Source: Marsupella aquatica (taxonomy: Eukaryota; Plantae; Marchantiophyta). Taken from it: 64,000 nt of DNA. Below the pieces are notes generated by a model. That model did not search any database, was not told the DNA's origin, and saw only the letters and a list, made by a program, of their open reading frames with translations. The stretch lies in assembly GCA_973895155.1 (NCBI GenBank), contig OZ316891.1:10355875-10419874 (forward strand). Direction: 5' to 3'. Position 1 is the first letter of the stretch. The number at the start of each line of letters is the position of its first letter. Both the position numbers and the translations under genes were made by a program. This document shows, piece after piece, positions 1-64,000 of this stretch.

Positions 1-5628
<5,628 letters not shown>

Positions 5629-7559
5629 GGACTTTTCTCACTAGACAACAGCAGCCGTTTTCTGTCTTGTCTTGGGTATGGGAAGGGTCATTTCAAATTG
5701 GGATCATCGAAGCCTTCACGCCGGAGACAAAAAACAAGTCCTCAATAATAAGCTTTATACCTTCAAGCGTCGGGTCCAATGTTGGCCACGCAGTCGCCTG
5801 TATTGCATCTATCCGATCACGATCCGCACAAAGGCTTTCCAAGACTAACGATCACAATTTTTTCTCTCAGCATATCACGATCCCCTCAAAGTTCTCCAGG
5901 ACGTCATCACCCGGCTAAGGTTCCTGTCCGAAGGGAAATTCTATCAATTTAGGGACATTCAGAGGTTGGATCGAGTCCGTGGTAGGGACAGTCACGCGTC
6001 TGCACTAAATCCGTTTGTTACTCGTCCTGAAGCACTAAATATGACTTGTACTCAGAATTCTTGAAGCACATCAAGAGCACTACTCTGAGTCTAATCTTCG
6101 CTGCGACCCTATCCAAGAAAAACTGCAAACTCGGAGAGGAACTTCGGAGTTGTTAAACAAGCACTCCAATCGTTACACAATAATCCGAACCAGATCTTAA
6201 CGGTCGCTCAGACGGTAACCTCCACTCCAATCAGGACTTTTTGCGCGTCTCTAACATAATTATTCTAATCAGTGAAAGGGGCTGCCGACGGGGGTGAGGC
6301 CAAGAAAACGCAACCATCTCTGGGGTTCAAGAAGAGGAACGCCAGAGACTTCACGAGAAAGATATCAGGACTCAGAGTACCGGTGTACTCTTTGTGAATC
6401 CCGGACTGACTCTGCAATTTGCACTGGCTACTGCAAGGTGTCGGTTATATGTATGAACGCAATTCAGATAGGATTGCTGTCGAGCCTAGAAGGCAAGAAC
6501 ACCCACCGCAACCTGCGCAAGCTGGTTTCCACACGCAACACGACATCAGAAGACGGGTTTTCGGTTTATCAGCGCTGAGAAAAACCTTTGCTGCGGTTTT
6601 ATCCAGTATTTTGAGTTTGGGCTGCGTTTCTTTTATTGCGATTGCTTGGGTCCTTGGGTTTGCAGTTTATTTGCGCGGGCTCTCTTGTTCTTTCTTCTTA
6701 CAGTGCTCTCACAAACATCTTACCTTTTTATGGTCCTTGCTTTTATAATGAGATTCGTCCATCAAGACAAGTATATCAGAAACAGAGTGCAAGAAAGGCT
6801 GTATACTTGACTCCATTTTCTTACGACTTCGACAATTTCCTACTACCAGTGTCCACCCCGATCCAATTTCGAGAATGCAAAAGTCAGGAAACGCACACCA
6901 TATGATAACGAGGATGGAAAATCCATCAGAGAAAAACAACAGACCCAACAGACCTCTGTTGTCAGGGTCGCGATTACAACTTCGACATCCGTGCATCACT
7001 GCATGAAGCCTTTAGATGCTCTAGTGTCAAGGTTTGAAACATAGAATGATACTGAAGACTTATTTCAACATCGAAACATCCAATCCATTGGGTATTTTGC
7101 TGTCTACAGTACCCTCAAAACTCGTCCAAGGCTGTGAATAGAGCGAACAATTTGCTGATTTCTTACAACATTCGAGAAGAATTTTTGTTTTGCTTTCAAC
7201 TAGGTAGTAATGTAATCTATCTGGCCACTGACAGATTTTGCAAGAACTGCATTAGCTATGACTGTTTCCGTCGAAGGAATCATGTATTCTACTTAGAGCA
7301 ATTTTTCTTTCCACGTCTGCAAAAACACTTTTACAGGTATACCTTCAATAATTAGTTAAGCTCCATTGTCACTTAATTGCTTTGGTTAAGGGAAATAATC
7401 GAGAGAAGTTTTATAGGGATAACTTCAATAATCAATTTTTGCTACAATACTTTTGGATTGTTTCATTTAACCAAAAACTGGAGGCTACAAAAAACTCGAA
7501 AGTAAACTGACATAGCTGCATCATACTTTCTTTTGTTTACACTGATTAAAAATCGAGAG

Positions 7560-8072
7560 TCACAAACTGTTCAAAGACTGCAATGCGATCCGAACTGCTA
7601 AGCATTGTAACTTTTTATTCATAGCCAGGAGCAGTCGCTGGTGGGCTTTGGCTTTAGACCACCGCTGGCGGGGTGAAGTTCTGTTGTTGCTCTCATCAGG
7701 GTCGCTTGACTCGCCTCTCGATCCATTGACTTCACTCTCCACTTCTTCAACACCAGTGATTGTGCTGTTTCGATCGTTTGACGGGCTGCTTGTTGGGGCA
7801 GTCTCCTCCATTTTCGTCAGGATTCCTTCATTGTCTGTTTTGGTGGACTCTTTCTCACAAAGAGTAGATGCTGCCACATTACTCCGTATTGCTAATCCAC
7901 ATTCCTCGGTGTTAGCGATTGATTTATCTGTCATTGTTTCTGAATTTGGCATCTCTTCACGTCCTCCCAACCACACTCGGTACCCACCTTTGGGAGCCTC
8001 CTCTGGACTATATACTTTATTCATACAACCATCTGTTTCAATTGGATGGAATCCTTGATTCTTCTCATGCAT
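7560..8072 (-). CDS. Acidic/Ser-Thr-rich ORF of unknown function, possibly an exon or an upstream part of the kinase locus
   Basis: 170-aa ORF with disordered-protein composition on the same strand as the kinase; no recognisable domain and no splice model built. Confidence 0.3.
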   Translation of the reverse strand: MHEKNQGFHPIETDGCMNKVYSPEEAPKGGYRVWLGGREEMPNSETMTDKSIANTEECGLAIRSNVAASTLCEKESTKTDNEGILTKMEETAPTSSPSNDRNSTITGVEEVESEVNGSRGESSDPDESNNRTSPRQRWSKAKAHQRLLLAMNKKLQCLAVRIALQSLNSL

Positions 8073-9671
8073 TCAAATTGTTGCATAGGCTGCCAGCGAG
8101 CATGCCTTCCTCTAGGAATTGATTTTAATAAGAGAGAGCCATGCGCGCCTTCACTGCTGCTAGGTGACCAAATTGATACTCCTCATTGGTAACTGTCAAT
8201 TTGTAATGTCGTCAAATCTCATTATCTCTACCGCTTCAGGACACCACCATAATTAAACAAGCCCGAACGGATGGATATGAATTCAGTTCCAGGATCTTAC
8301 AGGTCAGTAGGTTGAATAGCTCCCGGAAGGTTAATGGCCTGCATGTTGTCATAGTTGGCAGTGTGTGAAGCTGGTTATAATAAATCTGTATGATATCAAT
8401 GGCTATATGTGTACGGTATTGTAAACAAGGAAACATCCAGAAATTAATTGTGTGTTTATTACCAATTTCCACATCTCTCAAACGAAGTGGTAGGGAAAAA
8501 AAGATCCTAGTTTGCAAGTTATCAAAGCTTTGACTGATCTCGAAAAACACCTGTCATGCTCGATCTCCTGTATATATACACAGTCGAGTTGAAAGCCAAA
8601 AGAATTTAAAAAGGCATCGAGATGACATCAGGAGCTAGGAGTGATATCTCTCCAGGAGCTGTGATAGCAAACGTCAAAAGGAACGGTTGCTCTCAAGCTT
8701 GCCTCAAAGGCACTTCGCATTACAAAAATCTCAGAATTCGGCTTATTTACGAGATATCCTGAGCAACGACTGAATGCCATGCCCTGTGTGCGTGGGACAG
8801 TCCCTTAATAGTGTCGAACCATGGAAAGCAACACAAGCGACAACACCACAATAGCTAAATTGAAGAAGTGAAATTGTTGTCAAGTCATGGAATGCAAGTA
8901 ATACCCCACACCAGCTAGAAGTGAAATTTCTTTCGGACACTCTCCACAGCTGATGCGACATTTGAGCTCTTGCTCTGCCACTTTATATACCTACGGTATA
9001 TATGCATGCCCTCCTAGCATGAAGGAAATGCAAAAGAGAGATGCATGCCGGTCTTGACAATTCAGTACTTCCGCAGAATTCGCTAAGGAGAAAAATCTTT
9101 CTATGTACAAACAAGGTGCACCGAGTCCCTATTACCTAAAATATGAAACACTTCACCCAAATTTCATAAAAATGAGAAAACGATCATCGGTGCATGTGAC
9201 GTTCATTGCTACTCGCTCCGTTTTCATATACTGAGGATCAAAGAATTTTCGAATCACCCAGCTAGCTCAATTCGTTCTCTCACTTATCTCCAAGACAGCA
9301 GTCAAACAATACGTTGTCAAGCAATTCACATGTGTTGGAATTTAAGCGGATAGGATTGTATGTCTTGTTTAGCTATGCCAGTAGTAGATGATGCTTGCAT
9401 GCACCTTGAAGCTCATAGATAAGTCAGGAAGTCAAACTTCAATTTAATTGCCTGCAAATCATCCCATGTACTTCAACAGGCGTCTGTGACTCACTGAACT
9501 GCCTCAATGTGTAGATTACCCGCACAATAGTAGTTGAGCTCGCTGCTGAACTGGCTCAAGAGTTTCTCTTGCGCTTGGCAGCCCTGCGTAACGTGTTACA
9601 TCCAGGGCTCTTCCACTTTCCCGGCACCTCATTTTGGTATTCCCGATGGTTTTGTGGAGCATAATTGAGCT

Positions 9672-11192
9672 TCACGGGAGGCATGCAAATCTTCTCACCA
9701 GAGAAGTTGACTTCGTGCCCCACACAATGAGTCGGATTCTAGTTCCGCCAAAGTGCGCACGAATCCTCAACCGAGGCTGTCTGCCCTGTCTACCCATCTT
9801 GGGAACGGAAATGATGCAGGTGGCCTCCTTGGTTACACCTTGTCAAGCACGAATTTCGGATTCCTTTCTGGAGAGGAGTGCAAAGCGATCTCAATGTTTC
9901 CATCGTCGGGATATCCTTGTCGGTATAACGGGCACGTGTTGTACTCCACCACCGAATCAAACGGAACTTCCTCTCCTCGTCGAATAAGCGCCTGGAAAAC
10001 GTGGTCGCAATGTTTCTGCTTGGTGTCCTCCTGGTACACCAGATATTCGGCCGGATGTACCGCTTCGTCGAATGGCACGGTGGTGTAGAATGCATAGGTT
10101 CTCTTCGCAATCCTGGACTTGACAAAGCTCTCCCATTCACCGACCATTCCCAAAGCAACAGCCCCCCGAACCACTGCAGTGTCGGGGTTACGAGGAAAGA
10201 CGATCTTGGATATGTTCTCTTGCGCAGGACCGTCAGCAGGTGTGGGGGAGAACTCTTCTATGATCCTCTTCCTCACATTGGACCTCTCACGTTGGACCTC
10301 TCACGTTGGACCTCTCACGTTGGACCTCCTTGTGCATCCAATCCTCTTGTGGGTAACCAGATCTGTCGTCCCACCACCCAAGTCGACAACCACAAACGTA
10401 TTTCCATGGTACAGCGACTTTAATGTATTGTGGCTGTATATGCTGGCTGCTTCAGGCTCTAAAACCACGATCAGATCATGAAAACTGGCAGTGTAATCCG
10501 TGCACGAGGGACCGCGGACAAGCCCTGCCAACTCTGCAGAATCTTCCATTACTTGCCTGTGAGAATCCTCCCACAAGGCTGGAACAGTAAGACACCACTG
10601 AATATCTCGTTTGTCTACGTTTCTCCCATGTTTCCGCCCCAGCTCATGCAGAATGTGAGCGCTCATTCCTCTCAGAAAATCTGTAATAACCTTGAGCACA
10701 TGCAGGCCCTTCGGCAGGTCCACCAATGTCTTGTTATAGAGCCATAGCTTGAAGTAATCGATCAAATATCCATGCTCCTTAGGCAGCCTTAGCTCTTGAG
10801 CTCTCTCAGAAGTCCGCTTCGAACTCAAGCTAGACTGAGATTGCTCGGTGGCAAGTTCCCTATTAATATTCTTTGCCTGATCTTGAACAAGCTTCTTGTA
10901 TTGCACATAAGCTTCCCATCCCCATGCTTTGAACTCATAATTGTTTGGCTGGGTCCCTGGCATGTACCACACACAGGTCTTTGTCTTGAAAATTTTTCCT
11001 CCTACTGCAGCTTCCTGACTCGGCCAATCCGTGATGAGATGCACCATCTTATATATCAATCTCGAGGAATCCAGGTTCCAAGAGCGGTGACTCTGTATAA
11101 GCAGCTTTGGAAAAAGTTGTGCCAAAGTCTATGGCGACCACGAACCTTGGATCCTCCTCACGTTGTACAGCCCTACGTTTGGGGGCCATCAT
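9672..11192 (-). pseudogene. Intronless HSPA12-type (Hsp70-12-like) pseudogene
   Basis: ATG at 11192 gives MMAPKRRAVQREEDPRFVVAIDFGTTFS, then a frameshift in an AT run near 11050. It continues with DWP..KTKT, WGWEA, WCLTVPALW, VLEPEAAS and VVVDLGGGTTDL. A large internal deletion with repeat filler and a stop lies near 10300, followed by IVFPRNPDTAVVRGAVALG. A second frameshift near 9835 precedes GVTKEATC...AHFGGTRI. Confidence 0.85.
10272..10328. repeat. 14-bp tandem repeat (TTGGACCTCTCACG) x~4 at the Hsp70 deletion junction
   Basis: Read directly. Three extra copies (42 bp) keep the frame but introduce a TGA at 10301-10303. Confidence 0.9.
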
Positions 11193-13261
11193 CCACCTAG
11201 CTTGCGATACGTAGAAGGGCCGAGTCAAAATGTTACGTCTCTAGCTTGGGGACAGAAAGACAAATATTTCCACCTGTAGCTGCTGAACTTAGCAAGGTTG
11301 AAGTTTCACTGACGTCGGTGTATGCTCTCGAACGTGCTTAGACGGACTCACATCCACATAACAGTCAGCCTTTCCGTCTCATATGCAGTGTTTGTTTCAA
11401 GTGCATGGCAAGAAATCTGACAGAACACCAGTCCAGAGTCTGGAGTCTGGATCTAAGTGCACGGCGAATAACCCAGAAAACTTGTCCAGAACTGGGGAAT
11501 TCATGATTTAGTGACCCTTTCAAATATCAGTACCAGTCGAAGATCAACGGGTGGCCTACTTAGGTACTTCAGCGCCGATTGTAGACAATCCCATCTTCTA
11601 TCATCTTTCATTAATTTCGTTTGAGTGCCTCCCTTCGTCAAGTGTGCGTAAACATGTGACATAATTATGGTACAAGTACTGACGGAGACTTGCCCAGTGG
11701 AGTAGTTAAGTACTCGGCACTGTCATTTTCTCGGAGAGATGGCTCGTTGGATGCGAAGGTCAATCTTCCCGACATATATTTGGTACAGGTTTGAGTACTG
11801 TACTTCTACGGGTCCATGACTACTCTACGCCTAAACAAGTCCTCCTTCGGAATTGAAATTGAATTTGAGAGCTAGCTCGGATTCTACCTTCGTTGATCGC
11901 CATTCTCTGAGGGGAGATGAAGATCCAGTGAGAAGTTTCAAAGCTCGCTTTCGGAAGGAAGAAAAGAGAGACCGAATTACGACTACCTGACTCAAACATG
12001 AGCTCAGCGTGAAGAGGGTCTGAACGAACTCAAGGAATCCAAACACAATCCTTGAACTCTTGGGATCTCAGACCTCTTGTATTCACATCTATTCCAATGT
12101 AGCTACCCTCAGGCCAGGATCCCCAGAATTTACTTCTGCATTAGATCATACCCAGTCAGAATATATTCAAGAGTAATAGAAGCTTTTAATGGAACGAGAC
12201 CATCATGCTACCAAAAGTAAGCTACCTTCTACAAGGCACTAGATCTACATCAAGCCGCTTTGAATGAGATTGTCGAGGTCTTCCAGAGCTTTCAGCTCAA
12301 ACAAGGTCAGCGGCCGAGATATGCATGTTAGACGACTTTACAAAACCGAGGTACGCATGTTAGACGACTTTACTTTTGTGTAAAGTCGTCATACTAACTA
12401 TCACACTAGCATATCCTTCATTAGTATACCATCGCCCCATTTTCGAGCACTTTTTAACTAAATTTCTGATTATTCAGCTGCGAAATTGGATATAGCGAAA
12501 TGGACCACGTGACTGAACAAGACGATCCAGATGGGCCGTTACACTGGTGACACCCAAGAACCAACTCCGCTGTGCGAAAGGCGCTGCTTGGATGGAAATC
12601 AATGAATAATCTCGTGCTGCCTTCGTTAGTCGTTGCTTTGCACCGCAGCCAAGAGACTCCCAGTACGAGAATAGGCGAGAAAGCACTGCATGCTCGTTGC
12701 ATTGTTTTGAGAAATTTCCTTCCTTTGATTGATCGAAAGCTCCTTCGAGTGTCTCAAGAAAGATCTGGGATGGAATTTTTTCCTCCAAAGCTCCTCAGTG
12801 ACTATGATTGCTCATTTGAACGTGATTGCTTTCCAATTTTCTTTGCAGGCCTTGTGAAATAAACTGCCGCTTTGGTATGAGAAATTGTTTACGTTTCTTT
12901 ATACTCCTGCAAATCAAATGAACATAACACAATCGCAATCAGAGGTCCAGAATAAATTGTGTGAAGAGATAGTTCCAGGCCTCCTCAGTTCACCTGTCTA
13001 AATGGTGAGATCACAGAACTGTGAATCCCCTTGACCTGATACCAGATCGGGATACAAATTCCAATTTGGTATACCAGATACCAGATTCCAATATTGGAAG
13101 CCAAGCAGGGGATCTTTGCCTGAACCAGATAAGCCCAGTTGTTCCCCTGTTATTAGCATGTTATTAGCATGTTATTAGCATGTTATTAGCATACAGAGTG
13201 GGAAGCCAACGTTAGGATTTTGTTGCCATTGATGCATGCCACTATTGAATGTATATATATA

Positions 13262-13595
13262 CTAGGGTATACCCTAATTTGATATACCCTAACTCCCAAA
13301 AGTTATGAAATACACAATTCATAGTCCATAATTTTTTTCCATAAGGATTGGTCTTGTGCCTTAGCCATTAGTCAAAACAGTCTTGTGCAAAAGTTATGGC
13401 CTATTCATTATGACCAAATGCCATCATCCCTAATTGTCAAGCTTTGAGACACCCTACCAAAGTCCTGTTTCCAAGCATAGTGCACCGTAATGCTCCAGTC
13501 CTATTTTCCCATTCCATTCACTTATTTCCCCGTCTCTACCATTTGGGAAAAAAATACTATTCATTATGAAATATGGATACTAAGAGTACCCCTAG
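13262..13595. mobile_element. Putative MITE/non-autonomous DNA element
   Basis: Ends CTAGGGTATACCCTAA... and ...TAAGAGTACCCCTAG form an imperfect inverted repeat. The internal part (~13316-13458) is homologous, in inverted orientation, to ~27597-27765. No clear TSD. Confidence 0.4.
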
Positions 13596-16500
13596 CAGCA
13601 TATTGTTTAGGTGCAAACTTGCGATACCTAGCATTATTGTTTAGGTGCAAACTTGCGATACCTACCAGTGTATCGCGAAGCTGTAAATCCTTGGCCAATT
13701 CCACATAAATCCTGGTTGATCAAAAATCTGAGTAAAAAGAAAAAAATACAAGGAGGGGATGATTTTTTTTTAAATAATAACGATTTTACTTACCATTTTG
13801 ATTTTTTGTAAATTGAGAATAAAACATTGAAACAATATATTCACATTACATTTGGCTATAACCAGATGGATAAGTACATGTTTAATATTAAAGGGTAGTT
13901 AAGTAACTACCCCGAGAACTACCCTTAATATGAGTAACTGCCTAAGGTCTCCTAGACCCTACAAGACCAAATCTGCAACTCCCCCACTCATGCTCCTCGC
14001 TCCCGGCTATCTCCATAGACTCCTATCCTGCAGGGACAATCCTGCTGCAGCAACCCGTCTAGCTGCCGCCAGTGCTGAGACGGGGAATTGAGTTGACCAA
14101 GCACGGACTGATGAAGAGAGCAGCTTGCGAAGATTTTAGGGGTCCATGGATTAATTGACCATAAACAATGTTCTAGGAATAGGACCTTAATACACTCAAA
14201 GCCCTAGGAGATTTTTTGTTTTTACCAATTACTATTAGTAAAAGTAGCGAGGGGAGAATTTTCATAATGAGCTGATCCCAAAACTGGACTCTGCCTTCTT
14301 TTCTAGAAATGCCCTGACAATTACAAAGACAAAAATCAGGAAGAGCATGAAGCTGGTGAAAATTATCGTTCATCATCATTGGCTTTCATGAAAATAGCTT
14401 ACTGAGTATCCGTCCTTGCCAAAGGTCCCCAGGACTTGAAAATAATATCTAGGTTAAAGCTAACTGCCTCACGCGAGGCATTATCCTAAGTAAAGCCCAA
14501 GGTGCTTTTTCTTTCTCCTATCTGTATCAAAGTAATTTGTTTTTACGGGTCTAGTTAGAGACTCTTGTAATTGTGAAAATTCTGTGAAAAATCCACATCA
14601 TCCCATAAATTCTAAACCATTGGATCCATCTAATTGAACCATCTAGATTCTTTTCATGTGTGAGCACTTGTGTGAACACTCATGTGGGACAAAAGTGAAT
14701 ACTTGATTCTCAGCCATTGGATGTTTCTAATTGGAGCATCTAGATTTCTTGTTTGTGGGAACATTTGTGTATTCCTTGCATGTGGGGACACTTGTATGCA
14801 GAATCATGTGGGACAAAAGTGAGAACCCGTGTTAGATTGTATTAGAATATTAGATCATGTCATACCAAAAAATAGATGCATGTCCCTCATTTTTCTTAAC
14901 CATGTCATAATGGAATGAGGGTACAAAATAAGGAAAAAAAAAGTCAATCCTAGCCCTTTATCAAAAATGGATTTTCTAGGTACCATCAGATCCGCCTAGA
15001 CTCTCCTCAAACCTCAAATGTCTGTCACAATGCCTGCTCGCATCTGCCCAAAACAAAAATTAAAAGAAATTTTGGAAATTTTGGAAAAATCTGAATATCT
15101 AGACTATTATTTAAATATACATATTAACAGTCACCTACAAATAAAATAAAATAAAATAAAATAAATCAAAAAACACTCCCTCATATTGCGTGACCATACA
15201 TGGACACCCGCCGCACGTGCCCATGCACAAACCTTTTCTCTCCCCAATAGCAACACTTTCACAACAATAATCTCGAGAGCCTTACGCCCAGGGGGTCTCA
15301 TATCACACACAAAATTTTGGGGCAACAACACATTAAACATAAGTAAAAATTTTAATCAATCATTTTTGTTAACCACTAATTCTTTTGACTTTTCAGAATC
15401 TTCTTATTCAGAAATTGATTAAAACAGCCCTAGTGTTCGTCCACAAAAATTTATTAGTCTTTCACAAAATCCAATAAAAAAACCTTTTACTTATTCATGC
15501 ATTATGGGTCGGAAGAAAATAAGTGAGGACCGCGGACAACAACAACAATGAACAAACTGATAACAATGTTACAACACTAACAACCCAACCAAAATGAGGA
15601 GACTTTTGCACTATCATGGTTGTTTTCCAAATTTTGACTTTTTTCATGCCAACAAAAGACTGTGAAGCAAAACACGGAAGGGGTCAAAGAGACTGGAAAA
15701 AAAGAGGGGCAATGATCAAGGAGAAAGTGGGAGGCACATGGATGGGAAGACACGGCCTTCAAAGCTCAATGGATGAGAAAAGGGGAACGCAATGATAATT
15801 TTTATGCAACACATTCTTTTACATACCTATATCTTTTATTCCACTGTAACATACTTTGCATAACAGCATACTTTCTGCAATGATATATTTTGTACATCTT
15901 TTGCACAAGGACATCTTTTATGCAATATCATCTTTTATGTAATGTCATCTTAAGGGTAATGACATCTTTTACACTAGAACATCTTCAATTTGCATAACAA
16001 TATCTTTGGTGTAATGCACAGGTATTGAGCTAGTTTTGCATTACAACCAATCACCCAAAACTTCAAATATGTCCTGAAGAGCCCTTAATGGCTGATGATA
16101 GGCCCGATGATAGGAATTATATAACATTACCAAAACTAAACCTCAACTAATATTTTACCCTCAAGTCCTTGCAACACTCAATGGTTCCACCATTGGATCA
16201 TTCCAACTAGCTAGCCAGGGTTACTTTGGTTAATCAAAAGTGCAAATAGTGGGATTACAATGACTTAACATAAAATAGTGACAAAGTATCCAATTCCATT
16301 CTTTTTGGTGCCCCTGAAGCCTGTAGTTGATCTAAGGATGCACTACACAACAAGGGCACATGAGAACCTTCAAATCAGGTTGGACTTATCTACAGTATTT
16401 GTAGTAGTGTTACATGTTTGGGATAGGCTCCTTCTTGGGCTTCTTGAGGGATGAGGGTATGAAAAAATTCAAATGATGTGTTAGTTGGCTTTAAGTTACA

Positions 16501-16639
16501 ACTTGTTGGATGTCCTTGTGTGCAACTCTTCAGAACTTTTCTTAGGAGGACTCTAAGTGGATTGCAGGAGTGTGATTCCCCACCAATCAAGCAAAACTTG
16601 CTTATGCACTGAAGCTGACTAAGCCAACTTCATCATTTA

Positions 16640-17600
16640 GATCATTTTTGTGCTTTTTAAATTCATTTGTATTGCAATGGATAGAAATAACTCCAAGTTT
16701 ATCACTTACAGAATAGACATGGTGGTCTATTTTAATAAAATCTTAGTAAGTACCAATGAAGGTAAAAGTTAAGAATAAGGCAAACGCAAAGCTAGTCAAT
16801 GATTAGTTTTCCACTGAACACACATATTGTGACACAAATGCCTTCTAAGCAAATTTACCTAAGCCAACCTTAAGCCAAGTTGACACAGGCAGATCAGACC
16901 TGAGCTGACCTCAACTGAGCCAATCTGACCAGAAAAAACCTTGTCTAAGCCAAGTTGACCTTTGCCAACCTAATCTATCTAAGGTAACTTCAAAATTCTT
17001 ACCAACGTTGTGCATTTTTTATTTCATTTCTATTGGATAAAAAAGGTATGAGTTTACTATCTAATAGTATAGACATAGCCGTATACTCTGGTAAAAGCTG
17101 AGTACCATTGGAACTTGAAGTTGAGACATCAAAATGTACATTCAAAGATATATAAAATAGACAAAGCGGGAGACAAAGATAGCCAATGATCAGTTTGTCA
17201 TACTATACACAACTCGCTTCTTAGGGTGATTTACCTAAGATGATTTCACTTAAGCTGCTTTATCTAAGGTGACCTTAAGTTGACCTGACCCCAGCCGACC
17301 TTACCTAAGCCAAATTGACATTTTCTGATGTTATATATGTTGAATTCAACACTTAGAGCAGGGTCCAGCATTTTTTACTTTCATTTGTACTTGATTTAAA
17401 AGTTGAAAGTTTTAGAGCTCATAGAATAGACATGGTGACCATATACTGTGGCAAAATCTTAGTACCAATGGAGCATGGGGTCAAGAATAAAAAATAGGCA
17501 AAGATAGCCCACATTTGTCTGATTAGTATGCCACATAAGACATAATTAAATGCCTTCTAAGCTGATTTGACCCAGGCAGATCTGACCTAGGAGGACCTAA
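16640..17600. repeat. Degenerate ~360-bp tandem repeat x3
   Basis: The blocks CATTTTTT..TTCATTT, TAGACATRG, AGTACCAATGG, GCAAAGATAG and CCTAAGCCAA recur at ~16643, ~17013 and ~17368. Confidence 0.65.
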
Positions 17601-19325
17601 AGAAAAACAGTATTCATTATAGGAGTGCTTGCTCTCTTGTTTATTTGGGTTTGAGTGGTCCTCACCCTCTTTCCCCCTTTATTCCTCAAAAAAAAAACAA
17701 TTCAATCAATCTACAAATCAATGTGGCATGGAAGAACTAGAAATAAATTAAACCTCATAACTCTTTCCATGATAGGTGAAGGGTTGTGAAATGAATGTCT
17801 TTTCGCATATGAATGGACATCCTTATTGCTAGTTGTGTTGAGATACATGTGTTGAGGAACCAGGGTACAACGCACAATCTATCATTATTGACTTAAAGAA
17901 GTTTGGTTCACCCTGTTTAGGGTGCGTCCTTGACCAAAAGGAAAAATTGACTAAATATATTAACACCATACATTGGCCATAGCTTGACAAATCACATGCT
18001 GAGCTCCATAACACTATACTCTTCTCTCTCTCCACTCTCCAACTCTTCACCATTGATATCTAGTGTGGGCACAATGAAGTGTTCCTCCAAGGTATAGGCC
18101 CTCCCCACTAGTCTAACCTTAGCAGCACTAATTCATGGTAAAGTACATTGTGTTAGGAGAGTTAACCTATTTAACCACTTGGTTGAGTTAAGTATCAACA
18201 AGTTGTTAACCCTTGCTACTCTCAACAATGTTGTTATGGATGGGGCACTTGTAAAAGAACCCTACATCCTAATTCTCCCTCCCCCACCTTCCCTTATCAC
18301 ATCAAACAACTTTCCTTTTGGTAGAGTCCAATTGAGAGAAAAGTGGTTGGAAATTTAAAGCTCAATGATGTTACTAAACAATTCACAACTAGATCCACAT
18401 ACTGGTTTGATAATATATGAATGCAGAACATAACGACAGGGCAACCCAGAAAAAGGGAGTCAGGCAGTCAGCCCAAGAGAGCAACAAGACCCGCAGGACA
18501 CATCCAGTAACTACCCAGTAACCAGAGGAGGCAAGGAGGCAAAGAAGCCCTAATTTGTTAAAGAGCAAGGTTGTGGCCTTTATGACACTCGAGCCTTACA
18601 TGTGGCACTAGAGCATATGCCTCTTAATTGGTTGAGAAATCCCAGCCCTCCGTTGCCTTGAACTTTCCATCCAATCTAGATCTATCTCGAAACAGTCTAA
18701 ATTAGCTTATGCTTGGAAGCACAATCATTAGTCCCATTTGTCAAGCTTTTAATCTCAATCACTGCCTTGTTCCCTACAAACTGATAAATCCTTAGAAAGG
18801 CTCGAGTCAACTATAATTTCCTCTAGATAATTGGGAAACTACCCTGTCTAATAGATAAGTATACTAGGTGCAAGAGGTAGGTGCCCAACTTACTCCCCAA
18901 CTTAATTATACGAGGACTAGCCCAATGCCCGTGTATTTTGGACAGAAGAAGGAATCATCCAAACATTCTGACATGGGCCAATAGAATAAAACTGACATTT
19001 GCTATTCTAGACTCTTAATTGAGAATGCTTGAATTCCTAGAGTACTAGGGCTCTCCGGCAATTTGACATAATGTATACTAGGACTAGATGTCGGCCAGTT
19101 AGAAGAGGCTATGGATATCTTTGACGATGGATTCATTGAGGACCATCACATGTGAGATGGTGAAGTAGACTTAAGCTAAGCTTCAGGACTTCAGATGTAT
19201 GGCGTGTCATTGAAGGTGTTGGCTAACATGAAAGAAATCAACAAATGAAAGAGACCATGATTGAAGACAACTGACCTGACTTGTTGAAAAACGCTACTTG
19301 AAGATTACAACTTGTAAACTGACTC

Positions 19326-22300
19326 ATGTCTCCAATTACTGAAGAAATGGTTCGCAGACGTTCTGAGCACAATGATGGTGTACTGGAGACTCTAGAGGTT
19401 TGGCTATGTTCATCCTAAAGATTGCTTCTCCACATTATTAAAGATTACACATGATTCAACAAGTGACTCAACCTCCCAGTAACAAGTTATAACAGAGAAT
19501 GATTGAGGGCATTATTCCTCTTTTCAACAAGCTAGCTAGGCAATATCTTCATATATGGTGATCCTGTAGCAGTAGAGATAGCTTGAATATCCTAAGACCT
19601 CATGAAACACAATTATATAGTCTGCTTCACCACATACTGCAACCGTGAATCCTGATCTTACAAATGAAAACTACTTTAAAAGAATTGGACTTCAAACCTT
19701 TGATTGGTTATATCCACAAGAGTCTTTCAGTAGGTAGTAAGTTAATATACTTAGTTAGTAATGAGTGACTGAGTTTATTGCTGTATCCACAGAAGGAATT
19801 CAGTAGCTAGTTACTGCTGGTACACTCAGTGAAATTGTTCTCCTGATTAGCAAAATGATTAGCTCACCACTCAGGGTGTGTCAATAGATGTATGGTAGAA
19901 ACCATCAAGTTCAAAACATAGATCATGAAGTAAATACTTAGTGACCCAAATGAGCGCCTGAACACTATGGTCTGAGACTTAGGGAAATTGTTTGGTTTTC
20001 TTATTCTATAGAACATTGTCTTCCCTGCATTTCATTAGCATGATGAAAATAATTCTAATTACAATTCTCTGTGACTGTGCTTCATATGTGTACACTAGCT
20101 ATTGAGCTCAATGACTTAAACTGATGGAAAGAGCACGTTGACGTTAACTTGCAGGAACTAGTTCTCCAAGAAGAAGGCATTGATAAGATTGAAGTCTTGG
20201 GAAGACTTTGTCCAAACCTCAAGCAACTATACATGCCAAACAATCTTATTGCAAAAATTGGTATCAATGCCTACAGTAGATATCTTCACTCATGATGAAC
20301 TGTTTTAGATTGCTGACAAGTAACTCTCAACAAGTAATTGCTACTTTTGTTGAACAGACAAGATATTGCAGATGGTGTTCCTTTAGTGTCAATGTTCAAC
20401 TGAAATGAAAAGAGTTTTTTTTTAGTATGCACTGAAAAATGTGATTATATGCGTTGGCAGAGAACATGCATCGGCTGAAGTCACTTGAATATCTCAACCT
20501 GGCACTAAACAACATTGCAAAGGTACTGTAGCTATCCATACACTCCTCATTATTTTGTGCTTTTGTCCCATATTAACTTGAGTTTCCTACCTGATAGTCA
20601 TGTTTTCTGGTACTTGTTGTCTCTAGCTACTTAGGACCAAATAATTGAAGACCACCATGATTCATATGCTTGGCCAAAATTACATGTAAAACTCATTCAG
20701 GTGGAGGGTCTACATGGATGCGAAGTGCTGACTAAACTAGATTTGACGTTAAATTTTGTTGACAAAGAAAATCTACCAAGTGTACTGAGTCTTCAAGCCA
20801 ATGTTCACTTACAAGAATTGTAAGCATGTTCTCTCTTAGCTAGATTTCTGATCAAAAATGCAAAAAGGGAAATTTTCACAAATTTGGCTCTCGTCAATTT
20901 CTATAGATGGGCCTTAACTCTGATAAACTCAAATGTTATAGGTTGTCATCGTCATATTTGTGAACAAAGTCAAACAAGGGAAACTTCAGGAACTTCTCAA
21001 AATTTGGTAACTTACAAGCTATGTTGCGTATGTATATAAACTAAGATTTTATGATCATATATATTTCACCACACTGCAATGCCATTGGTATAGTGCTCAA
21101 GAATAGTGGACCAAATAATAGTTTTTGAGAGCTGGGATTTGACACAAATTCTTATTACTCGATTTCTCAGGTTCTTGACAGGAAATCCATGCTCAGATTT
21201 TCCACATTATCGCAAGTATGTGATAGCAGCTGTCCCATCTCTTAAGGTATACTGGTTGTGTTGAACTATGTTCTTAATTCTCATTTGAAATGCAAGGCAA
21301 GGATACTTACCACTAGGCAAGAAAACCTAGACAATCAAATGATAGGCAGCTTACATGCAGTTCATAATGACAAAGATCATCATGGCAGGGCATTAAAGCT
21401 ACTGTAGAAGTATTTGAATGTCAAAACAATGCATCTTGTGTACAATTCATGTTAAAAAATAATAATTCTCATCAAACCTATTGTTCACTCTGTAGCGCCT
21501 TGATGCATTTACAATCAAGCCTTCCGAGAGAATAGTTGCTCAACAAGTATGTATGTTCATGCCACTTCAATTTTTCTATGTACTAGGTTCTTCCGATAGT
21601 AAGAGACATCAATAAAGTTATATCCAAATGGTAATAGGTTTTCCAACAGGGATTGCAAGAATTGTTTTTCAAAGAATGATTAAAATCTACCCAATATCAT
21701 TGGACAAGAAATGGGGATATAGCAGAATCATTTGTAAATTATACTATTGGCCCAAAAGTTTTGTGTTTGTCCTCTCTAACCCTCTTTTGCAGTTACTCCA
21801 TACGGTAATTGTTTTGGCCCATCTTAGTAAATTGGTCCTTTTCTTTCATGGAACAACGGCCACAACCCCCACAATATCTTCTGCCCAACTTCATTCCAAA
21901 TTTGTCTCTCCTCCCCTCCACTTTTGTCCCTTTGATGCATTGCTCCTGACTTTGCTATCCATGAGACCAGAGGTTTCTCTAGGGAAGGGGACTTCCAGTC
22001 CCCATCCTTCCTTGTCACTCCTCAGAGAACCTGGTCACCCCTGTCATAGTAGCATGTATTTGAGGACTCTAGGAAAGGTACAGTGTTGTAGTTTAAATTG
22101 GGGCCGCACAGAGTGATTAATTGGAAAGTTTTGGGCCTGCTGAACTGCTGAAGAGAAGAAGAGTAATTTCTCAGTAACACTAGTGTAGATACGAGCTGTG
22201 TAGATGCGAGCTAGAATGTACTGGTTAGCTCAACATAGAAAATTAAGATATAGTAGCATTTTGAGTAAACAGAAACTAATTTGTAAAAGTACTGAGACTA

Positions 22301-25300
22301 AGAGATCATTTGATTGAATGATCAAAGAAAAAGTTGTGTATGGCGATAGTTATGGCAATTGATAAAATGGTAACAGAGCTCCAAGTTACTTAGAGAACTC
22401 TGTTCTTTGTGGGCTTGATTGTTACTGAACAGCTGACTAAGCTTTGGTTGTCAGGTCATGATCTCTGGAGGGAGGTCATTTTGGATTTCTAAAGCATATT
22501 CGGCAATAATTCATTTTCAGGAGTTTTATCAGCTACACAAGGAGCTGCTGGAGTGTCGTGGTATGCCTACGGATGACTCCAATTTTGAAGAATGTCAACA
22601 AGTCCACAAGTATGGTATAAACAAAACTTATTTTGACTGCAATAGACAAAGAAGATTAGCCCAATTAGAAAGTAACCTTTAATCTCAGCTTTTCTCAGTG
22701 TATGGACCTCGCCAGTTCTCAGTTTACTCATTTTTCCCACATTTTCCCTCCACCCTTTCCAACCCCACTTTCACCTTTCAGTAATCTTGCAAATGGCAGC
22801 TACCAGAAGTTTTCCCTTAGTTTGCACAAGGTGGCTACTCATCTTTGCTAGATCTGAATGTGCTCCTTTGACATCCTAGATATGAACGAGTTGAGTATAT
22901 GGCCTGTTGGATGTAAGAAAATATTCAAATGGACACGTTGAAGACAAAAAAATTTCAGTGGATTAATTTCTAGCAACCCTCAATAGCTCATGTTTTGTAA
23001 TTTGTTTCCAATAAACATGTTGCTGCCCACACCCCCTGCGTGGAGTGCACGCCCTCAAACAGAGACAATTGGCATTTTACACAGAAGTGATTCTAACATA
23101 AGCAACTCTTCTATAGAACCCAAATCAATCAACATTTTGCTATAAACTTACTGGTATGGGCACTCGTACAGGGTGGACAAGAAGGGACAACCTGTGCGTG
23201 AGTATAGTGTTGCTACAAGAGTTGCAGAACATAAGGAGATGCAAGATATGAGGGGAGAGACAGAGAGGAAAACAAAGGCAAGCATCTACCTTTAGGCGTG
23301 ACTTTTGTGCTAATTGTGAATACACACTAGAATTCAGCCTTGTTGATAAGATTGAAAAAGTTATGACTTGGTGTATCAATAAACAAGTTTTATCTTTAAG
23401 ACAGTCTGTCCATTTTTCCTGAAGTTAATGAGTACATAAACAAAATCTCACATTGCACTATAATTTATGAATCAGTTAGTTAGATCACTTCAAACACCAC
23501 TTTTGATATTTGATAATGTGCTATAACTACAACTTCATGGAAATTCTGAGGCAAATCATTCACTTCTGTGTGAGTGGTTGCTCATGCAACCATCAGGAAA
23601 AGCTAACCTCAACATCAAAGATTTTGAATTCTTGTCCAAAAGACATTGGCACGGACCATCCATTAATTTTTCATATGGTTGACATTGTTACAGTCTCAAG
23701 AGCCTAAATCAAAGAGACGGAAGGAATTTGATCCCCTTCCAGTTGAGGGCCGCATCTTCCAAAAAAATGAAGGCGGGTATGACCAATCCGGCTACCAAAT
23801 TCATTGGTGATTATCATAATGTTCACTCCAATACATAAAAATGAAGTGAATAATAACAACAAGTTTATTCCTGGTCAGGCTGGTTGCTTGGCCTAGTAAG
23901 CTGCTTTCTTGGTTGGGGTCTCTATGCCCCCCCCCCCCCTTCTAAAAAACTATAATTAATATGGATTTCTTGTAAAGGAATGGGATCAATACAAGGGCAA
24001 TACAAGGTCAACACTTCTCAAGAAAAGAGCCTGCCATGATTTCCGGATGTACGTAAAACATGTGTAGGTTGGTGCCCCATGTTAATCACAGCCACCCCAT
24101 CTAGACAGAATTGACAGTAGCTGTCAAATGTGACGTAGTTCATTGATTCCCTGACATTTATCCTCCGTTGTTTAGATTCAAATCAAAAAGCAAGATTGAG
24201 GCTCATTGTGAGCCTTATTTACCTACTGTAGTTGCCCCCGCTCAGTGTCCACAAATTTTCAGGATTTTTGCAAGTGTAACAAGAGTGTGAGTGAACCCCA
24301 TTTTTGGGTGAGGTGAATGTTAAACTGGGAGAGTGAGTCCACAGGTTTCAATCCCGAGACCTGTCAAACCCCAATGATCTACACTACCACCGAGCCTGGT
24401 GCCAGGTGATAATTAACCAGATCTACTTGTGGCTAGTATTTAATCTAAGGCTGACGCTAGACACAGGGGGCAGCTACGTACAGGCTAATCAATACAAATT
24501 TGGCTAATCGATACAAATTTGCATTGATTAGCCTTGATCTTAACATACATTCCTAATATAAAGCTTTGATTATGACATTCATTAATTTATAATGGCAAGC
24601 AGTCTGATTTTTGGGGCACTAAGCTTAAGAATGAGTTCATGCATGCCCACCTAAACTAATTGCTTTGTCATGTCAAAAACAGATGGGGCTTCCAACTCAC
24701 AGAGAGTGATTGTGGCCGATTTGTCATCTTAGATGTTGTAGTAGGACGATATCTGGATACATCTTTGATTGATGTGGATGTCAACCCAACTTTGGTTCGT
24801 GTTCTTATCAAAGGGAAATTACTTCAACTCAAGCTACCCTGTGAGGTAATTGGCCTTTTGATAGCCAAAAGCCCGGCCAAAAGTTTTCTAGTACATTGCA
24901 TTGCATTGCATATATAGTAATGTATTGTCACGTTGAAAAGCTGGTTTGGTAGCTACACTGACTTTCATATCGAATTCATTCATACTCTCGTGCTAGACAG
25001 TGCACTTATTCAGTTTTGGAAATTGTTTGTAATTCTCTAACTAACTTTTACTGAATGTTATTGCATTTGCAGCATTAGGTCTTGTAGCAATATTAAGGAC
25101 TTTCAAGTTACTATAGCAGAATTGGGTCTCCTGGGATACACTCTACTTCACAATATATCTGATAAGGTCTTTCAGCTTTTAACTACATTGCCACTACAGA
25201 TGTTTTAATTTACAACAGTGCCATTGTTTTTTTGTTGCATTTATAAATACGCCACAGTTTTCGTATATTCCAACCCTTTTACTTTGTTAAACTTATCATC

Positions 25301-26147
25301 TTTCTACAAAACCGTGCCATATTTGAAAATACAAAAAAAACATGGCAAGCTTATCAAATTGGACATTTTTAGTGGCAAAGTAAAAGTTGTAAGGTCTTTA
25401 TATTTTTCAACAAAAAAAGTGTGTGTGTGTGTGTGGGGGGGGACCACAGTCACCCTAGCTCTTATTCCTTGCAGGATTCCTTGCAACCGGAAATCTGATT
25501 CAGGCCTGGGTAAAGACTTGATATGTGTCTGACAATATAATGATTTTTGTGCAGATAAAAGTTGATGAGAGTTACACACAAAGGTCAAGAATTACTGGGA
25601 ACCTATTGGTAACATTTCCTAAAGTAACTCCTGATATAAGGGGATCCTATAATTATGCATATACACATGTTCCACACCTCACCACATCCAAAGGGAGCAA
25701 CAAAGACCTGGATCAGAAACTGCAAAAAAGCATGGGCGACAAAACTAACTGCTCAGATGTTGTGAACATCCACCACATTTTCCATGAAACTACTCAAGCA
25801 AGGGCTGCTACAAAGGTACAGTCGTAGTGATATGAAGCCCATTCTTGCTCAGATAAGCAGTAGCACCTAGTCCTTGCAAGCACTTACTACTTTGTAAAAG
25901 GCTATCACACAAGAGCTAATTATTTGGCTAGAAAAGGTTTTTTTTTGGAAATCCCAAGTATGAATATATTAATCTCACTAGGCAGTTACTGATTGTTTTG
26001 ACAGCATTTTTAACAATTTATCATTGATTGCAGCTTAAATCATCCTTCACGGTCACAGGTGTAACGCAACCCCCTCCATTGATGCAATGCAAAGATACCC
26101 CCTTGGATTCAATGGAATGGGAGAAGGAGGTTCCCCCCTTGGAATAG
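19326..26147 (+). CDS. DNAAF11: Dynein axonemal assembly factor 11 (LRRC6/TilB), 12 exons, ~433 aa
   Basis: Exons 19326-19397, 20155-20260, 20461-20522, 20701-20819, 21171-21246, 21496-21546, 22521-22609, 23172-23277 (GC donor), 23694-23776, 24683-24845, 25555-25815 and 26034-26147 total 1302 nt in one frame. The protein has [15 protein letters not shown], LRRs ([29 protein letters not shown]), an LRRcap ([22 protein letters not shown]), [27 protein letters not shown] and terminal EVPPLE, all matching LRRC6. Confidence 0.95.
24336..24406 (-). mobile_element. Degenerate tRNA-derived (SINE-like) head in a DNAAF11 intron
   Basis: The minus strand has A-box-like AGGCTCGGTGGTAG and B-box-like GGGATTGAAACC at tRNA-like spacing, but no complete cloverleaf. 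Confidence 0.3.
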
Positions 26148-27596
26148 AAACTGTGTACATGACATTGAGGGTCTCTCATCTCATAATGATCCAGCCTCTC
26201 CAGACCTTCTTCACAACAAAGGAGTCTCATTAAGTAGCACTTGTCCTGGCATGTAACTATGACAAAAAGGCAAAGATCATCCTAAAAAAACCAGCTGTTC
26301 TTGTAAATGTTTTGGTGAAAGATTTTGCAAGCATACATAAATTAACCTGAATTCAACATTGCATGGTTGTGGGTGAATGGAGAGGATACAGCTCAATCTT
26401 CATGACAGAAGTGTAGAGATCTTGCAGGACTCCCTGGCTGTAGATTGCATCTACGGCAATCAAAAATATTTAAAAATGATGAATATGTCAAGCAACTTGC
26501 AATTATGTAAAACTAAATTTAAGCCAAGGATAACTTGGCTCGAGAGTAGATACCTGCCCTGTGTACCTCTATAGTTGGTTTGTCATTTATATCAAGGTTC
26601 TCCATGATGCCAAGGTAGAAAATCCACCCTCCTCAAATCCATAGATCCAAGGCCAAGGTCTGCAGTTGCAGTCTGTGCAAACTAGAGTGAAGCACAGTGA
26701 ATCATTATGCCTGCTTGGTTTAATTGCTATTCCTGTAGCTGAACTTTGCAATAAAAGAGTCTTCAGGTGAGTGTTCTATTTTTCAGAGCTTGCTTCCCCT
26801 CAGTCTTCAAATGCAAACTTGTGATTGTCTACCTGACTAGTAGCAACTTAGAGGACTGATAGCAACTTAGAGAAACAAAATGTTAGGTGCTATTCATTGA
26901 AGAGTGTGCATCTCCCAAGTCTTGTGGGCATCCAGAGGCAAGTCCTTCCCATTCCAAGTGGTTGGAGCCTGGCTTCTGGCCAGCCAGATCGCACTAAAAT
27001 GAACCCCGTGGATTGAATTTTACTCACAAGCAGTAAAGGTTCCCATCATCTATATGGTGAGGCATATATATAGGTGACCTGTTTACTATAATGCACAAGG
27101 CCTGCCAAAACTTTTCCATTGTTCCCATATCAAATGAGAACATTTTTTTGTCACTAAAGGACAAACTAACTTTGTCAAAAGTCAATTTACAAATGGGAAA
27201 AATATTATAAATGTCCTTTTGCACTCTGAATTTAAATTGGAAAGTCAGCAAAACAAATTCCAAAATGATACTTTTACAGTCAATTAACTTTGTGGACAGA
27301 CAATCTAAGTTCATCAAGCATGATTTTTTTCCCTCATCTCCGATGGGACCAAAAACAGACCATTGCATAGTTTGACTTTCTCAAAATCATGCCTTATTAT
27401 TCCTTTGAATAAAACAACATCATATGTGTGAAAGTTATTTTCAGAAACTGATCCCTAGCCTACACTATGCTTAACAAATCTTAGTCATCTTCTCCTCCCT
27501 GGTGAGAGCTGCCACAAGCCACTATGGCTAATCCCCCAAATCACAGCCTCTTTGGCAAAATCAGTCAATCCAGATGAATGTCAAACTTGTGGCTAT

Positions 27597-27765
27597 AATT
27601 AGGGCATCTCAAAGTTTCATAGTTATGGATGATGATTTTTGGCCATAAACAAATGACAATAGCTTTTTCACAAGGTTATGTAATGTTTTTTTCACTAGCC
27701 TCTACAATGACTTATGGCATATGACCAATCTTTATGACAGAAAGTTATGGATCATGAATTTGGTA
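27597..27765. repeat. Dispersed repeat related to 13316-13458 (inverted)
   Basis: The reverse complement shares AATTCAT..TCCATAA, CATAA.GATTGGTC, CATCATCC.TAA and CTTTGAGA..CCCTA with the 13.3-kb copy. Confidence 0.6.
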
Positions 27766-29002
27766 GTCCCTATTTCTGTTTGTAACTTTAATTACTAAGT
27801 TAAGATCCATTAAATTTTGAGATTTGAGACCCCCTTAGGTCTCCTGTCCAAACGGGGCACAATTACACACTCACAATCAGATCCCAACAGTGTCCATGCA
27901 CATAGCCATATCTGTACATGCACAGAGCCATATCTGCCCAACACCCAAGGTAAACACAAGATAGACTTGATGGGCCCTACAAGGCCTCATGAAATTTTGG
28001 GTACCTTGTTATAAGATCTATCAACAGGCTGGATCACTCAGGGGGTCCATTTTGGGGGTCCATCTTACTTATAAATCTCCAATTACAAGCTAGAGTTGAG
28101 GCTTAGGTTTCTAGAGCGAAGCCTCTAGACAGTAACTCCATGGCTCATCATGTGGATGAAAAAACTGATGTCTATAATGTATGTCATGTCAAATGATAAT
28201 CATGATTGCTTTTTGTTATGATTTCTATTTATATTAAAAATGTATCTCTATGTCCCCACCATATTATATGTGCATAAGTCGGATGTGGGATAGAAAAACT
28301 GAAAGTGGGATGTGCATAGAAAAGAGTACTATAATATGTTATGTATGATTACTAAAATGATGATATGCATGATAATTTTTTTATCATTTCATTAACCTTC
28401 AAAACATGTGAATAAGGAATATATTTTGGTGACATTTTTGTTGTCCTCCCCGTTATTCACGTTCAAAGAATAGGTAATCGGGGCTAGTCAAGTATAATTA
28501 TCTCTTGAGGTCTACATAGCCAAATGTAGCCTTCGTTGTGGGTGTACTAGCAATGCAATCCCTAACGACGGTGACCGACAGCTGTCATTCGGCCGTCCTA
28601 TGGCTGGGGGCCGGGAAGGTACAAAGCCTAGCGCTCGTGGTTCCATGGATCCCCCTTCAGACCACTGCCTCTCTCCCCTCCTATGAACGCCAGTCGAGAT
28701 CTGTACAGTACACATGTTTGGGGGAAACAACTCTAGTTTACTTGTACTCGAGAGAGAATCGACGTTTGTGGTGAAACCTGATGAGTCTCCAGAGCACCGG
28801 AGGCGAACCCTAATTGGTCTTTTCCTCGACAGATTTCACGCCTCGTGGCGATTTTACAATTCGCATTACTGTGCATGATCGTTCGTTCTCCTCGTCGAGA
28901 ACGGGATCGGGAACGAGGTTTCTAAGGCAATCCCGCGAAATTTGCGCGCTGCTGCGTAAGCCCGCCATTTCCGTGAAGAATGCTTGCTTATTTTCTGCTG
29001 CG

Positions 29003-29292
29003 GGGAGGAGGTGGAGGAGGTGGTGGTGGAGGAAGAGGAGGAGGAGGAGAAGGGGAAGTCGAGGCTTTATTCGAGTGTCGCGGCTATTAGTGCTTCTTTA
29101 GTAAAGAAACCTATGCCGAGTGCTTAATGTTCGTCGTCTACATTGGGGTTTCAAGGTGTAAAGGGAAATCGATTACGAGCTACGACTGACTAGCAGCAGC
29201 AGCAGCAGCCGAGGTGGCTGTGGCTGGCTGGTTTGCTGCAGAGGAAGGAAGGAACGAAGGAAGGAACGAAGGAAGGAAGGAAGGAAGGAAGG
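29003..29292 (+). repeat. Simple repeats (GGA/GGT)n, (GCA)n and (GGAA)n in the DDA1 5' leader
   Basis: Read directly at ~29003-29050, ~29193-29208 and ~29242-29292, immediately upstream of the DDA1 ATG. Confidence 0.85.
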
Positions 29293-29302
29293 GTGTGGAG
29301 GA

Positions 29303-30553
29303 ATGGGATCGCCGTTTGGAGATTGGCCATCCTATGATCCGCACAATTTCAGTCAGCTGAGACCTGCGGATCCTTCCGGGCATCCCTTGGTGAGTGAGTT
29401 AATTATGGAGTGCATGAGTGTGGTGTAGCACTTTTTGTGTGTAGATTTCTCTTTCTGCCTGCGAGTCGTTTGTTGTCTTCCTTTCACTTTTGATCTGCTG
29501 AAGGTGAAGGTTCTCTCTAAATTTCTCGTGCCGGGGCCTGTTTGGTTGGATAGTGTAGGTATGATGTACCCGGATGTCCTCGGTCTGTCTTTGTCATGCG
29601 TTCCAATAGCACAATAATCCGTTCACCGTCGTTTCTCGCATCATGATTTCTGAACTAGATATGGTGAATAATTAACTGCCGGACGAGGAATGTTCCTTTT
29701 CGGTATTTTGAGTCATGTTGTTGCTAGTTCTGTAATGAATGGTTGTGCGCTTGCAGCAAATCACCCTGGCTACTTACTACCCTACTCACAGTCGAACATC
29801 TCCGCCAGAAAATCAAGGTTAGTGAGCGTCTCGGTTCTTTCGGGTAGTTTCACTGCAACGGCTTTTAACGGCCTGGCATGCAACTGTGTAGGACTTGTCC
29901 TAGTCTCCACCGGATTTCCGCTTGACGATCTGATAGAAGGTTTGTCATCCAGGAATTCGTTCCATGTAGCATTAATCTAGTTTTATCCAGGACTTTCTGT
30001 CCCATTTCTCAGTCAGAGATGTCGCATATGTCATCCAGAAGCTTGATTGTCGATTTGAGATCGTCCTCTGGTTGGTTGCAGTAATCACAACGGAAGCTAC
30101 CAACATTCTTCTCAGACACTTGTATCAGCGGGCGGAACCGAAGGTGACTACTTAATTGCATTAAACACACCTCGGCCCGACGAGGGATTGGATAATTCTC
30201 TGCATGTCAGCTAAATGTAGCACATCCTCATGGCACGTTGAGAAGTAAACTTGTGGCTGAGTTGCTCCTCTTCCTTCAGCTTTGCACGGTGACCAAATTT
30301 CCAGGGTGTACTCACTCTAGACATGTTGTATATGGAATGACAACGCACCTCAGGATGACGATGCTTTCTGATGTGTAGCCTTGGGGGCACTTTTACCCAA
30401 ATACTTTGTTGAAATTCCGGTTTGATTTTGTTTCAGGCTAGACCGAAACGCCCAGCTGCAGATGGCGTCTCGGTGGACCATGCCAACAAGCACCCTAGAA
30501 TCACCTGCGGGAATGGTACCACCTACATAGATGGAGCATTCGGGGATGTGTAA
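29303..30553 (+). CDS. DDA1: DET1- and DDB1-associated protein 1, 4 exons, 108 aa
   Basis: Exons 29303-29389, 29757-29817, 30082-30143 and 30437-30553 (327 nt, GT-AG) give MGSPFGDWPSYDPHNFSQLRPADPS...[45 protein letters not shown]...KHPR, the plant DDA1 signature. Not present in the ORF track. Confidence 0.95.
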
Positions 30554-33008
30554 TGAAGCGATCGCGAGCTGCAGATAGCGATACGATGTAGAAATGTGAT
30601 GGATTGCAATGAACCTGGGAATTTTGGGAAGAAACCCTTAATTTTAACTCGACGCCCCACAGCATGCAGCAGTATATACATCATATGCTGACACGGTTTG
30701 AAGAGGGTCCTAATTTATTGTTATATGTAGCCTCCTTCGTCATAGGATGTTTACAAGTAGGTCAATTCCGTACATATCATCAGGCTTTAGTCATATACTC
30801 ATTTTTTGGTGACGGTTTAGCACGATCTTCAAGTGTAATTTATGATTCTTAGTTCCAGACCGCGCCATCTTCGTTGGCGTTGTCGTTTACATTTTTTCTG
30901 TGCAAACGCATAGGACTTGCCCCGGCTCATGGCATCTGAAAACATGTTGCCATTGGCCTGTTTCTCAAAGTATGTAGTGGGGTCAAGGATTTTGGACCAG
31001 TCTCAACTGCATGTAGTTGTATTTCTGACTGTGTCAAGTCTCGTTGATGCCCATGTAGGCGGTGGACATTGCAAGCTTCAGAAAATTCACCGCTGGCTCA
31101 GTGCTAGCATTGTGTACGATCTCAATTTAGACCTAGGATTTTAACGGAGGTCTAAGTGAGTGGATTATTTACTACGATATCTGTAGGCTTCTCTTGCAAG
31201 GACACTCGTAGTATCGACTGTTCCAAGCAACTGTACGTTCACAATTGGATGTGCAAGTTCTTCGGATTCCTTAGTTGGAATATTGTGATCTGTCAATTCT
31301 GTAATTTGCATCACATTAAAAGATTTGTGGAAGATTGCATTAGCTCAGGAACATTGTGCATATTCGAACTAAAGTCTAGTACGTTCACTTCCTGTCGTGG
31401 TGTGAGGTTTGTGTAGTACTTCGTCAACCCAGTTGTTTAAGACATCTTCAAGCTACACATGACGGGGCGTGTTTTCAATTATGTTGTATATGACTTGGCA
31501 TTGAACCGCTTGTTCTTATGAATTAGCGATGAAATCGGCTCGGGACGAAGTTGCAAGCAGAACCCACGATGCTACTAACCGTGCTTACTTGGAAGTAACT
31601 GTGACAGTGGACAGTTGCCGTAGCAGACGACAACTTTCCCTGGCAGAATTGATTCATCGTTGCACTGATACAAGACCAAGAAGAGCTTTAACTGTTGACA
31701 TGTCAATTGTCCCCCACGAAGTGCAACACAATGGAGACCCAAAGTCCAGTAGAATGAAATGTTTTAACTCTATTTGTGTTTCATGTTTTATTTACGTTTA
31801 AATAGGGCGGTGGCATATGGGTATCAGTGTGATGATTGATCAACTCTGCTGGGAAAAATCTAGCCTGCCACAGTGCAGCGGAACTGTTCCAGTTACTGAT
31901 ATATTCGAACTTCTGTTCTTAGGGAACATAGTTCCAACGTGAGCGTACTCGTTACATTTGGAGGTCCACTTGACATTTGAAGGTCCGTAGCATTTCATGC
32001 CAACATTGTATCTATGGAGTTCATCAAAGAGTTGGCCTTGTAAACAGACAGGACATTGGTTATATTCTGGAATATTGCATCGTGGTTTAGTCAGTGCTCA
32101 CGTCTGGATCAGGCAAATTGACAAGAAAAGAGGAGCTGTCATTTCTGACCCCGAGGATCAAAGAGGAGGAGCTGTCATTTCTCACAGTTTTGTAGCTCCT
32201 GCACAGCAGGAAAAACCCTGCCCGAAGACAGGTGATCGTTAATCAGCAGCTCATTTGTTACGCGATAACAGAAATAGCCTTGCAAATTGCAAAACCGTGA
32301 ATAGGCTTGCTGACATGGCCAATTTGTGGCATCAGACGAGTGACCACGATTGGGCTCCATAAGAATATGAAAGAAATATTCCTCGCTGGGCTTGGATCAC
32401 AATTTGAGGAGTAGATGCCCATGAGAAGAGACTACACTTCTCAATGATTTTCATCGGTGCCTTTGATGAGATTCTTCACTAGTGACCGTGCTTCAAACAC
32501 AACGGCTGAAGAAGTGCGTTGGACTTCTAGGGAAGAAGGTGAAGTTTTGGTACTAGCGTCAGTGCATGAAGAACAGGGCATGGAAGCTCGTTTCTAGCTT
32601 GTAAGATGGCAAGAGAAGGGAAATCAGGCCAGAGACTACGAGCCACACAACTGGCTCAAGTGATCTCAAGCTCTGAAGAGAACCTGTTGCAAACTGGTAG
32701 TCCAGCACATACTCTGGATCCACTGAGCATTTTGGTCACGAGCTTTAAGAACAAATACGCGCGCCTCAATCTAAAGTCAAAGCCTTTGCTGCTGCCTTTC
32801 CTGAAGTTTTATCATATATTCAATACAATTGATGCAAGCGAATCCGTGGTTATCATGGCCTTAAATGAAAATACGCAACCAAAAGCTAATGTATGACATT
32901 GATTCAAAATAATCAGAGCCATCTTATGCTCAAAGTTTACAGTTCCCACATTGGAACACTCACAGAAGGCTTCTCTGTTTTTATACAGTTGAATACACTC
33001 TCTTTGTC

Positions 33009-36000
33009 CTACCTAGAGTCATTCCCTGCTCTGCTAAAGACCTTGCTGATTCTTTTTGGAAAAAATGCTAAATTGTAAGCATATCTAATCGAAGTGTGTT
33101 TGGGAAAAATAAAAGCCAAGAACTTGATTGAGAACAAACTAAACACGAAGAGACATAAAGCCGTTCCTATAAGAGTAGATCCTATTGTTAATTTTAAACC
33201 AACCTCTAGAGTGATGTCAGCACTCGTCTCCAAGATTGAACTGCAGATAAAAGCTACAAATATAAAAAATATGGATGGAAGTAAGATTCCAACTGCCAAT
33301 ATGACCATTTCCCTGGTTCGTTGTAGCTCTTGAAGCATTGCTTGTTGTGGCATCGGTAGGAATGGTATCAAGGAGAGGACGACTGCAGCAATTGCAAAAT
33401 AAAATGATAATTTGTCACAAACAATGAATGTACTCACCCAACCATTTGCAAATTGAATGTGATTTGCATCATAGTCCAAAGATGGTCCTGCATAGGAGGT
33501 TGTCCCTACTAATGTGGCGGTGAGGGTGATTGCATTTGCTAAATATTTCAAATTGTTTTGGGCAGCAGTAAACTCCTTCTCTTGTTTCTCATACCACCAT
33601 GATAGGAATTTTTCGTCGTGCAAGCTACCTGTAGGATATGGAACTTGTTTTCTTTTGTTGGTTTTGAAGGCATCGCACCCAGCTTGCAACAGTAGATTGA
33701 TACATCCCTGTCTTTCGGCAATCCGGTTGGCATCCAAAATTTCATCCTTGGCCATCCAAGGCACTCTGTTGTGCATTGAGAGTGAATAATGCTCAGCATT
33801 CACGTAATACAACAGATGTGTCCCTAGCTCAAATTCTCTCACTTTCATTGCATGGTGAAGTGCAGAGTTCCCCTCAACATCTTCAAGATATGGACCGCAC
33901 TGAGGGTCATCTATAAGAAATTTGACCAAGTCATAACTCCCTGACGAAGCAGCAAGATGAAGGGGGTGCCATTGATGTTTGAGTGCAGTTGATGTGCCCT
34001 CTGTGGTTGTCTTTTCTTTTCTGTTGTAATGTCTTGGTGTTGCTAAGTCACCCTGGAACATTCAAAATACAACGATGCATCCGTTTAAAACACGAAGGTA
34101 ACATGGAGTACATATTGCATGCTTAATAGATATCATGAAAATTTCTTTTTCAGTGTCTCCAGAAAATTATATTCGAGAAGGATACTCTTCCCATAGAACT
34201 TAGCAAAAGAGAACTTGAGAAATATGCTTAACCTGAATAAAAAACAATCTAATACAAAGAAAGTGTTCACATCCTTAAAACCTCTCTATTGTAGTATTAG
34301 AGTGGGTTCATTTGAACCTCAAGATGAGTCTAGTACATTAAATTGTGATGATTAATATATATCATGCATGACATTATGACATCTTTGATTTATTGACTTG
34401 GAGCCTATGCATAAACAGAACATGCTTTACTTACTCTTGAAGGTTCCCCTTATAATCTTTAGCATGGAATGCAAGCTTAGAATCACATGCCAGACTGGTG
34501 CAATTATATTTTCACAAGATCAGCAACCAAGACTTCTGAATTCTGATTATGGGCAAATTTATGACAAATAATTTGTGCTGCTGAAATTGGCTCATCATGT
34601 GACCAAAGGACCCTAATGGACTGCGTTCTTAAACTGCCACAATCCCCAAACCTGCCGGGAATACAAAATAGTACACTATTCTACAATCCCCAAACCTGTG
34701 GGGAATACAGAATAGTACACTACTCTACAGTGTTAAGAACATTATTGACTAATTATGGTAACCCTGATCCAAAAATCATCTTCACTTATTTTAACATCCA
34801 AAAGTGCAAAAATTCCAAAATATAAAACAAAGGTACTGTCTGAGTTTTAGGAATATTTAAAGATGGTTCGTCTAGGTTGAAGAACCACCCTTAGGTTCTT
34901 GGTCAATCCTGGTGGTCTTACTAACCGAGCATTTTAGCTTTATATCTCACAGTGATGGAAATGATGTAAAGTAATACTCAGTAGTACATTTCTATATTTT
35001 GTATAGACATTATTGAAGAATTCCAAATTTGCACAAACCTTGAGTTTCTCTATGAATGTGACAGGTGCTCCCACAAGACATGCAAGTTCCAGTAAATCCC
35101 ACTCGATCCACTCCTTAACATCTGTGATGGCGAGAACATGTGAAACCAATGTTACCGGATTGCGTTGTCGATACAGTGCTTCATCGCTGGATAGGTATTT
35201 TTCTTCGACCAACTGTAGTTCACGCCCCCGTTCGAGCAGAAGCTGCGCGCAGGAGAAATTTTTATTGAAGAGTGCTGCATGGAGGGGAGTCTCAGGGAGT
35301 GGGAATTTTAGCGAGAAGTTGAGTTGCCAAGACGATCCCCAGTCTTCTATATTAAACTTATGAGTAATCTGGCATGTCCTTGCAACCTCATGATAATCAG
35401 CAGCAAAGCCAAGAATTATAGAAAGTGAATCATAGTGACCCAATATAGCAGCCCTCTGGAGAGGACTCCGTCCAGCTCCGTCTTGTGCGGTCAATGCAAC
35501 AATGATAGCCTCCGTGTCCGTGGTCTTCCCAGTCAATAACGTGATGATATTGGTTTCGTTGGAGTACTCCATAGCAATATGGAAAGGTGCTCGTCCCTGT
35601 CCATCTGTGAGTGTCAACAGGAAACTCCCAAGATCCTGGTCTCCTTGCCGCGACCTGACCGCCGCCCACAAGGTGTCTATCATGCCACTTTCAACGACCG
35701 TGGACCCAGATTTCTTAGTGCACAAGAAGTGGAATAGGTATTCCTCCGGAGGGAGGAAGCTGAAATCCCTGTGTTTGAAGTAGTCCGTGAAGACTGAATG
35801 GCCTCCCACTTTATCTAGCAAAAATGTGGTGGATGCATTGCGGACTCCAGGTACTCATCCAATGCCCTTCTGTGCATGGTAGATGGCGGCGGCCGAAATA
35901 CTGCATCATCTGAATCCACTGACCGATTGACATACTCTTGATCTATGAAAGCCGTCACTGCCTCCACCGTTACTTGTCTTAGCAGCTTCTTTTTCTCCAG

Positions 36001-36831
36001 GTTTCCTATCGCATCAAACATTGAGCTCGCACTCCGTGCGTCTATAGATATTTTATCATAATGAGTGTGGTCTTCAAGTTCTCCTGCGCAGTATCGGAGG
36101 AGATAAATAATTTCCTTCTTGCCTTGGAGAACTGCAATTGCTAGTGCATCCAACCCACTTTCCCCATCCTTGGCAAGTAGCAGATGTCTACGATCAGTTG
36201 TAGAGACATCATTACGAGAGATTGTGTTTGGATTGCCATACTTCTTCCTCACATGTTGCCGTCCCACACGAGAGTTCCCCTTTCTCATGCCATTTGCCAT
36301 TGAACAGAAAACATTGGTCACCAGAGTCTTCTGGAGTTTTCCAAGTGGACCTTTGGACGCTGAGCCACTTGTCTCTGCTGCTTGTGCACGCTCATCACCT
36401 TTCTGTGGGTCATTTTCTTGGACAGCATTGTCAGGCGGAAAGTCACTGCTGCTTGAACTTTCGCTCGCAGCTACCTCCTGTTCACCTGTTGGCGTTTGAT
36501 CAAGGAAACTCCACCTCTCGTATGCTTCATTAACGATGGAGAAGCAATGCAGATTACAAAGTCTTAGCACTTGCATGATCAGCTTCACGCATCCCCTACT
36601 TGCGCCCACGTGAAGCGCAGTGCGCCCCTTCCATAAGCTTTGAGTCCATCCAGTCGCCTCTCTTCGCTTCCGCCCTGCAACTTGTTGTGAAGGTTTGCTG
36701 TCCCATCCGACCTTCAAAAGACTCGGATAAACAGCCAACAGTTCCATGACAACAATGCAATCTTCCTCGAAAAGTGCCTGGTACCATTGGGATTTAACCT
36801 TCGCAGGAATTATATCTTCAGTTGCTGCCAT
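33009..36831 (-). CDS. Ankyrin-repeat + PGG-domain transmembrane protein (ACD6/ITN1-like), with an apparent frameshift at ~35820
   Basis: Ankyrin motifs GRTALHVGASRG, GRAPFHIAM, GRSPLQRAAILG, ETPLHAAL, HPLHLAASSG and EGNSALHHA. The C-terminus has TATLVGTTSYAG plus ~4 hydrophobic helices. Intron 34053-35038 is phase 0. ORFs 35815-36831 and 34940-35821 join if the T5 run (A at 35820-35824 on +) is T6. Confidence 0.85.
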
Positions 36832-39800
36832 GCCCGCGAGATGCTACGGGGATGATTTTAGGGTGCTCGCAGATCCGATGATAAGGTAGTCCTAGCTTAA
36901 TTCACTGTACAGCACTACAACGGGTAGTCAGATCATCAGGCGAAGCATTGGCAGAGTTGATACAGGAGGTGCAACAACGTGGGTTGATGATGACTTGATC
37001 GACAGCTGCAACTTGGGCATTGGAAAATTAATGGCACACAACTCAAATATATGACTGCGCAATGGAATAGACGGAGGTGGAGACAAAGGAGCTGTCAGTC
37101 CACAGCTCAGGGGAATTCATTAGATACATATATGATGACACATCTGCTTCTTGGCTTCAACGGCATTTTTCGGGCAGCCAGTTGCTACACACAAGGAAAC
37201 AGTTCCACAGGAAGGGATAACTGAGAAACACTTGGAACTGGAAAGAATGGAAGGATGCAAATCAGAGCGCACAAGGTGTAAATTGTAAGCAAGCACTAAA
37301 TCCTCCACAAAAAGCATGAGTGTAAGTATGTGGTTAGGAGTAAGGGATCAAACCTGTCATGCGGAGGATTTCTATCAGGGAATCTTGTCGATTATTGTCA
37401 CTGTTGGAGTATAGAAGTACAATGGAATTCTAGTAATGATTCAGGGTAAAATACAATGAGTGAGTAGTCAATGGAGGAGACGATGGGCACCCCATTATGG
37501 GAGGATAGGATGATTGAGAAGCAACAACAATTAGCAGACAACAGCGACAAGCGCGCGTTAAGCGGACAGTTATTAAATGTCACCAAGCAAGAGAAGAGAA
37601 GGGGATCGAGCTCTGAGCTTGACATTGCAAATGTTAATTGGAAACATCTCTCGTCGATGGCTTATTTAATCATTGATGGTGCCGAGTGACAGCTTTGAGT
37701 CATTGAGTCCAACTTTACAAATTTAAGCAGTAGAAGGTCCTGAACATCACTAAACCAAGTCACAGGTGAAGGCCGCTAAACTAAGGTTTGAATTTCCCAA
37801 TGCTCAAAATTCACGCACTCAGTTTATTCTTACTGGCTGGAGAGCATTAGGAGGTGAATTGCAAATTTACAAATGAGAGAGCAAGGCAGGAGATAGGGAG
37901 GGGACACAATCATCCAAGTCAGGAGGGCAGAAGGTTCAGCACCGGCGGAGAAAAATCAAAGTCAGTCAGACAGTTGAAGTTTGATATCAAATATAAACGA
38001 GGGAAGGACCATCCATGACCATTTTAGAAGTCGAGAGTGAGTATGTAAGTTTGCCTCTGCTTGCCTAGGGTATACTTGCAACTTCTGAAAGAGCTGTAGC
38101 AGCATTATTACGGTAGGTCTAGAATTGCGAATCCTCAGAACTCTAATAAACTGGGTGTAATCCAGCTAGACATTGTCTAAATAATCTATCTTGCTACGGT
38201 CTCCGGAGCTAGCTCTTCTCGTCTCCTTGATTCTCCCTAAAACCCGGACAGCCGCAGCCCGCGCGGACTGTGGGTTTAGGACGTCGTTATCAACATGCTA
38301 GAGACGGATTTCAACCGCAGTGACACTACAGCCTTAATTTAACGACATACAAATTTAATCGAGCAGGCACCACTATGTTGCCCACCTAAAAGTGGAAACT
38401 CTGAGTGACATGCATCTCAGAACAATTAATTCACAGTGTAGAAGCTAGTACGAGGTCTGGTTTTCAGCTTCACTTAAAGGAGCTGGCAAATCTGCCACTG
38501 AAGAACTCAGATTCAAGTGAGCAGCATTAGGTTCAGTGCTTTCAGATTCATGAGATGACTAAGTGTGATTGAGTACCGCGACAAAAACTCTTGCACGAAA
38601 AGATAGAATGAGAAAATGTGTAGGACGTACTTTCGTTCAAGAGTGAGTGCAAGTATTGTGTGAATCACATCAGTTTTCCCCGCAAAAAATGGAAGGAATA
38701 ACGTAAAAAGCGCAGGGTAAACACTAGTCGGGACGCGCCTAAGAGCAGCGTAGAACAAAACAGGAGTCACTGACTAAAGAACATAAGGTGGAAAAGAGAG
38801 GACACGACACTAAGGGTCCTGCTTTACTTCTGACTCATGGCATGTACTTATCATTGTATCTACAGTAGATGTTTAAGCCGACCGTGAAAGACTAATCTCA
38901 GTCCAGACAATTCATTTTCGTGACAACAAGACCGCGCACATGAAATCAAGAATCGAATTTTGTTTCTGAAATGATACATTAGGACTAAACAGACGGGTTA
39001 AGATAAATGTGAGTGCACAACTAATTGCCTTCACGGTTTGATCAATTTGATGATTGCGTTAAACCCAAGCAACCTCGATGTTAATCTATGAAATTGAATC
39101 GAATTGTCAGGAGAGAAACTTAAATCTATGTCTCCACTCTAGAAGAAACGACTATTGCATCAGCCGATAGATAACACGACTTACAAAGTAATGCCTTGAA
39201 TGTTTTATTTTGAACATCATACCTTGTCTGCCATACGATTCACTTTAACAGCCTTCAGAGTGTTGGTGACATTCCACTGGTTCAGTGCGGCACCGATAGG
39301 ACACAACACGGGCTTCACAATAGAGCACCTTCGATCTCTGCGAAACCCTTCGCCAAGTGGCTCGACAAAACAGACGTCCCTGATTTCTGACTTCAACACG
39401 GGACACGTTGTGTTCTCATCAATTTACTCAGTTCATGCGACCACCACGTTGAAATCCAGGTGCTGTGCATGACCTCAATCGCAACGGGGAACGTGGTGAA
39501 ATCTTTCCTCAGTCTGGGGCACGGCCGGCAGTTCACCAATGCTTGAGTTGCACAAAGCAGTCTTCCCTCGAAGGATACCTGGAAGTTCCTCAAAAGTATT
39601 AAATGTGGTACGGCTTGGGACCATCCGTTCAAGTGTGGTTGAAATCTGTTCAACAGCCCAGGGACTTGGATCACACTTGTTTTCACTAGTTAGATCGAGT
39701 AAGAAAAACCACTACAAATAAACAAGAAATCCCTGCTACTACAGAAACATACGAGTCGAAACTATTCCGTTACCGTGTTGCAAAGTTGAAAATTTGGAAG

Positions 39801-40049
39801 CTCAATCGTTTCAATTTCGTGTGACTGTTCAGTACAGGCTCAATTATTTTAGCGCTGTCAACTTCTACTGTGACTTTTCATTTTAGGCGGTCATTGCTCC
39901 CTTGACAGTTTTACGTGAGTGCAACTGAAGCTCAGAGGAATACGCCACACGCAAGATAACGTATACTGCGGTGCATTTGGTCCCCACTTCCACCAATCCA
40001 GGTTGCTGCACGGGGAAGCGCCTAAGCTGTGCAGCTGATTAGGAGAGGC

Positions 40050-42100
40050 ATGGACACTCCACTTCTCTGGTCATCCTAGGCTTCTTGGTGCCACTTTATC
40101 CTTTTCCTGTAAACTATCCAATTAATTCTTTGAAAGGTTCACCAAACTGCTCCTGGAGTCTGAAGGTCGTCCATGCTGCTTCTCTCTTTTCACTGACTCC
40201 CTGGAGTCTGAAGGTCGTCCACCTGTTCCGTCTTCTACCTCAGTGTCTCTCAACCTCCCCCCTTTCACGTCCCCTCTCTGCCGTGTATGTATCTTGCGAA
40301 CCAACAGGCCCAAAGCCAGATTCTGACGATTGTTCTTTTCTGTCTGTCTTCTCCGCTGGTGAAGGATGCTGAGATCTAGATAACGCCCAAATGATGTTCT
40401 TGGAGGACAAGACCCTCCCTTTGACATGTTTTTGCTAGATACGTTCCTGGCTTCGAGACCCTCCTCCTTCTCGGGCTGGACATTTGAAGTGGATCTGGGC
40501 AAATCAATTAGTCTACCTTCGCTGGACAGGGTGTTGGAGAGTTCTTACTCGTCTTCTGAGCCGATTTGATGCTCCCCATGCCAGGGCTTGTACAGTTTTA
40601 AATATCTCGTTGGGAGAGGAATTGTTGCTCTGGAAAACGGTTCTCCTCCTCCAATTGAGGAAACGAGCCCCAGAGCTATCAGTCTTTGCATTTCTCTGTG
40701 CGAATTGTCCCTCAGTGTCTCCACATGTTGGGCTAAATCTTCCAGGTAAAACGGCTTTCCAGGAATTCATCTTTTTTGATATCGATGACCACTGGACACT
40801 ATAAGTCTTGGTTCATTTATTAGCTTCAATTCGATCCCCAAAAAGTGATGGGAATGTCTTAAGCCTTCAGAATTTCGCCATTCAAGGCTCATCGAATCGA
40901 ACTGAGGCGTTGAATCAGACGATAGTTCCACGAATGCTTGATAATTCAAAAGAGAATCAGCATGGCTGGATCGACGTTGGTCGGCACACCAGTACTCCAT
41001 CACAAATCAGCCTAATAAGCAACATTTGTCGTGTGGTTGCAAAGGAATTGTGAGACATGAATGGGCTACTGATTGCATCGTTGATACCTGCACCCACAGT
41101 CGGGTGAGGGGCCGGGGTCTATATAGTCAGACCCCCGAGTGCATCCCAAGAGCCCACAAATTCTAATAGGTCCAAATCAGGCACCTCCGTAGTCATGAAT
41201 CCAGACACTGTTAGTACTTCTTGGACTCGATAGCCGTGAACCAGGAATCCTTGTCCCTGGGAAATTGCCACTGTAAATCCACTGCCAACTTGGCAGCCCA
41301 CCCCACCCATTTATACTCGGTGGATTTGGCTCTCACCATTGGGTCTGAATACTCCGCCCCTTCAGACCAATTTCTGATTCACCGGCTCGGCTTGCTTCTT
41401 CACCAATTGAACCGATCTAGCTTGTCCTCTTGTCCGCTTCATGGCCGGTGCGGCTGGTGCAGTTGAGGCTTCCTTCCGCTTCATGGCTACTGTCGTCGAT
41501 GGCTCCCCAAGCAGCTCTGCTTTTGTCCAAGGCTCAGTCTTACCTGACAAGTCCCAATGCTCGTCGTTACACCAATAGATAGCTTCTCAAATACTGCATA
41601 CCCGGTCCTTACACCCGGTCCTTACAGATCAACAATTGGTCAAGATCATTACTTGATGGTATCCAAAGGAATTGTTCCTTAATCAGCTCACCTTCGACGT
41701 ATGTTGCTCGGCAAAGCTTCCACAATCAAGCAAGCTCTTCCCGCTCCTTCGCTGCTTGTTATGGCTCCACTTCATTGTAAGTCTCAATGAACTCATGAGC
41801 CCGGCCTCCTGAACAGGGATCCCCGGATTTGCGCTGCTTGGTTTGCGAAGCTCATCCGAACTGAACTCCACCACATCGAGTAACATTAATCCCTGAACAA
41901 ACGACCCTCCTCTAGCTACTGACAGTTGACTTTGCACTCTCCACTCTTGAGAATTGATAAACAATGTTGGCTGCAAAGAATGAGCCAAGGGGAAACCTGC
42001 AGGACTGTACCTTACCCCTCCCCGACTGCTTCGATCATGAAGCCGCTGATTGATAATCCCATTAGGATGTACTTCGAGTGTACTTATGCTCCCAACCCAT
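40050..42100 (-). mobile_element. Degenerate coding-like remnants, possibly a retroelement accessory ORF
   Basis: Fragmented low-complexity ORFs with stops and short duplications (~40150/40198 and ~41600/41613). No RT, integrase or gag motif was recognised. Confidence 0.25.
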
Positions 42101-43269
42101 AACTCTAAACCTGCTTACTATCGACCCTTGGACGCCCCTAGTCCCGGCACATAAACATGGTTACATGACCCTTAAATTACACGTGCCACTATAAAAGCCT
42201 CATTCCATGACTAGCACGATTTGTGGAGTATTTGCCCAAAAAAGGTTTTGCAATAAGCACCTTTTGTGGAGTTCAAAGTCCATTTTTGAACTTGGACTCC
42301 TTAGAATGAGAGCTATGGGTTACCCGTATCTCTTTATAGGGGCAGGTGTGATTTAAATGTTTCACTTTAATTTCTACCGCTAAGATCGATGTGTGGGTCT
42401 AAGTGTATCTTATCCCGACTAATCAAGAGTTAACTACAGTAATTAACCCTAGCCAAACTAACTAGGGTTATGAACTAGAGCTAAAAAAATTCTAACCAGA
42501 TTGAGTCAAATATTAAGGAGATCATTAGTTTCTAAATTTTCTAGCTTTCCAATGAGCCTTGACATTGCCAAGCACTCATCGAGGATCTAGGGCATACAAT
42601 ATTGCCCTGGGTTTTTCTGTGGTTTTCCGCCCGTTGTGTGTTTTTTCCAACCACCCGTACCATATCGATCCATACAGAAATCCTAAATTTGAATTCATGA
42701 CGCTCATAAAGCAAAGTTTTTCATGCGCGAGCCCTCTGGAAATAAATAAAAAATTGCACTGACGTGACAGAGTGAAAAAATAATGTTACTAGCTTCATCC
42801 TTGGTGGCAAGAAAAACATTACTGTTTCAAAGCCACCAGAAAATTTGTATTCCATAGATATTGTAAATTTTCATCTCAAATGAAATAAAAGGATTTAATT
42901 ACGGACCCCCATGAGAGGTCTCTTGCAAATTCCCTGCCACGAGGTTGCGCCACATCACCACAACCAGCCACAAATAGGAATGATCCTACTTTTAACAATA
43001 ACAAACGTGCACATTCCTGTTTGTGGCAAAAGCAACATAATTTTTGGGGCGCCATGCCATAAATATTGAATGTAAAAAAAACCAAAATACAAAGGGAGAT
43101 ATGTCATTTAATAAAATAAGTTACCATTTGATGTTTGTCAAAGATACATCAGTGTTTTATATCAAAATGCTTGTATTTTTTAATTGTTTGCAAGCTTGAA
43201 AAAACCAACCAATAGAAATATACATAGTTAAAATCCCTTTGGCTTCACATTGTAAAACTAAATATTCCA

Positions 43270-46200
43270 TCTGCTTAGTACTTGATAAAATATGTCAATG
43301 TTTGATTCATTGGAAAACTCAAGATCAAGATTTAGAAACTCGTGACCTCTTTAGTATTGTCTTGATAAAATCTCTCAATGGCACACTCATTGGAAAGCTA
43401 AAGTAAAATTAGAAACTCATCATCTCCTTAGTACTTGAAAAAATCTATCAATGTTAGGTTCATTGGAAAGCTAGAGAAATTCAGATACTCATGATCTCTC
43501 TAATTCTTGACGAATAATCTAAGTGTCACACATTAGAAAGCTAGAGAGATTGAAAACCTCATGATCTCTTTAGTATCGTGACAAAATCTGTCGTAAATTG
43601 TCAATGTCGGACTCAATGTTGGAAAGCTAAAAGAATTCATGGACTCATGATGAATATTTCTTATACTCACACTCATTGGAAAGGCAAAGAAATTCTTATA
43701 CTCACATTCATTGGAAACCCATTCTCGATTAAGAGATATCACAATCTCATCACCGTCACTAACTTAGCCGTTGAAAATTGATTTATTTGATTACATCGCC
43801 ATCCCTTGTCCACAATGCTTGCTTCCCGGCTTGAATTGTTTGCATTCCTCTAGTCTTCAACTGAAGCTCACTCTGAACGCAGGTTGACGCCAAATGCAGC
43901 CTCTATGTCAAAGAAACAATCGTTGGTCTCCCTCTCACACCATAACTTTCTTAAATAAAAAAACTACAAATCCTTCATGTGAAGCGATGACTCGTTTGTT
44001 TTGTGTGTAAGACCCACCAAATCGACAAGCGTTCTTTTGCCAATAGCTAAGTGTTGTCCTCCACTTTGTCTTGTGGCGGTAATGCTCAATGTAACTCACA
44101 AACGATCAATCATGAATGATAGAAACACTATTTCTCCAATGTGTAAGCAAACACTATCAAAAAACTCAATTCCTCCATATTCACCTTCCGTTGATAAATC
44201 CCCTCTATCTTTTGAGCGTTTTCTTTTGTACGAGCACACACCAAGACCATCGGAAGACTCAAAACCGTCAATTATCGCCTTGTTGAAAATTGATTTCACT
44301 TCATCAAACACACATTCCTTGGATGAACATGGGGGTCCACGGATTAATTTGAATGTACATGTACACATGGGAGAAATTTTATGAAGATCTACATATTTAT
44401 ATTTGTTGAAATCTATTTTTTTCATTGTCCATTATGTGTGTGTGTGTTTTTCGTTGGGCTGCTTGTTTTCGTTACGCAACAAATACGTCGCTGCGTGTAA
44501 AGTTTGTCCCCAATATGTTTACACACAACAATGTGTTTTTGACGTGTTAGCATTGCTAGGTTTATTTTCAATATTTCGCTTCGCGTTTGTTTTGCCTATG
44601 TTTGCTGCTGCGAGTTTTTTTCCGCATGCTGTGTTGCGTGTTTTTTTACATGGTTCTGTGGTTGATGTTTTTTACACATTATGTGTTGCTGTTTTAAGCA
44701 TGCTTCTTCTTAATGCATGTTTTTTTGCTTGCTGCGTTAATTAATTGTTTTTCCTCTGCTCATCACCAGTTTTTTCTCTGGGGCCGTGTTTTTTTCTTTT
44801 TTTCCTCTGCTCATTGCTACTTTTTTTGCCTTTGCTCCTTGCTCATTGAACAATATATTCAATGTTTACATTACATAGTTCAATGCAAATTCCTTACAGA
44901 GATGTATTGGCGGGCCATTGAAGTGGCCGGTGTAACATCATGGGTGCTTTACATTCATGTTGTAAGGCCTGTGGCCAGAAGTTTATACTTTTACACCCGG
45001 TGTAAACTGTCAAAAGGCCATGTAAGTTAGTATATATGGCCTCAACTTTTAAGCCAGGTCATGATTACTTATTTGGTCACTGGATTACCCTGTCTCTTGC
45101 CCGGTTTGATTATGGAATTACCCTATCTCTTTGTCTCCTCCCCGGTTTCATTACGGGATTACCATATCTCTTGCATGGTTTGATTATTGGATAACCATGT
45201 GCCTTGCCCGATTTGATTTTTGTATGCCCCTGTCTCGTACGGGATTTCATAACTGGATTTCCCCCTGTCGCTTCTGGGCTTTCTGAGGGGCTTTCCAATA
45301 ATCAAGTAATATACTAGTAAGGTTAATCTTAGAAAATTGTTCCCTCCACATGGATACCAAGCAAAAGTCGGAGTAATCCAATAATCAAGTAATGTACTAG
45401 TAAGGTTAATCTTAGGAAATTGTGCAAAACCCGGGGTAATACAATTATAATCAAGTAATGTTAGTAAGTACTAGTAAGGTTAATCTTGGGAAATTGTGCC
45501 CTACACATGGATACCAAGGGAAACCTGAAGTAATCCAATAATCAAGCAATGTACTAGTAAGGTTAATCTTGCGAGATTGTAAGGTCAGGCTAGTCTAATG
45601 TGAAAGTGATGTACGAGAAAGGTTCATCTTACTAAATTGTGCCATACAGTGCATGGAAGTGATATATCGAAGTGATTCCGTTGTATGGTTAAATACTCCC
45701 TGCAAAAGTCCAGGTAATCCAATACTCACGCAATACCTCATGAGTGGGCTGTAAAATGTTTGGGGTTTACATACATGGACACAAGACAGTTGTAACCCGA
45801 TGACATGATGTAATCATGAAGGTATAGGTAAAGAAGCAACAGTGTTACACGGTCTGCTTGTGCCTGTAAACACCTCATACACTACTTTTGATGTACACCT
45901 TCCATTTGGATTATTTTCATTCGCCCTTCTTAGTTTCACATTTCTTGGGGCACTCCGTACTTGTTTCGGGATTTCTCTCCGCCATACACGTTTTGCTTCT
46001 TCTTTTTCGCAATTCATTTTGTGCTTTTTTTTGGGCAACTCATTTCGTGTTTTTTTTGGCTCACCCTCCTCTCATTTTTTTTAGCTCAGCTAGGCCACAC
46101 TCCTGTTCTTTAATACGTCTAGTGATTTTAGTCTTTTCTGTGGCTTTGTGGGTGTGTAGTTTTTGGGGGAGTATCTTTGTGTGTGTGTGTGTGTGTGTGT

Positions 46201-48100
46201 TTTGGGGTCCGCGTACACTCACTCTTTATTATGTATAATTTTTTTGGGGCGTGGTTTTTCTAGACACTTCTTTGTGACTGTGTGTTTATTTTTGCGTTTG
46301 TAAGTAATGTTTTTTGTTTTCTCTCCAATTTCCAGTTCTGTTTTCTCTCCAACTTCTCTTTTGAATCTAGGTAACAACTTACATTATGATGGGCCATGCA
46401 ACCCTAAGAAAAAGTTGCAAGATGCCGATGCCCAAAGTATACTTGCACGACGGACCAACGCCCTCAAAAAATTACAGCCACACAGATAAGTCACCCGTAC
46501 ATTTGGGAGAGGGGGACATCCGTACTTACGGGTTGCTGGAAAAACACACAACGGGTGGAAAAACAAAGAAAAACCCGTGGCAACATATTGTACACTGTAC
46601 AAGGAGATCCACGGGAATTTATGAAGATGATGAAGTCTTAGAAAAAGATACATTATTTTGTTTTACAATATGGAGCCCAAGGGATTTACATTTCTACCGG
46701 CCAGTTGGCTTCTTCGGGAACTTGACAAGAAATTAAAAAGTGCAAGCATTTTGATGTAAAACATTGATATATCGGTGCCAAGATATCCAAATGATTATTT
46801 GTTTTACCTTGCTGTTTATTATAGTTTTAAATTTGCTAATTTTTTGATCTGTTTTAGTAGAAACTGGGTCTAAGGGTTTTTCCTTGCCTTGCTAGCTTCA
46901 AAGACAAAACAGTAAGTCATCTTTGTTTCTGTTCCAAACATCAAATAATGTTCCTGTTTGTGACCAAATGTGTTCATGTGGCTCCAGGCACGTGACACTA
47001 GGGATTTTGGGAAGAAATTTGCATGGGGATTTGTAAAATTTGACTTTGAAACCAAATCAGTGATGCAATGCAGATAGAACCCCAAAAAGTCAAATTGTGG
47101 TTCACAATTTGCTTAGCAATAATCATATATGAAAATTCATGAAAAAAATTGTCTAATAATTTAGTAAGACATATCTTGAATTATACTTAACTTGACATGT
47201 TTTTGTGTGCTCATTTGTTTCATTGTAACTTGTTCACTTATTTTACTTGTGTTTTACATTGCATAGCCCAATGTCCATGTGTTGCCCAGCCATTGTTGTA
47301 AACGTGTTGTCATTGTTGAAGTGTTGGAATTCTGAGAAATGTTGTCATCATGGAAAGTACGGTGTTGCAAAAACGTACTATTGTTTATGTGGAAATGTTC
47401 AATTTTGTTATGTACACAAAAGCTACGTTGTTGTTAGTATGATGCAAAAACTGATGCAGAAATAGGGGCTGGAATACACTAATGGGTAGGGGGATCGAGT
47501 TAGGGAGAGCCAGAGTAAGGTACATATATTGAGATATGGGAGGCAGCACGAGGTGCTACTCAGAAAATGATCTGCCAAGACACACAGGGCTCAATACTTG
47601 TGCGTTGCACAAAAGATATGGTTATGCAAAAGTGTCAATGATTGCAGAAAAGATGGCCTTGTAAAAGATATGTTGTTGTGGAAAAGCTGATGTAGCAAAA
47701 AGGTGTAAAAAATGGTTAATTGCATGAAGATGCTGTTTGCATAAAGATGTTGTGCAAAATATGTCAATGTCTAAAACATATTTGTGGGAAAGATTTTTTG
47801 TACAAAGAAGTCATTTGTAAAAGATGTTGTTTGCCAGAAAAATGTCATTGCGCAAATATATTGGTACATTAAAGATGTCAGTTGTGTGAAGATCAATGTT
47901 GTGCAAAAGATGTTGTTGTGTAAAAGATGGCCTTCAGTTGGGCAAACAATGAGACTCCAAAAATGATGGTATCGTGTAAAAGATATTGCTGTAGATATTA
48001 AGATGTTATTGTGGAAAAGATGTCAATCCATAAGCAATGTTGTTGAAAAAAAGATGTTTTAAAATTATATATGGTTTGTAAAAGGCTTGTGATATGCAAT
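43270..48100. mobile_element. Degenerate DNA-transposon-like region with several tandem-repeat arrays and two decayed divergent ORFs
   Basis: ~60-bp CATTGGAAAGCTA repeats at 43270-43720; a broken ORF at ~43790-44425 (-); ~35-bp GGATTACCC repeats at 45080-45270; ~80-bp ACTAGTAAGGTTAATCTT repeats at 45296-45580; a broken ORF at ~46386-46736 (+); AAAAGATGTTGT-type repeats at 47600-48100. Termini and transposase were not found. Confidence 0.45.
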
Positions 48101-49418
48101 GGCCATGAATCATCTTAATTTATATTAGTTTTTGTAAAATGAGTCCAGCAAAAAAGTGGAAAGATATATGTTATAATGGTAAGATAAATACAACATAAAG
48201 CAAGAAGATAGCAAGTGGGCCTAAAGAAAGATGGAAAACGTTGATGGACATGAAGAGTGGAAAGAGGATAATGAGAGTGTGAAATCTTAAGTGAGGAGAG
48301 AAAACAATGCAAGGGCAAAAAGAATAAAATTAGCACCTCTCCAAGAACCCTTTGTTAATCACACCATAACTAACCCAAAAACAAACCCCCCCTTCATTTC
48401 CCAAGACCTGATGAAAAAGATTAGAAACTGTACCTAAAAGCAAGCCTAGCTAAAATACATTTAGAATGAAAAGTGAATTTTAGCTTTTCAAAAAATCATA
48501 AGAAAACAAAACTAGGCGAGTTCCCCTCCCACCAAAGAGTGTGTTCTTCACAGTTGTACACATCCATTTTAGTTGTACAGGTGCAGTACAATTCATAATT
48601 AGATGACTGTCTATTTCCTTTAAAATACATAGGCCTTTAACATGTAACGATTGAGTAACCCTTATAAAAAAGTTCTGTTGTATTTAACTTGTACCCGCCT
48701 TGTGTTCCTCATAATTATTATTGCCTTTGTATCCTATTGCCTTGTTTGCTTTGGTGGACACTGATTTCTAAGTATCAAAGTCTAGAATAAAACATAACAT
48801 AAATCCAATGGTCAGGAATGAGGCCAAAGCAACTTCAATGGAAAAGTAAATTAAATGTTGTCATTGAGAAGAAGAAATAATTAGTCACATAAAAGATGCT
48901 TGGTACAGGTAAACCTGCATCAAACATAAATGCAAGACACTCAGAGGAAAAAACAGAAATATTTGATCATCTGTAAACTAGAGAATATTTACTTAGGTTC
49001 AATTTGTTGTTTGAATGAATCAAGAACTGCATATTATGGCATTCAATTTACTGCATGGTCAGCATCACTCTGGTTGAGTCTAGGGTAGATTCCATAACAC
49101 CCCTTAAGATGTACTCTGTATCAATCAGTGTATCGGTAACTTGCAAGCAAACAGGAAGACATTTAGAGTTTCAGATATAGTGAAGTTTGCAATCCACATG
49201 TTCACAATCCACACACCATAATTTGTCAATCCTACTTGAAAACATGGCACAAAATTGTAGGTGTTTGGAACCAACCCTTAGTGCCAAAAGGTGCAGCTCC
49301 AATCTTGAGTGTGCTGTCTTTCCCCATAAATGCACTGAACTATGCAGAGAAATTTCAAGGGCATTATTAAGGATCATGTTTGGTGGCTCGGATCGATGAA
49401 CTCCATCATCTGAACATA

Positions 49419-49564
49419 TCAACAATCTACGGTATCGAACTTGAAAGGCCTCATGGGGTCCTCCCCAAAATTGATGCTCACGTTTGAGTTGGGGCCCGTC
49501 AGGCTGATGGTGGGATACAGTCGCCCCTGAGTATGGGGGTCAATTTCAGCTCTGCCCACCATCC
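49419..49564 (-). pseudogene. 3' fragment of a SPRY-domain (RanBPM-like) gene truncated by the Mutator-like element
   Basis: MVGRAEIDPHTQGRLYPTISLTGPNSNVSINFGEDPMRPFKFD matches the SPRY C-terminal LYPTV.L...V..NFG..PF.FD pattern. Coding-like sequence stops exactly at the TIR at 49565. Confidence 0.7.
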
Positions 49565-50295
49565 GGGGGTATGATAGCCATGACAGAAAACAGAAAACAG
49601 AAAACCTGTTACCAGGAAATTTTTTGCTGTTAACAGTCAAATTTTACCTGTTACCAGTAAGCGATTCCCTGTTACCAGTTTTGCATCAACCATAGCCCTT
49701 TGGTCCGAATGAAAAACATCGCTAATCACAGAATTTTTCTTTAGTGAATTAGGTTTAAAACGAACAATTATTTTGTGTCATCCGATGGATGAAGAGTACT
49801 AGCAATCCTCCCTTGCAACAACATTTTGATCTGGAAGATAACTGAACACGGTATGGGGACTATATTCAATGAAACATTCATTCAAATATCACTATTCGTC
49901 CAAGCTAAAAAGTGAACCTTAGGGTGGGACCCACCACAGAACAAGTGAAGAGTAGTGTCCAAATGAACTCAATCAAAATGAGTTCACTTAAATGGACCGA
50001 GTACTGTGACAAACAAATGACAAAACACCCCCTAACGATTTATTTCAGAATAATTGAATAAACACGGCTTGAAAGATAAAACAGAATGATATCAACTTAC
50101 ACATTTTAAATAAAACATGTTGTAATGCTTACACTACATGCGTACATAATAAAGCAAGAAAAATAAGATTTTTGGAAGCAGCGCCCGGCGCTAACCAAAC
50201 AATACTGAATAAAACAAGTAACATATCCGTTGGGTAAAGACAAAATAGAGACTATCCGTTATATTGAACGACCTATCCGGAAGTTTTGGCCCCTA

Positions 50296-50709
50296 TTATA
50301 AGCCATTCAAGTTCTGCCTCTCCAAGACAAGCCTGACTTCGCCCACAGTCAAAATTGGTTGGCTACAAAGAGTCGACTCCTCAACCTCAAGTTTGAAAAC
50401 ATTTATGTACACCCAATATAGATGTTTACAAGGTATGTACAACTTGCCACGCGAATGTCGTAGGAAGAAGTCCTCACAAGAGCAAGCAGGGAAGATACAG
50501 ATTTGAACGAAGTACGTGCTTGGTGATCGATGGTTCTCATGGGTTCAAATTCAAAATTGCTTTCCAAAAGCATTTCCAGTACGAACATTCCATTCCCCAT
50601 CCAAACTCATCTCTTCTTGTCGTGCAGACTCCATTCGCTTAGTGTGACCCACAATGAGATTAGACCGAGGTCTTGAGTTCCTCCCATTCTGACGGGTATA
50701 ACCACCATG
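50296..50709 (-). pseudogene. SWIM zinc-finger exon of element 1
   Basis: A 138-codon frame after a TAG acceptor: ...TRQNGRNSRPR...KRMESARQEEM...YFVQICIFPACSCEDFFLRHSRGKLYIPCKHLYWVY...QPILTVGEVRLVL* (CxC...CxH SWIM). Two in-frame TGA at 50551-50553 and 50545-50547. Not in the ORF track. Confidence 0.85.
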
Positions 50710-50734
50710 CTAGCAAACAGTAAATAGATATTCT

Positions 50735-50890
50735 CATATGAGCCAATTTTTTCTCGTACAAGCAAAAATTTGTCTCGTACGAGTAAACAAGTTTCTTGTA
50801 TGAGCATATCTATTTACTCGTACGAGTTTCTGTTTTCTTGTATTAGTTTCTGTTTTCTTGTATGAGTATTTTTTTTCTTGTATGCATTTT
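50735..50890. repeat. ~20-bp degenerate repeat carrying the palindrome CTCGTACGAG and its C-to-T decayed forms (CTTGTATGAG)
   Basis: About 7 copies read directly in the putative intron upstream of the SWIM exon. Confidence 0.7.
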
Positions 50891-51072
50891 AGTTTCTTCT
50901 CTTCAGGGTATAGCGTCCATATATACAATAATTGTGCGGACAATATTATGGTGGGTCCCACCATTGTACAACATCAGAGGAAATTTCTTGACGATTTCAC
51001 ACAAGGACTCCAATATATTGCCACGAAATATGAAGTCAAAACAAAGTCATACAATACTAGCGCCCGGCGTCT

Positions 51073-52659
51073 TGCAATTGCATCTTCGGCCTTTAGCTCA
51101 CAAGTGAATATGGTGCAAAGTGCCCGATAATGATGATCATATACATGGGCACTGAAAGTAAGCCAATCTGCCGTGCTTCGATGCATCACGTCAAAACTTA
51201 CCCATGAACCCTCTAGCGACCCACCAGGTTTCATTCTTTGGAGCAGGTCCAGACCACTCCCGTCATCTTTTACGGTCATTTTAAAGATATGAGCACTCTT
51301 GTCCCGGCAGCCTTGACCAAGGAGCAAGAACCTATGAAGAAAAGGCAGTCGGATACACTTTTGCATCCTCACAAGAAATTCCAGTTCCCCTTTCCCCTTC
51401 TGATCTTGACGGACACTCCTTAACACGGATGCAAACTTCTGAGGAGATGCCACGACCATCAAGGACTCCCAAATTTCCTTCTCTTCTTCAAGAGAGATTT
51501 CTTCAACAGAGGCCTCGCAAAATGTACTCGTCAGTGTCTCAGTTGCAGAGTTTTTTATCCCTGCTTGGGATGCCATGGGGTTTGCAGTGAATCCCTTCTC
51601 CAGATGAGACCTTGCAACCTTTTTTGCCTCCCTCGAAAAGACCCGTCGACTGGGATGATTGTGAAATCCCATATGAACAGCTAGTCGCGACATGTGGGCC
51701 AAAGACTTAACGTCAACTTTTGCAGATGGATACATGTAGAACATTAGAGCAGGGCAGGCCTCAATGCACATCGGAGGTTCGGAGCAATGGTGACAAACAA
51801 CTCCACCTTCGGAGATCAACTCCCCAACTCGGAATGGGCCCAAAATTTTTGGGGTTCTTGCCCACATCTCATTATTTTGAAACTTGTTGTCTTTCCACCA
51901 CGGACAAGCATTATTTCGACACTACAGCGATCCCGTACACTGGACTTTCCCAAAATCCCACATTTTCTTCGGAAGAACATTTGAAGACGTTTTCACAATC
52001 CGAGTCTAATAATAAAAATCCTTACCACGATCCATATCTTTCAAACGTTTACCTTTTGCGTTCACACAGTCTATCGGGGGTAACTCAAAAACCACATTCC
52101 CATTGTAAGATGTGGGAAGACTGGGCACTACGTGATGAACAAAATCACTCCCCCTTATAAACCGAGACAATTCACTATGACCTTTGGATTTCAAGATTAT
52201 ATCCATTGCGCTCTGCCAGTACGCAGTCAAGGGCACAATCTTTTCTCGATCCGCATTAGACTCCTTTTTAACCTCGGATGGGTAAACTGGAATCTTCTCT
52301 CCGAGAGTAGTTGTCGCTTGCTTATCATCTCCAGAACTTTCCGAGAGTTTGATGACATCGAGTTTAGCCGCTGTGGGAGGATGAGTACAGGAGGCCCCAA
52401 AATCTCTCAAAACAAAAACCTCATATTCTTTTTGAGCCTCCAGAGTCCAATATCTTTGACCATGAACAACATCGTCGAAAACTGGAGTCTCCCCCAAACA
52501 AACCGATACTAACGATATCGCTAAAATAGACTCCTTGGCGACATCAAATCTCACTCCCAAATATTCCTCTAAAACACGCTTTGATTCAGATGATTCGAGG
52601 ACGGGAATTGTGATTACATCCCGAGTGTCCTTCCTCGTGACAACGGTATTTTGAGCCAT
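51073..52659 (-). pseudogene. MULE transposase (GCM/WRKY-like zinc-finger + N-terminal part of the DDE domain), truncated
   Basis: ORFs 52006-52659 and 50974-51867 are one frame broken by TAG at 52006-52008 and 51922-51924. Motifs: VVFELPP, QCTGSL*CRNNACP, CHHC...CIEACPALMFY...RLAVHMGFHNHP and WVSFDVMHR...WLTFSAHVYD...IFTCELKAED (first catalytic Asp region). The rest of the DDE domain is missing after ~51073. Confidence 0.8.
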
Positions 52660-53782
52660 GGCTTCAAAAGAGGGATATGCCTTTGCCCCGTGCGAAATGA
52701 AATATGTTTATCATGAGATTCGAGTACGAGAAGTAAACATTTCATTCTCACTATAGAGTCGTTATAGATTTGGACGCACTCCATCAATGACGTTTTGTCG
52801 TCTTACCAACGACAGGATTTGGGTTCATCGTTACTAGCGCCTGGCGCTACCTCTAAGTGTAAAACACTCTTGGGTGAGGACTACGAATGCCAATAATAAT
52901 AGCGCCTGGCGCTACCTCTGGGTGCAAACATTCTAGGGTGAGGAGTACGAAGGCAATTAATAATAGCGCCTGGCGCTACCTATTTCAATGGACTTGAAAA
53001 CATTCAATAGAAGGAAAAGTACGATAACGCGATTATGGCTGGAGATTATTCTGGTCGCTTTGTTGTTGGGCTGGAAAATCGGCCAGAGTTTGTTGATACT
53101 TCCGGTAAGGTCTTCCTCGATCTTTTACAAAACAAAGAAGTGGTTGCACCAACTCCTCCTAAGAAGATTCCTGGAAGTAAGAAGCAGGACAAGCTCCGTG
53201 CTATTCTAAATTTTGATTCGGAAGACGAGGATGAGGGTGGCAATGCTTCTCAGCCGGGTTCTCAGCAATCTAAAGATGATGAGGTGTCGAAGAATGTGGT
53301 GGACCTTGGATCTGGAGATGAGGACAGTGAAGAGTCAGAAGAGTAATTTTCTTTAGCTTTCTTTCTCTCATTGTATACTTTTTTCCAAAGAACTCCTATA
53401 CTCCCTTTTGTCTAGAAAATTCGCCCAATTTCCCGACTTCGACTAAAGAACTCCAGTTCAAATTCTCAGGTCAGAGTGGAATCTTTGGAGGCATTTTCAA
53501 CTTCGAAGGAACGTCTCTAGGAACGTTGTACAGACCCTAGAGAAGCCATTTGTTCTCCCCTCTTATGCTGAAAAGGCGGCACGACGGGCAGATTCAGTCA
53601 GGACGCTTACTTGGGAGAGTAAGGGTCTTAGACTCAGGAGAGGCTCAGATAGAAAGTTTGTGCAGAATCACTTCGTAGATGATATTGCAAAATCCAAGTA
53701 TGTGGACGACGAAGCAGAGTCCACTGATAGATCAAAAAGTAGCAGTTCTGAATTGATCTCAAAGTCGAGTGGTGGTCTTTAG
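52658..53782 (+). pseudogene. Spliced accessory gene of unknown function in element 1 (acidic central region)
   Basis: Exon 53011-53342 (KEKYDNAIMAGDYSGRF...DSEDEDEGG...) joins through a phase-2 GT-AG intron 53343-53415 to exon 53416-53782, an open frame apart from TAA at 53444-53446. A possible first exon 52658-52822 has one TAG and a weak donor. Confidence 0.55.
52835..52978. repeat. 64-65-bp tandem repeat x3 carrying the palindrome TAGCGCCTGGCGCTA
   Basis: Copies at 52835, 52900 and 52964; variants at 50180, 51058, 53858 and 53922. Confidence 0.9.
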
Positions 53783-54075
53783 TTTTCCTTGTTTTATTTA
53801 CCCGTTCATGGAGAACGATGATACTAAATAAGAACGCAATTACGTGTCATATTAGAGTAGCGCCCGACGCTATTACTGTAGCCGGTAGTTCAAAGAGGTT
53901 TTTATTCGGATGTTTTCCTTATAGCGCCCGGTGCTAGTATAAATGTACTCAATGGCCGCTTCAGGTCCAATATAGGTGACAATATTTTCTTATCCTTTGG
54001 TGTCTTTTTTTGGGTGCACATTTGCTGGTATGAGTTTTGCTGTTTGCTGTTTGCTGTCACGGAGAGATCCCCCCC

Positions 54076-54717
54076 ATTCTGACTACCCAGCCGGACATTT
54101 GGCTCCAAAAACCTTATTGTTTCTGGGAACACGTTCACATTTATCCTAAGGTCAAACAAAGATGGCGCAAATCGACTGGATCCTGTTGTTTGGGCTAAGA
54201 CAAGTCCTTGCTCTTCGAGGAACGTGATTTCAGAAGGACATAGGCTTGTACCCTTCACAACAGGCAAAATTTCAGGAAGAGGAGGAAGTTGATGAACACC
54301 ACGACGCGGACGACTCTTATAACAGGTTTGGTTTGGGCAGAACCAAATCATTTCGGAGATCGGTTCGCCCCTGAAGAGACAATGGCCCTTCATGACAATT
54401 CCAACAACACCGTCAGACAAATGGAAGCCAACCTTCTTGATACGATTTCGACACTCATCGCGATCAGAACTCCCATTGAGTGTCCCATTACACTGGGGAC
54501 CTGCTCCATACTTGGACGTCCGTCGCAACTGCCACTGCCCCAGAGGGACATCCTTCTCTAGCACAATCGTGCGTGGAAGTGGATTCTGAAGTGAGGTTGG
54601 TGCACTGAGCGGAGGTTTTGTGGATCTTGTTGTACGGGTTGTTTGAGGGGTATTGTCCAGTGAATCAGTATCACCATCTGATAACACAGTGACGGACCAA
54701 ACGAGAAGTGTGACCAC
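54076..54717 (-). pseudogene. Cys-containing TE-associated ORF, probably the N-terminal part of a SWIM gene, truncated by the element 1 TIR
   Basis: WQLRRTSK..PQCNG...CRNRI...IWFCPNQTC...PPLPEILPVVKGTSL..SEI.FLEEQGLVL resembles, from memory and unverified, the domain preceding SWIM in bryophyte MULE-like elements. The ORF tail 53902-54075 is read-through into the TIR. Confidence 0.55.
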
Positions 54718-55187
54718 ACTTCTCGTTTTGCCCGCGGCAAAAAAAGTTTCTAAGGAAAAAAAGTCTTGGATACGAAATTAGTATTCCCCCTAAAAACTAG
54801 TTTTTCGGTTTCAAAAAATGGGAAAAATCGAAGTGAATACGAAGATGGGATACGGCGTATCCCATTTCGGATCCAACCGCGGAATTCCAAAAACAAAAAA
54901 AACAAATGCAGTAAAAGTGCCGATATTGTTTTACCTGTTAAGAATATTCCCAAATGATTCTTCTTAACGGTAACATTTAACCAACTGCGCTGCAACTGCA
55001 GCCAAATACTAACCACGGTCAAGGAGAAAACTATAAATAGGAGATCCCCGCTTGAAAAATTTCCGCTCATTTTTTCTCGCTCTCTATCCTCTTCCTCTCG
55101 ACGAATGCCCACCGTCTATACAAACTCGTATTCTCCAAAAATCAGATTTGACTAACAGGTGAGAATCTTCATGCAAATGGCAAGGAC

Positions 55188-56016
55188 GAATCCCGAATGG
55201 GATACGGCATATCCCGTTTGGGATTCAACCTTCAAATGTCTAGTTTTTGTTTCTATTTAGTTGAAAAAGGAGGTTGGATGCGAAGTGGGATAGGGGGTAT
55301 CCCATCTCGCATCCAACCTCCGAATATGAAGTATCTTAGCCTCCAAATGTCAAAACCTCAACGTTGAATGCAAAATGGGATATGGCGTATCCCGTTTGGG
55401 ATTCACCCTTCAAATGTCCAGTTTTTGTTTCTCTTTAGTGAAAAAAGGAGGTTGGATGCGAAGTGGGATACGGGGTATCCCATCTTGCATCCAACCTCTG
55501 AATATGAAGTATCTTAGCCTCTAAATGTCAAAACCTCAACGTTGAATGCGAAATGGGATACGGCGTATCCCGTTTGAGATTCACCCTTCAAATGTCCAGT
55601 TTTTGTTTCTCTTTAGTGAAAAAAGGAGGTTGGATGCGAAGTGGGATACGGGGTATCCCATATCGCATCCAACCTCTGAATATGAAGTATCTTAGCCTCC
55701 AAATGTCAAAACCTCAACGTTGAATGCAAAATGGGATACGGCATATCCCGTTTGAGATTCACCCTTCAAATATCCAGTTTTTGTTTCTCTTCAGTGAAAA
55801 AAGGATGTTGGATGCGAAGTGGGATACGGGGTATCCCATATCGCATCCAACCTCCGAATAATAAGTATCTTAGTCTCCAAATGTCAAAACCTCAACGTTG
55901 AATGCGAAATGGGATACGGCGTATCCCGTTTGGGATTCAACCTTCAAATGTCCAAATTTGGTTTCTCTTTAGCTAAAAAAGGAGGTTGGATGCGAAGTGG
56001 GATACGGGGTATCCCA
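55188..56016. repeat. Palindrome array A: 178-bp unit x~4.7, two hairpins per unit (10 copies of GGGATAC-NNN-GTATCCC)
   Basis: Cores at 55199, 55287, 55377, 55465, 55555, 55643, 55733, 55821, 55911 and 55999 (alternating 88/90 bp); a solitary copy at 54847. Confidence 0.95.
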
Positions 56017-56178
56017 TGTGGTATCTCCCTAGAGTTTTCTTGGCATGGGAAAAATCTTATGGATTGCTGATTGTTTCGCAGGCGAAGTTCAACTAAACAC
56101 GCACTGAAGCTCTTGCTGCCTTTTAGTGACTCAAGCTTTTGCTTTCTTGGAAAAACGACGTTTTCTCTTGTGAGTCTA

Positions 56179-56504
56179 ATGGCGGTCCAGAATCAAAACC
56201 GTGAGAAACGTGCTCGTCGATTGTATAAGCGATTAGTTGCACTCAAAGTTCTCCGTCCTGGATTAGGAGCGCTATGGACGGGAGGCGTGGATCCACTGAT
56301 AGTTTGAATCCACTCCGAATAGAGTTTTGTGAAAAAAATGAAGACGGAGTTCCAATTCGGTCGAGGATATGTTTGAGTGGTTGTCTGCACTCTGTTAATT
56401 CTTCTTGTAATTATTGTCGTGATGCCCGAAACAAATATCATCGATTAGCATATTTGTGTTGTCGGATTTGGAACGAAGATCCTTGGGTGAACTTATTAAG
56501 TTGA
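56179..56504 (+). pseudogene. Small basic/Cys-rich ORF with a probable frameshift
   Basis: MAVQNQNREKRARRLYKRL... in one frame and ...RICLSGCLHSVNSSCNYCRDARNKYHRLAYLCCRIW... in an overlapping frame; no family recognised. Confidence 0.3.
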
Positions 56505-56680
56505 ATCTTCTTGATTAGTGTGTAAGTGTTTAGGTGAACGTTCTTGGGTCAAAATTTTTGTGAATATATTTTTCTTTTGATCAAAGAAATAAAATCAGTT
56601 TTTCCATCACTGTTTTGTAGGTTGTTGAGAAAGTGCTCACCATCTCATTTATTACTCCAGGTATCCACTCTTATTTTGGA

Positions 56681-57220
56681 ATGGCCGTCACTAAGAACCC
56701 TGTCTTTACAAGGTTAGCGATGTCATTCGACAAAGAGAAGAAACAAATTCAGCAAAAAAGTGGCCAAAGGGAATCCATATTGCTTTTGGATGGACTTCCT
56801 AATGAGATTGTTGAAACGTTCATTTGGCCCATTTTGAAAGTTTGTAGTATAGAGGATGAATTTGATTCCTCCAAGAACCAAGCTGATGAAAGATTGATGC
56901 GATTAAAAACAATGGTGTGGCTTGGATGCACCTCCAAGAAATGGAACCAACTCGTAATTTGTACACGAGTCTGGGGTATTCTTAGACTAGCAAGAAGCCA
57001 GTTTGAGGAAGTAAATGAAATGCTGACAAGCATTCCCGATGGAAAACCCCTTCAAAATGTTCATATTGAAGCTTTTGTTAGGATGGAAACACTGAATCTT
57101 CCTCCAATCGATTTCTTAGGTTTATTTTCAAGGTCTGACTTAAATTGATTTCAAGAAGACTGGCACAATCTTGAGAAAGATGAGCAAGCAAGGCTCTTGG
57201 AAATGTATGGGGAAGCTTAG
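56681..57220 (+). pseudogene. F-box-like protein in element 2
   Basis: LLDGLPNEIVETFIWPIL...LGCTSKKWNQLV...VW fits the F-box LPxEI...L..xSKxW pattern with an insertion. The frame continues past TGA 57146-57148 (likely CGA) to TAG 57218-57220. Confidence 0.6.
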
Positions 57221-57301
57221 AGCTTTATTTTGTGGCACAATTCCGGATGAATAAAGAGTTTTGTGATTCTACCCTTACATCAACCCCATTCGCTAAGCGT
57301 A

Positions 57302-57401
57302 AAATCTATTTGGTTTAATCCAAGGAAGTGGGGATATGCCTAATCTAAATCAAATCTATTTGGTTTAATCCAAGGACGTGGGGATATGCCTAATCTAAAT
57401 C
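57302..57401. repeat. 50-bp direct duplication
   Basis: AAATCTATTTGGTTTAATCCAAGGA(A/C)GTGGGGATATGCCTAATCTAAATC x2. Confidence 0.9.
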
Positions 57402-57687
57402 TAGTCAGAAACAAAGTCCTATCAAGCGAAAAAAGTATAAATAGAGCTCCGGACTCCAACCCTCCGCTTTTGGATACACCTTATCGCTTGTGTATACAAA
57501 GGTGATAAAGTATAAATAGGAGTGCCTGGTCAGAATGTGCACGCTCATTTCTTTTCCTTCTCAACTTCGTTTGCCTCCGCGTTTTTCTCGGGCCGCAACA
57601 TCTCTATAGCTTTTCGTATTTTCTCGAATCAAAACAAAAAAACAGGTAAAACCTCAATAAACTCTCCCCTCCTTGGCGCACTTGATT

Positions 57688-58412
57688 GTTGAATCCTGAG
57701 TGGGATACGCCGTATCCTCCTTTGCATTCAACTCTATTCTTTGCCCTTTTGTTCAAAGAACAGAACTTTTCAATGTTGAATACGAGATGGGATACCGCGT
57801 ATCCCATCTCGCATCCAACACCCTCTTTTTAGTATTCCATCGGAACCTCCTTGCTGTTTGTTGACTTTGAATACGAAATGGGATACCACGTATCCCATTT
57901 TGGATTCAACTACATCTCTCTGGTCTTTTATTGTAGAGTACTAGAAATTCCTGATGTTTAGGGTTTAGCGCCTTTGCGGAGGATCATTGCAAAAAGAGCC
58001 ACATTGGATGATGTTGGATACAAACCGAGATACCCCGTATCCATTTCGCATTCAACTCCCTATTTTTTGTTGTTTGCATCAGACTAGGCAATTGTTGATG
58101 TTGGATGCGAAGTGGGATACCTCGTATCCCATTTCGCATTCAACTCCCTATTTTGCGTTCTTTGCATCGGACTCGGCAGTTGTTGATTTCGAATGCGAAA
58201 TGGGATACCGTGTATCCCATTTCAAATTCAATTCCCTATTTTTTGTGTTTTGTATCAGACTCGAGGCAATTGTTGATGTTGGATGCGATGTGGGATACCG
58301 CGTATCCCATTTTGCATTCAACTCCCTATTTTTTGTACTTTGCATCAGACTCTCGGCAGTTGTTGATTTTGGATGCAAAGTGGGATACCGCGTATCTGAT
58401 CTTGCATTCAAC
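57688..58412. repeat. Palindrome array B (8 copies, opposite loop orientation to arrays A and C), immediately upstream of the ParB-MTase ATG
   Basis: Cores at 57702, 57789, 57880, 58027, 58114, 58202, 58292 and 58382 (spacing 87-91 bp except one 147). Confidence 0.92.
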
Positions 58413-58870
58413 TACTTTTGTATGTTTACGCCCTGGTTCAGTGTCAATCTTTTACAGGAACATGTCAAACAAATCAAAGTCGTCTGGTTCGACCGAATCT
58501 TCACGGACGTCTATCGTCGATGAGATTTGGAAGAAGGACCTTTACACCGAGGAGAAACTTGTGAGGAATAGGTGGTACTTCAGGGATGCCCCGGCAATGG
58601 ATATTCACAGAGCCTATGACGGTCCAGCGGTGTGGTTGGTTATAGTTAAGGGTAAAGACCATTGCCATTATGGATTAGTCGTGGACACTGCGGAGGCAGA
58701 TATCACCGATGCAAAAACCAAACAGCTGAAGAAGATTCCAATGTACCTTTGCATTCTTCCAAACAATGGCTTCACTGTAGTTGTCCTCAACTACAAGAAA
58801 CTCGATCGGGTCTCGATGAACACATTTCCTGATGACCCGATCTGCAAGCTAATTTTGGAAGTGTCGGAGA

Positions 58871-58985
58871 TTGAGGACTTTTCTTATTGGTGTTTGAAAT
58901 TTGTCTTGAAGTCTTGGAGGGTTGTTGAGGACTTTTCTTATTGGTGTTTGAAATTTGTCTTGAAGTCTTGGAGGGTTGTTGAGGA
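58871..58985 (+). repeat. Exact 54-bp in-frame tandem duplication (EDFSYWCLKFVLKSWRVV x2)
   Basis: TTGAGGA recurs at 58871, 58925 and 58979, consistent with a microhomology-mediated duplication. Confidence 0.95.
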
Positions 58986-60505
58986 TTTTACCAAGGTAGC
59001 ATATAGGTCCGTCGTTGGAGCCGACTTTGGCGTCAAAGAGCGTCCTCTGAAGTTGAAAGTGACAAAGCCTACCGATCCGGCTTCGAAGTCAGGGGAGATG
59101 TCTAGAACACCCTCGACAAAGGAGAAATCTGCCACAATTTCTTTTAAGGAACCGGCAAAAAGGAAGCTTGTAGATCAACTCTCCGGGGAAGGTTCTAAAG
59201 CAGCGGTGTTAGGAGAAGCTGTTGGCAAGAAGAAACTGGATCGATGTGACATCCAGAAGCGCGCACCATCTGCACCCGGAAGTGTTGTCTCATCTTTGGT
59301 CCCAACAATTTCACAGACACCGTCTCAGATTCCTTCAACTTCGTCAGGTGGGCCTTCTCTATCATCTAGGGGTGCTGTGAAAGAAAAGAAAAACGATTCA
59401 ACAGATATCACCACAGCTTTGCAGCGGGAAGAGACACTTGTGGTTCGTGAAGAAGTGTCTTGGTTGATGGAGACCAAGAGAGTTCAGAAGACAACTGTTA
59501 TTCTGAAAACAACTAACCTGCTTCTTGTTGACGATATTGACAACAAGAACTCAACGTTGGTTCGAACAGTAGATCGGTTGCATGTGGAGAACATCAAGAC
59601 TTTGATGAAAATGAATCCAACAAATTTCACCACGCCATTTGTCTTGTTTGTGATCCTCGAAGACTGCTTGACAGTGACAGACTGGGACCCAGAAAAGGCA
59701 ACAAGCTGGAGATATTGAGTGATTGGAGGTAATCACGGTGCTCGGGCTAAGAGAGAATTGTATCAGGCTTATGGGAGAGAGATCTTCAATGAACTCCAAG
59801 CTTGGGTGTATGCTGGTCTCACAAGGGAGGACATTCAGAAACTTAGCATCCAACATAATATTGATCAGGAGTACAGGAAAAAAATGAACAACATTGATCA
59901 AATCCGAACAATGCATAAGATTTTCCTTGCCAGAGGTATGGCAAAAACCAAGGAGACTAGAGAAGCGTGTGCGATGGAGGTTTGCCTCGATGGGTTTTTT
60001 CCGGGGGACGCCACAAGCCTAAAGAAGCATGAACCTCTCTTCCAAATTGCGTTTAGGTCGAGTAAGGTCTGGGAACTCCAAGACCAGATCTTTGAGATGT
60101 GGAACAAGTTGGAGATCAAAGGGCAGAATAAGCAGAAGTCACCGATCAAGAAACTGAAGAAAAAAGGGAAAGCGCAGTTGATTCCAAAAGCTTTGAATAA
60201 GCTTGCAGGGGGCCTTACCCTGACACCTTGGAGAGCAATCCAGGGAATTGAACACGACCAATTTTTGGAGTCCCTTCTTCTACGAGTGAAGGACCGGATG
60301 ATCTCTTTGGAGCAGATGGCAAAAAAAGCCGAGAGTTACAAGAAACTTGTGAAAATCAGCAAGCTTTTTGTTCAGTTATCAGGGCAGCCAGACTGGGCGA
60401 CTTGCAAACAAATGTTTCCGAAAGAAACAAAATCTACCAAGCTCAAAAGATGGAGTGAGAAGTTGTCCGATGTGGTATGTTCTCCCCTTCCATTGATTGG
60501 ACTTT

Positions 60506-61236
60506 TCTTGGATTCACTTGTGTTTATTTAACGTTTGTGATGTTTCAATAAGGTTTTTGCTTGGTCGAATGCGAAGTGGGATACGGCGTATCCCATCTTG
60601 GATTCACTTGTGTTTATTTGACATTTGTGATGTTTCAATGAGGTTTTTGCTTGGTCGAATGTGAAATGGGATACGGCGTATCCCATCTCGGATTCACTTG
60701 TGTTTATTTGATGTTTGTGATGTTTCAATGAGGTTTTTGCTTGGTCAAATGCGAAATGGGATACGGCGTACCCCATCTCGGATTCACTTGTGTTTATTTG
60801 ACGTTTGTGATATTTCAATGAGGTTTTTGCTTGGTCGAATGAAAAGTTGGATACACGGTATCCCATCTCAAATTCACTTGTGGTTATTTGACGTTGGTGA
60901 TATATCAATGTGGTTTTTGCTTGGTCGAATGCGAAGTGGGATACGCGGTATCCCATCTCGGATTCCCTTGTGGTTATTTGACGTTGGTGATGTTTCAATG
61001 TGGTTTTTGCTTGGTCGAATGCGAAGTGGGATACGCGGTATCCCATCTCGAATTCACTTGTGTTTATTTGATGTTGGTGATGTTTCAATATTGTTTTTGC
61101 TTGGTTGAATGCGAAGTGGGATACGGGGTATCCCATCATGGATTCAATTATGGTTATTTGACGTTGGTGATGTTTGAATGGGGTTTTTGCTTGGTTGAAT
61201 GCGAAGTGGGATACGGGGTATCCCATGTCGCATTCA
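60506..61236. repeat. Palindrome array C: 90-bp unit x8 filling the ParB-MTase intron
   Basis: Cores at 60578, 60668, 60758, 60848, 60938, 61028, 61118 and 61208. Confidence 0.95.
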
Positions 61237-62118
61237 TCGTCCAGATTTGATTGTTTGAATGCCCAAATGGTTCTCCCCATTGTCTTTTCTCTGGATTCTT
61301 TTAACAAGTTTGCATTTGCAGTTGAAAGCTTTTTCGAAGAAGAAGAACAAGGATGCAATTGGTGCCGATGCGGTTGAGAAGCCTTCGGAGGAGCTGAGTT
61401 CAAGTGTTATTCCCCCGGGGTTTAAGAATTATGTTCAAGAAGCGATTGAGAACTACAACCGTCGTCGTGGGATTGAAACGGTTGAAGCAGAGTCGAGTGA
61501 ACATCGATGGAAAAACGCTAATGGAAATTTCATCAGATATACATTGCATTGTGGAGATGTCAGGGCGCTGGATAAGTTTGTAGAGAAAAGGAATTACACA
61601 CTTGCAATTGCAGACATTCCTTATGGATTCAATGCGCCTGGCTCTGAAAATGATGAGGTCCCATTTTTAGAGAGTGATATTGTGGATATGGTGAAGTGTT
61701 TTGCCAAGGTGACAAGTTCAAAGATGTGGAGGTTTGTTGTGATTCACTCTTTGCAGCAAACTTGGTCTGTGATGAATGCCCTGGGAAAAACTTGTAATGC
61801 AGGTGTAGAGGCTGGAATTTGGGAGAAGCCAAATGTACATGCTCATCCTTCGGGGAATCGATTGGCTTGGGCTTTTGAAAACTGGTCAATCGGATATTAT
61901 CACGAGAGTGGTATTAGGACCAGAGACATGTACAATTTTGAACATGATGAAAAAAGGGTAAATATCATAAAAGTCCCTTGTGTTACAAAGAAATGTGTAA
62001 CACCATTGGGGGAAATAGTGAACCCTTACCAGAAGCCGATAGCTCTAGCAGATTGGTTCATTCAACATTTTAGTGAAGCAGGGGATTGGGTTGCTGATTT
62101 ATGTGCGGGGAGTGGTTC

Positions 62119-63164
62119 CCCTGGGCCCTCACTCTTACTATATTAAGTGAACCCCCCTGAGAACACACACCCCCCGTGTACCCCTTCTTAATATTTTTGT
62201 TCACAAAAAAAATCCCATTGTTAATGTAAAAATATTAACTTTTCCTATTAAATTTTATCCTTTTGTAAATTATAATAGAGTTTTTCAAGGAATTGAAAAC
62301 ATCCTTGAATTTTTAGAATTACAAATATCATATTGAAATAGATAAAACTTTATCTTTCATAGGGGACTTGTATGTTATGCTCGATCTTCAAGGTACATAT
62401 TTTATATATAAATAAACAAAATTAGTACGAGAGAAAATTATAGTTCTTCCTATAGTTTACACACAGCCATGCACTCTTGTCTTAGTGTTCGCAAAAGTGC
62501 CTCTGAACTTCTAGTTTCATAAGTACTATATATGTATAATCCAGGAATAATACTCCAAAGTCTGAACCAACTATAACAAACATTGTTGAGCGCCTGAGAC
62601 CCCTCCCTCAACACACAAACACATTTGGCCTCATACCTGGTTGTTTGATTCAAGGGAATTCAAAAGTAATCTTGTCCTTCCATGTGGGATTGATCCATGG
62701 ATCCCCATCAATCCTAGTTTCCCAACCAAGTTGGGCCCAAAGATTATGGCCCAAAGATTATGGCCCAACATTTACTCAACTCCCCAGTTAACTCCTAAAC
62801 ATGCGGGTAAACATGTCTACCCAAACCCATTTGTTTCACCATAAGGGGACCAACGAAACCAAACTTGCCTTAAGACGATAAATAATTAAATGTTTGATTT
62901 ACTATATGGACACATGTGCAAATGAAGTGATGACATGTGTGCCAACCATATAGTGACGCTTGTACTTGGCATTTTGGGTACCCTTGCATAAGATTTATGT
63001 GACATGTATTTGATAAGAGTCTTATTACTAATATTATGGCGAATGTATATAGAGGGATGCTGCCTACTTTAAAAACTATTATAAAAATTAGTTTGCATTA
63101 CATTAAAAATACTCTTGTGTTGTTCGCACGTCCTCCCTGTATTCGTAACACTAAGGACCCAGGG
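62119..63164. mobile_element. 1046-bp non-autonomous TIR element with 8-bp TSD, inserted in the MTase SAM-binding motif
   Basis: TSD AGTGGTTC at 62111-62118 and 63165-63172. Ends are CCCTGGGCCCTCACT and (reverse complement) CCCTGGGTCCTTAGT. The interior is AT-rich and non-coding, and removal restores DLCAGSGSTSCA in frame. Confidence 0.93.
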
Positions 63165-63517
63165 AGTGGTTCGACCTCATGCGCTACCTTGTTAGGAAAA
63201 CGTCTGGTGACAGCCGTGGAGCTCAGTTCAAGCCACATGGATTGTATCCGGACCCGACTTATCACGCTGGATGAATCGTGGGACTTGAATGATGAAGCAA
63301 CAGAGGAGGGTACAGGACCCATGAGCTTTGAGGTTCAACCACCTATTGGTGGTACTACGAGCACCCTGACCACTGGAACTTGCATCATTACAACCGCGGA
63401 GGAGAATGACAATTATGAGGATGAAGAGGATGAAGTGGATGAAGTGGAACATGAAGCTCCGGCACTTGATCTTGGCTCATTCCTTGAGGTGTAGACTTTA
63501 GTTTCATTAGTTCTCTC

Positions 63518-64000
63518 CCCTGGGCCCCCAGCATTATTAATAATGGGCTGGACGTGCGAACGGATGAAGGGTGCAAAAAATCTGATTTGAGATTAATTTT
63601 TATAATTGGCTTAGAAATATCAAGGGATGGTTTTATTCAAAGAACCTTTTCTAACTAATATAGGCTTATATAAATGTCACCCAAGTTAATATGCTTCAAG
63701 AGGTGATGTAATATGGATGTGACACGCGTCACAATAGGATTGGTCCTTGTGGTCACCCTTTATTGGAACATGTGTATATGACATATAATTATGCTTGCAA
63801 CATCTATGATTCAGAGTAGTTTAGGACTTTGGAGCTTTTGAACCCTGACTACCCTGCCATGTGGTTCAAAAATGCCCCAAAGTTGAAGTTTGGGGTTAAA
63901 GGGTCACGAACACAAAAATGTATGTACCCAAAACCCTTCTAAAACACTCCCATCAGTTTTAGAACCGTTTGCACATGATAAATTTATAACTTTTCAAGGC
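63518..64000 (-). mobile_element. Second element of the same CCCTGGG-TIR family, opposite orientation, running off the window
   Basis: CCCTGGGCCCCCAGCATTATTAATAATGGGCTGGACGTGCGAAC aligns with the reverse complement of the right end of the 62119-63164 element (CCCTGGGTCCTTAGTGTTACGAATACAGGGAGGACGTGCGAAC). Confidence 0.75.

What the first reader, a model, noticed from the sequence alone, without database searches (positions are those of the whole stretch)
54076..63517. Candidate new system: plant transposon-borne ParB-DNA methyltransferase with its own arrays of palindromic sites and an F-box gene
Seen: a ParB-like/amino-MTase fusion gene, an F-box-like gene and ~27 copies of one palindrome in three arrays, all in non-coding positions (between divergent genes, just upstream of the MTase ATG, and inside its intron). 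The motif was not seen elsewhere in the window. Established: Arabidopsis VANDAL MULEs encode VANC proteins that bind short motifs amplified as tandem repeats in the element's own promoters and introns to counter silencing; bacterial ParB loads at palindromic parS sites and spreads. Inference: the element may encode a self-recognition module in which the fusion protein is recruited to the arrays and deposits a non-host mark (6mA or 4mC) on the element, for anti-silencing or transposition control, while the F-box protein may target host factors. This copy is dead.
Basis: partly seen in the sequence, partly recalled or inferred. Interest (0 to 1): 0.93.

Follow-up and report, generated by a model that had tools for sequence, protein, structure and literature searches.

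The report
Plant transposon's self-targeting DNA methylase
A broken copy of a much-repeated plant jumping gene carries a gene predicted to join a bacterial-type ParB DNA-binding module to a DNA methylase, plus 27 copies of its own 39-letter palindrome, mostly in predicted introns, which the enzyme likely binds and would mark with methyl-adenine to keep the element active; the idea was already proposed for seaweed transposons, but here relatives with different proteins carry different palindromes, which makes it directly testable.

Summary
In detail: 26 copies of TGGGATAC-N3-GTATCCCA (0.14 expected) plus one degenerate copy, none elsewhere in the window. They lie inside a multi-copy element that starts at 54683, not 54076; the 'divergent gene' belongs to a Mutator-like element into which it inserted. 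26 of 27 sites fall in three predicted introns. The large gene has a predicted ParB fold with its DNA-binding helices and a beta-class amino-methylase with DIPY, a motif of working HindIII-type adenine methylases. This copy is broken by a stop and a 1,046-bp insertion, both absent from other copies. Four related metagenome loci carry their own 38-bp palindromes in the same slots; three close proteins (81-85%) share one motif, a more distant one has another. F-box support is weak. Binding, methylation and anti-silencing are inferred, not shown. The design is in print as a hypothesis for brown and red algae (2025), and this scan noted it many times elsewhere in the same genome. Verdict: a land-plant variant of a proposed kind, with a defined, testable target.

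The parts
54683..54728 (+). Left end of the ParB-methylase element (starts AACACAGTG, then a 30-bp near-perfect hairpin at 54699-54728)
   Evidence: Contigs end or begin here from both sides: loose ends behind 54682 in X1 and X3, many unrelated flanks before 54681-54683 in X5, pieces starting at 54683/54684 in X5 and X3; hairpin. AAC start resembles the AACCG terminus of Sola1-1_Ec32
54836..54874 (.). Lone 39-bp palindrome, about 150 bp inside the left end
55188..56026 (.). Array 1: 10 palindromes, 178-bp (88+90) tandem unit, inside a predicted 5'-UTR intron (55159-56081) of cargo gene 1
   Evidence: TATA-like box at 55032 and GT/AG sites read from sequence; similar acceptor TCGCAG|GCG just before the ATG in L005
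56179..56487 (+). Cargo gene 1, first coding exon: small Cys/His-rich ORF, frameshifted at 56296 in this copy
   Evidence: 32% identity over 74 aa to the ORF upstream of the ParB-methylase in L005, pairwise E 2e-7; other copies have one more base at 56296; no Pfam family
56621..57220 (+). F-box-like ORF, possibly the second exon of cargo gene 1 (in-frame GT/AG join is possible); in-frame TGA at 57146
   Evidence: ESM Atlas F-box clusters 0.92, 10 of 10 top family hits agree but only 123-134 of 256 features shared; Pfam F-box E 0.15, below cut-off; AlphaFold pLDDT 42.5
57691..58409 (.). Array 2: 8 palindromes (about 90-bp period) inside a predicted 5'-UTR intron (57646-58457) of the ParB-methylase gene
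58462..60474 (+). ParB-methylase gene, first coding exon: conserved N-terminal domain of unknown family, low-complexity linker, ParB N-terminal fold and ParB-type helical DNA-binding region; in-frame 54-bp duplication at 58871-58978; stop at 59716
   Evidence: AlphaFold pLDDT 88.8; Foldseek Noc/ParB/KorB, E 1.3e-5; VIA Z 11.4, rmsd 2.1 over 98 residues to 7bm8; stop codon's T reads C in contigs of 4 of 4 runs; N-terminal domain 26% to L005
60567..61235 (.). Array 3: 8 palindromes, 90-bp tandem unit, inside the predicted phase-0 intron 60475-61321
   Evidence: intron at the same place, with arrays, in L001, L002 and L003
61322..62118 (+). ParB-methylase gene, last exon part 1: beta-class amino-methylase, motif IV DIPY, then motif I DLCAGSG
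   Evidence: Pfam PF01555 E 4.3e-4, below cut-off; relative P0001 passes it; PHROG 67 E 1.2e-10; family profile hits DpnA, CcrM, MboIIA, RsrI
62119..63164 (.). 1,046-bp hAT-like non-coding insertion (CCCTGGG ends, 8-bp duplication AGTGGTTC) that breaks the methylase
   Evidence: empty site joined in contigs of 3 of 4 runs; 'hAT-like' is my reading of the 8-bp duplication
63173..63494 (+). ParB-methylase gene, last exon part 2 with acidic tail and stop
   Evidence: tblastn to P0001 296-357 and to L002, L003
63518..64000 (.). Second CCCTGGG-type insertion; pushes the element's right end (and any transposase) out of the window
   Evidence: sequence
49565..54682 (-). Not part of the element: the Mutator-like target. 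Element B (left end about 49565, SWIM-finger ORF 54682-54073 + 50682-50296) holds element A (50683-54072, truncated Mutator-type transposase, 9-11-bp duplication)
   Evidence: joint 50682-54073 with 11 shared letters in 4 of 4 runs; termini; SWIM E 0.062; transposase relatives

Best explanation
This is a dead copy of a multi-copy plant DNA transposon (likely Sola1-type) whose accessory gene is predicted to encode a ParB-type DNA-binding module fused to an adenine methylase, and the protein likely binds, as a dimer, the family-specific 39-bp palindromes kept in the element's own introns and would methylate adenines there, likely helping the element stay expressed despite host silencing. Shown: the palindromes, their confinement to this element, the multi-copy state, the breaks, and the match between protein clade and palindrome type in relatives. 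Predicted: the fold and the exon structure. Inferred: binding, catalytic activity, 6mA rather than 4mC, the anti-silencing effect, and the Sola1 identity of the carrier.
For: (1) 27 sites in this element and 0 in window 1-49565. (2) Between arrays the 39-bp cores are 76-81% alike but the 25-bp flanks only 35-40% (background 30%), so the word is kept, not the repeat unit. (3) 4 of 5 true relatives (L001, L002, L003, L005; L004 is 1,086 bp of coding DNA only) carry 17, 20, 8 and 3 copies of their own 38-bp palindrome. With the window's 27, that is 75 of 75 outside inferred coding exons. (4) Cross-scan is block-diagonal. L001/L003/L005 (ParB region 81-85% identical) share AGCGAGAC-N2-GTCTCGCT; L002 (60-66%) has CCGATCCAAACATCGG; the window (46-50%) has its own. 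All three keep an outer GAAT and an inner GA at the same distance from the centre. (5) The model matches ParB/Noc/KorB beyond the N-terminal domain: KorB 8qa9 201 residues, rmsd 4.3, Z 9.6; Spo0J-parS 4umk over residues 160-315, Z 5.9. (6) D-x-P-Y/H and the SAM-binding motif are kept in relatives, and DIPY is motif IV of HindIII-like N6-adenine beta-class methylases (PMC12294265 figure legend and text). (7) G-T and A-C mispairs are of similar number (35 vs 25 in the window, 14 vs 19 in L001), as expected for a double-stranded DNA site. (8) VANC targets lie in tandem repeats in introns and upstream regions (PMC5735166 section 9).
Against: No binding, methylation or expression data. Only three motif types, and L001, L002, L003, L005 share one assembly prefix; co-variation on shared ancestry does not say which element protein binds. 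The nucleotide-binding motif reads GGNHGARA, not the GERR-type arginine motif of CTP-clamp ParBs (consensus recalled). The DNA-binding-domain match alone is middling (Z 5.9). The 38-39-bp sites are over twice the length of a typical parS (recalled). CpG retention is not specific: element 0.79, inserts 0.40, but neighbouring element A 0.81 and the element's own exons 0.62-0.65. No transposase or right end lies in the window, so the carrier is unproven.
Confidence: 0.55

Rival explanations
1. The protein binds its palindromes but works mainly as a KorB-like transcription regulator of the element's own two promoters (autoregulation, or timing of transposition); any methylation is absent, secondary, or not about host silencing.
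For: 18 of 27 sites lie in predicted 5'-UTR introns just behind two TATA-like boxes; KorB and Noc are among the best fold matches; some relatives have lost D-x-P-Y (P0102, P0121); no element-specific CpG protection.
Against: The methylase domain is the most conserved part across clades (60-64% to the window vs 45-50% for the ParB region), with both catalytic and SAM motifs kept.
Confidence: 0.22
2. The palindromes are sites for another element protein (the transposase or the small Cys-rich protein), and the ParB part only activates or dimerises the methylase.
For: Transposases and TnpA proteins bind clustered motifs and activate their own copies (bioRxiv 10.64898/2026.08.24.746577, listing and passages); phage ParB proteins activate DNA dioxygenases without needing the CTP residues (PMC13229309 abstract); the Cys-rich ORF is conserved beside the gene in L005.
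Against: Sites cluster in internal introns of the ParB gene, not at the ends; those phage ParBs lack a DNA-binding domain, whereas this model has ParB-type DNA-binding helices; long two-fold symmetric sites suit a ParB-type dimer.
Confidence: 0.15
3. The arrays are neutral tandem repeats, or RNA hairpins that affect splicing, with no protein partner.
For: Arrays grew by tandem duplication, and introns tolerate repeats; about 78% of symmetric positions can pair (367 of 468).
Against: Cores are conserved across arrays whose flanks are close to background; the same geometry with different inner words recurs in three clades; no G-U bias; G-G clashes are tolerated in 9 copies; L002's asymmetric motif occurs in both orientations; no Rfam match.
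Confidence: 0.08

Closest known systems
Accessory gene of Sola1-1_Ec32, Ectocarpus (PMC12477816; passages and supplement rows seen; figure and FASTA supplement not seen)
   Same: Transposon-borne fusion of a ParB-like domain and an N4C/N6A methylase, about 1,050 vs 1,104 aa; proposed to bind and modify its own element; terminus starts with AAC
   Different: Land plant rather than brown alga; the passages I read name no palindromes ('palindrom' 0 hits in the main text); here a defined target, intron placement and a second cargo gene. Sequence homology to the Ectocarpus protein was not tested
Plavaka accessory genes PAG2/PAG3 of Bostrychia (bioRxiv 10.1101/2025.02.11.637652; passages seen; supplements closed)
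   Same: ParB-like gene on a giant DNA transposon with adjacent tandem arrays of inverted repeats, proposed as self-binding sites
   Different: There ParB is fused to a 2OG-oxygenase and the methylase (with SET) is a separate gene; EnSpm/Plavaka carrier; here ParB and methylase are one gene
VANDAL/VANC anti-silencing system of Arabidopsis (PMC5735166; abstract and section 9 read)
   Same: Accessory protein plus family-specific motifs amplified by tandem repeats in the element's introns and upstream regions
   Different: VANC has DUF1985/DUF287 domains and short non-palindromic motifs (YAGTATTAY), no methylase; its function is shown, here it is not
Bacterial ParB/Noc/KorB with parS/NBS/OB sites; phage ParB-terminase-locus methylases and the chlorophyte ParB-HTH Dam family (PMC4738411; passages seen)
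   Same: Fold of the N-terminal and DNA-binding regions; palindromic sites; ParB linked to an amino-methylase
   Different: Altered nucleotide-binding motif, no ParA, fused beta-class methylase (the chlorophyte fusion is described as Dam/DpnM type), spliced gene in a eukaryotic transposon
Marchantia MpDN4MT1 4mC methylases (bioRxiv 10.1101/2021.02.12.428880; passages seen)
   Same: Bacterial-type beta-class amino-methylase in a non-seed plant
   Different: Host genes with TSPPY that write 4mC in sperm; here D-I-P-Y, fused to ParB and carried by a repeat

Membership tests
Transposon ParB + amino-methylase accessory proteins (Sola1-1_Ec32 type) | ParB-like domain and N4/N6 methylase in one protein | tested here: met
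   full-length relatives carry both (P0007, P0019, P0024)
Transposon ParB + amino-methylase accessory proteins (Sola1-1_Ec32 type) | Carried inside a multi-copy mobile element | tested here: met
   left end with varied flanks and an empty site; thousands of divergent contigs laid
Transposon ParB + amino-methylase accessory proteins (Sola1-1_Ec32 type) | Sequence homology to the Ectocarpus protein | not tested
   its sequence was not fetched
Sola1 transposons | Sola1 transposase on the opposite strand | tested here: inconclusive
   none in the window (right end displaced); L003 has a convergent 182-aa ORF with no Pfam family
Sola1 transposons | AAC-type terminus, TIRs and 4-bp target duplication | tested here: inconclusive
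   left end starts AACAC vs AACCG; a CACAG start two bases later would fit EnSpm; right end and duplication not visible
Mutator/VANDAL elements | Mutator-type ends and transposase belong to the gene-carrying element | tested here: not met
   Mutator-type ends and transposase belong to elements A and B, outside the boundary at 54683
Mutator/VANDAL elements | VANC domains DUF1985/DUF287 | tested here: not met
   no such Pfam hit in any ORF scanned
CTP-clamp ParB (Spo0J/Noc/KorB) | ParB N-terminal fold followed by helical DNA-binding domain | tested here: met
   predicted model; Z 11.4, rmsd 2.1, 98 residues (7bm8); Z 9.6, rmsd 4.3, 201 residues (8qa9)
CTP-clamp ParB (Spo0J/Noc/KorB) | Arginine-rich GxxRxxA/GERR CTP motif | tested here: not met
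   invariant GGNHGAR in close relatives; canonical motif recalled
CTP-clamp ParB (Spo0J/Noc/KorB) | Loads at its palindrome and spreads | not testable with these tools
   needs biochemistry
Beta-class N6-adenine DNA methylases | Motif IV before motif I, D-x-P-Y catalytic motif | tested here: met
   DIPY then DLCAGSG; DIPY in HindIII-like enzymes
Beta-class N6-adenine DNA methylases | Methyl transfer to adenine N6 | not testable with these tools
   no modification data; 4mC not excluded
F-box proteins | F-box domain above family threshold | tested here: inconclusive
   Atlas 0.92; Pfam 12.5 bits vs cut-off 20.5; model pLDDT 42.5

The most novel reading that the evidence does not exclude
Streptophyte transposons run a private, fast-diversifying epigenetic code: each family's ParB-methylase reads its own 38-39-bp palindrome and writes 6mA on its own introns to block host 5mC silencing, while a co-carried F-box-like protein removes a host silencing factor. 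Each protein-palindrome pair would be an orthogonal, site-directed methylase.
Probability: 0.25. Interest if true: 0.85.

Novelty: new variant of a known kind. Interest (0 to 1): 0.52.

Why it matters
Two 2025 papers proposed that algal transposons carry ParB-linked enzymes that bind and modify their own DNA; I saw no test of this in the passages read. This family supplies three protein-palindrome pairs with a shared geometry and different inner words, and a methylase whose motifs look functional, so a specificity-swap experiment and a look at long-read modification calls can settle it. If true, it is an anti-silencing strategy in land plants that writes a mark rather than only removing one, a transposon source of 6mA in plants, and a set of site-directed methylases.

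Tried and rejected
No whole genome is held, so no genome-wide copy census, right end or target duplication. No RNA holder was listed. Of 30 metagenome loci, 5 (L001-L005, 48-54% identity) were kept. L006-L030 and all 21 viral loci (28-37%, short) were dropped: the one I read (L031) is an unrelated phage ORF that merely contains IIGGNHGARA; the other 45 were judged by their similar match pattern and not read. The wide structure search did not run, so only Foldseek and its re-alignment were used. The F-box ORF folded alone gave an unusable model. The SWIM-ORF piece found no relatives at similar length and only leads under 0.9 in the Atlas. My first reading, that the ParB gene sits in the Mutator-like element starting at 49565, was dropped. 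A 'pseudo-methylase' reading was dropped. An RNA-hairpin reading found no strand bias and no Rfam family. CpG retention was not specific. The ParB alignment was in the wrong frame and was redone; three chance matches at 4 mismatches (21219, 25132, 57470) were removed before the counts. Paper searches for a land-plant report found none; the library lacks most subscription papers, including the cited Iyer 2011 chapter, and bioRxiv supplements were closed. No complex prediction was run.


Full report
Observation. The palindrome is real. TGGGATAC-N3-GTATCCCA matches 26 times at up to 3 mismatches, all between 54846 and 61225, against a shuffle mean of 0.14; a degenerate 27th copy is at 58026. With its outer arms the site is about 39 bp. 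There is one lone copy and three tandem arrays of 10, 8 and 8 (periods 178 = 88+90, about 90, and 90). None is in window 1-49565. Between arrays the cores are 76-81% alike while 25-bp flanks are 35-40% (background 30%), so the word is what has been kept.

Boundaries. No genome is held, so I laid public contigs on the region. They show a nest of five elements. A Mutator-like element B begins near 49565 and carries a SWIM-finger ORF on the minus strand. A 3.4-kb Mutator-type derivative A (50683-54072) sits in that ORF: contigs of 4 of 4 runs join 50682 to 54073 with 11 shared letters, and its truncated transposase has relatives at 39-51% identity. The ParB-methylase element starts at 54683: contigs of X1 and X3 continue past 54682 with other sequence that keeps B's frame open, while contigs of X5 begin at 54681-54683 with unrelated flanks. 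A 1,046-bp insertion with an 8-bp duplication breaks the methylase; its empty site is joined in 3 of 4 runs. A second insertion of that type at 63518 moves the right end out of the window. The left end reads AACACAG; Sola1-1_Ec32 ends start AACCG, while a CACAG end is also listed for an EnSpm family. The empty-site junction favours the AAC start, so Sola1-like is my reading, unproven.

Genes. TATA-like boxes and GT/AG sites predict two + strand genes, each with a 5'-UTR intron holding an array (55159-56081, 57646-58457); the third array fills the intron 60475-61321. So 26 of 27 sites are in predicted introns; no RNA data were available. Gene 1 has a Cys/His-rich exon that is conserved upstream of the ParB gene in relative L005 (32% over 74 aa) and an F-box-like ORF with weak support; I saw no F-box-like match in L005. 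Gene 2 is about 1,050 codons. Its stop at 59716 reads C instead of T in contigs of all 4 runs, so it is particular to this copy. The middle region has 167 relatives at E up to 0.001; among the 29 of them whose clusters I looked up, named ones are from Chara braunii, Riccia sorocarpa, Adiantum nelumboides, Ginkgo, and, more distantly, abalone, a sea cucumber, amphioxus and Clastostelium. The host is therefore likely a non-seed land plant; it was not identified. AlphaFold with 50 sequences gives pLDDT 88.8. Foldseek's best hits are Noc, ParB and KorB (E 1.3e-5). VIA-align gives Z 11.4, rmsd 2.1 over 98 residues for the N-terminal domain (7bm8), Z 9.6, rmsd 4.3 over 201 residues for KorB (8qa9), and Z 5.9 for the DNA-binding region alone (4umk). 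The conserved motif is GGNHGAR, not the arginine-rich CTP motif of clamp ParBs (recalled), so sliding and spreading should not be assumed. The C-terminal domain is a beta-class amino-methylase with DIPY and DLCAGSG; many relatives keep D-x-P-Y/H with x = I, V, A, F, L or P, though P0102 and P0121 have lost it. DIPY is given as catalytic motif IV of HindIII-like N6-adenine methylases (PMC12294265, passages), so this family is not a pseudo-enzyme on motif grounds and 6mA is likelier than 4mC (the Marchantia 4mC enzymes have TSPPY).

Comparative test. A metagenome scan returned 30 loci, 5 of them true relatives. L001, L003 and L005 carry 17, 8 and 3 copies of AGCGAGAC-N2-GTCTCGCT with outer GAAT arms; L002 carries 20 copies of CCGATCCAAACATCGG, again behind GAAT; L004 is coding only and has none. 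No locus has another's motif. Protein identity follows motif type: 81-85% among L001/L003/L005, 60-66% to L002, 46-50% to the window. Sites lie upstream of the start, in introns (the ParB/methylase intron is at the same place in the three loci that span it) and behind the stop; 75 of 75 sites are outside inferred coding exons. Limits: three motif types only, four loci from one assembly, tandem copies are not independent, and shared ancestry does not name the binder. G-T and A-C mispairs are similar in number, which fits a double-stranded DNA site better than an RNA hairpin. CpG retention (0.79 vs 0.40 in the inserts) is matched by neighbouring element A (0.81) and is not evidence of protection.

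Mechanism. Most likely (0.55) the fusion protein dimerises on the family palindrome through its ParB-type helices and methylates adenines at or near it, marking the element's promoters and introns as self and opposing host silencing. Shown: sites, placement, co-variation, copy state. Predicted: fold, exons. Inferred: binding, activity, base, effect. Rivals: binding as a KorB-like regulator with methylation secondary (0.22); another element protein binds and ParB only activates the enzyme, as for phage dioxygenases (PMC13229309 abstract) or self-binding transposases (0.15); neutral or RNA repeats (0.08).

Known work. Ectocarpus Sola1-1_Ec32 carries a 1,104-aa ParB-like + N4/N6 methylase, and the paper proposes a class of accessory proteins that bind and modify their own transposon (PMC12477816, passages). 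The Bostrychia preprint reports tandem arrays of inverted repeats beside ParB-like PAG3 genes and makes the same proposal (passages). VANC/VANDAL is the proven functional analogue. Six searches found no land-plant report, within a library that lacks most subscription papers; unseen supplements of the algal papers may list such repeats. This scan's earlier notes describe the same design many times in this genome; they are unreviewed and not independent support.

Verdict. Real, and more than chance; anatomy corrected; a land-plant variant of a kind already proposed but, in what I read, not tested. Its value is a defined set of protein-palindrome pairs and an apparently competent methylase. Interest 0.52.

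Noticed in passing
window 50179, 52835, 52900, 52964, 53858, 53922 (partial at about 51058): A second palindrome, TAGCGCC-N-GGCGCTA, six copies (0.02 expected), confined to Mutator-like elements A and B; A's transposase is cut off right at a partial copy. It may be the cognate site of another accessory protein or of the transposase.
   Followed up: partly
window 50683-54072: Element A: internally deleted Mutator-type element with a Cys/His-rich N-terminal transposase region that has no Pfam match, plus two short + strand ORFs (53011-53346 with an acidic tail, 53447-53782).
   Followed up: partly
window 49419-49564 (minus): Element B appears inserted into an exon ending LYPTISL...SINFGEDPMRPFKFD, which looks like the end of a SPRY domain (recalled; Pfam found nothing).
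   Followed up: no
window 54683-54732: The terminal 50 bases, with a 30-bp hairpin, are very abundant with many flanks in a run from another organism (X5), suggesting non-autonomous relatives that share this end.
   Followed up: partly
window, L001, L002, L003, L005: All three palindrome types keep an outer GAAT about 18 bases from the spacer and an inner GA 4-5 bases from it; a candidate shared contact or methylation target.
   Followed up: partly
L003:2991-3539 (minus): A convergent ORF ends 340 bases behind the methylase gene, with two palindromes between them; it may be the C-terminus of the transposase (no Pfam hit).
   Followed up: partly
proteins P0074, P0102/P0172, P0140, P0131: Distant relatives of the ParB region occur in abalone (conserved 543-548-aa protein in four species, possibly domesticated), sea cucumber, amphioxus and Clastostelium.
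   Followed up: no
window 9833-11128 (minus) and 33009-36843 (minus): Fragments that look like an Hsp70-like gene and an ankyrin-repeat membrane-protein gene (read, labels recalled).
   Followed up: no
window 58462-59100: The N-terminal domain of the fusion protein is conserved in L001 and L005 but has no Pfam family.
   Followed up: partly
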